From Planktothricoides raciborskii GIHE-MW2 (GTDB lineage Bacteria; Cyanobacteriota; Cyanobacteriia; Cyanobacteriales; Laspinemataceae), in the NCBI RefSeq assembly GCF_040564635.1, contig NZ_CP159837.1:419801-483800 (forward strand): a stretch of 64,000 nucleotides of DNA, written 5' to 3'. Every line of letters starts with the position of its first letter. Positions within the stretch are counted from its first letter, which is position 1. Below are positions 1 to 64,000 of this stretch, piece after piece. The notes beneath the pieces were generated by a model, which ran no database searches, was not told the DNA's origin, and saw only the letters and a list, made by a program, of their open reading frames with translations. A program made the position numbers and the translations under genes.

Positions 1-1236
1 ACCCCGTGGGGTTTCGTTCGCGGGGGCTTTGAATAGACCGCGTGTTTCGTCGGTGCGGCACCATACGCCCATCATGTGTCCGCAAGGAGGAACGAAAATC
101 GGGCGTCCACCGTTGCGGGGGTTGGCCACTTTAACCCAAGGATAGTAGAGTGCGCCAAACATGGAGCGCCGGTTAAACATACTTAACCAGGTGGCGACAT
201 CTTGGGGTTTTTGCTGTTCTGGGGGAATGGCTTTGTTGTCGTTTTTGCCCGGTTTGACTGGCGGTGGGTCGATGACGGCCATGCGATACGGTGGGCTGGG
301 TGCGGAGTTTTCGCACATACTGAGCATCATTTCCATGATGCCGTGGAGTTGATCTAGGTTGATTAGATTTTGTTGGTAAAGCAGCATCAGGTCGGGACAG
401 GCAATGATGGAGACATCATCAATTTCAAATATGCCTTGGACGCCTTTGCGATCGCTGCGATTTCCTTGCAGTTCTCGCGGTAGCTGATTCACGTCAGTAA
501 TATAAGCTGCCGGTGGGCTGACTTGATAGACTCCATTGGCGGGCCGCTTGGATAGGGCTGACACTGCGGGCAGTCCTGCTGCTAATTCCACATTCAGATA
601 TTGCGAATCGGCTAAAGCGGTGAGTACATAGCTGCCAACTTCAGCGGCTACTTCTTCTTTCATGGTTAGGTTGCTGAAGCTTTCCAGGGTTTCGTCGCCC
701 CGCTTCACTGTCACCTTAAAGTATTCGCCAGTGTCTAAAGGTGGTTCGCTGTCGTCTTCTGGCTGGATCGGGGTGTCGCTTTCGATCGCCACGGTCAGTT
801 GTCCGGTGACTGCGGGTAATGCGGCTTCATCTCCAGCAGCGGCTGCTCCTTTGACATTAAACAATAGAGCCGTAACGCCGGAAGATGTTAATAGTTTCGT
901 GGCGGTTTCTTGAGCCGTTGGCGCCGCCGCACCCGGTAGTCGGCTGCCAAGACTCGTGACCCAGCAACGACCGCCACCATTCAGGAACCAACCTTGAACA
1001 GCAAAGGGTAGATACGCGCCAAAGTCGGTAAACCCATCGGATCCGGGTTTGCCAAAATATTCTAAATACTGATCCCAAGTAGTGACTAACATCGGTTTGA
1101 AGGTTTCCGCGTCACCGCGTACATCTTCGGTAAAGCCGATAAAGCCAGGAACACTCAGGTTAACTCCTTCTATCGGTCGATTCCCCCGGTCTACTTCTTC
1201 GATGTAGACACCAGGGGCAAAATAATCCAAAGGCAT
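1..1236 (-). CDS. Partial CDS, N-terminal 412 aa of a contractile-injection-system / phage tail sheath-like protein. The gene continues beyond the window start.
   Basis: Translating the minus strand by hand from the ATG at 1236..1234 gives MPLDYFAPGVYIEEVDRGNRPIEGVNLSVPGFIGFTEDVRGD..., which is a classic tail-sheath N-terminus (PGVYIEE). It goes on through ...GIFEIDDVSIIACPD...YYPWVKVANP... A frame-1 scan of positions 1..1236 finds no in-frame stop (no TTA, CTA or TCA triplets on the plus strand). A GGAGGA Shine-Dalgarno sits 10 nt upstream. The ORF track omits this ORF because it runs off the window edge. Confidence 0.75.
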   Translation of the reverse strand, partial: MPLDYFAPGVYIEEVDRGNRPIEGVNLSVPGFIGFTEDVRGDAETFKPMLVTTWDQYLEYFGKPGSDGFTDFGAYLPFAVQGWFLNGGGRCWVTSLGSRLPGAAAPTAQETATKLLTSSGVTALLFNVKGAAAAGDEAALPAVTGQLTVAIESDTPIQPEDDSEPPLDTGEYFKVTVKRGDETLESFSNLTMKEEVAAEVGSYVLTALADSQYLNVELAAGLPAVSALSKRPANGVYQVSPPAAYITDVNQLPRELQGNRSDRKGVQGIFEIDDVSIIACPDLMLLYQQNLINLDQLHGIMEMMLSMCENSAPSPPYRMAVIDPPPVKPGKNDNKAIPPEQQKPQDVATWLSMFNRRSMFGALYYPWVKVANPRNGGRPIFVPPCGHMMGVWCRTDETRGLFKAPANETPRG

Positions 1237-1559
1237 AAGTGGATATCCTCCATTTGCTATTTGGCAACAGCTTGGCTTTTGGCAACAGGTCTAATCCCAA
1301 ACCGCTAATTCATCCCTTCATCCCTTGATCCCGCTAGTTCATTCCTTCATCTCTCGATCCCGTTACTTCATTCCAGTAGGTTGGCTTTGGTTTCCAGGAG
1401 GAGATGGGGAAATCTCTGGACTTAGACAGAACTTAAGCAGTAAAATGATTAATATTGGGTTTGATATTTTTCATGCGGAGGTGCGATCGCATAAAAGCAT
1501 CTCTGCATGGAAAATTTTCTTTGGTTTCTTTCTACTTCCCTAGAGCAAAGCTGAACCAG

Positions 1560-2093
1560 TTAATTGCTTGGCACGGTTGGCAGTTGCGACATTTCCACAT
1601 ACAATGGCAAGTCTGTTGCCACTGGCATAGGAATTGTCACGGTGACATATAAGGCGGGACGGAGCGGTACACCCAGAGCATTCCAGAGGGCGATGGTCTG
1701 ATTCAGATCGATGGTAGAAATATCGATGGGGACAATCGTAGAACCTCGGAGCGCGATCGGCAGAACTTCCTGGGGTAAGCAATGGTGGCTTAATAGCATC
1801 TTGAGTGCTTCTGAAAGCAGATGCTGCTCGCCGATCGCTGTGGCATCCCAGGCGGTAATCAAAAACGATAGGTCAAACCAAAGGATCGCCTCTGATTTCT
1901 GGCTGGTTTTGTCGGGTATTTGCTGATGTGACTGCCTCTGTTCATGGGGTCGAAGTTCATAACAATATAAGTTCAGCCGTGAGCCGATCCCCCGATCCAC
2001 TGTGGGGTGGTCGAAGTCAATTTGCTCCGTAGCAATTGAAGAGGCATTACCAGCCAGGATTTCTGCCAAACTCTGAGCAACCGCAGGAATCAT
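1560..2093 (-). CDS. DUF4255 (Pvc16_N / Afp16-like) protein, a putative contractile injection system cap/terminator component
   Basis: The 177-aa ORF lies immediately upstream of the sheath gene on the same strand. It has an N-terminal 'MIP...L..IL' segment and an 'LNLYCYELRP' motif that resembles the L.LYLY...N signature of the DUF4255 family. This is a pattern-based call that was not confirmed with an HMM. Confidence 0.5.
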   Translation of the reverse strand: MIPAVAQSLAEILAGNASSIATEQIDFDHPTVDRGIGSRLNLYCYELRPHEQRQSHQQIPDKTSQKSEAILWFDLSFLITAWDATAIGEQHLLSEALKMLLSHHCLPQEVLPIALRGSTIVPIDISTIDLNQTIALWNALGVPLRPALYVTVTIPMPVATDLPLYVEMSQLPTVPSN

Positions 2094-2237
2094 AAGTGGG
2101 TGATTAGGCCGTACAAGTTATAGATTAGTCACGGGACTGGCATCTGGTTATTAGACTTTGGTCGAAACTTTAAAAATTGTTGTGTTTTCTAGTCGTTTGC
2201 CCACATCTATGGTTAAGGTAGATGTGCTACCGATCCC

Positions 2238-3575
2238 ATGCCGATAAATAAGGGGATCCCCGCTTTAAAACTAGAAGGTGACTCTATGCAAAAGTTGAGT
2301 TTAGATCGGCACTTATCTTCAGGGATGGTGGGGAGTCAAGCACTCCCGCGATCGCCCTCGGCATCGCCCAATGCATCTCCTAAGCTATCTGGCAATTTGG
2401 TCAAGGTTTGTCAGCGACAATTAGCACAGTTAGTCGAACAACTACCCCTGCTGGGTGCTTGGTTGGTTTTTCGCGATCGCCCCTCTCCCTTGGGGAATAG
2501 GCATCGAATGGCTGTTGTCCGCGAAGAACGTCCGGGGTTCGATCGCCAAATCTTGTCTGAGATCGAGTCGGAACTGTGGCTACATTATGTAGATAGCGAT
2601 CGGCAAAATGTTCCTCCGGATCTCTATTTTTATCCTTTAGTTGCTACCGATGCCACGGACAAATCCGATATAGAAAATTCTGGCGAACTTTTGGCCTATT
2701 CTCCCGAAACTAATTCCGCTAATTTCGCCGCGATCGCTCCTCAGAAAGCCCTCTCTTTAAATGGCGATCGCTTCTGGATTTCTGACGATCCATCTGTAGA
2801 TGAGTATTTACTCTTGTGGGCGCATCAACCGCTTTCGGCGGCGGAACAACAAGCCACAGCGCAACGAGTTGAATTGCTCAGTGATTATTTAGTTATGGGT
2901 CGAGATCACGAGCGTCAACAAGAGGAAATTCAGTTACTAGAAATTGCGATCGGACGCAGCGAACATCAACTCAGAAATTACCTGGGAATGATTGGGCTTT
3001 ATGCTCAAAATTTGAATTGGGGTCTGTCAGATCCCATTTTTAAGGAACAGGCTATGATTATTGGTGATACGGTTCGGAATATGAGCCAAAATTTAACTCA
3101 ACTATTAAACTACACTAAACCGAAAAAAAACCATATTAAAGTGCAAAATTTTCAGCAAATAATCGAAAAAATATATCGGTTATTTGAGAATAAATTGGCT
3201 GAAAAAAAAGTCAGCTTTTTTTGGGAAAAGTCGCCTTTGGAATTTGAATTTGAACCTTGGCAAATTGAACAAGTTTTTGAGAATTTGTTGAGCAATGCTA
3301 TTGAATTTAGTCCCGTGGGCGGGGTAGTCAATTGTCATTGGCGGCTATTTAGGAATGAAGTGATGATTAAAATGAGCGATCGCGGGCCGGGATTTGCTCC
3401 CGAATACCTGAAAAATGCCTTTACTCCTTACTATTCTAAGCGTCCCGGAGGTACAGGTTTAGGATTGGCGATCGCTAAAAAAATTATCCTCGATCATCAA
3501 GGGTCGATTTGGTTAGAAAATCTTCCCGAAGGTGGGGGGCAAGTTTCCGTTGTTTTGCCCCGGTATGCTCGCTGA
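2238..3575 (+). CDS. Sensor histidine kinase (HisKA + HATPase_c)
   Basis: H-box 'RSEHQLRNYLGMIGLYAQNL', N-box 'LLSNAIEFS', G-boxes 'DRGPGF' and 'GGTGLGLAIAKKII'. No obvious TM segments. It is transcribed divergently from the CIS operon. Confidence 0.85.
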   Translation: MPINKGIPALKLEGDSMQKLSLDRHLSSGMVGSQALPRSPSASPNASPKLSGNLVKVCQRQLAQLVEQLPLLGAWLVFRDRPSPLGNRHRMAVVREERPGFDRQILSEIESELWLHYVDSDRQNVPPDLYFYPLVATDATDKSDIENSGELLAYSPETNSANFAAIAPQKALSLNGDRFWISDDPSVDEYLLLWAHQPLSAAEQQATAQRVELLSDYLVMGRDHERQQEEIQLLEIAIGRSEHQLRNYLGMIGLYAQNLNWGLSDPIFKEQAMIIGDTVRNMSQNLTQLLNYTKPKKNHIKVQNFQQIIEKIYRLFENKLAEKKVSFFWEKSPLEFEFEPWQIEQVFENLLSNAIEFSPVGGVVNCHWRLFRNEVMIKMSDRGPGFAPEYLKNAFTPYYSKRPGGTGLGLAIAKKIILDHQGSIWLENLPEGGGQVSVVLPRYAR

Positions 3576-3763
3576 TATAGGATTAATTAGGATTAATTAA
3601 AAAGTCAATCAGGTAATTTTACTAAATAACGTCCATTTATGGCAACACATCGATTCATTTCATGGAGTTGCTTTTTTCAAACCAGAATAACCAAAGATAT
3701 TTTTGCAATGATTGTTTGCTATTGATCTGGCATTGATATCGCTCTACAAAATAGGAAGAAGTA

Positions 3764-4456
3764 ATGCTAAATTATGAAATAAAATTACCACAAATCATTT
3801 CCATTTTATTAGTGGATGACGAACCAATGTTTCGCAAAGGATTAAAAACTTTGCTGGCATTTTATAGTGCCAATGGTGGTTTAACATTTAATGTAGTGGG
3901 GGAAGCCGCTTCCGTCGCCCAAGGGGTGAAACTGGCAGCGGAACAACATCCGATGATTATATTATTGGATATGGAATTACCCAAACAAGATGGGATTGAT
4001 GCTTTGGATCAGTTTAGAGAGTTAAAGTATAAAGGAAAAGCGATCGTTTTATCGGCGCATCGCGAGGATGAATTAATCTTTAAAGCGATGGAATCGGGGG
4101 CATGGGGTTATGTGTTTAAAGATTGTGTTGCCCAGCAATTATATGATGCGATCGCCACCGTGATTAAAGATGAAATTTATCTAGCCCCGGAAGTGATAAC
4201 GCGGTTTTTTCGGATGTTTCACTTTTATGGGGGACATTCTCTGACCGGCAATAAAACCGTTTATTTAACCGAACGAGAACAAGAAGTTTTACAGTGGTTA
4301 GTTCAAGGGGCTTCTAATGAAGAAATCGCTGAAAATCTTTGTGTCACTACCGCCACTGTTAAAGCTCATTTAACCTCGATATTTGAAAAATTTCAAGTCA
4401 AAAATCGCAGTCAAGCTATTGTTAAAGCCCTAAAACTGGGGTTAGTTTCGGCTTGA
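3764..4456 (+). CDS. NarL/FixJ-family response regulator (REC + LuxR-type HTH)
   Basis: Receiver motif 'ILLVDDEPMFRKGL' and LuxR HTH 'LTEREQEVLQWLVQGASNEEIAENLCVTTATVKAHLTSIFEKFQV'. Confidence 0.9.
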   Translation: MLNYEIKLPQIISILLVDDEPMFRKGLKTLLAFYSANGGLTFNVVGEAASVAQGVKLAAEQHPMIILLDMELPKQDGIDALDQFRELKYKGKAIVLSAHREDELIFKAMESGAWGYVFKDCVAQQLYDAIATVIKDEIYLAPEVITRFFRMFHFYGGHSLTGNKTVYLTEREQEVLQWLVQGASNEEIAENLCVTTATVKAHLTSIFEKFQVKNRSQAIVKALKLGLVSA

Positions 4457-4532
4457 TTCATTATTGGTTATTTGTTATTCGTGATTGTCTATGCCAGGGT
4501 AAAATAACAAATAACCAATAACCAATAACCAA
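4456..4532. terminator. Long AT-rich hairpin between convergent genes. It is built from AATAACC/AATAACA heptamer repeats and probably acts as a bidirectional terminator.
   Basis: TTCATTATTGGTTATTTGTTATTCG at 4456-4480 is the reverse complement of AATAACAAATAACCAATAA... at 4502-4530. Confidence 0.45.
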
Positions 4533-4534
4533 TA

Positions 4535-5062
4535 TTATTTGACTCGCACCTCGATCACACTGCCATTGAAGTTATACAGTAGGCCATCGAGTTCCACAGA
4601 TGTGCCAATTTTTAACTTGTTATTCCCTAAAACTGGGCCTGTCTCCGTCATGGTCGCTTTTCCCGCAATGGTTAAAATCATATTCAGGCGATAAGAATCC
4701 TCCACTCGTGGATCTGGGAGGACTTTTAGGGTGCCATCGGGTTGCGGTACGGCCAACTCATCGACGAGTCGTTTTACAGCCGTGACCTCAACTTCACCGT
4801 GAGGCTGATTGCGGATAATGATATTGGCTTTTTTGTTTTTCTCAAATTCTTTAATTAAACCATTCGGGTTACGCACACTCAGTCCCCGAACCAGCACATC
4901 CATTTCTACGGGTTTTGTGGTGACGCCAATTTGCGCGACTGACCCGGTTTTCCCCGGCAGAAAAAAGATGCCGATGACTACCAGCAAAATCACCAATCCT
5001 GCACCAATATCTAAGATGCTTAATTTACCAAATAAGCGCCCTTGCGAATCTAAAATCTTCAT
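4535..5062 (-). CDS. Conserved cyanobacterial hypothetical protein with an N-terminal TM anchor (DUF4330-like)
   Basis: 175-aa ORF. 'RLFGKLSILDIGAGLVILLVVIGIFF' forms a hydrophobic anchor. Confidence 0.55.
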   Translation of the reverse strand: MKILDSQGRLFGKLSILDIGAGLVILLVVIGIFFLPGKTGSVAQIGVTTKPVEMDVLVRGLSVRNPNGLIKEFEKNKKANIIIRNQPHGEVEVTAVKRLVDELAVPQPDGTLKVLPDPRVEDSYRLNMILTIAGKATMTETGPVLGNNKLKIGTSVELDGLLYNFNGSVIEVRVK

Positions 5063-5214
5063 CTACAAATATGCCCTATCCATCTAAGAGTTAAGGTAAA
5101 TCATCCGAACATTTTCTGGCTTGATCCGGCTAAAAGCCCTATCCCAGCTAGAAAAATTCTTAAGTCAGTATAGTGGCAAACGCTTTGATTTGTGGCGATC
5201 GCTTTTTAACTATC

Positions 5215-5345
5215 AGATTTGTTATCTGTTGTTGGTTGTTGCGTAGGGATTCTTTGGTTGTTGGTTCACTGTGACGAGTAACAAATAACAAATAATGAAT
5301 AATGAATAATAAATAACAAATAATGAAGTGAATAGTGAACACTCA
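5215..5345. repeat. STRR-like AT-rich heptamer tandem repeats (AATAATG / AATAACA)
   Basis: acaaataacaaataatgaataatgaataataaataacaaataatgaagtgaatagtgaa. Confidence 0.8.
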
Positions 5346-5357
5346 CTCAGGATCGAG

Positions 5358-5558
5358 TTAAATATCCTGACTTGAAGATGCTTTGAGACTGCGGTAGGTG
5401 AAGACTACCAGGATCAGCAGGACAACGGTGGGGATCCAGTTGGGGATCATGCTGGACAAAACCCAGACCTGACTTAACAAGTAGGTGGAAAATTCTAGGA
5501 TATAGGCGATCGCGATGGTAGCGATGGGCAGCAGAATGATTGGGAGAAGTTGCCACAT
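5358..5558 (-). CDS. Small hydrophobic membrane protein (2 predicted TM helices)
   Basis: 66-aa ORF that is almost entirely hydrophobic. Weakly supported. Confidence 0.3.
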   Translation of the reverse strand: MWQLLPIILLPIATIAIAYILEFSTYLLSQVWVLSSMIPNWIPTVVLLILVVFTYRSLKASSSQDI

Positions 5559-5746
5559 AGTTTTGTGCCTCTTGGACTAATTTACATTGTTTTTTTCAGC
5601 CTCGGGTTTGGCTGATGGTTCAAATAAATGTAACAGATGCTTATTAAATTGTCACATCATTTGTCAAATTTTTACAAAATTTATCGGAATGTTTAGTTAT
5701 ATGAAGTTAATTCGGTAAGTCTATGGGCTAATGGGCGATCGCTGAT

Positions 5747-5959
5747 TTAGGGATCGAGACTTAAGCGGTAGTTATAAGTACCTATCAATAGGAGAACTAG
5801 GGCTAACTGGATTTGCCAAGATGCGAGCACTAGGGACAAAATGAAGCAGATAATCGCGATCGCCCCACAGAGAACCGTGGCAATTTCTTCCTGAGATGAC
5901 AGGGATAATAGTCCCATTCCAAAGGCGATCGCCAAAGCAATGAAAGAAGAACTCAGCAT
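5747..5959 (-). CDS. Small hydrophobic membrane protein
   Basis: 70-aa ORF with two hydrophobic helices. Weakly supported. Confidence 0.3.
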   Translation of the reverse strand: MLSSSFIALAIAFGMGLLSLSSQEEIATVLCGAIAIICFILSLVLASWQIQLALVLLLIGTYNYRLSLDP

Positions 5960-6095
5960 TTTTACTCACCTTTTTGATTTCAACAGTTGCAGTAGAGTCG
6001 TAGGGTGGGCATTGCCCAGCCTACTGTTATTTAAATTAGTTAATTAAAAGCTAATGGCGATACACCTGAGTTGAAGAAAAGTGTGTGACACAAAT

Positions 6096-6160
6096 TAATC
6101 TGACACCGATGAATCAGACACCGATGAATCAGACACCGATGAATCAGACACCGAGAGATG
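6096..6160. repeat. 15-bp tandem repeat (GACACCGATGAATCA) x ~4
   Basis: Directly visible in the sequence at 6096-6160. Confidence 0.85.
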
Positions 6161-6287
6161 ACGGCAATGTGCCTTTGATACTAGCCTTTGGTAGTAGATG
6201 GAAAAGTGTTTTTTAGTGTTTTTTTTCAGACGCGATCGCTGTTGATTGGTTTCCGCAGGTGTGTTGCTATATCCGCAATGGTAAAAG

Positions 6288-8306
6288 TCAGGTATCAGCA
6301 GAGTCTTCCGGCAATTCACTGATTAACCCTAAATCTAACGGGGCTAAGTCGAAGTCTGAGTAGGAATATTCGGCGGTAAACAGGTCTGGAAGTGGCTTTT
6401 CTTCCAGAGAGTCGGGGGCGATCGCTGGGGTGGAATTGGTGAAAATTGCCCATAGTAGGGGATTTTTGGCGATAATTTGGTGCGATCGGGCAAACTGATA
6501 AACTTGTTCGGCGGTTAATCCATAATCAGACCTTTGTTGATAAACCTGCCATAAGGCTAATAAGGGTTTCAAATCTGCCCGTTGTAATTTGACCCATTTT
6601 CCCCCCATTTGAGAACATAATTTCGTTAGATAACCGTAGGCTTGCCAATGGGTCGGAATTGCTGGATTTTCAGAACTCAATATACAACCTTTGGTTAAGT
6701 CAAATTTTTCATATTCCACAAGGCGTTTTAAGGTGGCACAAAGGCTTTGGGGATGGTTTTGTGGGGCGATCGCGATGCCAATTTTCACGATTTGGCCATT
6801 TTCTTTGGCGATCGCTTGTAATTGGATATATTTCCGTTGTTTTTCACTCGGCAAACGGTCAACCCCTTCCAGGGTTACACTCCCAATGGTTTGTCCGATC
6901 GCCAACTCTAGGGAAAATTCCAGAATATCCGTTAATAAAAAGCGATCGGTCAAAGCGCGATCGACTTCTGCCTCGCTTAACCCTTCATGGTCTAAACTAT
7001 TAGCCCGGGCAAATAGCCGTTCGATCTGTTCGGCTGGGGAAACTTCCACGGACTGCACATTATCCGCACACCAGGTTAAAATTTGCCGAACGGTAAGCTG
7101 TTCCCGACCTAATGCTTTTAGCTGATCTGCATCAAAAGGATAGACCGGAGTTGGTGGGGTTAATTGGTAGGTTTGATAAAAATTTTGCAGCCAAAGGGCA
7201 ATTAACTGGACAATTTCCTCATCCACCATTTGTCGTAACCGAATTTGCTCGCCCATATCTGATAAATAAGAGGGAATTCCTTGGGGCAAATTTAGCACTT
7301 TATTATGCCAATTTTCCGGAGTCATTACTGTTAACAAAATTAGGGGATGATTGAGTTGCGATCGGGGAATCGTATCAAACAATCTTTTCACCAAACTGGC
7401 CACAATTCTTTCTCGTTTTAACCCAGTCTCTCCTTTATCCCTGGACTCCACCTCATCAAAACAAATAATCACTCCGAAATAATCACTAATTAAAGTTAAA
7501 AGTTGCACCACGGTTTCCCAAGCATCCGTGTCCCGGTATTTGTCCGTGTGATTCGGCAGCCCCAATTGTTCGGCTTTTTCCGTGGTCAGAGGATGACCCG
7601 CTAACCATTTCAAAGCATAAGGAGTTTGGGCATTACAGAGAGTCCAGATAATCCCGCGAAGTATATCCGGTTCGCCAATATTCGGTTTAATTCTGAAAAA
7701 GGCTTCGGTCAGTTGATTAATCCAAGTTTGGTTTTTCGCCAAGTTATTCCCTTGGAGATTTTTTACCAACTCTAAAGGATGAAAAACTCTGGCCTCTGGG
7801 TTCACCACTTTTAAGGTTTGGTTGGCAATTTCCGCTGCTAATTGCCACCATTGCATCACCCCTTGACTGCCTTTTTGCCGCAACCCATTGACGATGGTTT
7901 GTTGGAATTGGTAACGCAACAAGTTGGCATCGGTATATTGGCCTAAAGAGACGTAGATAAATAAGTTGCCTGGATGAGTTTTCAGGTGATGGCGAATGCG
8001 TCCAATTATATGACTTTTGCCCGTCCCGGTGGAACCTGTAATCGCGATCGAGGTCAGTTTGGGGTAACAAGAATTTGCCGTCAGCAGTTTTAAGACCGCA
8101 TCACTCGCATGACGGTTCAGGGTGGTGAGATCCGGGAAGGGTTCGCCCCAGATGTCTTGGTCAGTGACTACCGGGGGTCGGGCAAAGGGGTTATCTGCGG
8201 CGATCGCCTCATGGATCTCTTGCAATAATGAAATCGAACATTCGGCCATTTGGGGTTGGGTTATCTGTTTGGATCTAATAGTAATTCTTCTTCTAGTTTG
8301 CCTCAA
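6288..8306 (-). CDS. P-loop NTPase of unknown function (AAA/STAND-like, Walker A + Walker B)
   Basis: Walker A 'ITGSTGTGKSHIIGR', Walker B 'VIICFDEVES' and an N-terminal 'DNPFARPPVV...DIWGEPFPDL' segment typical of AAA_16/ATPase_2-like proteins. A more likely start is MAECS at about 8249. Confidence 0.7.
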   Translation of the reverse strand: MRQTRRRITIRSKQITQPQMAECSISLLQEIHEAIAADNPFARPPVVTDQDIWGEPFPDLTTLNRHASDAVLKLLTANSCYPKLTSIAITGSTGTGKSHIIGRIRHHLKTHPGNLFIYVSLGQYTDANLLRYQFQQTIVNGLRQKGSQGVMQWWQLAAEIANQTLKVVNPEARVFHPLELVKNLQGNNLAKNQTWINQLTEAFFRIKPNIGEPDILRGIIWTLCNAQTPYALKWLAGHPLTTEKAEQLGLPNHTDKYRDTDAWETVVQLLTLISDYFGVIICFDEVESRDKGETGLKRERIVASLVKRLFDTIPRSQLNHPLILLTVMTPENWHNKVLNLPQGIPSYLSDMGEQIRLRQMVDEEIVQLIALWLQNFYQTYQLTPPTPVYPFDADQLKALGREQLTVRQILTWCADNVQSVEVSPAEQIERLFARANSLDHEGLSEAEVDRALTDRFLLTDILEFSLELAIGQTIGSVTLEGVDRLPSEKQRKYIQLQAIAKENGQIVKIGIAIAPQNHPQSLCATLKRLVEYEKFDLTKGCILSSENPAIPTHWQAYGYLTKLCSQMGGKWVKLQRADLKPLLALWQVYQQRSDYGLTAEQVYQFARSHQIIAKNPLLWAIFTNSTPAIAPDSLEEKPLPDLFTAEYSYSDFDLAPLDLGLISELPEDSADT

Positions 8307-8334
8307 ATTCTGGCTGATGCGATCGATCTAACTA

Positions 8335-8405
8335 ATTCAGACACAGAAAACACAGAAAACACAAAGCCAGGACATCTCTGTATTCTCTGTGCTCTCTGTG
8401 TCTGA
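8335..8405. other. Imperfect palindrome / stem-loop between two minus-strand genes
   Basis: cagacacagaaaacacagaaaacacaa...tctctgtattctctgtgctctctgtgtctg. Confidence 0.5.
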
Positions 8406-8449
8406 AGTGGTAAATATCTTTCTGGAAATTACGGTTAATTTCCTAAATC

Positions 8450-9274
8450 TTAAGAATTATTTGACTTATTTGTTTCTGTGGCCACTTGCTGAACCACCGC
8501 CAAAGGTAAATCTAAGGCGCGGGCTATTTGTTCAACAGTCAAACCCTCCTTAAGCAAAGCAGGAATCGCTTTTAATTTGGTTTTTTCCTCACCTTTTTGT
8601 TCCCCTTTTTCCTCACCTTCTAAATAAGCTTCCTGATATACCTTGGTTTGTTTCAACTCACTTAAGCCAAACATTGCTTCAATCTCCTCTCTACTTTTTT
8701 TAGGTAATTTATAGACAATGATCGTTTCGATTAAATCCACCAAGTTTCGCTGAATTTGTTCATTAGTTAACTCTTGCTTTGCTTGTTGGATTAAACCTTT
8801 AGCCCGATCGACCGCTTGATCTGGTTCTTCTACAACTAGCTTAACAAGTCCAACTCCCAAAGAGCGATCGCCTATCTCCCCTAACTCATCTAAATAGACT
8901 CGTTTTACCCGGTTTAGATTGAGTAAATCGCCAAATTGAACAGCCACTTCTCTTTCTATACTACGAGTAGGATAAATTACCACCACATTCCAAGGGAATG
9001 GCGTTTGGTATTGCTTTAAATAGAGAAACAGTTCACTAAATAGACGATAGTATAATGTATCGTCCGGTTGAAACTGCACTTCAACCAGATAAAAAGGGCG
9101 ATATTCCTCGTTAGTGGTGGGTAAAAATAACCCATCTAATCGAAAAGCCAGTTGTTTGACTTCCCTCGATGTAAATTCATACCGAGTCGCCTCTGATGAC
9201 TCATTCCCGATTAATTCAAAAAAGCTTTGAGGGAATTCCAAAAATAGGCGGTAAAAAATACTGTCAGTTTTCAT
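8450..9274 (-). CDS. Rpn-family recombination-promoting nuclease / putative transposase (PD-(D/E)XK nuclease + C-terminal DUF4351)
   Basis: N-terminal 'FYRLFLEFPQSFFEL...TSREVKQLAFRLDGLFLP...YLVEVQFQPDDTLYYRLF' and C-terminal 'KGEQKGEEKTKLKAIPALLKEGLTVEQIARALDLPLAVVQQV', a family that is abundant in cyanobacteria. Confidence 0.8.
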   Translation of the reverse strand: MKTDSIFYRLFLEFPQSFFELIGNESSEATRYEFTSREVKQLAFRLDGLFLPTTNEEYRPFYLVEVQFQPDDTLYYRLFSELFLYLKQYQTPFPWNVVVIYPTRSIEREVAVQFGDLLNLNRVKRVYLDELGEIGDRSLGVGLVKLVVEEPDQAVDRAKGLIQQAKQELTNEQIQRNLVDLIETIIVYKLPKKSREEIEAMFGLSELKQTKVYQEAYLEGEEKGEQKGEEKTKLKAIPALLKEGLTVEQIARALDLPLAVVQQVATETNKSNNS

Positions 9275-9499
9275 GTTTATTGCAGTTTATATAGTTTAAG
9301 TATAACATAAATAATCTCCAGCGATCGCTTGCTTGTGTATTTCTTCCTTGTGTATTTATTATGTAGCTATCCGTGCAGGATGAACTGAACTGTTGAGCAA
9401 CACTCTCTATTTTTGGGAAAGAGAGGCTTGATCGCTTATTTCGCCGTTGTTTTAGGATGGCTATTTACCGATAAAATTGTCTTATTTTTTGAACAAAAA

Positions 9500-9548
9500 A
9501 CACTCGGCAAAATTGGGATAATTTCGCCGAGCGCCTTTTTCTAACATC
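9500..9548 (-). terminator. Rho-independent terminator following the lipoprotein gene
   Basis: Stem CTCGGC...GCCGAG with a T-run (TGTTTTTTG) on the minus strand. Confidence 0.5.
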
Positions 9549-9559
9549 CTAAATCATCA

Positions 9560-10063
9560 TCAATTCAAAATCTGAATAGCATCAACTTGAAAACCACTCC
9601 CACGGGGTAAAGGTTTCCCATCCATACCCATAGGATATTGTTCCATTGGACTTTGGGGGACATACGGTTGTGCTTCGATAAAATAGCCTTCAAATTGCAC
9701 CCTTTGACCCTCATAATCTGCAAAACTTTCCCAGTCTACCGCATCAGAACCGCGTAAAATTACCCCTTCCTCAGCGGAACGTTCTGCTATTTCCGTATCT
9801 CCTACATCTAGGACGAAATAATCACCGCCTCCCGCGTTCCAAGACTCATAGCTTTTATTCCAAGATTTGCGAATAACCACACCTGTTAATGTCACCTGTT
9901 CTCCTTTGATTTCTGGAGTATTTTGTTGCATATTTATTTCGGCTGATTCATTGTTCGTTTGCCCATTTTTGGTTTCCCCGGTAACGGGGCTGGAACACCC
10001 TAGTAAATTACCGAAAAATAGGAAGGCGATCGCTAATCCTGTCAAGCTGATTTTTCTCATCAT
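9560..10063 (-). CDS. Secreted lipoprotein, hypothetical
   Basis: Signal peptide plus lipobox 'AFLFFGNLLGCSS'. The ORF extends to 10081, but the start is probably the MMRK at about 10063. Confidence 0.55.
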   Translation of the reverse strand: MMRKISLTGLAIAFLFFGNLLGCSSPVTGETKNGQTNNESAEINMQQNTPEIKGEQVTLTGVVIRKSWNKSYESWNAGGGDYFVLDVGDTEIAERSAEEGVILRGSDAVDWESFADYEGQRVQFEGYFIEAQPYVPQSPMEQYPMGMDGKPLPRGSGFQVDAIQILN

Positions 10064-10170
10064 ATATTCCTTTATATCCATATTACAGTAACCGAGAAAC
10101 CGGGTTTTTTTACCTAAGAAGACAACTTATTCGATCGCCCAGACCAGAAACCCGGTTTCTTGAGGAATTA

Positions 10171-13100
10171 TTACACGCTAACTCCTTCTATTTCGTCCTC
10201 GGTTAAATCATATAAAGCCCGCAGCTTCTCTAATTTTTCCTCGGACGGATGCCAAAATCCTCGCCCGTGGGCTTCTAACATTCGTCCGATAATATTCCGA
10301 AAAGCTTCCGGGTTAGACTTGCGTAATTTAGCCGCCATTTCTGGGTCTAAAGCATAAGTTTCGGCGGATTGATCGTAAACCCATGATTCTTGAAAATCTA
10401 CGGTTCCTCCCCAACCAATTAAAGCAGTCATCCGCTGGGATATTTCATAAGCCCCACCTGACCCTTGATTGGCCATTGCATCCGCCCATTTAGGGTTTAA
10501 TAATTTGGTACGATATTCTAACCGTAACAAGTCGTCTAAATTTCGGGGATTGGTATCTTTAGAAAAGCTTTCCACAAAACTAGCTTTGACTTTTTTGCCG
10601 CTTTGTTTTTCCGCTGCCCGTTTTAAACCTCCCGTGTTGGCATAATATTCTTGGATATCTGTTAAACCATATTCTACCGAGTCGATTTGTTGCACAATGC
10701 GATCGCTCGTTTTTAACAACTCTGCCATCACTTCTGGTCGGGCTTGACCTTTATCTTTACGGCCATAACTAAACATATTCCGACTTTCCCAAGTCTTTGC
10801 CAACTCATCGCCATTTTCCCAACTCCCATCAACTACTTGGTCATTAACCAAAGACCCAAAATCACCGGCAGGATTAGAAAATAATCGCGCCGAAACATTC
10901 TCAACTCCCTTCGCTTTTAAAGCTAAAGCGTGTTTGCGAATAAAGTTATGTTCTTCCGGTTCATCAGCCTCCGCTGCCCGCAAAAATAAGTCATCCAACA
11001 ATTCAATAATATTCACAAAACTATCCCGGAAAATACCCGAAAGATTTGCTAATACATCAATCCGAGGATGTCCCACTTCCGCTAAAGGTTTTAACTCATA
11101 ACGCACAATGCGTCCGGTTCCTTCTTTCAGTGGTTCTGCCCCCACTAATTCTAACAGAATTCCCAAGGATTCTCCTTTAGTCTTAATCGCATCTAAACCC
11201 CACAACATCACCGCCACGGTTTCGGGATATTGCCCATTTTCTTGCACATTTTGGGCAATAATTTTTTTGGCAATTTCTCGACCCCGTTCATAAGCTGCGG
11301 GGGACGGCATTCGATAAGGATCTAAAGCATGAATATTCCGTCCGGTGGGCAAAACTCCCGGCCCATCGCGCAATAAATCTCCTCCTGGGGCTGGGGGAAT
11401 ATATTCCCCATTTAAACCACGGAGTAAATTAGTCATTTCATCGGTAGTTTGCATTAACAAATCCTGAATTTGCGTCACTGTCCCCGATTTTTCTGGTTCG
11501 GCTGAATTGGGTGATTGATTTTCCCCAAAATAGGCATCTAAATAAGATTTTAATTGGTCTGGTTCTGGGGGTTGCCCTAAAATATGTAACCCAGAAGAAA
11601 ATAGCCGTTGTTCTACCACTTGGAGGTATTCATACACTTGGATAAAATAGTTACGCAAAACTTCCATGCTAAACATTCGGGCATTTTCTACGGTGAATTC
11701 AATGCCTAATTTCTTCGCTTCCGGTAAGGGGCGATCGCTGTCTAAACCCGTATCCACAATTTTTTGACAAATGGCTTCTTGTAACGCAGAATTTTTTTGC
11801 GGGTCTTCCCGATATTCAGCGATTAAATCCCGTAGGGTAATCAATTCTTTATATAACCCAGCCCGTCCATAGGGGGGAACATTGTGAGAAATTAATACCC
11901 CATAACCGCGCCGTTTAGCTAAAATAGATTCTGAGGGATTATTCGCCGCATAGATATATAAATTGGGCAGATTTCCTAATAAAATATCTGACCAAGAATA
12001 GCCCGTATTGCCTAACGGAGATCCGGGCAGCCATTCCACCGTTCCGTGCATCCCAAAGTGAACGATCGCATGAGGTTGAAACTCATTTTGTAGCCATTTA
12101 TAAAATGCCGCATATTGAGGATGCGGGGTCATATCCCGTTCAAACATTAACCGCATAGGGTCGCCGGAAATTCCTAAAGGTGGTTGCACCCCAATCCAGA
12201 TATTTCCTAAGTGAATGCCGCCAATTTGAAATTGGTCATCATAAGTTTTAATCCCCGTATCGGTCAAAGATTTCCATTGTTTTTCGATCCGGGTTGTCAG
12301 CAGGTAGCCTAACCATTTTTCTAAGCTTTTAACGTTGACTGTGGTGGTGAGATTACCCATTTTTTTGCGATTAGCAGAAAAGGATTGACCTTCAGAAGCG
12401 ATCGCCTCATCTGCTTCTTTCACTTGGCGAATAATTTCTTCCCCATCTTCCGGTAAATCACCCACCGTATAACCTTGGTTTTTCAGGGCATTTAATAAGT
12501 TTAGTAAACTGCGAGGGACATTTAATAAAGCAGCGGTTCCCGTTGCCCCATAACCCGGAGGAAATCCGTATAAAATTATGGCAACTTTTCTTTTTGATGG
12601 CGGAGTTTGGCGCAAATTCACCCAGTTTTTTATCCGTCCCGTTAACCGCTGTACACGGTCGGGAATTAGATAGATATTTTCACCGACTAAACCCCCCAAG
12701 GGAATAGTATCAATTGCCCCATCTAACTCTGGTAAAGCATATAAAACCACACTTTGTAAACCACCAATTCCTTGCCGCGTCCAAGAATGGATATCTTGAA
12801 TCAGTAATGGGGCAGCAATGATATAAGGAATATTTTTGGCGGTGAGAATTTTTTGGGCAATTTCTATTTGTCTGCCTGCTTCCATTGAACCGGCTGGGCC
12901 ACCGACTAAAGGAAAGCCAATGGTAGAAACAATCGTATCCACTTCTACCGCTTCTGGGGAAAGAGAAGGAATAGAAATATTACCTTGTTTGCGTTGCCTT
13001 TGTTCATAACTCGTGGTCATCCAATCCCGGACAGCGACATGACCTTCTACCCCATTAATAAAAATAGGAACGGGAACAAGTCCCCCTTGTTCAAACTGAT

Positions 13101-13902
13101 GAATTAGTTGGGGAATATAGGGCTGTTTGGTAATGACGTGCTTGCGATAAAGTAAAATGCCGACAACCGGCTTTTTCTTAGTTGGGCTAGTTTCGGTTTC
13201 GGGGATTTCCCAGAGACGAAAACCAGGGCGAGAAAAATACCATTCTAAATATTGCCGGGGTGATTCAAAATATCCCTCTAATTCTGGGTGAAGTAAGCCC
13301 ATGTTTGGGGTTTCTTGGGGTGGGGGTATTTCCCCCACGGTTAAACCGAGATATTTTTCCGCTAATGTCCAACACATTGCGGCAACATTTTCTATGCCCC
13401 CGGCATTCCAGTATCCGTAAATAATTAGCCAGTTGCGTAAGTCTTGGACTTTACCAATGGGGATAAATTTTAGCAGTTTTGGCCCAGTTTTGAGGAAGCT
13501 AATATATCCCGCGAGTTTGTCTTCTTCTCTGCCACTAGAGAATTTGCTGAGGATAAATTGTACGGGTTTGGGCATTCCTTTGGGTTTGTCCCCAATGACA
13601 AATTTGCCCAATTGGGTCAGGGCCATTAATTCTAAGGCTGATTCAAAAATTAAGCGGATAGGAATGTTTTGTGCTCGTTCTCGCAGCCATAAAACTTGTT
13701 CATAGTCGAAAATTAAGCTGGCAAAGAATACGTCCGCCCCTTTTAACGCAGTTTCGACTGCGGTTGGATCGGTGGTAATGTCGCGATCGCAGAATACCCG
13801 GATTTCCAGGTCAGGACAGCGAGAAGTCGCTATCTGGGCGGCTTTGCGGTACAGATCCGCGTTAAAGGCTTCAAATCCAGTGATTAATACAATGCGTTTC
13901 AT
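10171..13902 (-). CDS. chlH: Magnesium chelatase subunit H (ChlH; CobN/Mg-chelatase family)
   Basis: 1243 aa counted from the 'MKRIVLITGFEAF' start. 'ADVFFASLIFDYE' is similar to Synechocystis ChlH, and the CobN motif '...HFGMHGTVEWLPG' is present. The 88-codon N-terminal extension in the ORF track runs through a repeat element and is an artifact. Confidence 0.9.
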   Translation of the reverse strand: MKRIVLITGFEAFNADLYRKAAQIATSRCPDLEIRVFCDRDITTDPTAVETALKGADVFFASLIFDYEQVLWLRERAQNIPIRLIFESALELMALTQLGKFVIGDKPKGMPKPVQFILSKFSSGREEDKLAGYISFLKTGPKLLKFIPIGKVQDLRNWLIIYGYWNAGGIENVAAMCWTLAEKYLGLTVGEIPPPQETPNMGLLHPELEGYFESPRQYLEWYFSRPGFRLWEIPETETSPTKKKPVVGILLYRKHVITKQPYIPQLIHQFEQGGLVPVPIFINGVEGHVAVRDWMTTSYEQRQRKQGNISIPSLSPEAVEVDTIVSTIGFPLVGGPAGSMEAGRQIEIAQKILTAKNIPYIIAAPLLIQDIHSWTRQGIGGLQSVVLYALPELDGAIDTIPLGGLVGENIYLIPDRVQRLTGRIKNWVNLRQTPPSKRKVAIILYGFPPGYGATGTAALLNVPRSLLNLLNALKNQGYTVGDLPEDGEEIIRQVKEADEAIASEGQSFSANRKKMGNLTTTVNVKSLEKWLGYLLTTRIEKQWKSLTDTGIKTYDDQFQIGGIHLGNIWIGVQPPLGISGDPMRLMFERDMTPHPQYAAFYKWLQNEFQPHAIVHFGMHGTVEWLPGSPLGNTGYSWSDILLGNLPNLYIYAANNPSESILAKRRGYGVLISHNVPPYGRAGLYKELITLRDLIAEYREDPQKNSALQEAICQKIVDTGLDSDRPLPEAKKLGIEFTVENARMFSMEVLRNYFIQVYEYLQVVEQRLFSSGLHILGQPPEPDQLKSYLDAYFGENQSPNSAEPEKSGTVTQIQDLLMQTTDEMTNLLRGLNGEYIPPAPGGDLLRDGPGVLPTGRNIHALDPYRMPSPAAYERGREIAKKIIAQNVQENGQYPETVAVMLWGLDAIKTKGESLGILLELVGAEPLKEGTGRIVRYELKPLAEVGHPRIDVLANLSGIFRDSFVNIIELLDDLFLRAAEADEPEEHNFIRKHALALKAKGVENVSARLFSNPAGDFGSLVNDQVVDGSWENGDELAKTWESRNMFSYGRKDKGQARPEVMAELLKTSDRIVQQIDSVEYGLTDIQEYYANTGGLKRAAEKQSGKKVKASFVESFSKDTNPRNLDDLLRLEYRTKLLNPKWADAMANQGSGGAYEISQRMTALIGWGGTVDFQESWVYDQSAETYALDPEMAAKLRKSNPEAFRNIIGRMLEAHGRGFWHPSEEKLEKLRALYDLTEDEIEGVSV

Positions 13903-13924
13903 AGATCGAGTCGATAGGTTTATC

Positions 13925-14540
13925 TCGATCTTAGGCTGATTTTTCGATTTCGGGGTGAGAATTTTTGAACCACAGAGACACAGAGGACACAAAGGAGGGT
14001 TTGTGGGGGCGATCGCGCTTACCAAAGAAACCCGTTTTCTCGCTTCGGCTTTCCAAGAAACCGGGTTTCTTAACACTATCTCTACTAGAAAATCAAAGTT
14101 ATGACAGAAACCCGGTTTCTGGGCGATCGCCTTGTGGCATCGGTGGTAGATCATCGGGTATTTCAAGATTTTTTAAGCTGGCAACAGCAGCGTCAAAAAT
14201 CTTCAATTGCTGATGCTTTTGCTGATTTGCGTAATCTATGTGCCGAGGAAGATTATCTGCTGGAAATTCCCCAGCGCGAAAACCGAGAATTTATTAGTTA
14301 ATCCTTTTTTGAGCGATTCTAATTGATGGGAATTTCAATTTTTTCGGTTTCGGGGTGAGAATTTTTGAACCACAAAGACACAGAGGACACAAAGGAGGAT
14401 TGGTGGTGGCGATCGCGCTTACCAAAGAAACCCGTTTTCTCGCTTCGGCTTTCCAAGAAACCGGGTTTCTTAACACTATCTCTACTAGAAAATAAAAGTT
14501 ATTGCAGAAACCCGGTTTCTGATCCCTTTAGGTTCTGGGG
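13925..14540. repeat. Two tandem copies (13925-14140 and 14325-14540, period about 400 bp) of a roughly 215-bp element. Each copy carries three AGAAACC(C/G)GGTTTCT palindromes.
   Basis: Near-identical sequence 'ttcgatttcggggtgagaatttttgaaccaca[g/a]agacacagaggacacaaaggagg...ccaaagaaacccgttttctcgcttcggctttccaagaaaccgggtttcttaacactatctctactagaaaa...'. Confidence 0.9.
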
Positions 14541-14649
14541 AAAGGAGAAAATAGGCGATCGCCATTAATGATTACTCTTTAACTCGAATCCTGTAAATAC
14601 AATTAGTAATTTTCCCTGGTAGTGTTCTCACCAATTGTGTAAGGATAAA

Positions 14650-14755
14650 TAGTCAATTAACCTAGCCATTAAATTATGAAATCGCCTAAAACGAAAACTT
14701 CATAACCGGCATCCCGCAGAATTTTGACAATCGAGTTAGGAACGCATCGATCGAT
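14650..14755 (-). pseudogene. Truncated DUF5615 (PIN-like) gene fragment
   Basis: Minus-strand translation MSLRFFIDRCVPNSIVKILRDAGYEVFVLGDFII*. This matches the N-terminus of DUF5615 proteins, the usual partner of DUF433, but stops after 34 codons. Confidence 0.4.
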
Positions 14756-14769
14756 AAAAAATCTTAAAC

Positions 14770-14990
14770 TCATTAGGCGGCTGTTTCAAAATCTGATAAA
14801 TCGCGAGCATAATCAAGACAAGCATGGATTTGTTCTTTGATTAAGTCGGGAAATTCTTGAATAATTTCTTCTACGGTATTTCCTGATGCTAAATAACCTA
14901 AAATCAAACTAACGGGAATTCTGGTTCCTTAGATTGTTGGTTTACCTCGGAGTATATCAGGCGTAGTGACAATATGTTCTCTCCATTTTA
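14770..14990 (-). pseudogene. DUF433 gene disrupted by a premature stop (copy 1 of a duplicated segment)
   Basis: Minus-strand translation MPVKWREHIVTTPDILRGKPTI*GTRIPVSLILGYLASGNTVEEIIQEFPDLIKEQIHACLDYARDL. This is the DUF433 signature with an in-frame TAA. Confidence 0.45.
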
Positions 14991-15115
14991 CGGGCATAAC
15001 TTTTTTTGGCTAAACCGACAATTTATATTTTAAAAGAGAAATGGTGAGATGGCTGGGGACGAGGCTAAAAAAATAGCGATCGCGCTTTTGGGGGGGGCGA
15101 TCGCGAGGCTTTTGG
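14820..15115. repeat. Copy 1 of a roughly 270-bp direct repeat. Copy 2 is at 16455-16720. Together they bracket a 1.3-kb TA-like islet.
   Basis: The two copies share near-identical 'aataatttcttctacggtatttcctgatgctaaataacctaaaatcaaactaacgggaattctggttcc...ggctaaaccgacaatttatattttaa...agaaatggtgagatggctggggacgaggctaaaaaaatagcgatcgcgcttttggggggggcgatcgcg'. Confidence 0.85.
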
Positions 15116-15258
15116 GATGGGGGGATGAGAGAGCGATCTCGACAAAATAGTAAAATAAGCTTAACATTTGAAAAGTGAAAATTAGGTGATGTTTACGCTC
15201 GACTTGACGGTGTTTTCGCGTAAGTTATAATCAATAGGGTAAGTTATAATCAAGATCA

Positions 15259-15474
15259 ATGTGTCTGGCTAATCTCATAATGACTACACAATCTGCTTCG
15301 CGTTATGTCGCACGTTACCCTGACATTTTGCACGGGGAACCAATTATCGCAGAAATGATAACTTCGGTTCGTGCGATCGGGGAATTGTGGCGTTTAGGTA
15401 TTATTTCTGAAGAAATCTTGATGCACTTACCTCATCTGAAATTAGCTCAAATTTTTGACGCACTGAGCTTTTAA
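15259..15474 (+). CDS. DUF433 domain protein (intact)
   Basis: 'YPDILHGEPIIAEMITSVRAIGELWRLGIISEEILMHLPHLKLAQIFDALSF' fits the DUF433 pattern. Confidence 0.6.
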   Translation: MCLANLIMTTQSASRYVARYPDILHGEPIIAEMITSVRAIGELWRLGIISEEILMHLPHLKLAQIFDALSF

Positions 15475-15740
15475 GTAGGTGGGCAGAAATAAATGCACCA
15501 CAGACCAGATCAGAAGAAAAACTGTCATTCCCGCGAAGGCGGGAATCCACAGCCTATCGGCGGGGAACAAAAAGTGCAATTAATTATGTTCACCTACTTA
15601 TTTGGATAACCAGGAAGAAATAAATACTTATATTGACCGCCATCGAATTTCTGAAGACTTGATTCATCCTGCTGTGAAAGCGGCAATGATAAAACCGTGA
15701 AACTATTTGCAACTATTTATACAGATGAATAAAATGTAGT

Positions 15741-16082
15741 ATGAAAATTCCCGCTGATGGCATGATTCCAGATTCTAAAATAACTCGCTATTTGCTCGTT
15801 CAAAGAGAACAGGATGACAAATCAAAATTTCTCGCACAGGCTGGATTTACCCAAGATAACCCCGAACAGTTAATATCTGCCCTGCGTCAATTAGCTGATA
15901 CAGCAGAAGCCGTATAAGACACCACTAACGAATATGGAATTTTCTATCGTGTAGAAGGAGAGTTAATCGGCATTAACAAGAGAAACTTATCGGTAATTAC
16001 AATTTGGCTCAATCGTAAAATAGACGGCAAATTCCAGTTTATCACCCTTAAACCGAAAAAGGAGAAATCAACAAATGTTTGA
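15741..16082 (+). pseudogene. DUF6883-like gene with an in-frame TAA at 15915-15917
   Basis: Translation MKIPADGMIPDSKITRYLLVQREQDDKSKFLAQAGFTQDNPEQLISALRQLADTAEAV*DTTNEYGIFYRVEGELIGINKRNLSVITIWLNRKIDGKFQFITLKPKKEKSTNV*. Both halves match the DUF6883 architecture, and the 3' end overlaps the ATG of the downstream DUF4926 gene. Confidence 0.45.
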
Positions 16083-16320
16083 CCTCTACCAGCGCGTTTC
16101 CTTAAATTGCGATTTTCCCGAACATCACCTCAAAAAAGGCGATGTAGCCACTCTCATTGATTATGTCCCCCATCCGGGGAACGGGGAAGAAGGTGGCGTG
16201 CTAGAAATCTTCAGTGCTACTGGGGAATCAATTGCTGTTGTCATTGTTCCTATTTCTGCAATTAAACCTTTGAGAAATGATGAAATTTTAAGCGTTCGTA
16301 TCCTGGCAGAGGTTTGCTAA
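16075..16320 (+). CDS. DUF4926 domain protein
   Basis: 81-aa protein with the pattern 'LKKGDVATLIDYVPHPGNGEEGGVLEIF'. It is the usual downstream partner of DUF6883. Confidence 0.6.
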   Translation: MFDLYQRVSLNCDFPEHHLKKGDVATLIDYVPHPGNGEEGGVLEIFSATGESIAVVIVPISAIKPLRNDEILSVRILAEVC

Positions 16321-16768
16321 ATCGTGGGTATCGAAGCACGAAGTCTTCCGAGCAATTATCGCGCTTTTTCTGATTTGGCATAGAAGAGGCGGGCTTTGAG
16401 ATGGGGAGATGAGAGAGACGCGATCGCTTGCAAAATTACGATTCATTCACATGAATATAAACCTTAATAATTTCTTCTACGGTATTTCCTGATGCTAAAT
16501 AACCTAAAATCAAACTAACGGGAATTCTGGTTCCTTTGATTCTTGGTTTACCTCGGAGTATATCAGGCGTAGTGACAATATGTTCTCTCCATTTTACGGG
16601 CATAACTTTTTTTGGCTAAACCGACAATTTGTATTTTAACAGAGAAATGGTGAGATGGCTGGGGACGAGGCTAAAAAAATAGCGATCGCGCTTTTGGGGG
16701 GGGCGATCGCGCTTACCAAAGAAACCGGGTTTTTTCACACTCCCAGAAACCGGGTAATTGACGCAAAG

Positions 16769-16934
16769 TTACAGCAATTTTCTCCGCGAGTAAACCACAA
16801 ATACCTGTAGGGGCGTGATCTTTCCGGCAGTGTAGGGGCGAATGGCCATTCGCCCCTACAATACTGAAAATATTACATTAAATACCGCTTGGGCTTCGCC
16901 CTAGCGTGGTTCAGTAATCTGAAAACCGCTGTAA
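16769..16934. repeat. MITE-like element of the GTAGGGGCGAA...TTCGCCCCTAC hairpin family, with terminal inverted repeats TTACAGC...GCTGTAA
   Basis: Related copies lie at 33935-34080, 34310-34580 and 38640-38790. Partial hairpin copies lie at 27400-27460, 39880-39950, 43300-43380 and 46440-46500. Confidence 0.7.
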
Positions 16935-17250
16935 TTCCCCAGAAAAAATTTTACGCCGAAACCCGGTTTTTTTTCATTACGTTATCGCGCAGAAGTGGCG
17001 ATAAGGGCGTGAAGCTAAAGAAAAATTAGCCCGAAAATAGGGGGTAGTATGTAACTACAATAAACAGCAAAAATTGATCGATACTAGCTTTACAGAATCT
17101 TTTGCCAAAAAATAGAAACCAGGTTTTTTCTTAAAACCTGGTGTCTTTTGTTTAACTGAGGCTAACAGGTAATGAATTTCTTAAACCCCCATCTCTTCGT
17201 GGCAAAACCTTTGATCAGAAATATTTATGATCGTCTGAAGCCTTTATATG

Positions 17251-18369
17251 TTAGAGTTTAGACGCGAGAAAAGAGAAACACACACCACCCCACCCCAACC
17301 CACTCACCCCAATAACCAACAAAGCCAGCGGCAAGTGACCGTGTAGTGCATTTGTAGTAAAAGTGTAGTCAGAGTAGCTCAACCAGCTTCCTCCTTTTCG
17401 CCAGCCCACGGTATCGCCTAATTTACACCAAGCATCATCATTATACTCCCCAGGAGTACCGCCGCACTGTTCCACAAAGATTTTTTTCTGCACAGAGAAG
17501 CCAAATTTACCATTACTATATTTTACCCAGAGAGCGTCAATAATTTTTAACTCCTCACGGGGGAAGTTTCTACAGTTATCTTCTGTTAACCAACCTTCGC
17601 TTTCTCGCCCCATAATTTTACACATAACCCTGCGAGTTTCCTCATCAGCTTTGCGCCATTCTCCCTTGGCTAAAAATTGAGCTAATTGAGGAAATTTAGC
17701 CTCAGCTTCTCGTTGTTTACGCTCCTCCTCTGCTTTTTGACGGGCTTCTTTTGCTTCCTTATGTTGACGCTCTTTTTCATCTGCACGTTTACGGGCTTCT
17801 TCTGCTTCCTTACGTTGACGCTCTTTTTCAGCTTCAGCACGTTGACGGGCTTCTTCTGCTTCCCGTTGTTTACGTTTTTCTTCTTCCTGACGGAGTTTAT
17901 TATTCCATTCCCGTTGTAAATCAGTCAATTTCTGACTGGGAAATCCTAATGTAACGGCTTGATTATAATTAGCTAAAGCCATCTCATAATTCTTTAATTT
18001 TAGATAAGCATCTCCCCGTAAATCGTGAAATTCTGCTCGTTGGGGTTGTAAAGTAGTGGCTTTATCTAAATCGGCGATCGCATTTTGATAATTTTGTAAG
18101 CCATAATAAGCTATAGCACGTTGGTAATAGGCATCAGCTTGGGGGTTGAGTTTAATAGTGCGATCAAAATCAATGCGAGCAAAATCATAGCGTTTTGCTT
18201 GTAAATGCTCTAAACCACGCTGATAACAGGTTAGAGCAATATTGAGAAAACGAGTTTCACCCAAGTCTTGTAATAATTTATTAAGAGCATTGACGAAATC
18301 AGCATCTTCTGGTAAGAGATTTTTGCTAATTTCAGTAACAAGCTCGTCTCTAGTAAGTTGATTTGTCAT
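17251..18369 (-). CDS. TPR-repeat + coiled-coil + C-terminal GUN4-like domain protein
   Basis: TPR repeats are present ('AYYQRAIAYYGLQNYQNAIADLDKA'). A charged Arg/Glu/Lys-rich coiled-coil segment follows ('EEEKRKQREAEEARQRAEAEKERQRKEAEEARKRADEKERQHKEAKEARQKAEEERKQREAE'). The GUN4 signature is 'CRNFPREELKIIDALWVKYSNGKFGFSVQKKIF'. The start is at MTNQ (18369), preceded by GGAGG. Confidence 0.75.
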   Translation of the reverse strand: MTNQLTRDELVTEISKNLLPEDADFVNALNKLLQDLGETRFLNIALTCYQRGLEHLQAKRYDFARIDFDRTIKLNPQADAYYQRAIAYYGLQNYQNAIADLDKATTLQPQRAEFHDLRGDAYLKLKNYEMALANYNQAVTLGFPSQKLTDLQREWNNKLRQEEEKRKQREAEEARQRAEAEKERQRKEAEEARKRADEKERQHKEAKEARQKAEEERKQREAEAKFPQLAQFLAKGEWRKADEETRRVMCKIMGRESEGWLTEDNCRNFPREELKIIDALWVKYSNGKFGFSVQKKIFVEQCGGTPGEYNDDAWCKLGDTVGWRKGGSWLSYSDYTFTTNALHGHLPLALLVIGVSGLGWGGVCFSFLASKL

Positions 18370-18407
18370 TTTTAACCTCCAAGGTTTTTTGATTTTCAAA
18401 GATTAAG

Positions 18408-18602
18408 CTTTTTTCAGTAGGTTGGGTTGAATGAAATGAAACCCAACATCATTAATTTTTGAGGATTGATTTATGATTCATTTTTGGTGGGTGTTGGGTT
18501 GTGAGATATGCCCGAATTGTAGGTTGGGTTGAATGAAATGAAACCCAACATCATTAATTTTTGGTGGGTGTTGGGTTGCGCTACGCTTAACCCAACCTAC
18601 TA
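18408..18602. repeat. Two tandem MITE-like palindromic elements (GTAGGTTGGGTTGAA...TTAACCCAACCTAC) abutting the 3' end of gene 18600..20003
   Basis: Internal inverted repeats 'aggttgggtt...aaacccaac...gtgttgggtt...aacccaacct'. The same element pair occurs again at 20030-20226. Confidence 0.8.
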
Positions 18603-20003
18603 TGTCTTTTTTCCCTTTCCCCTTTGCTGTAGCCAAGTTTGCATAATTTTTTCTACCTGATCCTCAAAACCATAACGTGAGGGAATATCCTGTATAATTT
18701 TTGCCCATTCTAAGCGTAAATCTACCATAATCGCGGGTTCAATTTGCTCTAAAGCGTCAAATAACTGATTACAGTAGTCAATCACCGCTTTAGTTAAATT
18801 AAAACGCTCCTCATCAGGAAGATTTGCATCCTCAAATAAATCTGATAATAGAGTAGGTAAGAGGGGTAATTGACGATTTGCTGCATAAATCAGGAAATAT
18901 TCATCTGTCACCATCCCCACATGAATACAGTGTAAGATTTCCATGTAATGAGTAAAGGTTTCTCGAATACGGCGACTAAATTCGGCGCGATCGTAATCAG
19001 TTTGAATTTGTCGCCCTTCTCTTTCCCATTTTTTGAGTAAATTTTGAGAAATTTCCCCGATAGCATCTTGCCAACGGAATTTACGCACAACGGTTTCAAA
19101 CCTTGCGTCATCAAAGTCATTATTCCAAAAACCGATATTAATGTTGAAAAATGATTCTTCTACTTCCGTTTCTAAGACTAATACGGGAATTGTATTTAAT
19201 TCGCTGAAAATTTGATTAACTGCTGACTCTGCACGGCGGTTTTTAGTCACCCATTCCCCCGCCATAAATTTAATGGGGCGCTGTTTGAGGGTATATTGTT
19301 TAAACATTTCCCGTAATGCTCCAGAAAGGGTGGATTCCATCATGGGAAATTGACTTTGAGCAGCAGCATTAGGTACGGGATCATAACGTAATACAGGGGG
19401 AGAAAAGAAGACATTTAAGGGCATTTCTGAGCGATTTTCCACAGTTTTAAGGATATCATCAGCTACAGAAAAAACGGGATTATTGCGATCGCGTCTGTTA
19501 TCATCTCGGTTTTGTTTGTCTCTTTGACGGTTAATTTGAGCATTAAGTAAAGTAATTTCTGTGGAAAATTCGCGATCGGTTTCGGTTTTCCAACGTTGAA
19601 AGGCGATACTATCAGCTTGAAGGGCGATTTGCACTTCTGCTTTAAATTTTTCGATGGCTTGGGTAAATTCTCTTTGTTTTTCTGCTTCTAAGGATTGAAA
19701 GGCTTGACGCATTTTTTCTTGTTTAAACAGGGTTTCTGCTTCCATCACTTTCAACGCGAGGCTAAATTCCTTATCTTCTTGACGCTCTTTCGCTCTCACG
19801 GTTTGACGCATTATTTCCATTTTCGCATCAAATTCCATGCGTTTCATGCCAAGATCGCAGTTCGCATTATCTCGTTTTTGGGCCAATTCTAGGGATTTAG
19901 CCTGAGTCGTGATGGCACGAGTTTGATTAATTGCCATTAATGCAGGCGCGATCGCTCCTGCTACCTTAGCTATGCCACCGATCATAGAGCCAAAAATATT
20001 CAT
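18600..20003 (-). CDS. Hypothetical protein, 467 aa. It has an N-terminal glycine-rich hydrophobic segment, a long coiled-coil, and a C-terminal domain of unknown function.
   Basis: 'MNIFGSMIGGIAKVAGAIAPALMAI' is followed by a heptad-like charged region. I recognise no family. The gene is tightly bracketed by MITE pairs. Confidence 0.55.
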   Translation of the reverse strand: MNIFGSMIGGIAKVAGAIAPALMAINQTRAITTQAKSLELAQKRDNANCDLGMKRMEFDAKMEIMRQTVRAKERQEDKEFSLALKVMEAETLFKQEKMRQAFQSLEAEKQREFTQAIEKFKAEVQIALQADSIAFQRWKTETDREFSTEITLLNAQINRQRDKQNRDDNRRDRNNPVFSVADDILKTVENRSEMPLNVFFSPPVLRYDPVPNAAAQSQFPMMESTLSGALREMFKQYTLKQRPIKFMAGEWVTKNRRAESAVNQIFSELNTIPVLVLETEVEESFFNINIGFWNNDFDDARFETVVRKFRWQDAIGEISQNLLKKWEREGRQIQTDYDRAEFSRRIRETFTHYMEILHCIHVGMVTDEYFLIYAANRQLPLLPTLLSDLFEDANLPDEERFNLTKAVIDYCNQLFDALEQIEPAIMVDLRLEWAKIIQDIPSRYGFEDQVEKIMQTWLQQRGKGKKT

Positions 20004-20029
20004 AAATTACACTTCTTTTTTGTTTTCTA

Positions 20030-20226
20030 TTGTAGGTTGGGTTGAAACGATAGTCTAAACCCAACATTATTAACGTTTTGGTTACTGGTTGGTGTTGGCT
20101 GCGCTTGGCTTAACCCAAGCTAATCCCTAATTATAGGTTGGGTTGAAATGATAGTCAAAACCCAACCTGATTAATTAATTATTGTTTCGTGTTGGGTTGC
20201 GCTTTGCTTAACCCAACCTACTAGCT
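20030..20226. repeat. Two tandem MITE-like palindromic elements of the same family as 18408-18602, abutting the 5' end of gene 18600..20003
   Basis: 'tgtaggttgggttgaaacgatagtctaaacccaacatt...cttaacccaagcta' and 'taggttgggttgaaatgatagtcaaaacccaacctg...gtgttgggttgcgctttgcttaacccaacctactag'. Confidence 0.8.
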
Positions 20227-20643
20227 ACTAAATCGACAATTTATATTTTAATTGAGAAACCAAAGAAACCCTGCTCCCGCTTCGGCACACAAAAAACCGG
20301 GTTTCTACGACAATTTTGGGATTTTCAGCAGAACTTTGCTCAAAAAACTCGGTTTTGGGGCTTTGTAGCGATCGCATTAATAAAGCAAACTTTTAATCAT
20401 ATCACACAATATACCTTGATGTGTAGTAATTTTAACAAAACTTAGGGGACAGACACCGCGTATTCTCAAGGGTTACAGGTTGAATCATCAGTTTAGACAA
20501 TCTCCCCCCGTAAAAATTTTTATAGAAATATTGCGTTTTGTTAAGTTATATGTGCTAAGGTTAATGCAACAAGAAAGCTTGGAGTTAGAGAAAAGCTCGA
20601 AAAGCTCTTTCTCATTACAAGTTCAGCATCTAATGGAGACTTT

Positions 20644-21606
20644 ATGCCGTACACCGTTGATACAGCACGCAATATCTTTTCAAATACTCTGGCTGCCGAT
20701 GTTGTTCCCGCAACAACAGCCCGTTTCAACCAGCTTAGTGCAGAAGATCAACTGGCATTAATTTGGTTTGCTTACTTGGAAATGGGAAAAACCATCACAA
20801 TTGCCGCTCCTGGTGCGGCTAGTATGCAGTTTGCCGAATCCACTTTGGCACAAATCAAGGAAATGTCCTTCCGGGAACAATCCCAAGCCATGTGCGATTT
20901 GGCCAATCGGACCGACACTCCGATCAATCGGATGTATGCGATTTGGACACCGAATATCAAACTGGGCTTTTGGTATCGTCTAGCTGAATGGATGGACGAA
21001 GGACTCGTTGCTCCCATTCCTTCTGGCTATCAACTTTCTGCCAACGCTTCCGCAGTTTTAGCCACCATTTGCAGTATGGAACCGGGACAACAAATCACGG
21101 TTTTGAGAAATGCAGTGGTAGACATGGGTTATGACCCGAACAAAATTCAAGGATATCAGCGTGTATCTGAACCTGTCGTTGTCCCCACAGAGACTTCTGA
21201 GCGTCAAAAAGTGACCATCGAAGGAGTTGATAATCCAACGGTGATTCAATACATGACCAATCTTAATGCAAATGATTTTGATGCTCTGATTAAATTGTTT
21301 GCTGAAGATGGTGCGATTCAACCTCCTTTTCAACGTCCTATTGTGGGCAAAGAAGCTGTACTGCGTTTCTTCCGAGAAGAATGCCAAAATCTCAAACTCG
21401 TCCCTGAACGGGGTGTGGTTGAACCAGCAAATGATGAGTTCCTGCAAATTAAAGTTACTGGCACTTGTCAAACCCCTTGGTTTGGTGGCAATGTGGGCAT
21501 GAATATTGCTTGGCGCTTCCTGTTAAATCCTGATGGCAAGATATTCTTTGTGGCGGTTGATTTATTAGCATCGGCCAAGGAACTTTTAAACTTGGTTAGA
21601 AGATAG
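20644..21606 (+). CDS. ocp: Orange carotenoid protein (OCP), the photoprotective NPQ trigger
   Basis: Near-identity over long stretches to Synechocystis Slr1963: 'NTLAADVVPATTARFNQLSAEDQLALIWFAYLEMGKT', '...RPIVGKEAVLRFFREECQNLKLVPERG...TPWFGGNVGMNIAWRFLLNPDGKIFFVAVDLLAS'. Confidence 0.95.
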   Translation: MPYTVDTARNIFSNTLAADVVPATTARFNQLSAEDQLALIWFAYLEMGKTITIAAPGAASMQFAESTLAQIKEMSFREQSQAMCDLANRTDTPINRMYAIWTPNIKLGFWYRLAEWMDEGLVAPIPSGYQLSANASAVLATICSMEPGQQITVLRNAVVDMGYDPNKIQGYQRVSEPVVVPTETSERQKVTIEGVDNPTVIQYMTNLNANDFDALIKLFAEDGAIQPPFQRPIVGKEAVLRFFREECQNLKLVPERGVVEPANDEFLQIKVTGTCQTPWFGGNVGMNIAWRFLLNPDGKIFFVAVDLLASAKELLNLVRR

Positions 21607-21665
21607 AAATTTGTTGATAATTTGGACTGAAATATGTCCCAATTTTTCAACGGATTAAAATGAGA

Positions 21666-21690
21666 GCGTCCTCAGTGGGGGCGCTTTTTT
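21666..21690 (+). terminator. Rho-independent terminator downstream of ocp
   Basis: Stem GCGTCC/GGGGCGC (one G.U pair) followed by TTTTTT. Confidence 0.5.
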
Positions 21691-21817
21691 CGCATAGATA
21701 TAGCGGTTATTATTCAAATGAAGTACAGAGGTTTTCTGGATTCCCGCGCAGGCGGGAATGACAGTTTTTTTGTCCTTCATAACTCTGAGAAGTGCTATAT
21801 AGATATATAGTCTTAAA

Positions 21818-22576
21818 ATGGCAATTATGGGATTACAAAAACAAGGATCATATTTGGGTTTATGGTTGGCGATCGCGATTATTTTATTATGGGTTGGCAG
21901 TGGGATTTTTCTCATGGCTTTGCCTCTGGAAAAAATGAATTGGCTGGCGATCGCTTTTGGTATCGGGGGAAGGTCTTTTCTTCATACGGGATTATTTATC
22001 CTTGCCCATGATGCGATGCATGGCAATCTCGTGCCGAACCATCGGCATTTAAATCGGAGAATCGGCCAACTCGCGGTGAGTCTCTATGCTTTATTATCCT
22101 ATAAAAATTGTCAACAAAATCATAGAATTCACCATTTAAAACCGGGACAGATTGGCGATCCAGACTTTCACGATGGAGTCCATCCTCAGCCGATTTTCTG
22201 GTATGCTAAATTTCTGGGCGGTTACTTCTCTCTTGGCCAATTTCTCAAATTTATCGGGGCGATCGGGCTATTTTCCTTCTCGGTGCATAGTTGGTTTCAT
22301 ATTACTTACTTAAATTTATTCCTCGTCTTCCTGGTGCCGCTAATCTTAAGTTCGCTTCAGCTTTTCTTTTTTGGCACATATTTGCCTCATGGCTTGGGAA
22401 AGACTGGACAAAACCGGCATCGCCCGACTAATTTTTTATGGCATTGTTGGTCATTAATAACTTGTTATCACTTTGGAGCGTATCACCAAGAACACCACGC
22501 TTTTCCCCAAATTCCTTGGTTCCAACTGCCTCAAGCTGCCGCCATTCCCCCAATCCCGCAAAATTTAAAGAAGTAA
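21818..22576 (+). CDS. crtW: Beta-carotene ketolase CrtW
   Basis: Histidine boxes 'LAHDAMHG', 'HRIHH' and 'HQEHHAFP'. Strong overall similarity to Nostoc CrtW ('CYHFG.YH.EHH..PQ.PW'). Confidence 0.85.
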   Translation: MAIMGLQKQGSYLGLWLAIAIILLWVGSGIFLMALPLEKMNWLAIAFGIGGRSFLHTGLFILAHDAMHGNLVPNHRHLNRRIGQLAVSLYALLSYKNCQQNHRIHHLKPGQIGDPDFHDGVHPQPIFWYAKFLGGYFSLGQFLKFIGAIGLFSFSVHSWFHITYLNLFLVFLVPLILSSLQLFFFGTYLPHGLGKTGQNRHRPTNFLWHCWSLITCYHFGAYHQEHHAFPQIPWFQLPQAAAIPPIPQNLKK

Positions 22577-22752
22577 TAGCACAGCCGTGAAATCCATACA
22601 TAGCAAGGGTTTTGACATAAAATTCCTCTCTGTCCAGAAATTTTCTCAGCCAATCCCCTAGTTTATGCATCCAAATATTTATTATAATTTTTACTCATAT
22701 CAAGGAAAGTAATCTTCTTTGACTGCAATTTAAATTCAAAAAACTATTAATT

Positions 22753-23085
22753 TTGACGATGCCCCTTACTGAAACTCAATGGTCTCCCACAGAAGAAAAA
22801 ATTGTCAAGACTGCTTTTGATACTGCCTATCGTCGTGAAGTTGCTTCGATGATGGCAGAGGTCAAACGACAAGCGGAAGCAGCCACCAGTCCCGATGAAC
22901 TCTGGAAACTGCATGATTTTCTCAGTGCCAGAAGGCATTACCTGGATGGGAAATACGATTCTCGTGATTCGATGTTAATTTTTGTCTTTGCCCAATTAGT
23001 CAAAGAAGGCTGGTTAGAAATTGGAGAATTAGCGGGATTGAGTCCCGATAAAATCGCCAAGGTCAAAGCGCTGACACTCGTTTAA
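22753..23085 (+). CDS. frp: Fluorescence recovery protein (FRP)
   Basis: 'ELWKLHDFLSARRHYLDGKYDSRDSMLIFVFAQLVKEGWL' matches Synechocystis Slr1964 ('LWKLHDFLSAKRHEIDGKYDDRQSVIIFVFAQLLKEG'). Confidence 0.85.
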   Translation: MTMPLTETQWSPTEEKIVKTAFDTAYRREVASMMAEVKRQAEAATSPDELWKLHDFLSARRHYLDGKYDSRDSMLIFVFAQLVKEGWLEIGELAGLSPDKIAKVKALTLV

Positions 23086-23094
23086 TTGATCAAA

Positions 23095-23360
23095 GAAACC
23101 GGGTTTCTTCACACTATGTCTGCTAGAAAATAACAATGGCAGAAAGAAACCCGGTTTCTGGGCGATCGCTCCTACCAAAGAAACCCGGTTTCTCGCTTCG
23201 GCAAACAAGAAACCGGGTTTCTTAACAGCCAGAAACCCGGTTTCTTAAGCAAAGTTAATTCTCCCGAACAAAGTTAACGCAGAAACCCGGTTTCTGATTC
23301 ATCACGCAGAAACCGGGTTTCTTTTCAGTTATCGCAGAAACCGGGTTTCTGGGTTCAGGG
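23095..23360. repeat. Cluster of 9 copies of the 15-bp palindrome AGAAACC(C/G)GGTTTCT within 270 bp
   Basis: Directly visible. Copies are spaced 20-50 bp apart. The same palindrome is dispersed elsewhere: 10085-10170, 13990-14135, 14395-14535, 16715-16760, 16955-16980, 20275-20300, 31248-31320, 38320-38400 and 41145-41240. Confidence 0.9.
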
Positions 23361-23506
23361 AGAGGGGAAAATACGGTGCGATAGCTATTTATTTAATCAT
23401 CAGACGTAAGTCATACCAATCGATAAAACTGCGATAATAAAATGGTATTTTTGTCTAAAAACAATCTACAAATACACTTAAAGTTAGAATTTAATTTCAC
23501 ACTTAT

Positions 23507-23920
23507 TTAATTCACTCCTGCTGTAAGATCATCAAACATTGGGGTCATAATTTTCACAACGGGATTATCTATAAGCTCAATTATCTCGGCTGTAGTCCCG
23601 GCTTGCAAAGCTTTGATAATTCTCATTTTTATCTCAGGCTTTTGCTCCATTTCTTCCATAGCTTTCGCTGCCACAGTTGCTTTATCAGCAATCGTTATTG
23701 TTGGGTAGTTTTGAGATAGTTGATCTAAAATTTTCTGAATTTCTGCGGCTGCTTCAGTCAGTCTTTGTTTCTGAGCGTTGACGACACAACCAGCCGTTAA
23801 AATATTGTTTGCTATTTGTCCAGTATTCAGAGAACCATAAACACTACCGCTGACATTGCAACGCAATTCATTACTATCTCTAGGCATATTGAAACGCAAT
23901 TCATTACTATCTCTAGGCAT
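23507..23920 (-). CDS. Hypothetical protein, 137 aa, with an 11-residue N-terminal tandem duplication (MPRDSNELRFN / MPRDSNELRCN)
   Basis: The ORF sits in an AT-rich island. The duplication comes from a 33-bp direct repeat at about 23880-23930. No family recognised. Confidence 0.45.
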   Translation of the reverse strand: MPRDSNELRFNMPRDSNELRCNVSGSVYGSLNTGQIANNILTAGCVVNAQKQRLTEAAAEIQKILDQLSQNYPTITIADKATVAAKAMEEMEQKPEIKMRIIKALQAGTTAEIIELIDNPVVKIMTPMFDDLTAGVN

Positions 23921-23960
23921 AATAAAATTATCTCCTTATCTATCACAGTCAAACTTACTT

Positions 23961-24740
23961 TTAAGAGTAAAGCATATCAATTGTGTTTCTAGAAACAAGC
24001 TGATTTGGTTTTTCTTTTTCGTCTAATGATACCCAAATTGATCCCTGAAGTTTAGTTGCCACATTTTCTTCAAATTTTTTATTGTTTTGATCGTTAACGA
24101 TAAAGGTGGTAACATATTTTATATCCGGTTTTTGCTTATACTGTGTCCATCCATAAAGCCTCAAATCGTATCTGCCAGCTTTTAAATCAAATTTTCTACC
24201 TCCTAATTCATTAATCCAATCAAACCTGACTACTTTATTTACTGAAGATCCTCCTTCTACCGAAATTGCTTGAGCTATATTTTCATCTTCAAAATTATTA
24301 TTTTCCAACTTCACAAAAGTATTCCATGTCATGTCATAACAATCATCACAATTCGGGATTCCAATAACCAAACGAATCCGATTTATGGTTCCGCCTTCGC
24401 TGCTCCTATTGCAGAAAGTGATAGGTAAATTAAATCCGATTCCTTCAATTTGAACTCCAGAACCATTTTTCAATGGAATACATATAGGAAACAATATAAT
24501 ATTTGTTCCTATATAAAGCTGTATTTTAGCTTTTTGAAAATGAGAGACATAAGCAACAGACATAGACACAATTAAGCTACTAATAGCAATGATTGTGCTA
24601 ATAGGATCTGCTGACATCCCATTTGAATTAACGTTATTGTCTTTGACGCTATTTTGTGCAATTTGGGGTGCAGAATATGACAAAAATTGTTGACTTATTA
24701 TATCTCTATTTTCATATTTGTCATACGCATCTAACTGCAT
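23961..24740 (-). CDS. Hypothetical single-pass membrane protein, 259 aa
   Basis: TM helix 'ISTIIAISSLIVSMSVAYV'. Very AT-rich coding sequence, much lower GC than the flanking genes, which suggests horizontal acquisition. No family recognised. Confidence 0.5.
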   Translation of the reverse strand: MQLDAYDKYENRDIISQQFLSYSAPQIAQNSVKDNNVNSNGMSADPISTIIAISSLIVSMSVAYVSHFQKAKIQLYIGTNIILFPICIPLKNGSGVQIEGIGFNLPITFCNRSSEGGTINRIRLVIGIPNCDDCYDMTWNTFVKLENNNFEDENIAQAISVEGGSSVNKVVRFDWINELGGRKFDLKAGRYDLRLYGWTQYKQKPDIKYVTTFIVNDQNNKKFEENVATKLQGSIWVSLDEKEKPNQLVSRNTIDMLYS

Positions 24741-25103
24741 ATTGGTTAATTTTTTACACGAATAAACAACTAATTTTAACCAAACGGAGAGCTAATTATA
24801 TGCTACTCTAGCTATGTTACTGACTACGCAATCAAAAAAAATACCTAGACAGTATCGGCTGTATAAGACAACATCAAAGACTCTCAACCGCTCAACATTA
24901 AAGCATAAAAAACATAACAATATTTTTAATTTGTTATATTTACTACCTCCAGTATGAACGATTATTTTCAGCTTTGTCAACGTCAAAAAAGTTCAATTTT
25001 GATGAATTTTGTTATATTTTTTCTGAGACTTTGTGCAAAAATGTAGAAAAATGTGCAAAAATGTGATTAATGACACACAATACTCTCCCATCTTCTAACC
25101 CAT

Positions 25104-26495
25104 ATGAATCTTAAAGAAATGTTAAAAATTGCTGATGAAATAGTCTTCAAGAAAACCGGCGAACACCTCAACGACTTACAGGAAGGGGTACTGCGAGGAA
25201 CTCTACAGCGGGAGACATATAAGGAAATCGCTCAAAATTTTTACTGTTCGGAAAGTAATGTGAGAAAAGTGGCCATGGAATTATGGGAAATACTTTCAGC
25301 AGAGTTGAGTGAAAAAGTCAGTAAATCTAATTTACGCTCAGCAATGGAGAGGTGGCAAGTCTCGCTCGTTTCACACTATGCACAAGACTCTGTACGAAAC
25401 TGTGTGCAAATAAGTTGTGTTAATGTTTGTGGAGAAAGTAGACAGCCACCAGATATTCCAAATTCAAATCCACCGAATCAAGAAACAACTAACTCAAAAG
25501 AAAATAAAATATCCCATCAATATTTAAGTGAAATGCCGGATTTTGGTGCTTTTTACAGTCGAGATACCGAACTGGAAAACCTCAAAACCTGGATTTTACA
25601 ACAACGCTGTCGCCTCATCGCAGTCACCGGCATGAGTGGCATTGGCAAAACTGCATTAGCAGCGCAACTTGTACAACAAATTAAAGATGAATTTGAGTAT
25701 GTAATTTGGTGCAGTCTAGACGAATATTACACTCTAGATGCCTTTGAATATAAACTAATTCAGTTTTTCTCCCAGTCAGAAAAACTTGATGCACAGCCAA
25801 GTCAAACGAAGCCCTTAATTAAATATCTACAAAAGCATCGCTGCTTAGTGATATTAGATGACATTCAAAACCTTTTCATTAGAGGTGAATTGGCAGGAAA
25901 GTATAAACCAGGATACGAAGAATATCGGGGATTTTTCAAACAAATCGAAACATTTTCCCATCAAAGCTGCTTTTTGTTAATCGGTTGGGAACAACCGAGA
26001 GAATTGACTCAGGTTAAGCCCCAAAATAATCTGATTAACAGTTTACAACTGACGGGTTTAGATATCGAAGTTGGACGAGAAATCCTGAGAGAGTACGGGT
26101 TAGCTGAAGTTGAACAAGCCTCAGCACTGATGCAACGCTACGAAAGGAATCCATTATGGGTAAAAACTGTAGCGATTTTCATTCAAGATTTGGGAGTATT
26201 CGTCACTGATTTGTTAGTAAATGAGCCGCTGTTATTGCCGGAAGATTTGAAAGATATTTTAGGGCAGATTTATGATCGCTTATCCAACATCGAAAAACAA
26301 ATTCTTTCTTTATTGACGAAAGAAAACGAACCTGTTTCTTTAGCCAAATTACTAGAAAATAACATAATCGCCTCGGCAGATTTGCTAAATGGACTGCAAT
26401 CTTTATCACGACGCTGCTTGTTAGAACAACAGGATAATTGTTACTCCCTAACGTCTGTATTGAAACAGTATATCAAAGGTTTATCACTAACATAG
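25104..26495 (+). CDS. NB-ARC/STAND-family P-loop NTPase with a cyanobacterial N-terminal HTH-like domain and no C-terminal repeat (sensor) domain
   Basis: N-terminal 'LNDLQEGVLRGTLQRETYKEIAQNFYCSESNVRKVAMELWEILS' is the N-domain typical of cyanobacterial NB-ARC/WD40 proteins. Walker A 'VTGMSGIGKTALA', Walker B 'CLVILDDIQN'. At 463 aa it is much shorter than full-length family members. Confidence 0.7.
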   Translation: MNLKEMLKIADEIVFKKTGEHLNDLQEGVLRGTLQRETYKEIAQNFYCSESNVRKVAMELWEILSAELSEKVSKSNLRSAMERWQVSLVSHYAQDSVRNCVQISCVNVCGESRQPPDIPNSNPPNQETTNSKENKISHQYLSEMPDFGAFYSRDTELENLKTWILQQRCRLIAVTGMSGIGKTALAAQLVQQIKDEFEYVIWCSLDEYYTLDAFEYKLIQFFSQSEKLDAQPSQTKPLIKYLQKHRCLVILDDIQNLFIRGELAGKYKPGYEEYRGFFKQIETFSHQSCFLLIGWEQPRELTQVKPQNNLINSLQLTGLDIEVGREILREYGLAEVEQASALMQRYERNPLWVKTVAIFIQDLGVFVTDLLVNEPLLLPEDLKDILGQIYDRLSNIEKQILSLLTKENEPVSLAKLLENNIIASADLLNGLQSLSRRCLLEQQDNCYSLTSVLKQYIKGLSLT

Positions 26496-26601
26496 CGACT
26501 CCTTTTCAACTCATACGAACTATATCAATTGATGTCAATATCCGATTAACATTACCTTGTGAGTCCGAAACGGAAGAATAAAGTCAAGCCTAAAGTTATC
26601 A

Positions 26602-27027
26602 CTACGAACCTAGGTCAAAATATTGTTGAATAAAATCTTGGGCTGCCATGATTTTAATGCCCTGATATTCTGCTAAAACGCGTAAATCCATATCGCCTGT
26701 AATAATCGCATCCGCTTGAGAGGCGATCGCAGTTGCCAAGACCATAGTATCATCTGGATCTCTGAGTTCAGGCACATTTAATTCATCAATTGGATATAAA
26801 ATAACAGATGAGCGAATCAGAGCAATTACAGTAGATCCCGTTAAACCTAAAGCTTTTAGCTTGGGTTGCAGTTTGGTTTTATTGAATGTGCCTTCTAATT
26901 CATCCAATAATTCTTGAGACATGGCAATTGTGATTCTTCCTTGTTCTGCCAATTGGACAATTTCATCAGGAACTCCGCCCCAAATCACCGCAGATACCCA
27001 AATATTTGTATCTAAAACTACTTTCAT
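26602..27027 (-). CDS. PIN-domain toxin (VapC-like)
   Basis: 'MKVVLDTNIWVSAV' carries the PIN acidic residues and '...ITGDMDL'. The start overlaps the upstream antitoxin gene by 4 bp. Confidence 0.75.
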   Translation of the reverse strand: MKVVLDTNIWVSAVIWGGVPDEIVQLAEQGRITIAMSQELLDELEGTFNKTKLQPKLKALGLTGSTVIALIRSSVILYPIDELNVPELRDPDDTMVLATAIASQADAIITGDMDLRVLAEYQGIKIMAAQDFIQQYFDLGS

Positions 27028-27284
27028 TTCTTTGCTCTTTCGTGACGAACTTCCTTGACGATCGCACAAATTTCTTCAGTAGTAAGCTGATCCGGATCGT
27101 CTCCTAACTGCTCTCGGCGTTTTCTTAAGTCATCCCAATCAAATGTGGGGACTTTTGTAAAAACAATAGTGTCTCCATTGGTAATCACTGAGTATTTTTC
27201 CCCCTGCGAGAATTTATCTCTAATTTCCGGTGGGAGTTCTAAATTTCCTTCTGGGGTTAAAGCGATCGTAATTGTGGCTTCCAT
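27024..27284 (-). CDS. AbrB/MazE-type (SpoVT/AbrB fold) antitoxin
   Basis: 'MEATITIALTPEGNLELPPEIRDKF...' is the typical looped-hinge-helix antitoxin N-terminus. The ORF-track start further upstream is unlikely. Confidence 0.65.
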   Translation of the reverse strand: MEATITIALTPEGNLELPPEIRDKFSQGEKYSVITNGDTIVFTKVPTFDWDDLRKRREQLGDDPDQLTTEEICAIVKEVRHERAKK

Positions 27285-27562
27285 ATTTGTTTCATTATTC
27301 CTGACGATGATGATTATACCACAATTATACCACAAAATTTTTCTATTTCAGTTTCATCATGGCTGCATCATGGCTGCATCATGGCTGTAGGGGCGAAGCA
27401 TTTCGGCAGAAAATCCCCGCTTACCACCCATAACTTACCTGCCGAAATGCTTCGCCATGACGATATTTTTGGTAAACAAAATCGCCAATTTCATTCCAAC
27501 GGCCCGCGCATTGTGCTATTATAATTATTATCAAAATTATCCAACTAATTCAGTGAATTTAT

Positions 27563-28039
27563 ATGACCACGATCGCCCCCGTAACCACCGCAGCCAAACT
27601 CGCTGATTACTTCATCTGGTTTGCCAATGATGTAGGTTCTTACCTCAGCAATCAAAAACTGCAAAAACTCTTATACTATGCCCAAGCCTGGTATTTAGCC
27701 TTTGAAGATACACCTCTATTTGAGGAAGACTTTGAAGCCTGGATGCATGGGCCGACTATCCCCGCTTTATTTTATGAATACAAAGAACAATTCGGGTTTA
27801 AACCCATTCTGAAAGAAGTCGAAAAACCCGAATTCTCAGAAGATGTCCAAAAGTTTTTAGACGAGTTAGCTGACGATTATTTTTTTCTGGACGCTTATGA
27901 GTTAGAGTTGATGGTGCGCCGCGAAGACCCTTGGATTAATGCCAGAGGTGACTTGCCAAAAGATGAACCTTCTCATGCTATTATTACTAAGGAGTTAATG
28001 AGAAACTTTTACAAAACCCGTGTCATCGAAGAAGAATAA
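27563..28039 (+). CDS. Panacea-domain (DUF4065 / SocA-like) protein, a putative PanA antitoxin
   Basis: 'QKLQKLLYYAQAWYLAFEDTPLFEEDFEAWMHGPTIPALFYEY' matches the DUF4065 consensus. Confidence 0.75.
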   Translation: MTTIAPVTTAAKLADYFIWFANDVGSYLSNQKLQKLLYYAQAWYLAFEDTPLFEEDFEAWMHGPTIPALFYEYKEQFGFKPILKEVEKPEFSEDVQKFLDELADDYFFLDAYELELMVRREDPWINARGDLPKDEPSHAIITKELMRNFYKTRVIEEE

Positions 28040-28463
28040 AAAAAGACAAGACACTGATATCCGCATTCAGCCATCTTCAGCCGGAAGAAATGTAGGGGAG
28101 ATAAAAATACCGGAAGGAATTAGTTTTTCTTTCCGGTATTATCAGGATGATAAAGAAAAATTTTCCATAGGTAAGAGGGACGCCAGATATCTAGCTTCTC
28201 TCTTGCGGAGACTGCGCGATTTATCTCAATTAAATGCGAAAGAACTGATTAACAATCAGAGTAAAAGTCTCCGCTGTCATAAAATAGACTGGCAAGATAC
28301 AACTGAACCCAATGGTTTTGGGATTGCTAATGAAGAGCAGCTAGTCAATACCCCCTACCAGTTTCAAATCTCTGCCAATGAATATGGCAGAGTGCATGGA
28401 TTTTTTAGTGAAAATGTTTTTTACGCTATCTGGTTAGACCCAGACCATCATCTTTATCAGTAA
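28020..28463 (+). CDS. Hypothetical protein that overlaps the 3' end of the Panacea gene by 20 bp. Candidate cognate toxin.
   Basis: 147-aa ORF. No family recognised. Its last about 57 codons are duplicated at 29038-29212. Confidence 0.4.
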   Translation: MSSKKNKKRQDTDIRIQPSSAGRNVGEIKIPEGISFSFRYYQDDKEKFSIGKRDARYLASLLRRLRDLSQLNAKELINNQSKSLRCHKIDWQDTTEPNGFGIANEEQLVNTPYQFQISANEYGRVHGFFSENVFYAIWLDPDHHLYQ

Positions 28464-28500
28464 ACATGAGAAAGCGATCGCCTTATTTATCGCTACGATT
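28290..28500. repeat. Copy 1 of a roughly 200-bp direct repeat. Copy 2 is at 29030-29240. The repeat includes the 3' end of gene 28020..28463.
   Basis: 'ctggcaagatacaactgaacccaatggttttgggattgctaatgaagagcagctagtcaataccccctaccagtttcaaatctctgccaatgaatatggcagagtgcatggattttttag[t/c]gaaaatgttttttacgctatctggttagacccagaccat...' appears at both locations. Confidence 0.85.
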
Positions 28501-28609
28501 GATTAATTGTGTTAAAAATTAGTTAATTTTTTCCCTAGGAATATCCGGGTAACGAGGGAAAAATGGAGACATTTGTGGCCGGAAAACGTTGATAGGGAGG
28601 TTAAGTAAT

Positions 28610-28918
28610 ATGGATTTGAAACCGATAAAAACTGAGGCAGATTATCGTCAAGCGTTGGCGGAAATTGAACGGCTTTTTGAGGCAGAATTGAATACCCCAG
28701 AGGGCAATCGCTTGGAAATTCTCGTCACCTTGGTTGAAGCTTACGAAAAAAAGCATCATCCAATTGAATCACCTTTACCTGATGAGGCAATTCTCTACCA
28801 CTTAGAAAGCCGTCATCCTTCTTTAACGGTCTCTAATTTTATTCAAGGATTGAAGCGTCGGGGAGTCAGCGATCGCGTGATTCAAGAGGCTTTGAATGAG
28901 GTGGGTATGGCAGGGTAG
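28610..28918 (+). CDS. HigA-family antitoxin-like protein (N-terminal domain clear, C-terminal HTH atypical)
   Basis: 'MDLKPIKTEADYRQALAEIERLFEAELNTPEGNRLEILVTLVEAYEKKHHPI' is the characteristic HigA/XRE antitoxin N-terminus. GGGAGG lies 9 nt upstream of this ATG. Confidence 0.5.
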   Translation: MDLKPIKTEADYRQALAEIERLFEAELNTPEGNRLEILVTLVEAYEKKHHPIESPLPDEAILYHLESRHPSLTVSNFIQGLKRRGVSDRVIQEALNEVGMAG

Positions 28919-28919
28919 C

Positions 28920-29035
28920 ACGGGAGTACGGGAGCACGGGAGTAGGGGAGCCGCCAATCGAGCCGCCAATCGAGCAGAGGAACCCCACACCCTACACCGA
29001 TGGCGGCCCTACCCCCTACACCCTACACCCTACAC
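28920..29035. repeat. STRR-like heptamer repeats plus a roughly 90-bp segment that is repeated at 30185-30285
   Basis: 'gagccgccaatcgagccgccaatcgagcagaggaaccccacaccctacaccgatggcggccctac' is present at both sites. Together they flank xisH/xisI. Confidence 0.8.
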
Positions 29036-29281
29036 TACTGGCAAGATACAACTGAACCCAATGGTTTTGGGATTGCTAATGAAGAGCAGCTAGTCAATAC
29101 CCCCTACCAGTTTCAAATCTCTGCCAATGAATATGGCAGAGTGCATGGATTTTTTAGCGAAAATGTTTTTTACGCTATCTGGTTAGACCCAGACCATAAT
29201 CTTTATCGGTAAACATGAGAAAGCGATCGCGTTATTTAAGGCTACTACTCACAACACCGGACAGAACAAAACAAAACAAAA

Positions 29282-29653
29282 TTAAACAACTGAATATTCC
29301 GTATATTGCCGGATTTCAGGAGGTTGAAACCCCAGGACAATATCTTGCTTAGGAACCCCTAGATCCACCAGTTTTTGGGCGATTCTCATTTCGGTCATAT
29401 TTTGCTGAACCCAAATTTTCCCCCCTTGAATATCCAAATGTAACACGCAACCATAAACTCTTCGATACCCATCCCAGCCCACATTCATTACCTGATAGTG
29501 GTCTTGTTTCGTGTCAAAAACCGTGTAGCAATCTATCGAGCCATTCGCGATCGGGATAGACGCATAATCCGCTAACACAGACTGAATAATCAGGCGATAA
29601 TATTCTATTTTATCCCCGATTTTATCTCCGATTTTATCCACTATTTTATCCAT
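29282..29653 (-). CDS. xisI: XisI (fdxN element excision controlling factor XisI family)
   Basis: 'YTVFDTKQDHYQVMNVGWDGYRRVYGCVLHLDIQGGKIWVQQNMTE..IAQKLVDLGVPKQDIVLGF'. The N-terminal 'DKIGDKIGDKI' comes from a 12-bp tandem repeat. Confidence 0.9.
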   Translation of the reverse strand: MDKIVDKIGDKIGDKIEYYRLIIQSVLADYASIPIANGSIDCYTVFDTKQDHYQVMNVGWDGYRRVYGCVLHLDIQGGKIWVQQNMTEMRIAQKLVDLGVPKQDIVLGFQPPEIRQYTEYSVV

Positions 29654-30057
29654 TGGATAATTACCTCCTCATTCGGATCGTAAATTATTTGTTTAATTTG
29701 ATATCTTTCCAGAGAAATTTGGGCAAATTCGCGCTTAAAAAAGGTTTGATACACCCCCACCGGCACTGCCAAATAAAGAATCCTTGTGGGATCGCTAATT
29801 TCTAAAGCAAGCCGATAATTCAAAAACTGTCCTAATGCAGCATGGTAATCGGTCAGGGGTGAATCACTTAAAAAGGTTTTTATCTCAACGGCTATTTTTT
29901 CTTGGCCTCGTTCTGCTGCTAACAGTTGCTCTGCACCTAAATCAATTTCAAATTTTGTGCCGCCTACTTCGAGTCTTAATGGATCGTCCGTGACATTCCA
30001 CTGCTCTTTTTCTAGAGCAATTCTAACCGCAGCATGAAATTTATCTTTAGCTCCCAT
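29641..30057 (-). CDS. xisH: XisH (fdxN element excision controlling factor XisH family)
   Basis: 'KDKFHAAVRIALEKEQWNVTDDPLRLEVGGTKFEIDLGAEQLLAAERGQEKIAVEIKTFL...LYLAVP' matches Anabaena XisH closely. The gene overlaps xisI by 13 bp. Confidence 0.9.
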   Translation of the reverse strand: MGAKDKFHAAVRIALEKEQWNVTDDPLRLEVGGTKFEIDLGAEQLLAAERGQEKIAVEIKTFLSDSPLTDYHAALGQFLNYRLALEISDPTRILYLAVPVGVYQTFFKREFAQISLERYQIKQIIYDPNEEVIIQWIK

Positions 30058-30289
30058 TGTGATTTTTTTTGTCTATTTATAATGATAATACGATCGCACC
30101 TCCGCACCCGATGGCGACCGATGACGGCCTTACACAACAGGGAACAGGGAATAGGCAACTACTGCTACAGGGATAAGGGACTCGCCGTCGGCAGAGGAGC
30201 CGCCAATCGAGCCGCCAATCGAGCAGAGGAACCCCACACCCTACACCGATGGCGGCCCTACACCCTACACCCTACCCCCTAATACACTA

Positions 30290-31243
30290 CTACGGCTGAT
30301 ACTTCTCATAAGCGGCGACAATGCGCTGCACCAAAGGATTCCGCACCACATCCGCTTGAGACAATTGGCAAAAAGCGATGCCCTCTACATTTTGTAAAAT
30401 TTTCTGGGCCACCGCTAAACCCGACTCTTGATAACTGGGTAAATCCGTTTGGGTAATATCCCCAGTCACCACCATGCGCGAGCGAAAACCCAAACGAGTT
30501 AACACCATTTTCATCTGGGACGGGGTACTATTTTGGGCTTCGTCCATAATCACAAACGCATTATTCAAAGTCCGACCGCGCATATAGGCAATGGGGGCAA
30601 CTTCAATCACCCCCCGTTCCATCAGGTTTTCAATTTTTTCGCGATCGATTAACTCATAAAGCGCATCATAAAGCGGACGCAAATAAGGATTAATTTTTTG
30701 CTGCAAATCTCCAGGCAAAAAGCCCAACTTTTCCCCCGCTTCTACCGCAGGTCGCGTCAGAATCAGGCGATCGTATTGATTAGATAAAAGCGCTTGAGCC
30801 GCCAAAACTACCGCTAGGTAAGTTTTACCTGTACCCGCAGGCCCAATACAAAAAGTCAGGTCATGGTTGCGAATGGCTTGGATATATTGCCGTTGTCGGA
30901 AAGTTTTCGCCCGAATATCATCTCCGCGACGAGTTTTGGCCAAAACATCCCGTTGTAAATCTTGCAAATCTTCTTGACGGTTGGTGTCCAGGGCATGACA
31001 AGCCGTGAGAATATCCACCCCGGTAATCAATTTCCCCGCTTTCCAAATCTCTTCGAGAGATGCCACTAAGCGACGACAGCGATCGACTTGGGCTGCTGTC
31101 CCCGCGATCGCCAACTCTTGTCCGTGCAAATCGACCATTGCACCCGTTTGCTTGGACAAAGTTTTCAGATTTTCTTGTTGACTACCACTAAGCGCGATCG
31201 CACTCTCCACCGAAGGCAACGAAATCGTGATTCTTTCTGACAT
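30290..31243 (-). CDS. phoH: PhoH-family ATPase
   Basis: 'CIGPAGTGKTYLAV', 'LILTRPAVEAGEKLGFLPGDLQQKINPYLRPLYDAL', 'FVIMDEAQN', 'VVTGDITQTDL'. Confidence 0.9.
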   Translation of the reverse strand: MSERITISLPSVESAIALSGSQQENLKTLSKQTGAMVDLHGQELAIAGTAAQVDRCRRLVASLEEIWKAGKLITGVDILTACHALDTNRQEDLQDLQRDVLAKTRRGDDIRAKTFRQRQYIQAIRNHDLTFCIGPAGTGKTYLAVVLAAQALLSNQYDRLILTRPAVEAGEKLGFLPGDLQQKINPYLRPLYDALYELIDREKIENLMERGVIEVAPIAYMRGRTLNNAFVIMDEAQNSTPSQMKMVLTRLGFRSRMVVTGDITQTDLPSYQESGLAVAQKILQNVEGIAFCQLSQADVVRNPLVQRIVAAYEKYQP

Positions 31244-31430
31244 GGGATTACCAAAGAAACCGGGTTTCTTTATACTATCTCTGCTAGAAAATCAAAGTTA
31301 CCGCAGAAACCGGGTTTCTGCAACCCGCAACGTAAAAAGACGCCTAGAGTCGGCTAAGACTCTTCACAGGCGTCGATTCAATAGATGGGATTAATAGGGA
31401 TGGGGACTGAAAAATCAGCAATTTAGAGTC

Positions 31431-31480
31431 AAGAGAAAAGAGTAGAGAGTAAAGAGTAAAGAGTAAAGAGTAAAGATTAA
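31431..31480. repeat. Heptamer tandem repeat (AGAGTAA)n
   Basis: agagtaaagagtaaagagtaaagagtaaagattaaagagta. Confidence 0.85.
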
Positions 31481-31539
31481 AGAGTATGGTTATGTTTATT
31501 CTCTATCCTCTCTGCTCTTTTCTCTCTCCTATCAACCTC

Positions 31540-32010
31540 TCATTTGTCTCTTGGCGCAGGTTTCGGCAGCTTGGCGCGGGGGGTTGAGGGCGGGGATTTT
31601 CTGCGCTCCGATCGCTCATCCGATGAATGCTCAAATGAGCGATCAGATGAATGATCGCGATCGCGATCGCCTGACCCACTGCCATAAATATCTAAATAAA
31701 TAGACTCGCCCACCGTTTCAGCCGCTGCCGCCAACACAGTGCGAATGGCCTGAATATTTCGGCCACCGCGACCAAAAACGCGCCCCTTCTCCGGATCTTC
31801 AAAAGACATCCGAATCCAGACCTTTGGTTTACTGGCGGACTTTTCGCAATCCACGCGCAAAGACTCTGCCGACTCTAATAAAGGCTCCAATAAAAACCTT
31901 ACCAAGCCTACATAATCAGGAATAGCCTTATCTTCTATTGTTTGAGTCACCACTTCCACTGGGTTCTTAGGCTTGGACACTGGAACTGGCTTTGACTTGT
32001 TCAAAGACAT
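31540..32010 (-). CDS. KH-domain RNA-binding protein (cyanobacterial rpsP-linked)
   Basis: KH motif '[16 protein letters not shown]'. The 5' end overlaps rpsP by 44 bp, so the true start is probably downstream or uses a non-ATG codon. Confidence 0.75.
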
Positions 32011-32233
32011 TCGCTTTTTCTAGAATGCGACGCACTGTATCTGTAGGTTGAGCACCCTGCTGGAGTCGTCTGACAAGTCCCGGAACATCTAAGAGAGTCT
32101 CATCGGTTCTGGGATTATAAAATCCCAATTCTTCCAGAGGACGACCATCGCGGCGACTGGTACTTTGTGCGGCCACGATCCGATAGCTGGCTTCCCGTTT
32201 TTTTCCGTATCTCTTTAATCGCAGTTTGATCAT
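31967..32233 (-). CDS. rpsP: 30S ribosomal protein S16
   Basis: '[41 protein letters not shown]'. Confidence 0.9.
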
Positions 32234-32405
32234 CTTGCTAAGAGTATATTCCTCCTGAATAATTTTAAGCGATTTGTTCTTGATGCAACAGTTCTTCTGG
32301 ACTATTCTTCGCTGAAAGCTAAAATTCTCGGTAATACATCACAAATTTTTCACCAATTACACTCTGGGAAGATCCTGATCGTCAAGAACAAAGCACAATC
32401 GACTA

Positions 32406-33863
32406 TTATAGCGTACCAAAGCCCTTTTTTGGCTTCTTTTTCTTTTTCTTCTGATCCCCACCGCCAGCATAGCCACGCCAGCCGGATGGTGGCGCACCTG
32501 GCCCGCCCATCATTCCGGGCATTCCCGGCATTCCGGGCATTCCGGGCATACCCATGCCGCCAAATTGCCCCTGACCCATCTGCTGCATCATCGCCCGCAT
32601 CCTAGTAAAATCTGTCACCAGCTTGCTGACATCTTTTTCCTGATAACCGGATCCTTTGGCAATGCGCCGTCTCCGGGAAGGGGAAGAAGCCAATAAATCG
32701 GGATTTCGGCGTTCTTCCTGGGTCATGGAATTAATCATCGCCTCACAGCGCTTTAACTGAGTTTCTCCCTTTTCCAACTGATCGTCCGTAAGCTTATTCA
32801 TCCCCGGAATCAGTTTCAGCACCCCGGTCAGAGAACCCATATTTTTCATCAACCGCATCTGCTTGAGAAAGTCAGTGAAGTCAAACTGAGCGGCGAGAAT
32901 TTTTTTCTGCATCTTCTCGACATCAGCGAGATCCACTTCTTCGGCGGCTTTTTCCACCAAAGTCAGCACATCTCCCATACCCAGAATGCGGGAAGCCATC
33001 CGGTCTGGATAAAACGGTTGCAGGGCTTCGACTTTTTCCCCAACCCCAACAAACTTAATCGGCGCCCCAGAAATCCGCCGTACCGACAACGCCGCACCAC
33101 CTCGGCTATCCCCATCCATTTTGGTCAGGATCGCGCCGGTAATGCCAATTTGATCGTGGAATGTCCGAGTCAGGTTCGCTGCTTCCTGCCCGGTCATGGC
33201 GTCTACCACCAGCAGGGTTTCGTGCGGTTGAACGGTTTGTTTAATCCGCAATAACTCAGCCATCATCTCCTCGTCAATTTGGAGACGACCGGCGGTATCA
33301 ATAATCACCGTATCTACGCCAATTTCCTTGGCATGAGCAATCCCTTGACGGGCAATTTCCACGGGATCCGCATCAGTACCGAGTTGAAAGACGGGAATAT
33401 TGATTTGTTTACCCAGGGCAATTAGCTGGTCAATGGCTGCCGGTCGATAGATGTCGGTGGCCACCATTAAGGTGCTGCGTTTTTGCTTGCGTAAAAGTAA
33501 AGCAAGTTTGGCCGTGGCAGTGGTTTTCCCGGTTCCCTGTAACCCAGCCATCAGGACAATAGTGGGAGCGGTGTCTGCCTTGGCTAGGGGGACGTTGCTT
33601 TCCCCCATGACTCGGACGAGTTCATCATAGACAATTTTGATGAACTGCTGATCCGGTCGAACCCCGGCAATGACTTCCGCACCTTGGGCTTTGGTTTCTA
33701 CCTCAGCGATAAAGTTTTTGACAACCTGGAGGTTGACATCTGCTTCTAAGAGGGCCCGTCTGACCTCTTTTAAAGCTTCTTGAATATTTGACTGGGAGAT
33801 TTTATCTTGACCCCGTAGTTTCTTCCATGCCCCTTCTAGGCGTTCAGCAAGTGCGTCAAACAT
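32406..33863 (-). CDS. ffh: Signal recognition particle protein Ffh
   Basis: N-domain, G-domain ('MAGLQGTGKTTATAKLA', 'DTAGR') and a Met-rich M-domain. There is an unusual GMPGMPGMPGMPG repeat and a lysine-rich C-terminal tail. Confidence 0.95.
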   Translation of the reverse strand: MFDALAERLEGAWKKLRGQDKISQSNIQEALKEVRRALLEADVNLQVVKNFIAEVETKAQGAEVIAGVRPDQQFIKIVYDELVRVMGESNVPLAKADTAPTIVLMAGLQGTGKTTATAKLALLLRKQKRSTLMVATDIYRPAAIDQLIALGKQINIPVFQLGTDADPVEIARQGIAHAKEIGVDTVIIDTAGRLQIDEEMMAELLRIKQTVQPHETLLVVDAMTGQEAANLTRTFHDQIGITGAILTKMDGDSRGGAALSVRRISGAPIKFVGVGEKVEALQPFYPDRMASRILGMGDVLTLVEKAAEEVDLADVEKMQKKILAAQFDFTDFLKQMRLMKNMGSLTGVLKLIPGMNKLTDDQLEKGETQLKRCEAMINSMTQEERRNPDLLASSPSRRRRIAKGSGYQEKDVSKLVTDFTRMRAMMQQMGQGQFGGMGMPGMPGMPGMPGMMGGPGAPPSGWRGYAGGGDQKKKKKKPKKGFGTL

Positions 33864-33934
33864 GAATTTAGAGTTTTTTAGAGAATTATTTCGCTACTAT
33901 ATCAATCAGCATAGTATTTAGCGGGCGTGGCTTA

Positions 33935-34580
33935 CAGCGGTTTTCTTTCTTAGTGAACCACCCTAGGGCGAAGCCCAAGCGGTATTTAATTTATTATTGT
34001 AGGGGCGAATGGCCATTCGCCCCTACACTGCCGGAATGCTTCGCCCCTACAGGTATTTGTGGTTTATTCAGCAGAAAATTGCTGTAAGGCCACGTTGCTT
34101 TGTTCTACCTTACCAGAGGAAAGAGAATACAGGAAAGAGAATAGAGTAAGGAAGGCATTGCCATCCCTGTGGTTGTTGTAGGGGCGCAATGCTTGCGCCC
34201 TTGAACCCTGGGAAAACGCCCTAAGTTGGGGGCGGGCGCTTGTAGGGCCTCTTCCGTGGCAGTGGTTGCCCCGATCGCCCGTGGTCGCCCCGCGCCCCTA
34301 CCCTGTCAGTGGGTCAGTCCTACAGCAATTTTCTGTAGAGTAAACCACAAATTTTTGTAGGGGCGAAGCATTCCGGCAGACAAATTATTGCTGAAAAGAT
34401 TAAATGTACGGGCCCGCGCATTCCGTAGGGGCGAATGGCCATTCGCCCTTGTACGGGCGAATGGCCATTCGCCCCAGAAGATGCTTAGAATATTAGATGG
34501 ACTACCGGAATGCTTCGCCCCTACGGAATGCGCGGGACCTACCCTGGTTCAGTAAGAAAGAAAACCGCTGTAATTTATTT
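33935..34580. repeat. Nested MITE cluster of the GTAGGGGCGAATGGCCATTCGCCCCTAC hairpin family
   Basis: Several hairpin copies, and units bounded by TTACAGCGGTTTTC...GCTGTAA. One unit spans about 33940-34080 and a larger composite spans about 34310-34580. Confidence 0.75.
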
Positions 34581-37500
34581 TTGTGATATTGGGGGCAAGA
34601 TGGAACATTGGGGAGATTCCCGTAAGGGATCCGCTTCGCGGAATCGCTCCCAAGGACTTCCTGAATTAACATTAGCGGCTTGGGCGATTAATTTCACCGA
34701 ACCATCGGCATCAACTGTCCATCCAGTTGCTTCTACAATCCGTTGATTGTCGATCGCCTCTGACGGTTCAATTGATGCGGAATAATTAGCCCGGTCATCA
34801 ATCCGTGGATCGATCCAAACTGTATCGCTACCCAGCCATGCATCAGGGTTTGGAGGCAATCCCCCCCGACCGATGACATAGAAACTACTGCCAGCAGAGG
34901 CATCACAAGTATCAGCAATTAAATTACTCAGTGAAATCACATTATTTTCTAATGCAACTAACCCTGATGCGGGGTCAACATCAGGGGTATTTAACTTAAC
35001 GGTGCCGCTAAATTCTGCCCCTAAATCCGAGGAAGCGGTGATATCGCTAAAGGGAGTATTAATATCTCGAAAATCCGTGCCAAAAATACCGTTAGCATTA
35101 ATCACAATTCGCCCGCCAAAACTTTGTTCTGCATTGGCAGAAATATCACTATTTTCTAGAGCAATTAAATTATCATTATTCAGAGTAATATTACCGCCAG
35201 TTGCTTCCCCAAAAGCGCTGGCGGTAATATTACTGTTATTTCTTAATTGAATATCTCCCGACGAAATAAATATATTCCCGCGATCGCCCGCAGCGGCAGT
35301 AGTGCTAATAATCCCTTGATTATCTAACAGAATTTCTCTGGCGGTAATTTCCACATTTCCCGCCGGACCTTTTCCCGGAGACAATGGGGCGTAACTGGCA
35401 AAATTACTGGCAGAAATTGCCGCGCGATCGCGGATAATTAACTGGTTCGTATTGAGAATCACATCCCCGCCCTTGCCGGTGCCGCTGCCATCTTCCGTTT
35501 CATCAAAAGCACTAGCAAATAACCCACTGCTGCCATTTTCTGATACACCAATTAATTCAATTAATTTGGCTCGGACAATCACATCTCCGGCATTACCCGA
35601 TCCACTGGTATTGGCAGTAAATTGACTCCCATCGGTTAAAGTCAATGACCCACCTGTTTCTATGGTAATTGTCCCTGCATTGCCATTAGCAAAAGTGCTA
35701 GAAGCCACAAAACCCGGATCGGATTCTACGGGATCTAAGCCAGTCATTTCAATAGATTCTGAAGCTTTTAAAGTGACATTTCCTGCATGACCTGACCCAA
35801 AGGTACTACTTTCGATTTTGCCGCCATTAGCAAACACTAACCGCCCGGTTTCAATTAAAATATCTCCCGCATTGGCACTGCCACCTTCTAAATAAGCGTT
35901 GGTACGCAAGCGACTGGCAGATCCTTCTAGGTCGGCGCCGATGATTTCCACAAAGTCCGAAGTTTGCACGGTAATCGAACCGCTATTCGCTGGGGCATCA
36001 CTTTTGGCGGTGCTGAGAATCCGACCCCCATCCCGTAAACTCAAGCCTCTAGCGGTAATATTCACATTTCCCCCATTGCCGGTACTGCCTTCGAGGGCTT
36101 CACTTCTAATCACGCTAAATCGGCCCACGTCATTGACCCCAAAAGCTTCTACCGTATCGGTGGCGTTAATCGTCACATCTCCGGCATTTCCGGCACCAAA
36201 GGTGGAAGTATTCAGAATGCCTTCATTTTCCAGGGTGAGTTTTCCCGTATTAAAAATTAAATTTCCCGCATTCCCCGTCCCGCGAGTAATGCTGGAAACT
36301 TCCGCATCTTTAATTGCCACAATATCTCTGGCATTGACCAGTAAATTGCCGCCCCGTCCCATATCCAAGGCATTAATAGAAATGTCGGCGCGATCGGAGA
36401 CAATTAATTTCCCCGTATTAATCGTAATATTGCCCCCCGATCCAATGCCACCGGACTCGGAAAATAAACCACTATTCGCCCCTCGGTTAGGATTAAAGTT
36501 ATCGGGATTAATCATAGTTTCCGCCACGGTGACAGCTTCGCTGCCTCGGTTTTGTAAGGAAACTTGTAAGGTATAAGTATCACCTACATCTAACCTATTG
36601 CCACTAATCGGCGATCCGGTAGCGGCAAAAGAATCTAATTCCGCCACTCCCAGCAGATAAATTCCCGGTTGGTCAAAGGTGACGTTTAAATAAGCATCAT
36701 GTTGTTCGCTGCTACCCCCCGCCCCACTGGTCGTCGGGGAATCATCATTGGTATAGAGTAAGTGTGCCGTGGCTAAGTTATATAAAAATATCTGAGTTTC
36801 TACATCTCCGGGGCCAGATTTTTTGGCGGCATCAATATCAAATATGCCTTGAGAATTAGCTTGAGTAATAGAAAATTTATAATAATCAAATGATTCTGTA
36901 GGGTCAGCAAGTACCGTTGTCCCGGCGATGATTTGTGCGGGAGTTCGCTGAATTGAGGTATAAGGAATACCATTAGATCCAGATGCTTCTACATCAGGAT
37001 TCGGTTGGGTGATAAATTCTAATAGGTTTAAATCAAATGCGGAAATCTTCGCCAAAGGATTGGGGAGAAAATTTGGGCTGCTGCCAGACAACTGGACGCT
37101 TTCGGTGGCATTAATTGTAATATCTCCGGCATTTCCGGGGGCAGTGGTGGCGGTGATAATTTGCCCCCCAGTTGCGATCGCGAGATTATTTACATTAATC
37201 TGAATTTGTCCGCCATTGTTCGGACTGTTGGTGACGGCAGCGATAAAGCCTCGGTTGGCTAAGGTGACATTTCCCGCAGGATTATTAATGATAATATTGC
37301 CCCCGGTTCCTGCGGTTTCTGTTTTGGATAAAATGCCGCTAAATAGTCCATCTGGAGTAAATCCAGAAATGTCGATCGCCCCAGTAGCATTAATCGCAAT
37401 ATCCCCCGCTTTGCCGTTTTGGTTAATGGTACTTTGGATGCGACTGCCCCCAGTGACGGTTAAATTGCCTACATCAATATTGATACCTTGATTGATACCA

Positions 37501-38279
37501 GAAACATTAATTAAACTGCGATTTCCTAGAGTAATATTTCCCCTGGTTATTTCTGGGGAAATTTGCCCTAAACCCAAGGCGGAATTTAACGGAACTTCGC
37601 CATTATTTCCTAGAGAAGCGATCGCAATTTGGCCATCGCTGGCCAAAAGTTGCCCCCCATTGAGGTTCACATCACCACCCACCAGGGTTAAACTTTGTCC
37701 GGGGTTGACCTGTAGGGTTGAACCTTGCAAGGTGAGTGACCCCGGACTGGTGGCAAATTGCAATCCTATGGGTAGATTAATGGTTAATAATGGCGCATCA
37801 TTTTTTTGAGTGGCACTAAAAAAATTACCATTGTTAAAATTTATCTGCTGCGCGGTAGAGGCGATAAAAGATCCGCCAATGGCTAATTGAGCATTTCGCC
37901 CAAACAAAATCCCATTCGGATTGAGTAAAAATAAGTTAGCGTTGCCGTTGGCTTTAACTATGCCATCAATATTAGAAACATTGTCCCCTGTCACTCGACT
38001 AAAGATATTTTCAATTGTTAAATAATTGTTAAAAAAAGCTTCCGTCCCCGTAGGCACAGAAAAGTCCTGAAAACTATGAAATAAACTGTCACCAGTGGTG
38101 GTTCCCCCTTCGATTTTGATGGTATTTCCTTCGGGTATGGCTACAGAATTATTTCGCAAGCTGCGATCGGGGATAATTTGGGCGTTGGTGGGAATACTAT
38201 AAAGTGTTTGTCCGAGCAAAACCACGGCCAAACTTTCGATAATTAATTGTGCGGGTAAACCCGGAAATTTTTTCTTCAT
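34575..38279 (-). CDS. Large exoprotein with an N-terminal two-partner-secretion (filamentous hemagglutinin / TpsA) domain and beta-helical repeats
   Basis: Signal peptide, then the TPS domain 'NTIKIEGGTTTGDSLFHSFQDFSVPTGTEAFFNN...IVKANGNANLFLLNPNGILFGRNAQL'. Long runs of GNxxI-type repeats follow, which also generate many spurious antisense ORFs. 1234 aa. Confidence 0.8.
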   Translation of the reverse strand: MKKKFPGLPAQLIIESLAVVLLGQTLYSIPTNAQIIPDRSLRNNSVAIPEGNTIKIEGGTTTGDSLFHSFQDFSVPTGTEAFFNNYLTIENIFSRVTGDNVSNIDGIVKANGNANLFLLNPNGILFGRNAQLAIGGSFIASTAQQINFNNGNFFSATQKNDAPLLTINLPIGLQFATSPGSLTLQGSTLQVNPGQSLTLVGGDVNLNGGQLLASDGQIAIASLGNNGEVPLNSALGLGQISPEITRGNITLGNRSLINVSGINQGINIDVGNLTVTGGSRIQSTINQNGKAGDIAINATGAIDISGFTPDGLFSGILSKTETAGTGGNIIINNPAGNVTLANRGFIAAVTNSPNNGGQIQINVNNLAIATGGQIITATTAPGNAGDITINATESVQLSGSSPNFLPNPLAKISAFDLNLLEFITQPNPDVEASGSNGIPYTSIQRTPAQIIAGTTVLADPTESFDYYKFSITQANSQGIFDIDAAKKSGPGDVETQIFLYNLATAHLLYTNDDSPTTSGAGGSSEQHDAYLNVTFDQPGIYLLGVAELDSFAATGSPISGNRLDVGDTYTLQVSLQNRGSEAVTVAETMINPDNFNPNRGANSGLFSESGGIGSGGNITINTGKLIVSDRADISINALDMGRGGNLLVNARDIVAIKDAEVSSITRGTGNAGNLIFNTGKLTLENEGILNTSTFGAGNAGDVTINATDTVEAFGVNDVGRFSVIRSEALEGSTGNGGNVNITARGLSLRDGGRILSTAKSDAPANSGSITVQTSDFVEIIGADLEGSASRLRTNAYLEGGSANAGDILIETGRLVFANGGKIESSTFGSGHAGNVTLKASESIEMTGLDPVESDPGFVASSTFANGNAGTITIETGGSLTLTDGSQFTANTSGSGNAGDVIVRAKLIELIGVSENGSSGLFASAFDETEDGSGTGKGGDVILNTNQLIIRDRAAISASNFASYAPLSPGKGPAGNVEITAREILLDNQGIISTTAAAGDRGNIFISSGDIQLRNNSNITASAFGEATGGNITLNNDNLIALENSDISANAEQSFGGRIVINANGIFGTDFRDINTPFSDITASSDLGAEFSGTVKLNTPDVDPASGLVALENNVISLSNLIADTCDASAGSSFYVIGRGGLPPNPDAWLGSDTVWIDPRIDDRANYSASIEPSEAIDNQRIVEATGWTVDADGSVKLIAQAANVNSGSPWERFREADPLRESPQCSILPPISQK

Positions 38280-39102
38280 ATAAATAAAATTTATTTGTTA
38301 GTCGGGATAAACTTAGAAAGAACTCAGAAACCGGGTTTCTTAATCAAATTCTCGGTATCAAGCATAGGTTGTCGCAGAAACCCGGTTTCTCCGCCGCAAC
38401 CCGGTTTCTCCGCCTCCGTATTTACTTGGACAATGCTTTGATTGTAGCCTGACTACTCTTTGGTTGACGTATCTGCACACAAAGTCCACGAAAACTTTAC
38501 AAAACTCAGGGGGTACGGAGGGGATATTGCCTCCGCAAAGCGATTCCCGTCTCTGGATCCGCAATGCGATCGCCCTGGGGTGGGGTCAAACCTTGGTACA
38601 ATGTGAGGAAATGACGTTTTCGCCGGATTTTGTGGCGATCGCAAGAGCGCAATTTTCTCCGCGAGTAAACCACAAATACCTGTAGGGGCGAAGCATGACC
38701 GCAGACAAATTATTGATGAAAATATTAATCTGAATCCGGTCATGCTTCGCCCTAGCGTGGTTCAGTAATCTGAAAACCGCTGTAAACAAATCACAGAAAC
38801 AAATCACAGGAAAAAGTTAATTATGGGAATTGAAAAAAGATTATCCAGAGCTATTTTTGCCCCGAATGAAATTGTGGAATTAAGACAACCTTGTTTTACT
38901 TCAACCCAAATGTTTGCCCCGGGAACTTATCCGGTGGAACAGTTACCAGATATTGCCTTTGAAATGGGCTTAGTAGAACGCTTGCGCCCTAGTCAAGGTA
39001 AAGCCGCAAAAGAAGAACAGTTATAAGATAAGAATTGGCGTGGCCGGAAGCGAAGATGCGGTGGATAAAAAGTTACAATGAAGCCGTTCTTTAAGTAAGG
39101 AG

Positions 39103-39486
39103 GTGTTTTTCCTGAAAAATCGTCCTGATGATGCTGAGATCGCGGAAATTTATGCCGCGATCGGTCGCCTTGTTATCCGATTTCCATTGCTCCACTGTGA
39201 GGAATGCGCTCGCACCCTCACAGTATGGCTTAAACAACGTGGAATCCCAGGAAAAATTTGGCGACTCTCGACTCGATCCGATTATGAAGACTTTATTCTC
39301 AGCGAACGACTAGAAAAAATCGGTTGTACGGAAACTATTACGGAAAATGGCGTTCATTATGGAGTCGAAGTGTTTGGCAAAATCTTTGATAATCTTTCTA
39401 CAGAGGGACTTTTGCCCGATGATTGGATTAAAGATTTTACCTCATTATCTAATGAATTTGATGTTGAAGTGATTTCGGAGTTTTAG
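39103..39486 (+). CDS. Hypothetical protein, possibly a papain-fold (Cys/His) toxin-like domain
   Basis: 127 aa. A conserved-looking 'HCEECARTLTVWL' and 'HYGVEVFGKIFDN' could form a Cys-His dyad. The family call is speculative. Confidence 0.3.
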   Translation: MFFLKNRPDDAEIAEIYAAIGRLVIRFPLLHCEECARTLTVWLKQRGIPGKIWRLSTRSDYEDFILSERLEKIGCTETITENGVHYGVEVFGKIFDNLSTEGLLPDDWIKDFTSLSNEFDVEVISEF

Positions 39487-39502
39487 GGATTTAATTAATT
39501 GT

Positions 39503-39901
39503 ATGGAAAAAAAGATGAGTACATTATTTAATCTACTGGATAAAATCAAGATAAAACCGGCACTTTACCTGGGAACGAGTTCGATTACTCATTTAAGAAT
39601 GTTCATTCTTGGCTATCGATTTGCTCGGTCAGAAATGGGCATTACTAACACGGAAGCAGAAAGTGACTTTTACAAAAACTTTCAACCCTGGCTGCAAAAT
39701 CGCTTATCCATTCATACGGTTAATGGGTGGGATAAAATTATTTTGCTGACCTGTATCGACGAAAAAGCAGCTTTTGATTATTTCTTTAACCTGTTAGATG
39801 AGTTTCTCCAGCGCGATCGCAGCCAAACGATCGATCCAATTCTCGTCGAATCTGCCTCAAAAGATGCCAATTTTGTAGGGGCAAAGCATTCGCTCCGATA
39901 A
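39503..39901 (+). CDS. Hypothetical protein, candidate immunity partner of the preceding ORF
   Basis: 132 aa, starting 17 bp downstream of 39103..39486. No family recognised. Confidence 0.3.
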   Translation: MEKKMSTLFNLLDKIKIKPALYLGTSSITHLRMFILGYRFARSEMGITNTEAESDFYKNFQPWLQNRLSIHTVNGWDKIILLTCIDEKAAFDYFFNLLDEFLQRDRSQTIDPILVESASKDANFVGAKHSLR

Positions 39902-39966
39902 TTTTTCGGTTAAAATCAGAAATTTATCCGCGAATGCTTTGCCCTAAAATTGCCTAAGTCTAATCT

Positions 39967-41145
39967 ATGAATCCTGACAAACCATATAGTTGGATAGAAA
40001 AATCTCTCTCAGCAATTCACCGGGCTAACTGGCATCGATCGCCCCAAACTATAGAAAGTTTGCCGGGGTCATTGGTACAAGTAGAAGGCAGAAAACTGAT
40101 GAATTTTGCCAGTAATGATTATCTCGGTTTAGCGGGGGACGATCGCCTAATTCAAGCCGCAATTAAAGCCACCCAAACTTATGGGACTGGGGCTACGGGG
40201 TCGCGTTTAATTACGGGAAATCGACCCCTACACCAGCAGTTAGAAGAAGCGATCGCCGACTGGAAACAAACCGATGCGGCGATCGTATTTTCTTCTGGTT
40301 ATTTGGCGAATATTGGCGCGATCGCTGCTTTAGTTGGGCAACGAGATTTAATCCTCGGCGATCGATATAATCACTCTTGTTTAAAAAATGGTGCCATTCT
40401 CAGCGGCGCCACATTCAAAGAATATTCCCATAACCAAATAGAAGAGTTAAAAACCCTCTTAGAACAACATCGTCATCAACATCGACGCTGCCTGATTCTT
40501 TCTGATACCGTCTTTAGCATGGATGGGGATATTTGTCAAGTACCAGAATTGTTAAATTTGGCCGCAGAATTTGACTGTATGGTGTTAGTGGATGAAGCCC
40601 ACGGTACGGGAGTTTTAGGCGAAACTGGGTCGGGGGCTGTAGAACACTTTGGCTGCACGGGCAAACCTTTAATTCAAATGGGGACTTTAAGTAAAGCTTT
40701 GGGCAGTTTGGGCGGTTATATTGCCGGAAGTGCCAGTTTAATCGACTTTTTGCGGAACCGCGCCCCCAGTTGGATTTATACTACCGGGTTATCCCCTGGG
40801 GATACGGCTGCCGCTTTGGAAGCGATCGCCATTATTCGCGCTGAACCGGAAAGACGGCAAAAACTTTGGCAAAATATCGCCTATTTGCAACAAGAATTTG
40901 CCACCAAACTGCCATCTTGCTGGAAAATCCTGCCCTCTCAGTCGCCAATTTTTGCCCTGCAAATGTCTGATGCGGCCGCAGTTTTAGCCGCCGGAAGCGA
41001 ACTAAAAGCGGCGGGAATTTGGGCGGCGGCGGTGCGTCCCCCCACGGTGCCGACTAGCCGAATTCGCATTACCGTTATGGCTACTCACGAGTTAGAACAT
41101 TGCCAATTTTTAGTCAATGTTTTATCCCAATTTGGCAACCCTTGA
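39967..41145 (+). CDS. bioF: 8-amino-7-oxononanoate synthase (biotin biosynthesis)
   Basis: '[16 protein letters not shown]', '[14 protein letters not shown]', '[15 protein letters not shown]', PLP-lysine '[16 protein letters not shown]'. Confidence 0.9.
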
Positions 41146-41252
41146 AACCGGGTTTTTTGTAACTCAGAGTAAGGGCGGGATTCAAACCATTGGTGTGAAT
41201 CCCGCCCTTACATATCCACGACACAAACCCGGTTTTTTTTCGGGGGAAAAAA

Positions 41253-41474
41253 CTATCCTTGATTTTTGGGGAGAGAGTCTTTACGAAATCGGGCGGTAAA
41301 TTCTGGATATTGTTCTAAATCCTCAACCGAATCCACTGGCGGCATCTCCACCCAGTTTCCTTCTTGATGTAACCTGTCTATATAAGCATAAAATGCCTCT
41401 TGACTGTCTCGATGAGCCAGCATATATTTCTGCAATTCTTTTTGGCTCATTGCTTGAAAATTCGGTTCGATCAT
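41253..41474 (-). CDS. Small conserved hypothetical protein
   Basis: 73-aa ORF. No family recognised. Confidence 0.35.
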   Translation of the reverse strand: MIEPNFQAMSQKELQKYMLAHRDSQEAFYAYIDRLHQEGNWVEMPPVDSVEDLEQYPEFTARFRKDSLPKNQG

Positions 41475-41616
41475 TCAATGTACCTCCAAGTACCTCCAAT
41501 TTCCCCTGGGAATCCCAAAAATTGTCCCTTGGGTGGGAATTTCTGGGCGATCGCAGATGATTTTGCTCCGAAGCCCATCTAATTCATTTAAAATTGACAA
41601 CGATCATTGCTTAAAT

Positions 41617-43062
41617 ATGAATGTGATGCTGCCTAACCTATCCTGTTTGCGATTCCGCCTTGGCGATCGCGAAAGCAAATCGCTCATTTCCACGATTGTA
41701 CTCTTAATGCTTCTGACCTCTTGTGCGAATAGTCCGGCAGGCGAATCACTACAACGTTCATTAGAAGCGGATCCGCAACTGAAAGAGAATCAGCCCGATC
41801 TCGTCCAACCAACCACTCCCACTCCGGCCCCAACCGTGGCATTACCCCAGGATTTCCCCTTTGAGATTCCTTTATATCCAGGGGCAAAACTGCTGGCAGT
41901 GGAAACCGAACAACTCCAAGCAGCTACGGAAACGCCGTCGGTTACCACACCGCCAAAAACCGGGCAGATCGTCTCTACCCGTTGGCAGACTGGTGATAGT
42001 CCCGAACAGGTGAGGACTTTTTGGCAATCGGAGTTGCAAAAAAATAATTGGCAGTTGGTTGGGGCATCCACCGATAGTCAACCGGATATTCAGGGAGATA
42101 AAATCATCGCTCGTCAAGAGAATCTAGAAGTCACTTTTTCCATAGTTCAAAAGCCCGATGCCGCAGCATCTAATCCCCAAAGTCCCACCCCTTTACCGAC
42201 ACAATATCTGATTTCTTACCATCGTCTTGACTCGGATGGGGTGGCAACTACCCCAGAAACCACCCCTGAGACGATCGCATCCACTGCACCACAAACCGCA
42301 GAAACTACAGAAACCGCGATTTCTACCGATCTTGACCAAGCCCCCGAACCGTTACGCTCATATATCCAAGACTTGAGTAAACTAGGGGTGTTGCAAATGC
42401 CCGTCAGTAAAGAAATCAATAGACAGAATGGTAAGGTCTTAGAACCGAATAAAGTTATTACTCGTCGTCAATACGCCCAATGGCTGATGTTGGCGAATAA
42501 TAAAATTTATGCCAACCAACCGAGTAAACAAATTCGTGTAGCGACTACTAATGCTCAACCAGCTTTTCAAGATGTGCCCATCAGTGACCCGGATTTTCCG
42601 GTGATTCAAGGGTTAGCGGAAGCGGGAATTATTCCCAGTTCTTTGGCTGGGGAAACCACCACGGTGACTTTTAGCCCCGACCAACCCCTGACTAGGCAAG
42701 ATTTGATCCTGTGGAAAGTTCCTCTGGATATTCGGCGATCGCTTCCCACCGCTTCCGTGGATACAGTTAAGGAAACGTGGGGTTTTCAAGACACCAGTAA
42801 AATTGATCCGAGGGCGCTGCGGGCAGTTTTGGCCGATCACCAAAATGGCGATTTGGCCAATATTCGCCGCGCTTTTGGTTATACCACCTTGTTTCAGCCC
42901 CAAAAGACGGTGACTCGCGCTGAAGCGGCAGCAGTGCTCTGGCATTTCGGCATTTCTGGAGAAGGGCGATCGGCTGCGGATGCCCTAGCCTTGTCCGCTA
43001 CTCAGTCCACTCAGCCTACTCAGTCTACTCAGCCTACTCAGCCTACTCAGTCCACCCCATAA
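41617..43062 (+). CDS. S-layer homology (SLH) domain-containing lipoprotein
   Basis: Lipoprotein signal 'LLMLLTSCANS', a Pro/Thr-rich linker, and three C-terminal SLH-like repeats ('ITRRQYAQWLMLAN', 'FQDVPISDPDFPVIQGLAEAGII', 'LTRQDLILW', 'VTRAEAAAVLWHFG'). C-terminal QSTQPTQ repeats. Confidence 0.7.
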   Translation: MNVMLPNLSCLRFRLGDRESKSLISTIVLLMLLTSCANSPAGESLQRSLEADPQLKENQPDLVQPTTPTPAPTVALPQDFPFEIPLYPGAKLLAVETEQLQAATETPSVTTPPKTGQIVSTRWQTGDSPEQVRTFWQSELQKNNWQLVGASTDSQPDIQGDKIIARQENLEVTFSIVQKPDAAASNPQSPTPLPTQYLISYHRLDSDGVATTPETTPETIASTAPQTAETTETAISTDLDQAPEPLRSYIQDLSKLGVLQMPVSKEINRQNGKVLEPNKVITRRQYAQWLMLANNKIYANQPSKQIRVATTNAQPAFQDVPISDPDFPVIQGLAEAGIIPSSLAGETTTVTFSPDQPLTRQDLILWKVPLDIRRSLPTASVDTVKETWGFQDTSKIDPRALRAVLADHQNGDLANIRRAFGYTTLFQPQKTVTRAEAAAVLWHFGISGEGRSAADALALSATQSTQPTQSTQPTQPTQSTP

Positions 43063-43474
43063 AGCTGCCAATTGTGCTGCTACGTTATATTATCGTCAAA
43101 AGTTATAATGTTCAAAAATTGCTGGAGGTTTCTGATTAAAATATTCTTTGAGATATGATGGAACTATTGCCTTTGTTTTAGAGAGAATGGTGCAACCAAT
43201 GATGACTTCACGCGATTTTGAGGAAAACTAAACTAGGAAGTTGACAATGGCTTTGTCCTTGGAAATGATTTTGCCTTAGTAGGATCATCCCGATTGTGTA
43301 AATCAGCCTGTAGGGGCGAAGCATTCGCGGATTTATCTCTAAACCTAAGCCGAAAAGTTTATGCGCGAATGCTTCGCCAGGAAACTAAACTCCCCGCAGA
43401 ATCAACCGATAAAGCCTGGACAATATATCCTAGTTTAGTAATTGATTACAAGTGTTGTTTCACAGAGAACATAT

Positions 43475-45079
43475 ATGCGAGTTTTACTGATTTATCCTCG
43501 ATTTCCGAAAAGTTTCTGGTCATTTGAAAAAAGTCTAGAGTTAGTTGGTCGTAAAGCCCTGCTACCTCCTCTGGGTTTGATTACGGTCGCCGCCATTCTT
43601 CCTGATGAATGGGAATATAAATTAGTCGATCGCAATATTCAGGAAACCACCGAAGCAGATTGGGATTGGGCGGAACTGGTGATTCTGTCTGGAATGATTG
43701 TCCAAAAAGAGGATTTATTGGCGCAAATTCGGGAAGCCAAACGCCGAGGCAAACCTGTGGCTGTGGGTGGGCCTTATGCCACGGCATTACCCCATGAACC
43801 GGAAGAAGCTGGGGTGGATTATTTAATTTTGGATGAAGGGGAAATTACCCTGCCCATGTTTGTGGCAGCCCTAGAACGCGGCGAAACTCGTGGGGTTTTT
43901 CGGGCGAATGGAGAAAAACCCGATGTCACCTCTACCCCAATTCCTCGGTTTGAATTGGTGGATAAAGATGCTTATGATTCAATGGCGATTCAGTTTTCTC
44001 GCGGTTGCCCATTCCAATGCGAATTCTGCGATATTATTGTGCTTTATGGGCGCAAACCCCGGACGAAAACTCCAGAGCAGTTGTTAGCTGAATTAGACCG
44101 CCTTTATGAGTTGGGCTTTGACCAAAGTATTTTCTTGGTAGATGACAATTTTATTGGCAATAAACGCAATGTTAAGTTATTGCTAAAAGAGTTAAAGAAA
44201 TGGCAAGAAGCACATAATTATCATTTCAAGTTTCATACAGAAGCTTCGGTGGATTTGGCTAACGATCCAGAGTTGATGGAAATGATGGTTGACTGCAATT
44301 TTATTGCGGTATTTTTGGGAATTGAAACTCCCGATGAAGCTAGTTTAACTCTAACTAAGAAGTTCCAAAATACTCGCGATTCTCTGAGCGATTCGGTGGA
44401 GAAGATTATTCGCGCTGGGTTGCGGGTGATGGCTGGGTTTATTATTGGTTTTGATGGGGAAAAACCAGGGGCAGGCGATCGCGTAGCCCGGTTTGTCCAG
44501 CAAACTTCCATCCCTATTGCCATGTTTAGTATGTTGCAAGCGCTGCCAGATACAGCCCTGTGGCATCGTCTGACGAAGGAAGGACGTATGCTCAACCAAC
44601 AAGCGGCTGGCAACCAGACAACTTTGATGAACTTTGTCCCTACTCGACCGATTGAAGATATTGCTCGCGAATATATTGACGCCTTTTGGAAAATTTACGA
44701 GCCAATGCAATTTTTAGACCGCACTTATCGTCATTTTCTAATGTTAGGCGCACCGAGAAATCGGGTGCAACGGCGGAAGTTAGTTAGCTGGACGACGATT
44801 CGCGCTTTATTGATTCTGTTTTGGCGTCAAGGAGTGGTGCGGGAAACTCGCAGTAAGTTTTGGATTTATCTGTATAACATTTTTAAGCAGAATCCTCGGG
44901 TTTGGGATCATTATTTGACGGTTTGCGCTCACTTTGAACATTTTTATGATTATCGTGACCTGGTGCGTCAGCAAATCGAAAGCCAGTTAGCCGAATATTT
45001 GGCAGCAAAAGCGGCTACGGATCGGGCAATGGCTGAAACCGAAGCAATGAAACCGGAAATTGAGTCCGCAGCGGCTTAA
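43475..45079 (+). CDS. B12-binding domain-containing radical SAM protein (with C-terminal DUF4070)
   Basis: B12-binding N-domain ('RVLLIYPRFPKSFWSF...LPPLGLITVAAIL') and the radical SAM CxxxCxxC motif 'RGCPFQCEFCDI'. The ORF-track start at the TTG at 43442 is less likely than the ATG at 43475. Confidence 0.85.
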   Translation: MRVLLIYPRFPKSFWSFEKSLELVGRKALLPPLGLITVAAILPDEWEYKLVDRNIQETTEADWDWAELVILSGMIVQKEDLLAQIREAKRRGKPVAVGGPYATALPHEPEEAGVDYLILDEGEITLPMFVAALERGETRGVFRANGEKPDVTSTPIPRFELVDKDAYDSMAIQFSRGCPFQCEFCDIIVLYGRKPRTKTPEQLLAELDRLYELGFDQSIFLVDDNFIGNKRNVKLLLKELKKWQEAHNYHFKFHTEASVDLANDPELMEMMVDCNFIAVFLGIETPDEASLTLTKKFQNTRDSLSDSVEKIIRAGLRVMAGFIIGFDGEKPGAGDRVARFVQQTSIPIAMFSMLQALPDTALWHRLTKEGRMLNQQAAGNQTTLMNFVPTRPIEDIAREYIDAFWKIYEPMQFLDRTYRHFLMLGAPRNRVQRRKLVSWTTIRALLILFWRQGVVRETRSKFWIYLYNIFKQNPRVWDHYLTVCAHFEHFYDYRDLVRQQIESQLAEYLAAKAATDRAMAETEAMKPEIESAAA

Positions 45080-45251
45080 TCCCATTTTCGATAAATTCGG
45101 CAACAGATCCCCCCAACCCCCATACGCTCAGGGGCAACCACGGGGGGATTGCCCCTACAAAAATTTTCGCATCACTCGCATGAATTGCTATAGCTATAGT
45201 AGGGTGGGCAATATTTTGCCCACCCTACAGTTGCGATTTTCCCCTGTGAAT

Positions 45252-45965
45252 ATGAAACTTAAGTCAAAAGCCATATCCCGCAGTAGGTCGATCGCCAGAA
45301 GATTTAGCCGATTTTGCCTGGTTCTCTTTGCGGTTGTGCTGATTTTTGGCGTCAGTTTTATTCCCCTGCGAATTGCGATCGCCTCCTGGCAAGTACCGGA
45401 ACCCCAGGCAATTTTAGTCTTGAATGGCAATCCTAACCGGATTAGATTTGCGGCTGAGTTGTGGCAGTCTCACCAGAGTTTGGATATTTGGGTTTCTGCG
45501 GGCTCGGAGAGGGAAAAGCGCTTATATAGCGGGATTTTTGCCGCAGCAGGTATTCCCCCAGAGCAAATTCACTACGATCCTTGTGCTACGGATACGGTGA
45601 CTAATTTTACTTGCACCGTAGATGATTTTATTCGGGCCCAGCGGCGGCATCTCTATTTGATTACGTCCGATTATCATATCGACCGTTCCCGAGCGATCGC
45701 GACTTTTGTCCTGGGGAGTCAGGGCATCATTGTGACTCCCATATCTGTGCCTTCGGGAAATTTTCCCCGCGAATCAAGATGGCGCATTGTGAGAGACTGT
45801 ATTCGTTCGATTGTCTGGATTTTTACCGGACGCACTGGCGCCAGCCTTAATCCCCGCGTGGAAACCGAGGTGCCCAATTCGGCTTTAGATGAAAGTCAGC
45901 GATCGCGCTTACGGGAGCGGTTGTGCCGGATGGTTCCGGGGTTCTGCCAGGGACATAAACGATAA
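45252..45965 (+). CDS. DUF218 / YdcF-ElyC-SanA family protein
   Basis: N-terminal TM, then 'ILVLNGNPNRIRFAAELW...ITSDYHIDRSRAIA'. The start is set at MKLKSK rather than the ORF-track start, which overlaps the rSAM gene. Confidence 0.65.
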   Translation: MKLKSKAISRSRSIARRFSRFCLVLFAVVLIFGVSFIPLRIAIASWQVPEPQAILVLNGNPNRIRFAAELWQSHQSLDIWVSAGSEREKRLYSGIFAAAGIPPEQIHYDPCATDTVTNFTCTVDDFIRAQRRHLYLITSDYHIDRSRAIATFVLGSQGIIVTPISVPSGNFPRESRWRIVRDCIRSIVWIFTGRTGASLNPRVETEVPNSALDESQRSRLRERLCRMVPGFCQGHKR

Positions 45966-46175
45966 AGCCTAGGCAGGACAAGGGTTATAGCCTTTTAAGT
46001 CCCCCGCCAACCCAGGGGTGATTTTGCCCCAAAAAAATTTTTTAAATTTTTTTTGGTTTAGGGGTTGACATATCTAAAAAGATAGGTTACGGTATTAAAG
46101 GTGTGAGGGACAAACGAACACAAAGCGCACAAAACGCTTAAGATAACGTGAGTCTCAAGCCCAAACAAAAACCTA

Positions 46176-46248
46176 GCCCCCATCGTCTAGAGGCCTAGGA
46201 CACCTCCCTTTCACGGAGGCGACGGGGATTCGAATTCCCCTGGGGGTA
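46176..46248 (+). tRNA. trnE: tRNA-Glu (anticodon UUC)
   Basis: GCCCCCATCGTCTAGAGGCCTAGGACACCTCCCTTTCACGGAGGCGACGGGGATTCGAATTCCCCTGGGGGTA. It folds as a cloverleaf with acceptor GCCCCCA/TGGGGGT (G1.U72), D-arm, anticodon loop CTTTCAC, T-loop TTCGAAT and discriminator A. No CCA is encoded. Confidence 0.85.
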
Positions 46249-46267
46249 TTCCCAAAGGAAAAGCACC

Positions 46268-46306
46268 TCAAAAGAGAGTCACAAACAACAAGTGATTCTC
46301 TTTTTT
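46268..46306 (+). terminator. Rho-independent terminator after tRNA-Glu
   Basis: Stem AGAGAGTCAC...GTGATTCTCT (one mismatch) followed by TTTTTTG. Confidence 0.5.
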
Positions 46307-46309
46307 GTT

Positions 46310-46580
46310 GTTTGTTGGTTGGGGTGTAGGGTGTAGGGTGTAGGGTGTAGGGGAAGAGAGGGTGTAGGGTGTAGGGAATAGAGAATAGTGAATAGTGAAT
46401 AGTGAATAGTAAATAGTGAATAGTGAATAGTGATATTTATTTTGTACGGGCGAATGGCCATTCGCCCCTACGACTACGGGCGAATGGCCATTCGCCCCTA
46501 CGAATGCATCACTTTCTTCCCCCACACCCCCCACACCCCCCACACCCCACACCCCACACCCTACACCCCACACCCTACAC
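46310..46580. repeat. Block of STRR-type heptamer tandem repeats ((GGTGTAG)n, (AATAGTG)n, (CCCCACA/CCCTACA)n) with two GGGCGAATGGCCATTCGCCCCTAC hairpins in the middle
   Basis: Directly visible. These repeats generate spurious ORFs on both strands. Confidence 0.9.
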
Positions 46581-46592
46581 CCTGTTCTATAA

Positions 46593-47627
46593 ATGATGAC
46601 TCTGAAAGATTGCATAAATCCATTAACACTCCAGGGCAACCCGTTAAGTGTGGCGCCGATGATGGATTATACCGATCGCCATTTTCGCTATTTTATGCGG
46701 CAGATTACCCGTCGGACGCTGTTATATACGGAGATGGTGACGACCGCAGCGATTATTCACGGCGATCGCCCCCGACTGTTGGGTTTTTCTCCAGAGGAAA
46801 AGCCCGTATCCCTGCAACTGGGGGGGGACGATCCGCAGGAGTTGGCGGAATGCGTTCGCATTGGGACGGATTTTGGCTATGACGAGATTAATTTAAATGT
46901 CGGTTGTCCCAGCAGTCGGGTGCAAAATGGCAATTTTGGGGCTTGTTTGATGGCCCAACCAGACCGAGTTGCCCGGGCAGTGGAGGCTATGCAGCAAGCG
47001 ACCCATTTGCCGATTACGGTAAAACATCGGATTGGGATTGACGATCGCGATCGCTATGAGGATATGGCGAATTTTGTCCGGGTTGTTTCTGGGGCTGGGT
47101 GTCAGCGGTTTACCGTTCATGCCCGCAAAGCCTGGTTACAAGGGTTAAGTCCCAAGGAAAATCGCGATGTTCCGCCGTTGCGTTACGGTGATGTGTATCG
47201 TTTAAAGCAAGATTTTCCCCATTTGTTTGTGGAAATTAACGGCGGTGTGACTACTTTGGCCGAGGTTAAAGCACATTTGCAGTTGGTGGATGGGGTGATG
47301 ATTGGTCGGGCAGCTTACGATCGCCCTTATTTGTTTGCGGAATGCGATCGGGAGATTTATGGGGAAAATACTACGCCCCTGACGCGGCATCAAGTGGTTG
47401 AAGCCATGCTGCCTTATATTGAGTATTGGCTGAGTCAAGGGTTGAGTTTAAATAAGATGAGCCGACATTTGTTGTTATTGTTTAATGGACAACCGGGGAG
47501 TCGTGTTTGGAAACGATATCTGAGTGAAAATGCTCATGTTCCTGGGGCGGGAGTTGAGGTGATTCTGGCGGCTTTAGCCCAAGTTCCTCCCCCAGAGATG
47601 GCCGGTTTAACGGTATCAAATATTTGA
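46593..47627 (+). CDS. dusA: tRNA-dihydrouridine(20/20a) synthase DusA
   Basis: Strong similarity to E. coli DusA along the whole length: 'LSVAPMMDYTDRHFRYFMR...LLYTEMVTT.AIIHG', 'YDEINLNVGCPS.RVQNG.FGACLM', 'VKHRIGIDD', 'HARKAWLQGLSPKENR..PPL.Y', 'YLSENAH'. Confidence 0.9.
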   Translation: MMTLKDCINPLTLQGNPLSVAPMMDYTDRHFRYFMRQITRRTLLYTEMVTTAAIIHGDRPRLLGFSPEEKPVSLQLGGDDPQELAECVRIGTDFGYDEINLNVGCPSSRVQNGNFGACLMAQPDRVARAVEAMQQATHLPITVKHRIGIDDRDRYEDMANFVRVVSGAGCQRFTVHARKAWLQGLSPKENRDVPPLRYGDVYRLKQDFPHLFVEINGGVTTLAEVKAHLQLVDGVMIGRAAYDRPYLFAECDREIYGENTTPLTRHQVVEAMLPYIEYWLSQGLSLNKMSRHLLLLFNGQPGSRVWKRYLSENAHVPGAGVEVILAALAQVPPPEMAGLTVSNI

Positions 47628-47892
47628 CAACGGTCTGAATCGGCTAGGTTATGGGGATGGGTGCTTATCGGTTTTGCGGTTGGTTATGGGCGGGGTATAA
47701 TAGAGGTTGACCCGCAATCTGCGTCAGGGGATATTTGCGCGGAGGGGTGGGTGTAAAAACAGGGCAGGGCATTTTTTCCTCTGAACTGTTTATGGGGTCG
47801 AGGTTTGAGAGTTTTTGAGTCTCGAACCGATCCGCGCAAATCCTGAAATCCTTTGTGAGTCAGGGTTTTGGTTTATTCAGGTTTGAGGTCTG

Positions 47893-47923
47893 TTGACAAA
47901 TTTGGGGGGTTGCATGGTATGAT
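47893..47923 (+). promoter_or_regulatory. Candidate sigma70-type promoter in the CRISPR leader (TTGACA, 19 nt, TGgTATGAT extended -10)
   Basis: ttgacaaatttggggggttgcatggtatgat lies about 65 bp upstream of the first repeat and is oriented towards the array. The spacing is long, so this is tentative. Confidence 0.3.
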
Positions 47924-47986
47924 GAAGTCGATTCGCGCAAATGAACCTGGAAAATTAAATAAATCAAGGGTTCCGAGCCCCGGCCT

Positions 47987-50900
47987 GTTGCAACTATATT
48001 GAATCCCTATTAGGGATTGAAACGCTTAACCCGCTTACTTTGGGCGTAAGTATCCCAGTGGTTGCAACTATATTGAATCCCTATTAGGGATTGAAACTTG
48101 GCTTCTGGTAGCAGCGGGGTGTCGGTCGCGGGCGGTTGCAACTATATTGAATCCCTATTAGGGATTGAAACGCAACCCTAGATTAGCTTGTAAGTCGTAA
48201 TTGCTGTTGCAACTATATTGAATCCCTATTAGGGATTGAAACAAGGCGCAAATTGATGCAATTTGTCTTGAAAACTGGTGTTGCAACTATATTGAATCCC
48301 TATTAGGGATTGAAACCACCACCCGAACCGAAAACGGACGGACGCTGACCAAGCTGTTGCAACTATATTGAATCCCTATTAGGGATTGAAACTTCCGGGT
48401 TGCGATCGCGCTTCTCTTAATAGCGGAAAGTTGCAACTATATTGAATCCCTATTAGGGATTGAAACTGGCAGGTAAGCAATACCCGCTACACCGGCCACC
48501 TTAAGTTGCAACTATATTGAATCCCTATTAGGGATTGAAACAACAAACAGTAAACTATTTACGGCTTCTGAAAAAGTGGTTGCAACTATATTGAATCCCT
48601 ATTAGGGATTGAAACAAGCTTATAGGGATGCCAATGATGAATTTGAAGGCATAATGTTGCAACTATATTGAATCCCTATTAGGGATTGAAACCAACAAAT
48701 GACCAATTCATCAGGTGTGCAGATATGAGTTGCAACTATATTGAATCCCTATTAGGGATTGAAACTAAAATATATAGATTTTAGAATGGATCCAGCTTGC
48801 CTGTTGCAACTATATTGAATCCCTATTAGGGATTGAAACGTTTGGGGTGTGGGATGCGGTGAATCTGCCAAACGTTGCAACTATATTGAATCCCTATTAG
48901 GGATTGAAACAGTTGCCGGGCCTCTGAGGGTGAAACCGACGGCCTGATGGCGGTTTGTTGCAACTATATTGAATCCCTATTAGGGATTGAAACAGTTGCC
49001 GGTAAATTTTGAGAATTTCCAGGCAATGTTGCAACTATATTGAATCCCTATTAGGGATTGAAACGACAGCAAAATTTCTGGGATATGCTTGATAAAGTAG
49101 AGTTGCAACTATATTGAATCCCTATTAGGGATTGAAACTTCTAACCGATTGAGAACCGAATAAACCGATTTAATGTTGCAACTATATTGAATCCCTATTA
49201 GGGATTGAAACTTGTAAATTTCTTTCTTTCTTTTTCCCCTAAAAAAATGTTGCAACTATATTGAATCCCTATTAGGGATTGAAACTTAGCTAGTAAGAAA
49301 TCAGGCAAAAATAAACCAGAGAGTTGCAACTATATTGAATCCCTATTAGGGATTGAAACAGATACTGAGAGTGAGGGTCGGTTGCTGAAAGGTGTGTTGC
49401 AACTATATTGAATCCCTATTAGGGATTGAAACCAAAATGAACTTAACCAGTCTGGCTGCCTTCTCATGTTGCAACTATATTGAATCCCTATTAGGGATTG
49501 AAACTAGGGCTGACGAACGATCAAAAACTTTGGCTGACTCGTTGCAACTATATTGAATCCCTATTAGGGATTGAAACGTTATGCGGCAAACTGCTTAAAA
49601 TAGCTTTGGCCAAACGACTCGTTGCAACTATATTGAATCCCTATTAGGGATTGAAACGTTATGCGGATCCAGAATTACCAGGGATTCTGGTTGAGTTGCA
49701 ACTATATTGAATCCCTATTAGGGATTGAAACTGATGCGGCTTGTTGACTTGATTTATTGGTAGCAAGTGTTGCAACTATATTGAATCCCTATTAGGGATT
49801 GAAACTTCAGACAACATAAAGCCTCGGTCACGCCAGACTCCGTGTTGCAACTATATTGAATCCCTATTAGGGATTGAAACTGGGAATACGATCGCCCGGC
49901 TCCGACTCCGGCATGGTGTTGCAACTATATTGAATCCCTATTAGGGATTGAAACGATAGATAGGAAAATGTTGACCAAAAACTTCAACAAAGTGTTGCAA
50001 CTATATTGAATCCCTATTAGGGATTGAAACGCTGCGGCCCAAACACCCCCGCGCTTGGTGGCGATGTTGCAACTATATTGAATCCCTATTAGGGATTGAA
50101 ACCCTGAGTTGCAGCGTTTATCAGTCGAAAATTATGGTTGCAACTATATTGAATCCCTATTAGGGATTGAAACTCGCCAAAAACAAAAACCCCGACGCCT
50201 TACGGCATCGGGTTGCAACTATATTGAATCCCTATTAGGGATTGAAACTTAAACTATCACTTAACTGCTGACTTTTTTCCTTTGTTGCAACTATATTGAA
50301 TCCCTATTAGGGATTGAAACAGCAACCACGCCGTTGCCGTAATGTTGAGAAGCGGTATGTTGCAACTATATTGAATCCCTATTAGGGATTGAAACCTCGA
50401 ATTGCAGCACCGCGAAGCTGCAAATCATGTTGCAACTATATTGAATCCCTATTAGGGATTGAAACCGTTGCCGACGCGGGTAGTGGACTTCAAGGGTAAG
50501 CAGGTTGCAACTATATTGAATCCCTATTAGGGATTGAAACTTTTTTGAGCGATCGCACCCGACCTCCTACACCCCCAGTTGCAACTATATTGAATCCCTA
50601 TTAGGGATTGAAACGGCTTTCATTTCATACACCCCCAAAAATTGCAGCGATGTTGCAACTATATTGAATCCCTATTAGGGATTGAAACGATGCTGTGGCA
50701 ACCAATCAGCCCAGAAACCGGGGAAAAGTTGCAACTATATTGAATCCCTATTAGGGATTGAAACAATTGGATTACGATCATCAAAAATAAAGGCTATTTT
50801 AGTTGCAACTATATTGAATCCCTATTAGGGATTGAAACGGGGGGTGGAGCCCAGGAACCCAGCAATGGGATTCAGGAGAGTAATGTTGCAACTATATTGA

Positions 50901-53900
50901 ATCCCTATTAGGGATTGAAACGACAGTTTGGCTGACATACTGTTAGTATAATGCGTTGCAACTATATTGAATCCCTATTAGGGATTGAAACGGCAATGTA
51001 CAATCTGAGAATATTACCATATAAGAATGGTTGCAACTATATTGAATCCCTATTAGGGATTGAAACTGAGTCTCCACTGAGTTTTTTATTGGGAACCGAG
51101 ACAGTTGCAACTATATTGAATCCCTATTAGGGATTGAAACCTGTTCGGTGGAGATTGAACGAAGTTATGGCAAGAGTTGCAACTATATTGAATCCCTATT
51201 AGGGATTGAAACAGAGCGATCGCTGAAATCCGACCCGCTACTGCCTCACTAGAAAGTTGCAACTATATTGAATCCCTATTAGGGATTGAAACTTGTAGTG
51301 ACTGGCTGGAGACTTGCACTGATTGAGTTGCAACTATATTGAATCCCTATTAGGGATTGAAACACTTCCAGATACGGGCATCTTAGGTGATCAATTCCGG
51401 TTGCAACTATATTGAATCCCTATTAGGGATTGAAACCTTTGCATTGCCGGATCGTCCGTCTAGCCACGGCAAAGTTGCAACTATATTGAATCCCTATTAG
51501 GGATTGAAACAAGGCGCTCATTCATACCTTCGGCCCTTTCTCTCATTGTTGCAACTATATTGAATCCCTATTAGGGATTGAAACCGAGTTACTTGCTACC
51601 GTCCGTTACCACCGTTTGGTGGTTGCAACTATATTGAATCCCTATTAGGGATTGAAACCGATCCAGGGTGTCGGTTTGGCAATCATAAAGCTAGGTTGCA
51701 ACTATATTGAATCCCTATTAGGGATTGAAACAATTTCGTCTGCCATCGGTGCCAGATTTTGTAGGGCTGGTTGCAACTATATTGAATCCCTATTAGGGAT
51801 TGAAACGAAGGGATGGTTCTATGAGGCTACAAATTAACGAGTTGCAACTATATTGAATCCCTATTAGGGATTGAAACAGCCACGTTAGCACGCTTAAAAT
51901 CTGCTTACCTGATAGGTTGCAACTATATTGAATCCCTATTAGGGATTGAAACCAGTACAGGCATTGACATCTCAGGCATCTATCAAAGTTGCAACTATAT
52001 TGAATCCCTATTAGGGATTGAAACCTTGAGGCTCACTATCCGACGCGCCAACGGTCGGGTTGCAACTATATTGAATCCCTATTAGGGATTGAAACGGGGA
52101 GATCGCTCTGGCACCTTGACCACCCCCGACGGCGTTGCAACTATATTGAATCCCTATTAGGGATTGAAACGGCAAGTATCGCGGGCGATTCTGCACTCAA
52201 GAAAGCGAGTTGCAACTATATTGAATCCCTATTAGGGATTGAAACAATGCCTGTACTGCCATAGGTGAAATCCCATCGCCGTCACAGTAAGTAATGATGG
52301 ATCCGCTAATTGAAACAATGCCTGTACTGCCATAGGTGAAATCCCCACAGATCGCCGTTGCAACTATATTGAATCCCTATTAGGGATTGAAACGAATTGG
52401 GTCACTATATCTTGGTGGGAAATGCCAGTTGCAACTATATTGAATCCCTATTAGGGATTGAAACATACCTTCAATTTCAGCGATCTTAACGGCAAGTGCG
52501 TTGCAACTATATTGAATCCCTATTAGGGATTGAAACATTAACGTCCCAGCAAATTAGCTATTTGCTGGGACAAGTGTTGCAACTATATTGAATCCCTATT
52601 AGGGATTGAAACTACAGCATTCCCATCATCGTCAAAGTCAAGCCCATAGGTTGCAACTATATTGAATCCCTATTAGGGATTGAAACAGAATTGCCACCTC
52701 CTAGGTCTAAAATGCCATTGATTGTTGCAACTATATTGAATCCCTATTAGGGATTGAAACCGGGGGGTGGGTTTTGGGCTGATTCTGAACCCTGAACGTT
52801 GCAACTATATTGAATCCCTATTAGGGATTGAAACTAAAATTTTGGAACTAACAAAGTTGGAATGAGAAAAAGTTGCAACTATATTGAATCCCTATTAGGG
52901 ATTGAAACCGGTTAATATTCACGGTTTACACCCCCCCTAAAATTGGTTGCAACTATATTGAATCCCTATTAGGGATTGAAACACAGATGACCCTCGATCA
53001 ACTAAATCACCTGGTGGCAGGTTGCAACTATATTGAATCCCTATTAGGGATTGAAACCTGTAGCCCGTGTCAGCGAATCTGCCAAGATTACGTTGCAACT
53101 ATATTGAATCCCTATTAGGGATTGAAACACTGGCTTGAGTGGAAATAAAGGGACTACCCTTAATTGTTGCAACTATATTGAATCCCTATTAGGGATTGAA
53201 ACCAGTCCCGCGTAAACCGTGGGAAACAATGGCATTGGGTTGCAACTATATTGAATCCCTATTAGGGATTGAAACAACAAAAAGTAAGCTGTTCACTGCC
53301 TCTGAAGTGTTGCAACTATATTGAATCCCTATTAGGGATTGAAACGCTAAAAGCTTTGGCTTTGCAAATAGTAGGGCTGCTCGTTGCAACTATATTGAAT
53401 CCCTATTAGGGATTGAAACCAATTAATGCTTAAAGATCCTAAATCGATTTTTTCGTTGCAACTATATTGAATCCCTATTAGGGATTGAAACACGCACAAA
53501 ACAGGCGCAAAGAAGCAAGCGGGCGAGGGGTTGCAACTATATTGAATCCCTATTAGGGATTGAAACATTATTTTTTCTACTTATATCAAATCTTTTGATG
53601 ATGTTGCAACTATATTGAATCCCTATTAGGGATTGAAACTCCTACTCAGAAGAGATGAACACACCGGATCCGAGCGTTGCAACTATATTGAATCCCTATT
53701 AGGGATTGAAACTAAAAAAGAAGTATTGCAAATAGGACACCCTATGGTTGCAACTATATTGAATCCCTATTAGGGATTGAAACAACTCTTTTTGTTGATG
53801 AGGCGATCACAAGCCACCGTTGCAACTATATTGAATCCCTATTAGGGATTGAAACGCTCCACAAATTCACCGCTGCGGTGCCAATCTCCTGGTTGCAACT

Positions 53901-56900
53901 ATATTGAATCCCTATTAGGGATTGAAACCGCTAAATTTAGCGGACGATGGGTGGACAACCATCGAGTTGCAACTATATTGAATCCCTATTAGGGATTGAA
54001 ACGGGATTTTCTGATTTTAAAATCAAATTCAAAAAAATGTTGCAACTATATTGAATCCCTATTAGGGATTGAAACAACTTGCATTCCTTCAAAATTAGTA
54101 ATTTTATATTGTTGCAACTATATTGAATCCCTATTAGGGATTGAAACTATACCAGGAACTCATGAATTTATTGAAAATGTTACTGTTGCAACTATATTGA
54201 ATCCCTATTAGGGATTGAAACAATCCCATAGATTTATCGCCGCGATCGCCACCCTGCGTTGCAACTATATTGAATCCCTATTAGGGATTGAAACGGGGAA
54301 GGAAAAACCTATATTCAGGCACCCAAAATGTTGCAACTATATTGAATCCCTATTAGGGATTGAAACCGACAAGAAAACTGGTGAAATCGACAAAAAAGCC
54401 GGTTGCAACTATATTGAATCCCTATTAGGGATTGAAACGGGTTTATCAGATGCAAAAGAGAACCATTTTTCTGTTGCAACTATATTGAATCCCTATTAGG
54501 GATTGAAACCACCTATAGCCGGGGGACGAGTAGCGGAAGAGCCAAAGTTGCAACTATATTGAATCCCTATTAGGGATTGAAACTTGGACATTGGCGGCGG
54601 TAACTCTACAGGGTGTCTGTGTTGCAACTATATTGAATCCCTATTAGGGATTGAAACCGGGGTGATTGTATCCGGGCATTTTGTATAAGCGGTCGTTGCA
54701 ACTATATTGAATCCCTATTAGGGATTGAAACCTTAGATTTTCTGGAACTGTGGGGACTTAGAAAATCAGTTGCAACTATATTGAATCCCTATTAGGGATT
54801 GAAACACGGCAGCAGCAATGATTCCGCTAAGGCTAATGTGCGTTGCAACTATATTGAATCCCTATTAGGGATTGAAACCCTTTTTGATGTTTTTTGCCGC
54901 ATACTTAACGTTAAAGTTGCAACTATATTGAATCCCTATTAGGGATTGAAACGGGGCTACCTCTCACCGAGCCTCACCGAAAATTCCTCGTTGCAACTAT
55001 ATTGAATCCCTATTAGGGATTGAAACAGAAACATTTTCCCATTGCGATTGATTAAAGGTAAATGTTGCAACTATATTGAATCCCTATTAGGGATTGAAAC
55101 TATTCAAGATTACTTGGATTATAAAATCAAACAAGAAGTTGCAACTATATTGAATCCCTATTAGGGATTGAAACATCCCCTGCTGACAACCGGGGCCGCA
55201 GTAAGTCACAAGCGAGTTGCAACTATATTGAATCCCTATTAGGGATTGAAACTGGACTTTTGGCTAAAAACGACCAGACGGCCGCACAGGTTGCAACTAT
55301 ATTGAATCCCTATTAGGGATTGAAACGGCAATCTGTGATTTGTGATGGGAGTATTAAACCAAGTTGCAACTATATTGAATCCCTATTAGGGATTGAAACT
55401 AGATAATTGATAGCTAACTCTGATTTACCGCTGCCCCGTTGCAACTATATTGAATCCCTATTAGGGATTGAAACTAAAGTTGCGATCGCCATAACAGAAA
55501 GTCCCTGATTCGTTGCAACTATATTGAATCCCTATTAGGGATTGAAACCCATTGCTTATAGTCCTTAAAATAGTTTGTCAACGTTGCAACTATATTGAAT
55601 CCCTATTAGGGATTGAAACTAGCAACCGATTCTGGTAAACCTGAAAGTAGATTTGTGTTGCAACTATATTGAATCCCTATTAGGGATTGAAACGTAATTG
55701 ACAAAAAGTAAGCTATTCACGGCTTCTGAAGTTGCAACTATATTGAATCCCTATTAGGGATTGAAACTTTTGTTTTGGATTTAGCCTTTAGCCGCCTCTA
55801 GCAGTTGCAACTATATTGAATCCCTATTAGGGATTGAAACAATGCCGTGTTGCGTTGTTGATTAACGCGGGTAATGAGTTGCAACTATATTGAATCCCTA
55901 TTAGGGATTGAAACGTAATTGACAAAAAGTAAGCTATTCACGGCTTCTGAAAAAGGTTGCAACTATATTGAATCCCTATTAGGGATTGAAACATACAAAA
56001 TGCAACAACCCCCCTAGACTTTCGGCTAGGTTGCAACTATATTGAATCCCTATTAGGGATTGAAACTTGAGCAATTACCTTTGCCCCCATCGCCAATTCA
56101 GGGTTGCAACTATATTGAATCCCTATTAGGGATTGAAACTCTAAGTTTGCTGACAGCGCTATAACTTAGCCCGCTTCGTTGCAACTATATTGAATCCCTA
56201 TTAGGGATTGAAACGATAGCAGGATGGCTTGACGAGTGGGCAATTTTCGGTGTTGCAACTATATTGAATCCCTATTAGGGATTGAAACAAGACGCGATCG
56301 CCGCAAAAAGGGACTAGCTAACCCCCGTTGCAACTATATTGAATCCCTATTAGGGATTGAAACACAAGCCTCACTTGGATCCGCTAATTCTGCGATATGA
56401 GATGGGAGTTGCAACTATATTGAATCCCTATTAGGGATTGAAACCAACTGATCCATCCGCAGTCTCAGGCCGGTGATCACTGTTGCAACTATATTGAATC
56501 CCTATTAGGGATTGAAACAACGACACTGAACAACAAACCATCACCCTGATTTTCAGGTTGCAACTATATTGAATCCCTATTAGGGATTGAAACGACAAAA
56601 AGCAAGCTATTGACCGCTTCTGAGAAACGTTGCAACTATATTGAATCCCTATTAGGGATTGAAACCGGATGGACCCTAAATCAAGAACAACGCCGGATCC
56701 TCGTTGCAACTATATTGAATCCCTATTAGGGATTGAAACAGTGCGATCGCCACCTTCATAACTGATGGCGTCAGCAGTTGCAACTATATTGAATCCCTAT
56801 TAGGGATTGAAACGCCCCCCGACAAAGACAAAAATTGCTGGTTGCAGGCCGTTGCAACTATATTGAATCCCTATTAGGGATTGAAACTAAAAGTTTCTTT

Positions 56901-59900
56901 GGCGGGCTTCGCCAATACAAAGCAGTTGCAACTATATTGAATCCCTATTAGGGATTGAAACCATTTATCGAGGTAAAAATGAAACGAAAAAATATCAAGT
57001 TGCAACTATATTGAATCCCTATTAGGGATTGAAACGAACAAGTCAAAGTTGAAGCCGAAAAGATAGGCCAATGTTGCAACTATATTGAATCCCTATTAGG
57101 GATTGAAACGGGAAGAACGGGCGACCAGTAAGGATCGAATCCGAGTTGCAACTATATTGAATCCCTATTAGGGATTGAAACCTCTGCCAATTTTCGAGAT
57201 GCACTAAAGCTAGGAGTTGCAACTATATTGAATCCCTATTAGGGATTGAAACGGCGATCGCGAGTTCGATCAACTTGATTAATTCGTGTTGCAACTATAT
57301 TGAATCCCTATTAGGGATTGAAACAGACTCCCAGGGGCGGATGAATGTGGACTTCATTCGTTGCAACTATATTGAATCCCTATTAGGGATTGAAACATCC
57401 ATTGATTGATTATGACTACCAAGTTAATGAGTGTTTCAGTTGCAACTATATTGAATCCCTATTAGGGATTGAAACGATACTTTTACATTGCCAATTAATC
57501 GCATCATAGTTGTTGCAACTATATTGAATCCCTATTAGGGATTGAAACGTTCTGCTCCAAGGTGAAGTCGTAGGAGCCGGGGGGAGACTCATCGTTGCAA
57601 CTATATTGAATCCCTATTAGGGATTGAAACATTGTTGCGATCGCTCCACCAAGCAAAAATTCAGCAGGTTGCAACTATATTGAATCCCTATTAGGGATTG
57701 AAACGGCTGCTCCCAAGGAAAATAATTCTCATAGTCAAAGTTGCAACTATATTGAATCCCTATTAGGGATTGAAACAACGCATTAAATTTAACGAATTTC
57801 TGATTAATAATTGTTGCAACTATATTGAATCCCTATTAGGGATTGAAACAAAACAAATCACCAGAATTTTGCTCAAACATCTGGTTGCAACTATATTGAA
57901 TCCCTATTAGGGATTGAAACACCAGAACCTAATACTTTAGATCTAAAACTAATCATGTTGCAACTATATTGAATCCCTATTAGGGATTGAAACTCTTTTT
58001 CCGTTTTTAGTTTTTGGCATCTTTTTGTTGCAACTATATTGAATCCCTATTAGGGATTGAAACAAGGCGTGTAACCACCACTTCACTTACTTGCTGCGAT
58101 CGTTGCAACTATATTGAATCCCTATTAGGGATTGAAACAGCAGGAGTCGAGCGAGCTTTAGAGTCTAGCGGATGTTGCAACTATATTGAATCCCTATTAG
58201 GGATTGAAACAACTTACGAACCTACCGCTTGCAAGATTACTTTTACAGTTGCAACTATATTGAATCCCTATTAGGGATTGAAACACTCTTGCGATCGCTC
58301 CACCAAGCAAAAATTCAGCAGGGTTGCAACTATATTGAATCCCTATTAGGGATTGAAACTCGTAGGTCTTGTTCCAGAACTTCTGGAGCTAGTAGTTGCA
58401 ACTATATTGAATCCCTATTAGGGATTGAAACATAATATCTTCTCTCCTTAATTAATTCTCTACCTTGTTGCAACTATATTGAATCCCTATTAGGGATTGA
58501 AACGCGAAGGACAATCGGACTAAGTATTATCTATATAAGAGTTGCAACTATATTGAATCCCTATTAGGGATTGAAACGCCTTTTTCTCCCTTTTCTCCTT
58601 TTTCTCCTTTTTGTTGCAACTATATTGAATCCCTATTAGGGATTGAAACTTCTACTAAAACAAACCCTACTGCTGATTTCCAGAGTTGCAACTATATTGA
58701 ATCCCTATTAGGGATTGAAACAACCAAAGCTGCACTGGCAGTAGTAGCACCAGTCGTTGCAACTATATTGAATCCCTATTAGGGATTGAAACGGGGCGAT
58801 TATGAAAACATGGGTATTGCTGTAATGTTGCAACTATATTGAATCCCTATTAGGGATTGAAACTCAAAAATCATATAGCCAGTATTCAGAGTGGATAAAG
58901 TTGCAACTATATTGAATCCCTATTAGGGATTGAAACAGTGAATAGCTGTCTGTCTATGGCAGAAAAGGTGCGTGTTGCAACTATATTGAATCCCTATTAG
59001 GGATTGAAACCTACCCCCCATCCCCCCTAGTGTGGTCTCATGCGATGTTGCAACTATATTGAATCCCTATTAGGGATTGAAACTTGATAGTGAAACCATT
59101 CCTCATAAAATGAACTACGGGTTGCAACTATATTGAATCCCTATTAGGGATTGAAACTTGATAGTGAAACCATTCCTCATAAAATGAACTACGGGGTTGC
59201 AACTATATTGAATCCCTATTAGGGATTGAAACAACTCGACGGTAGCCGTGCCACCGGCTTGAGAAGATTGTTGCAACTATATTGAATCCCTATTAGGGAT
59301 TGAAACCGGTTTTTCTCCGCTCGCTTGCGGCGCTAGGCTACGGGTTGCAACTATATTGAATCCCTATTAGGGATTGAAACGCTTCTACTGTGGATCAGAT
59401 CGTAGCGGGGGCTACTGTTGCAACTATATTGAATCCCTATTAGGGATTGAAACGGGCTTTATAATCTGCCCAGAAATCCTTCCAGAGGTTGCAACTATAT
59501 TGAATCCCTATTAGGGATTGAAACCGCCTGGTTTTGCGCTTGGCACTGGTATCCGCACGTTGCAACTATATTGAATCCCTATTAGGGATTGAAACCTCTC
59601 TCATCTGTTTTTGCTTCATTTTATAGTATTCAGGTTGCAACTATATTGAATCCCTATTAGGGATTGAAACGGGGAAATCCTTTGGGGACAGACCGAATGG
59701 GAAGACGTTGCAACTATATTGAATCCCTATTAGGGATTGAAACTCTACAACAAAATCTAGATGGCCTTTGCCACAGGGTGTTGCAACTATATTGAATCCC
59801 TATTAGGGATTGAAACCATAAGTGTCTATGGATGTCTTGGCCTAATTCTTTGTTGCAACTATATTGAATCCCTATTAGGGATTGAAACTGTTCATCGCGG

Positions 59901-62900
59901 GCAACCTCGTCTCTGGCCTTGAAAAGTTGCAACTATATTGAATCCCTATTAGGGATTGAAACCTAAACTTTCAATCTCAACTTTACGGGAGATAAGAGGG
60001 TTGCAACTATATTGAATCCCTATTAGGGATTGAAACGCAGTTGGGCCGAAGTCGAGGGACTTTTAGGATTCACGTTGCAACTATATTGAATCCCTATTAG
60101 GGATTGAAACTTTGGGGTGAAATCAGACCTAGATTCATTAGCTTTAGTGTTGCAACTATATTGAATCCCTATTAGGGATTGAAACATTAAGCCCGTGCCG
60201 AGGCTGATAGATATCATCCAAAATGTTGCAACTATATTGAATCCCTATTAGGGATTGAAACATTGCGATCGCACCCAAGGGGGGGGGTGATCGTGGGTGT
60301 TGCAACTATATTGAATCCCTATTAGGGATTGAAACGACAAATGCAGCGGGCACTGATAGGATGTAATTGCGATGTTGCAACTATATTGAATCCCTATTAG
60401 GGATTGAAACGACTAAAAAGACAACTGAAAATAAATGAGGAAAATGTTGCAACTATATTGAATCCCTATTAGGGATTGAAACCCTCTGTATAGATCGCGA
60501 AAAGATAGAAAGTTTCTGTGTTGCAACTATATTGAATCCCTATTAGGGATTGAAACAAATTCGCTAGTCGTACGCAAGTACGCGAAAGCTTAGTTGCAAC
60601 TATATTGAATCCCTATTAGGGATTGAAACAAGTTCTTGATGATGCTCCAGTTTTTTATTGCCATTTTGTTGCAACTATATTGAATCCCTATTAGGGATTG
60701 AAACTACGGATTAAACCTTTGAAGGAAAATATCAAGCTTTTGCGGTTGCAACTATATTGAATCCCTATTAGGGATTGAAACGGAACACACCCACAATGGC
60801 TCAACAAACATATTTTGGTTGCAACTATATTGAATCCCTATTAGGGATTGAAACCTCTGGTTTATATATATAATTCTAGCGACCTGGTTGTTGCAACTAT
60901 ATTGAATCCCTATTAGGGATTGAAACACGGATTAAGCCACTCAAAGAAAATATCAAGCTTTTGGTTGCAACTATATTGAATCCCTATTAGGGATTGAAAC
61001 AGCGATCGCATCCGCATCCACATCCGAGGTCGGGGTCGGTTGCAACTATATTGAATCCCTATTAGGGATTGAAACATCGTATCCCCGTCTGAAATGCGAT
61101 CAACTTGCCACGTTGCAACTATATTGAATCCCTATTAGGGATTGAAACCCAGATGGGGTTGACTGCGATCGATTCAGCGGCGGCGGTTGCAACTATATTG
61201 AATCCCTATTAGGGATTGAAACAAGTGGGCCGGGGGTGGGTGGGTGGGCGTGTTGGTTTTGTTGCAACTATATTGAATCCCTATTAGGGATTGAAACGAT
61301 TTTCTCCTGATTTTGGTGTTTGCGGTGAGTATTGTTGCAACTATATTGAATCCCTATTAGGGATTGAAACAAGTGGGCCGGGGGGCGGGCGGGTGGGCGC
61401 GTTGGTTGCAACTATATTGAATCCCTATTAGGGATTGAAACACCGCCGACGATTACCCCGGCCTATACCGCAATGGAAAGTTGCAACTATATTGAATCCC
61501 TATTAGGGATTGAAACTCAAATACTTATCGAGGTTTGGTCGGAAATGAATAGTGGTTGCAACTATATTGAATCCCTATTAGGGATTGAAACCAAGGTGAA
61601 GCGATCGCCATTCCGGGATAAAACATGGGTTGCAACTATATTGAATCCCTATTAGGGATTGAAACTGGAAATCTTGATCGGAGAGGGTAGCCGGTGCTAT
61701 GCCGTTGCAACTATATTGAATCCCTATTAGGGATTGAAACGTCAAACTTAGCGCTGATGCGGGTTTTAAAGTTTTTTGGTTGCAACTATATTGAATCCCT
61801 ATTAGGGATTGAAACTTTGCGATTTAAGCGGGGTGAGGCTGAAAAGCTTGTTGCAACTATATTGAATCCCTATTAGGGATTGAAACAGGGTAAAGCGATC
61901 GCCATTCCGACTAAGAACATGGCGGTTGCAACTATATTGAATCCCTATTAGGGATTGAAACTTGGGTATTTCCGACAAAAGGGAAAAATTAAAAGTCGGG
62001 TTGCAACTATATTGAATCCCTATTAGGGATTGAAACGCGATTTGAACGCGCGATCGAGGGCTTATGAGGCTTTTGTTGCAACTATATTGAATCCCTATTA
62101 GGGATTGAAACGGATTAAATCTTGTTGGGGCAGCGACTCCAGAATGTTGCAACTATATTGAATCCCTATTAGGGATTGAAACACACTCTAACCAAGTGCA
62201 AAAAAGTGCAGGGCAAGCGTTGCAACTATATTGAATCCCTATTAGGGATTGAAACCTCGGGCTAATGAAAGTAAAACTATTTATGTTTCCAGTTGCAACT
62301 ATATTGAATCCCTATTAGGGATTGAAACGATTAAGAGTTAGAGAATTTGCTTGCAAGTTGGCTGTGGTTGCAACTATATTGAATCCCTATTAGGGATTGA
62401 AACCGCAGCATTTCCAGGGATATTCCCAGATATTTGAGCGGTTGCAACTATATTGAATCCCTATTAGGGATTGAAACACATTTTGCATAATTTTTTCACC
62501 AATTATCTTACATAGTTGCAACTATATTGAATCCCTATTAGGGATTGAAACAAGTCCGACGGGGGTTGTTCAAGACCCGATTACAAAAGTTGCAACTATA
62601 TTGAATCCCTATTAGGGATTGAAACGGAAACAGATTTTTTGTCGAATATCCCCAGCAAATGTTGCAACTATATTGAATCCCTATTAGGGATTGAAACGTA
62701 AGAGGTCTGATGGGTGCAGCCGCAGGTGCCGCGTTGCAACTATATTGAATCCCTATTAGGGATTGAAACGTAATCAAAGGTGATTCCAGCAAAGAATCTT
62801 ATTGGTTGCAACTATATTGAATCCCTATTAGGGATTGAAACGATTCTGGGTAAGCAGTCCCAACAACCATAAAGCTAGGGTTGCAACTATATTGAATCCC

Positions 62901-64000
62901 TATTAGGGATTGAAACGCTTGGAAAGCAGGGAAGCAATGCCCCACATCCGCGAGTTGCAACTATATTGAATCCCTATTAGGGATTGAAACCAGCCGAACC
63001 ACTGGTGAGGCAATCCTCCGGCAAGTTGCAACTATATTGAATCCCTATTAGGGATTGAAACAACCACCTTCGCGGATGTGGGGCATTGCTTCCCTGCTTT
63101 CCAGTTGCAACTATATTGAATCCCTATTAGGGATTGAAACATCTCGGTTACAAACCACTCTAATTTTGATGTTTTGTTGCAACTATATTGAATCCCTATT
63201 AGGGATTGAAACTTTCCCGTGCCTGTGGGGGGGGATAGCAATACAAAAGTTGCAACTATATTGAATCCCTATTAGGGATTGAAACGTAAAATGGTCGTTT
63301 TTTGCGGGTAAGTATTGATCGAGTTGCAACTATATTGAATCCCTATTAGGGATTGAAACATATAAGAATTCGGAAGTGCTGGTGCCATTGAATTCATCAA
63401 GTTGCAACTATATTGAATCCCTATTAGGGATTGAAACCTCTACATCTTTGGGTGGGTAGTAGTCTCCTCGCGGTTGCAACTATATTGAATCCCTATTAGG
63501 GATTGAAACTTAATGACTCAATCTCAGATTCTAGGGATTGAATGTTGCAACTATATTGAATCCCTATTAGGGATTGAAACCATTTCCGATTGCTCCCGAA
63601 CCTTGACAAGTATTGTTGCAACTATATTGAATCCCTATTAGGGATTGAAACGCCTTCCGTGCGGATAACTATTACTTTGTACCCAGTTGCAACTATATTG
63701 AATCCCTATTAGGGATTGAAACCGGATTCTTATCGCGATCAGCCAGCGGGCTACAGTTAGTTGCAACTATATTGAATCCCTATTAGGGATTGAAACGCTC
63801 TCTGCTTTCCGATTGAGCGATTCTTCGGAGACGACGGAGTTGCAACTATATTGAATCCCTATTAGGGATTGAAACTTCCTATTGATTGCTACTTATTTTT
63901 GATTTAGTCTATGTTGCAACTATATTGAATCCCTATTAGGGATTGAAACCAGGACTTTGGATTCTCAGCAGTGTAGGAGTGATAGAGTTGCAACTATATT
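47987..64000 (+). CRISPR. CRISPR array of about 218 repeat-spacer units. Repeat 37 bp GTTGCAACTATATTGAATCCCTATTAGGGATTGAAAC, spacers about 33-45 bp. The array continues beyond the window end.
   Basis: The repeat is perfectly conserved from the first copy at 47987 to the truncated copy at 63976-64000. It has an internal palindrome AATCCCTA..TAGGGATT and a 3' ATTGAAAC, the typical 5'-handle precursor of Cas6-processed crRNAs. This orients transcription on the + strand, with the leader on the dusA side. No cas genes lie within the window. Confidence 0.98.

Follow-up and report, generated by a model that had tools for sequence, protein, structure and literature searches.

Two spacers of a very long CRISPR array, with a single spacer between them, are reverse complements of each other over 34 nt, and the question that this locus raises is how such a pair came about. 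It could stem from one kind of captured fragment inserted in both orientations, from two captures off opposite strands of one invader or, as the initial annotation held, from primed or interference-driven adaptation, of which it took the pair to be a hallmark. We address this question in the stretch of DNA that contains the pair (64,000 nucleotides, referred to here as the window) and in four related loci (L007-L010).

Parsing the array against its 37-nt repeat places spacer 202 at 62917-62953, spacer 203 at 62991-63024 and spacer 204 at 63062-63103, with repeats 5′ of spacer 202 (62880-62916), between successive spacers (62954-62990 and 63025-63061) and 3′ of spacer 204 (63104-63140), all on the + strand. 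Spacer 202 (37 nt) consists of GCT followed by the 34-nt core, spacer 204 (42 nt) of AACCACCT followed by the reverse complement of the core, and spacer 203 is 34 nt long. The initial annotation had the 37-letter string of the first spacer right while closing it one position too low, at 62952; for the second it gave the correct start and ended at 63104, a G with which the next repeat already begins. Its placement of the two spacers one unit apart was accurate, with only spacer 203 intervening.

An inverted-match search recovers the two arms on the + strand, arm A at 62920-62953 (TGGAAAGCAGGGAAGCAATGCCCCACATCCGCGA) and arm B at 63070-63103, which are 100% complementary over 34 nt across an inter-arm gap of 116 nt. 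A 34-nt inverted match is absent from 100 of 100 dinucleotide-preserving shuffles, and the runner-up antisense match in an all-versus-all comparison of the 215 spacers in both orientations (about 23,000 pairs) spans only 14 nt. The exact match reported earlier therefore holds, and a recount directed at a shorter or low-complexity overlap again returned 34 nt that are not of low complexity. The complementary spacer pair is real and statistically unambiguous. Three trivial origins were considered and rejected: low complexity, a palindrome, and self-targeting, the window's only copies of the core being spacers 202 and 204 themselves.

The overlap stops exactly at the 3′ end of spacer 202 and exactly at the 3′ end of spacer 204, as is required of partly overlapping intervals on opposite strands. 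The ends that are not shared are GCT (3 nt), found only in spacer 202, and AACCACCT (8 nt), found only in spacer 204, such that the two spacers together rebuild a target of 45 nt that reads GCT, the 34-nt core and AGGTGGTT. Spacer 203 is as rich in GC as its neighbours (0.62, against 0.59 and 0.57), a likeness expected by chance in 17% of cases. Taken alone, a pair of this kind is the ordinary outcome of strand-blind spacer capture, and the phenomenon is already of a known kind.

The array that holds the pair occupies 47987-64000 on the + strand and continues past the window end. Its 37-nt repeat (GTTGCAACTATATTGAATCCCTATTAGGGATTGAAAC) is present in 216 copies, at least, since the array leaves the window, and all 216 are identical without a single mismatch. 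The repeat is a member of Rfam family CRISPR-DR5 on the + strand (48.5 bits against a gathering score of 40) and has the form expected of a Cas6-type repeat, with an AATCCC/GGGATT stem and a 3′ 8-nt handle, ATTGAAAC. The 215 spacers range from 33 to 46 nt with a mode of 37, a variable length of the sort that characterizes type I-D (about 33-40 nt). Upstream of the first repeat lies a leader (47628-47986, + strand), roughly 280 nt of which can be aligned with the leader located behind cas2 in L007, and directly 5′ of the leader is the gene for a dihydrouridine synthase, Dus (46593-47627). An identical Dus protein turned up on short Logan contigs only (SRR27753952, SRR29644585, SRR31564085, SRR29729369 and SRR27753938), taken here as samples that contain the strain. 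A promoter-like element that would direct transcription into the array can be read at 47893-47923 (+ strand) as TTGACA, 19 nt and TGGTATGAT, an extended -10. The element is conserved across the five related leaders of the window and L007-L010; a consensus promoter scanner was silent on it because of the 19-nt spacing. The leader also carries the motif CGCGCAAAT twice and, farther upstream, an inverted copy, TTTGCGCG. With at least 216 identical repeats that begin just after Dus and its leader, this is an exceptionally long stand-alone array.

No cas genes were found in the window, including the 48 kb upstream of the array, and linkage to cas10d/csc3, csc2 or csc1 is thus absent from it; the assignment to a subtype accordingly rests on homology of the repeat and leader. 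The exact repeat was not found in species-representative genomes and occurs on one metagenome contig, L007 (FWWL01000791.1), in an array of 35 unrelated spacers. There, cas2 is followed by a leader homologous to window positions 47628-47986 and then by the array. The closest relatives of the L007 Cas2 (98% identity) are carried by L008, L009 and L010 at the ends of operons ordered cas3′, cas10d, csc2, csc1, cas6, cas4, cas1, cas2, which are again followed by a leader homologous to that of the window and by an array whose repeat differs from the window repeat by 2-5 nt. NCBIfam equivalog models confirm Cas10d/Csc3 (990 bits), Csc2, Csc1 and Cas1d in the related operons. From this homology we infer that the window array is a new and very large stand-alone array of a type I-D system. 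An origin in a type III or RT-Cas1 system was rejected, since none of the four related loci links genes of either kind to this family of repeats and leaders; a type III system encoded at another place in the genome may share the array. Around the closest plasmid match to the repeat, in Calothrix NIES-22, no cas genes are annotated.

The HIP1-rich sequence and the genes for ChlH, GUN4 and an orange carotenoid protein identify the DNA as cyanobacterial. With SRP54, PhoH, a radical SAM enzyme and a TPS-domain exoprotein as well, the remaining gene content of the window is that of an ordinary cyanobacterial chromosome. A TPS secretion domain protein of 1234 aa (34575-38279, - strand) lies near an open reading frame for a Tox-PL-2 papain-fold toxin (39103-39486, +), and the small open reading frame that follows the latter (39503-39901, +), which has no family match, could be its immunity gene. 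A NB-ARC/STAND NTPase (25104-26495, +) and a KAP-like P-loop NTPase (6288-8306, -) could also be defence-related.

The order of the two captures follows from the polarity of the array. The end of a CRISPR array nearest the leader is its newer end. The leader lies upstream on the + strand, the 8-nt handle sits at the 3′ end of the repeat, and degenerate terminal repeats mark the leader-distal end in L007 and L008; together these place spacer 204 as older than spacer 203 and spacer 203 as older than spacer 202, the younger of the pair. Because new spacers enter at the leader, the acquisitions would have proceeded from 204 through 203 to 202.

With 216 identical repeats, the order of spacers can be fragile in short-read data, and near-duplicates such as spacers 150/151 and 104/107 could be collapsed variants from different strains, so that in a 16-kb array mis-assembled or merged from strains the proximity of the pair would not be real. 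However, spacers are unique anchors and their order is normally resolvable, neither Ns nor broken repeats point to a join, and the complementarity is in any case independent of spacer order. We regard an artefact of assembly or rearrangement as the most improbable of the explanations considered here.

Do the two spacers stem from one capture or from two? In type I-E of E. coli complementary pairs arise pervasively by flipping (PMC4027179), and the overlap here is nearly complete, covering 34 of the 37 nt of spacer 202, so one could imagine a single kind of prespacer integrated both ways, with one of the resulting spacers mis-oriented and non-functional. Yet neither end coincides, the offsets being 3 and 8 nt, whereas flipping should leave the same boundaries. 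Moreover, a flipped PAM-adjacent prespacer should precede NAC, the complement of the GTN PAM, and the 3′ flanks that can be read from the partner spacer are AGG and AGC; among all convergent antisense pairs, NAC occurs in none of the seven readable 3′ flanks. Orientation is, in addition, enforced in Cas4 systems (PMC10212523). The offset ends and the non-NAC flanks indicate distinct prespacers rather than one inserted in two orientations, and we consider a flipped pair very unlikely. With spacer 203 intervening as well, the earlier proposal that both strands of one segment were sampled in two separate acquisition events is borne out.

Comparison of related spacers bears on how each capture was positioned. 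We compared all 400 spacers of the window (W) and L007-L010 against one another and found 34 related pairs, 24 in the same sense and 10 antisense. In the same-sense pairs the 5′ ends are common, with an offset of 0 or ±1, while the 3′ ends differ by 0-5 nt, a register consistent with 5′ ends fixed by a PAM and distal ends that are ragged. The 5′ flank can be read in nine cases, of which five are GTN (GTC, GTT, GTG, GTT and GTT) where 1/16 is expected by chance; the others are ATT (twice), TGG and AGG. This enrichment, read from overlapping spacers and not from targets, matches the type I-D PAM (PMC10212523, PMC5896167). Type I-D systems use a GTN PAM and degrade their targets bidirectionally (PMC10212523), GTN is selected by Cas4, and spacer length varies (PMC5896167). 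Within the array, the entry counted as spacer 58 (52246-52356) is 111 nt long and comprises two spacers, their first 29 nt identical, on either side of a repeat that is both degenerate and shortened (...GGATCCGCTAATTGAAAC). Their common 5′ end is reverse-complementary to the first 13 nt of spacer 54 (51953-51987), which gives spacer 58 a PAM of GTC.

These observations lead us to the following model for the pair. Spacers 204 and 202 would be independently captured, overlapping protospacers from opposite strands of one invader stretch of 45 bp or longer, integrated by the type I-D Cas4-Cas1-Cas2 module into its stand-alone array. Each would owe its 5′ position to a GTN PAM of its own immediately beyond the 45-bp segment, and the predicted target, provided that both spacers are correctly oriented, is 5′-GTN-GCTTGGAAAGCAGGGAAGCAATGCCCCACATCCGCGAAGGTGGTT-NAC-3′ (GCTTGG...GGTGGTT). 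In this convergent geometry each end of the segment would carry the PAM and seed of one spacer, and escape from both guides would need two independent mutations. We think it very probable that the pair reflects two independent opposite-strand captures by the type I-D system.

That both spacers come from a single locus is part of this model, and they have no common flank that would prove it: GCT is present on one side only and AGGTGGTT on the other only. Both could have been taken from the same strand at two loci if the invader carried a long inverted repeat, such as transposon ends or an inverted gene duplication. But perfect inverted repeats of at least 34 nt are rare, whereas every locus has two strands, and three more antisense overlaps between strains would each call for an inverted repeat of their own. 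Such an origin strikes us as highly improbable, and we favor a single locus sampled on both strands.

The between-strain overlaps in question are W55/L010_27 (31-33 nt), W45/L010_21 (27 nt) and W56/L010_68 (20 nt). Divergent overlaps of 13 nt, 5′ end to 5′ end, link W54 with W58 and W28 with L010_84. In this lineage, both strands of one site have thus been sampled recurrently. The same site was also sampled in the same register in different strains, as in W104/L010_34, W59/L010_56, W115/L010_119 and W48/L010_15, and spacer 10 of L008 aligns with the site of spacer 202 at an offset of -1 with a score of 17, above all 100 shuffles, which makes it a probable variant of that site. Independent sampling of the same sites by related strains points to hot spots at the level of the site, or to selection for few sites, and the segment matched by our pair probably belongs to a set of strongly preferred protospacers.

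Several further spacers are related to one another. Diverged variants of one site are found in six of them, five in the window (48542-48578, 53276-53308, 55694-55730, 55915-55955 and 56594-56628) and one in L010 (spacer 34), in two 5′ registers that lie 6 nt apart. Nine of the 13 variable columns fall in one codon phase, and this site is therefore probably in a conserved coding gene. The W104 variant has ATT rather than GTN upstream of the inner register and could be a PAM escape. Spacers 150 and 151 (59084-59195) are neighbours that differ by a single additional G at the 3′ end, through either re-acquisition of the same site or duplication followed by an indel. Spacers 179 (61223-61260) and 181 (61371-61404), two units apart, are G-rich variants of one site, GGGTGGGTGGG and GGGCGGGCGGG.

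Was the capture of spacer 202 promoted by spacer 204? Priming is established for types I-B, I-C, I-E and I-F, and not for type I-D. To our knowledge, engagement of a matched target by Cascade stimulates acquisition in every type I subtype tested so far. The array offers an older spacer of the appropriate kind, since spacer 204, leader-distal to spacer 202, matches the same 34 nt perfectly. However, a 2023 review of type I-D systems states that there are “currently no data on priming by type I-D systems” and priming by them has never been shown (PMC10212523). Naive type I-D adaptation has no strand bias (PMC5896167), and antisense pairs consequently need no priming. With naive capture indifferent to strand and hot spots shared among strains, the status of the pair as a hallmark of primed or interference-driven adaptation, claimed for it at the outset, is not established.

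A better argument for bursts or priming lies in the tight clustering of related spacers and not in their strand relation. The window array contains eight families of related spacers whose members are 1-9 units apart within 216 units (permutation p<1e-5). The clustering is equally significant when spacers 202 and 204 are left out (p<1e-5), and a random pair would be at most two units apart with a probability of 1.8%. Hot spots shared between strains are another potential cause of such clustering. Along the array, neighbouring spacers show no autocorrelation in GC content (lag 1, p=0.30), and bursts in which one invader supplied several spacers thus leave no general trace.

This evidence has to be weighed against naive re-sampling of an intrinsic hot spot, in which the same short region of a recurrent invader is chosen again and again, by a strand-neutral Cas4-Cas1-Cas2 complex or through selection for few effective sites, and spacer 204 plays no part in the capture of spacer 202. 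Such re-sampling would account for the use of the same 5′ register by independent strains and for their antisense overlaps (W55/L010_27, W45/L010_21 and W56/L010_68), for the probable variant of the spacer 202 site in L008 and for the lack of GC autocorrelation along the array, and it agrees with the lack of strand bias in naive type I-D adaptation (PMC5896167). But related spacers sit much too close together in the array for sampling that is independent of time (p<1e-5), and a target to which spacer 204 was a perfect match of 34 nt or more is one that, by analogy, a type I Cascade should engage. We find naive re-sampling rather unlikely.

Instead, we suggest that Cascade loaded with crRNA 204 acted on the same DNA and in this way most likely promoted the second capture, which followed the first by two acquisition events, and that spacer 202 would represent interference-driven or primed acquisition fed by bidirectional type I-D degradation. 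Capture of this type is, to our mind, the most likely cause of the closeness in time of the pair, although we infer it tentatively and with slightly less than even confidence. A broader conjecture, about which we are more doubtful, is that this natural array records primed, bidirectional type I-D adaptation, with crRNA 204 driving an overlapping opposite-strand capture two events later and the other clustered, 5′-anchored re-samplings reflecting the same process against escape mutants. As for the explanation as a whole, in which opposite-strand captures, the type I-D module, GTN anchoring, a hot site and a capture promoted by crRNA 204 are combined, we consider it somewhat more probable than otherwise.

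The initial annotation had suggested that the protospacer and its PAM be identified on both strands. That search yielded no target in IMG/VR, metagenome contigs, species-representative genomes or phage and plasmid records, and hence neither PAM could be read. More specifically, the exact 34-mer had no match in IMG/VR, the 45-mer none in metagenome contigs, and a degenerate central 24-mer none in species-representative genomes or IMG/VR, while the 45-mer, compared by blastn with phage and plasmid records, gave chance matches only (E>=2). Five other protospacers sampled by several spacers or strains were likewise without a match in IMG/VR, and a search among roughly 400 spacers for dovetail overlaps of at least 6 nt that would extend the 45-mer found none. 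Both halves of the array, compared by blastn with phages and plasmids, matched from repeat to repeat only (Nostoc, Calothrix and Microcystis plasmids; cyanophages N1, YongM, MaMV and LMM01). These negative searches indicate that the invaders recorded in the array are not represented in accessible collections. The cyanophage matches are to the repeat family, in Nostoc phages YongM (MT426122.1) and N1 (KU234532.1) and Microcystis phages MaMV and LMM01, with no spacer matched, and may reflect phage-borne arrays or solitary repeats.

It had also been proposed that the two crRNAs would be complementary to each other, and as thermodynamics, and in that respect only, this is correct: the guide parts of spacers 202 and 204 alone are predicted to pair at -73.3 kcal/mol. 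Folded as RNA, positions 62880-63140 (261 nt) have a predicted minimum free energy of -139.9 kcal/mol, compared with -65 ± 4.5 for shuffles (z = -16.7), and the predicted structure is dominated by the helix between the two spacers. The first 8 nt of the repeat form a palindrome, GTTGCAAC, and in the predicted pre-crRNA fold neighbouring repeats pair and the 202/204 helix is lengthened. Cas6 cleavage and Cascade loading would compete with this predicted duplex, and we regard a 34-bp crRNA:crRNA or pre-crRNA duplex as a curiosity.

The wider interest of the locus lies in the array-wide pattern, in which sites are re-sampled from an anchored 5′ end, related spacers cluster in acquisition order and the opposite strand is captured now and then. 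Priming by type I-D systems, along with its possible bidirectionality, is explicitly an open question (PMC10212523), and arrays such as this one, together with target genomes, could address it from field data.

Three known systems provide points of comparison. The flipped pairs of E. coli type I-E (Shmakov et al. 2014, PMC4027179) likewise consist of reverse-complement spacers from one protospacer region. However, they have the same boundaries both ways and are found across a cell population, whereas our two spacers sit in one array and are offset at their ends by 3 and 8 nt; furthermore, the system here is a Cas4-containing type I-D with variable spacer length and 3′ flanks that are not PAM complements. 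The second point of comparison is the strand-independent, bidirectional priming of type I-F (Richter et al. 2014, PMC4117759) together with interference-driven acquisition (Staals et al. 2016, cited in PMC10212523): there too, an older and a newer spacer derive from one target, on opposite strands and near each other, and related spacers are close neighbours in the array. Unlike in either of these processes, re-sampling here is largely of the same site, which priming alone does not predict. The third, the type I-D adaptation of Synechocystis (Kieper et al. 2018, PMC5896167; 2019, PMC6607411), shares the Cas4-Cas1-Cas2 module, a 5′ GTN PAM, variable spacer length, the lack of strand bias and integration at the first repeat under the direction of a conserved leader. 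The spacer mode there is 35 nt, compared with 37 nt here, and those studies followed naive acquisition in E. coli, whereas the array described here is a natural, very long, stand-alone one with 216 units or more and a cas operon located beyond the window.
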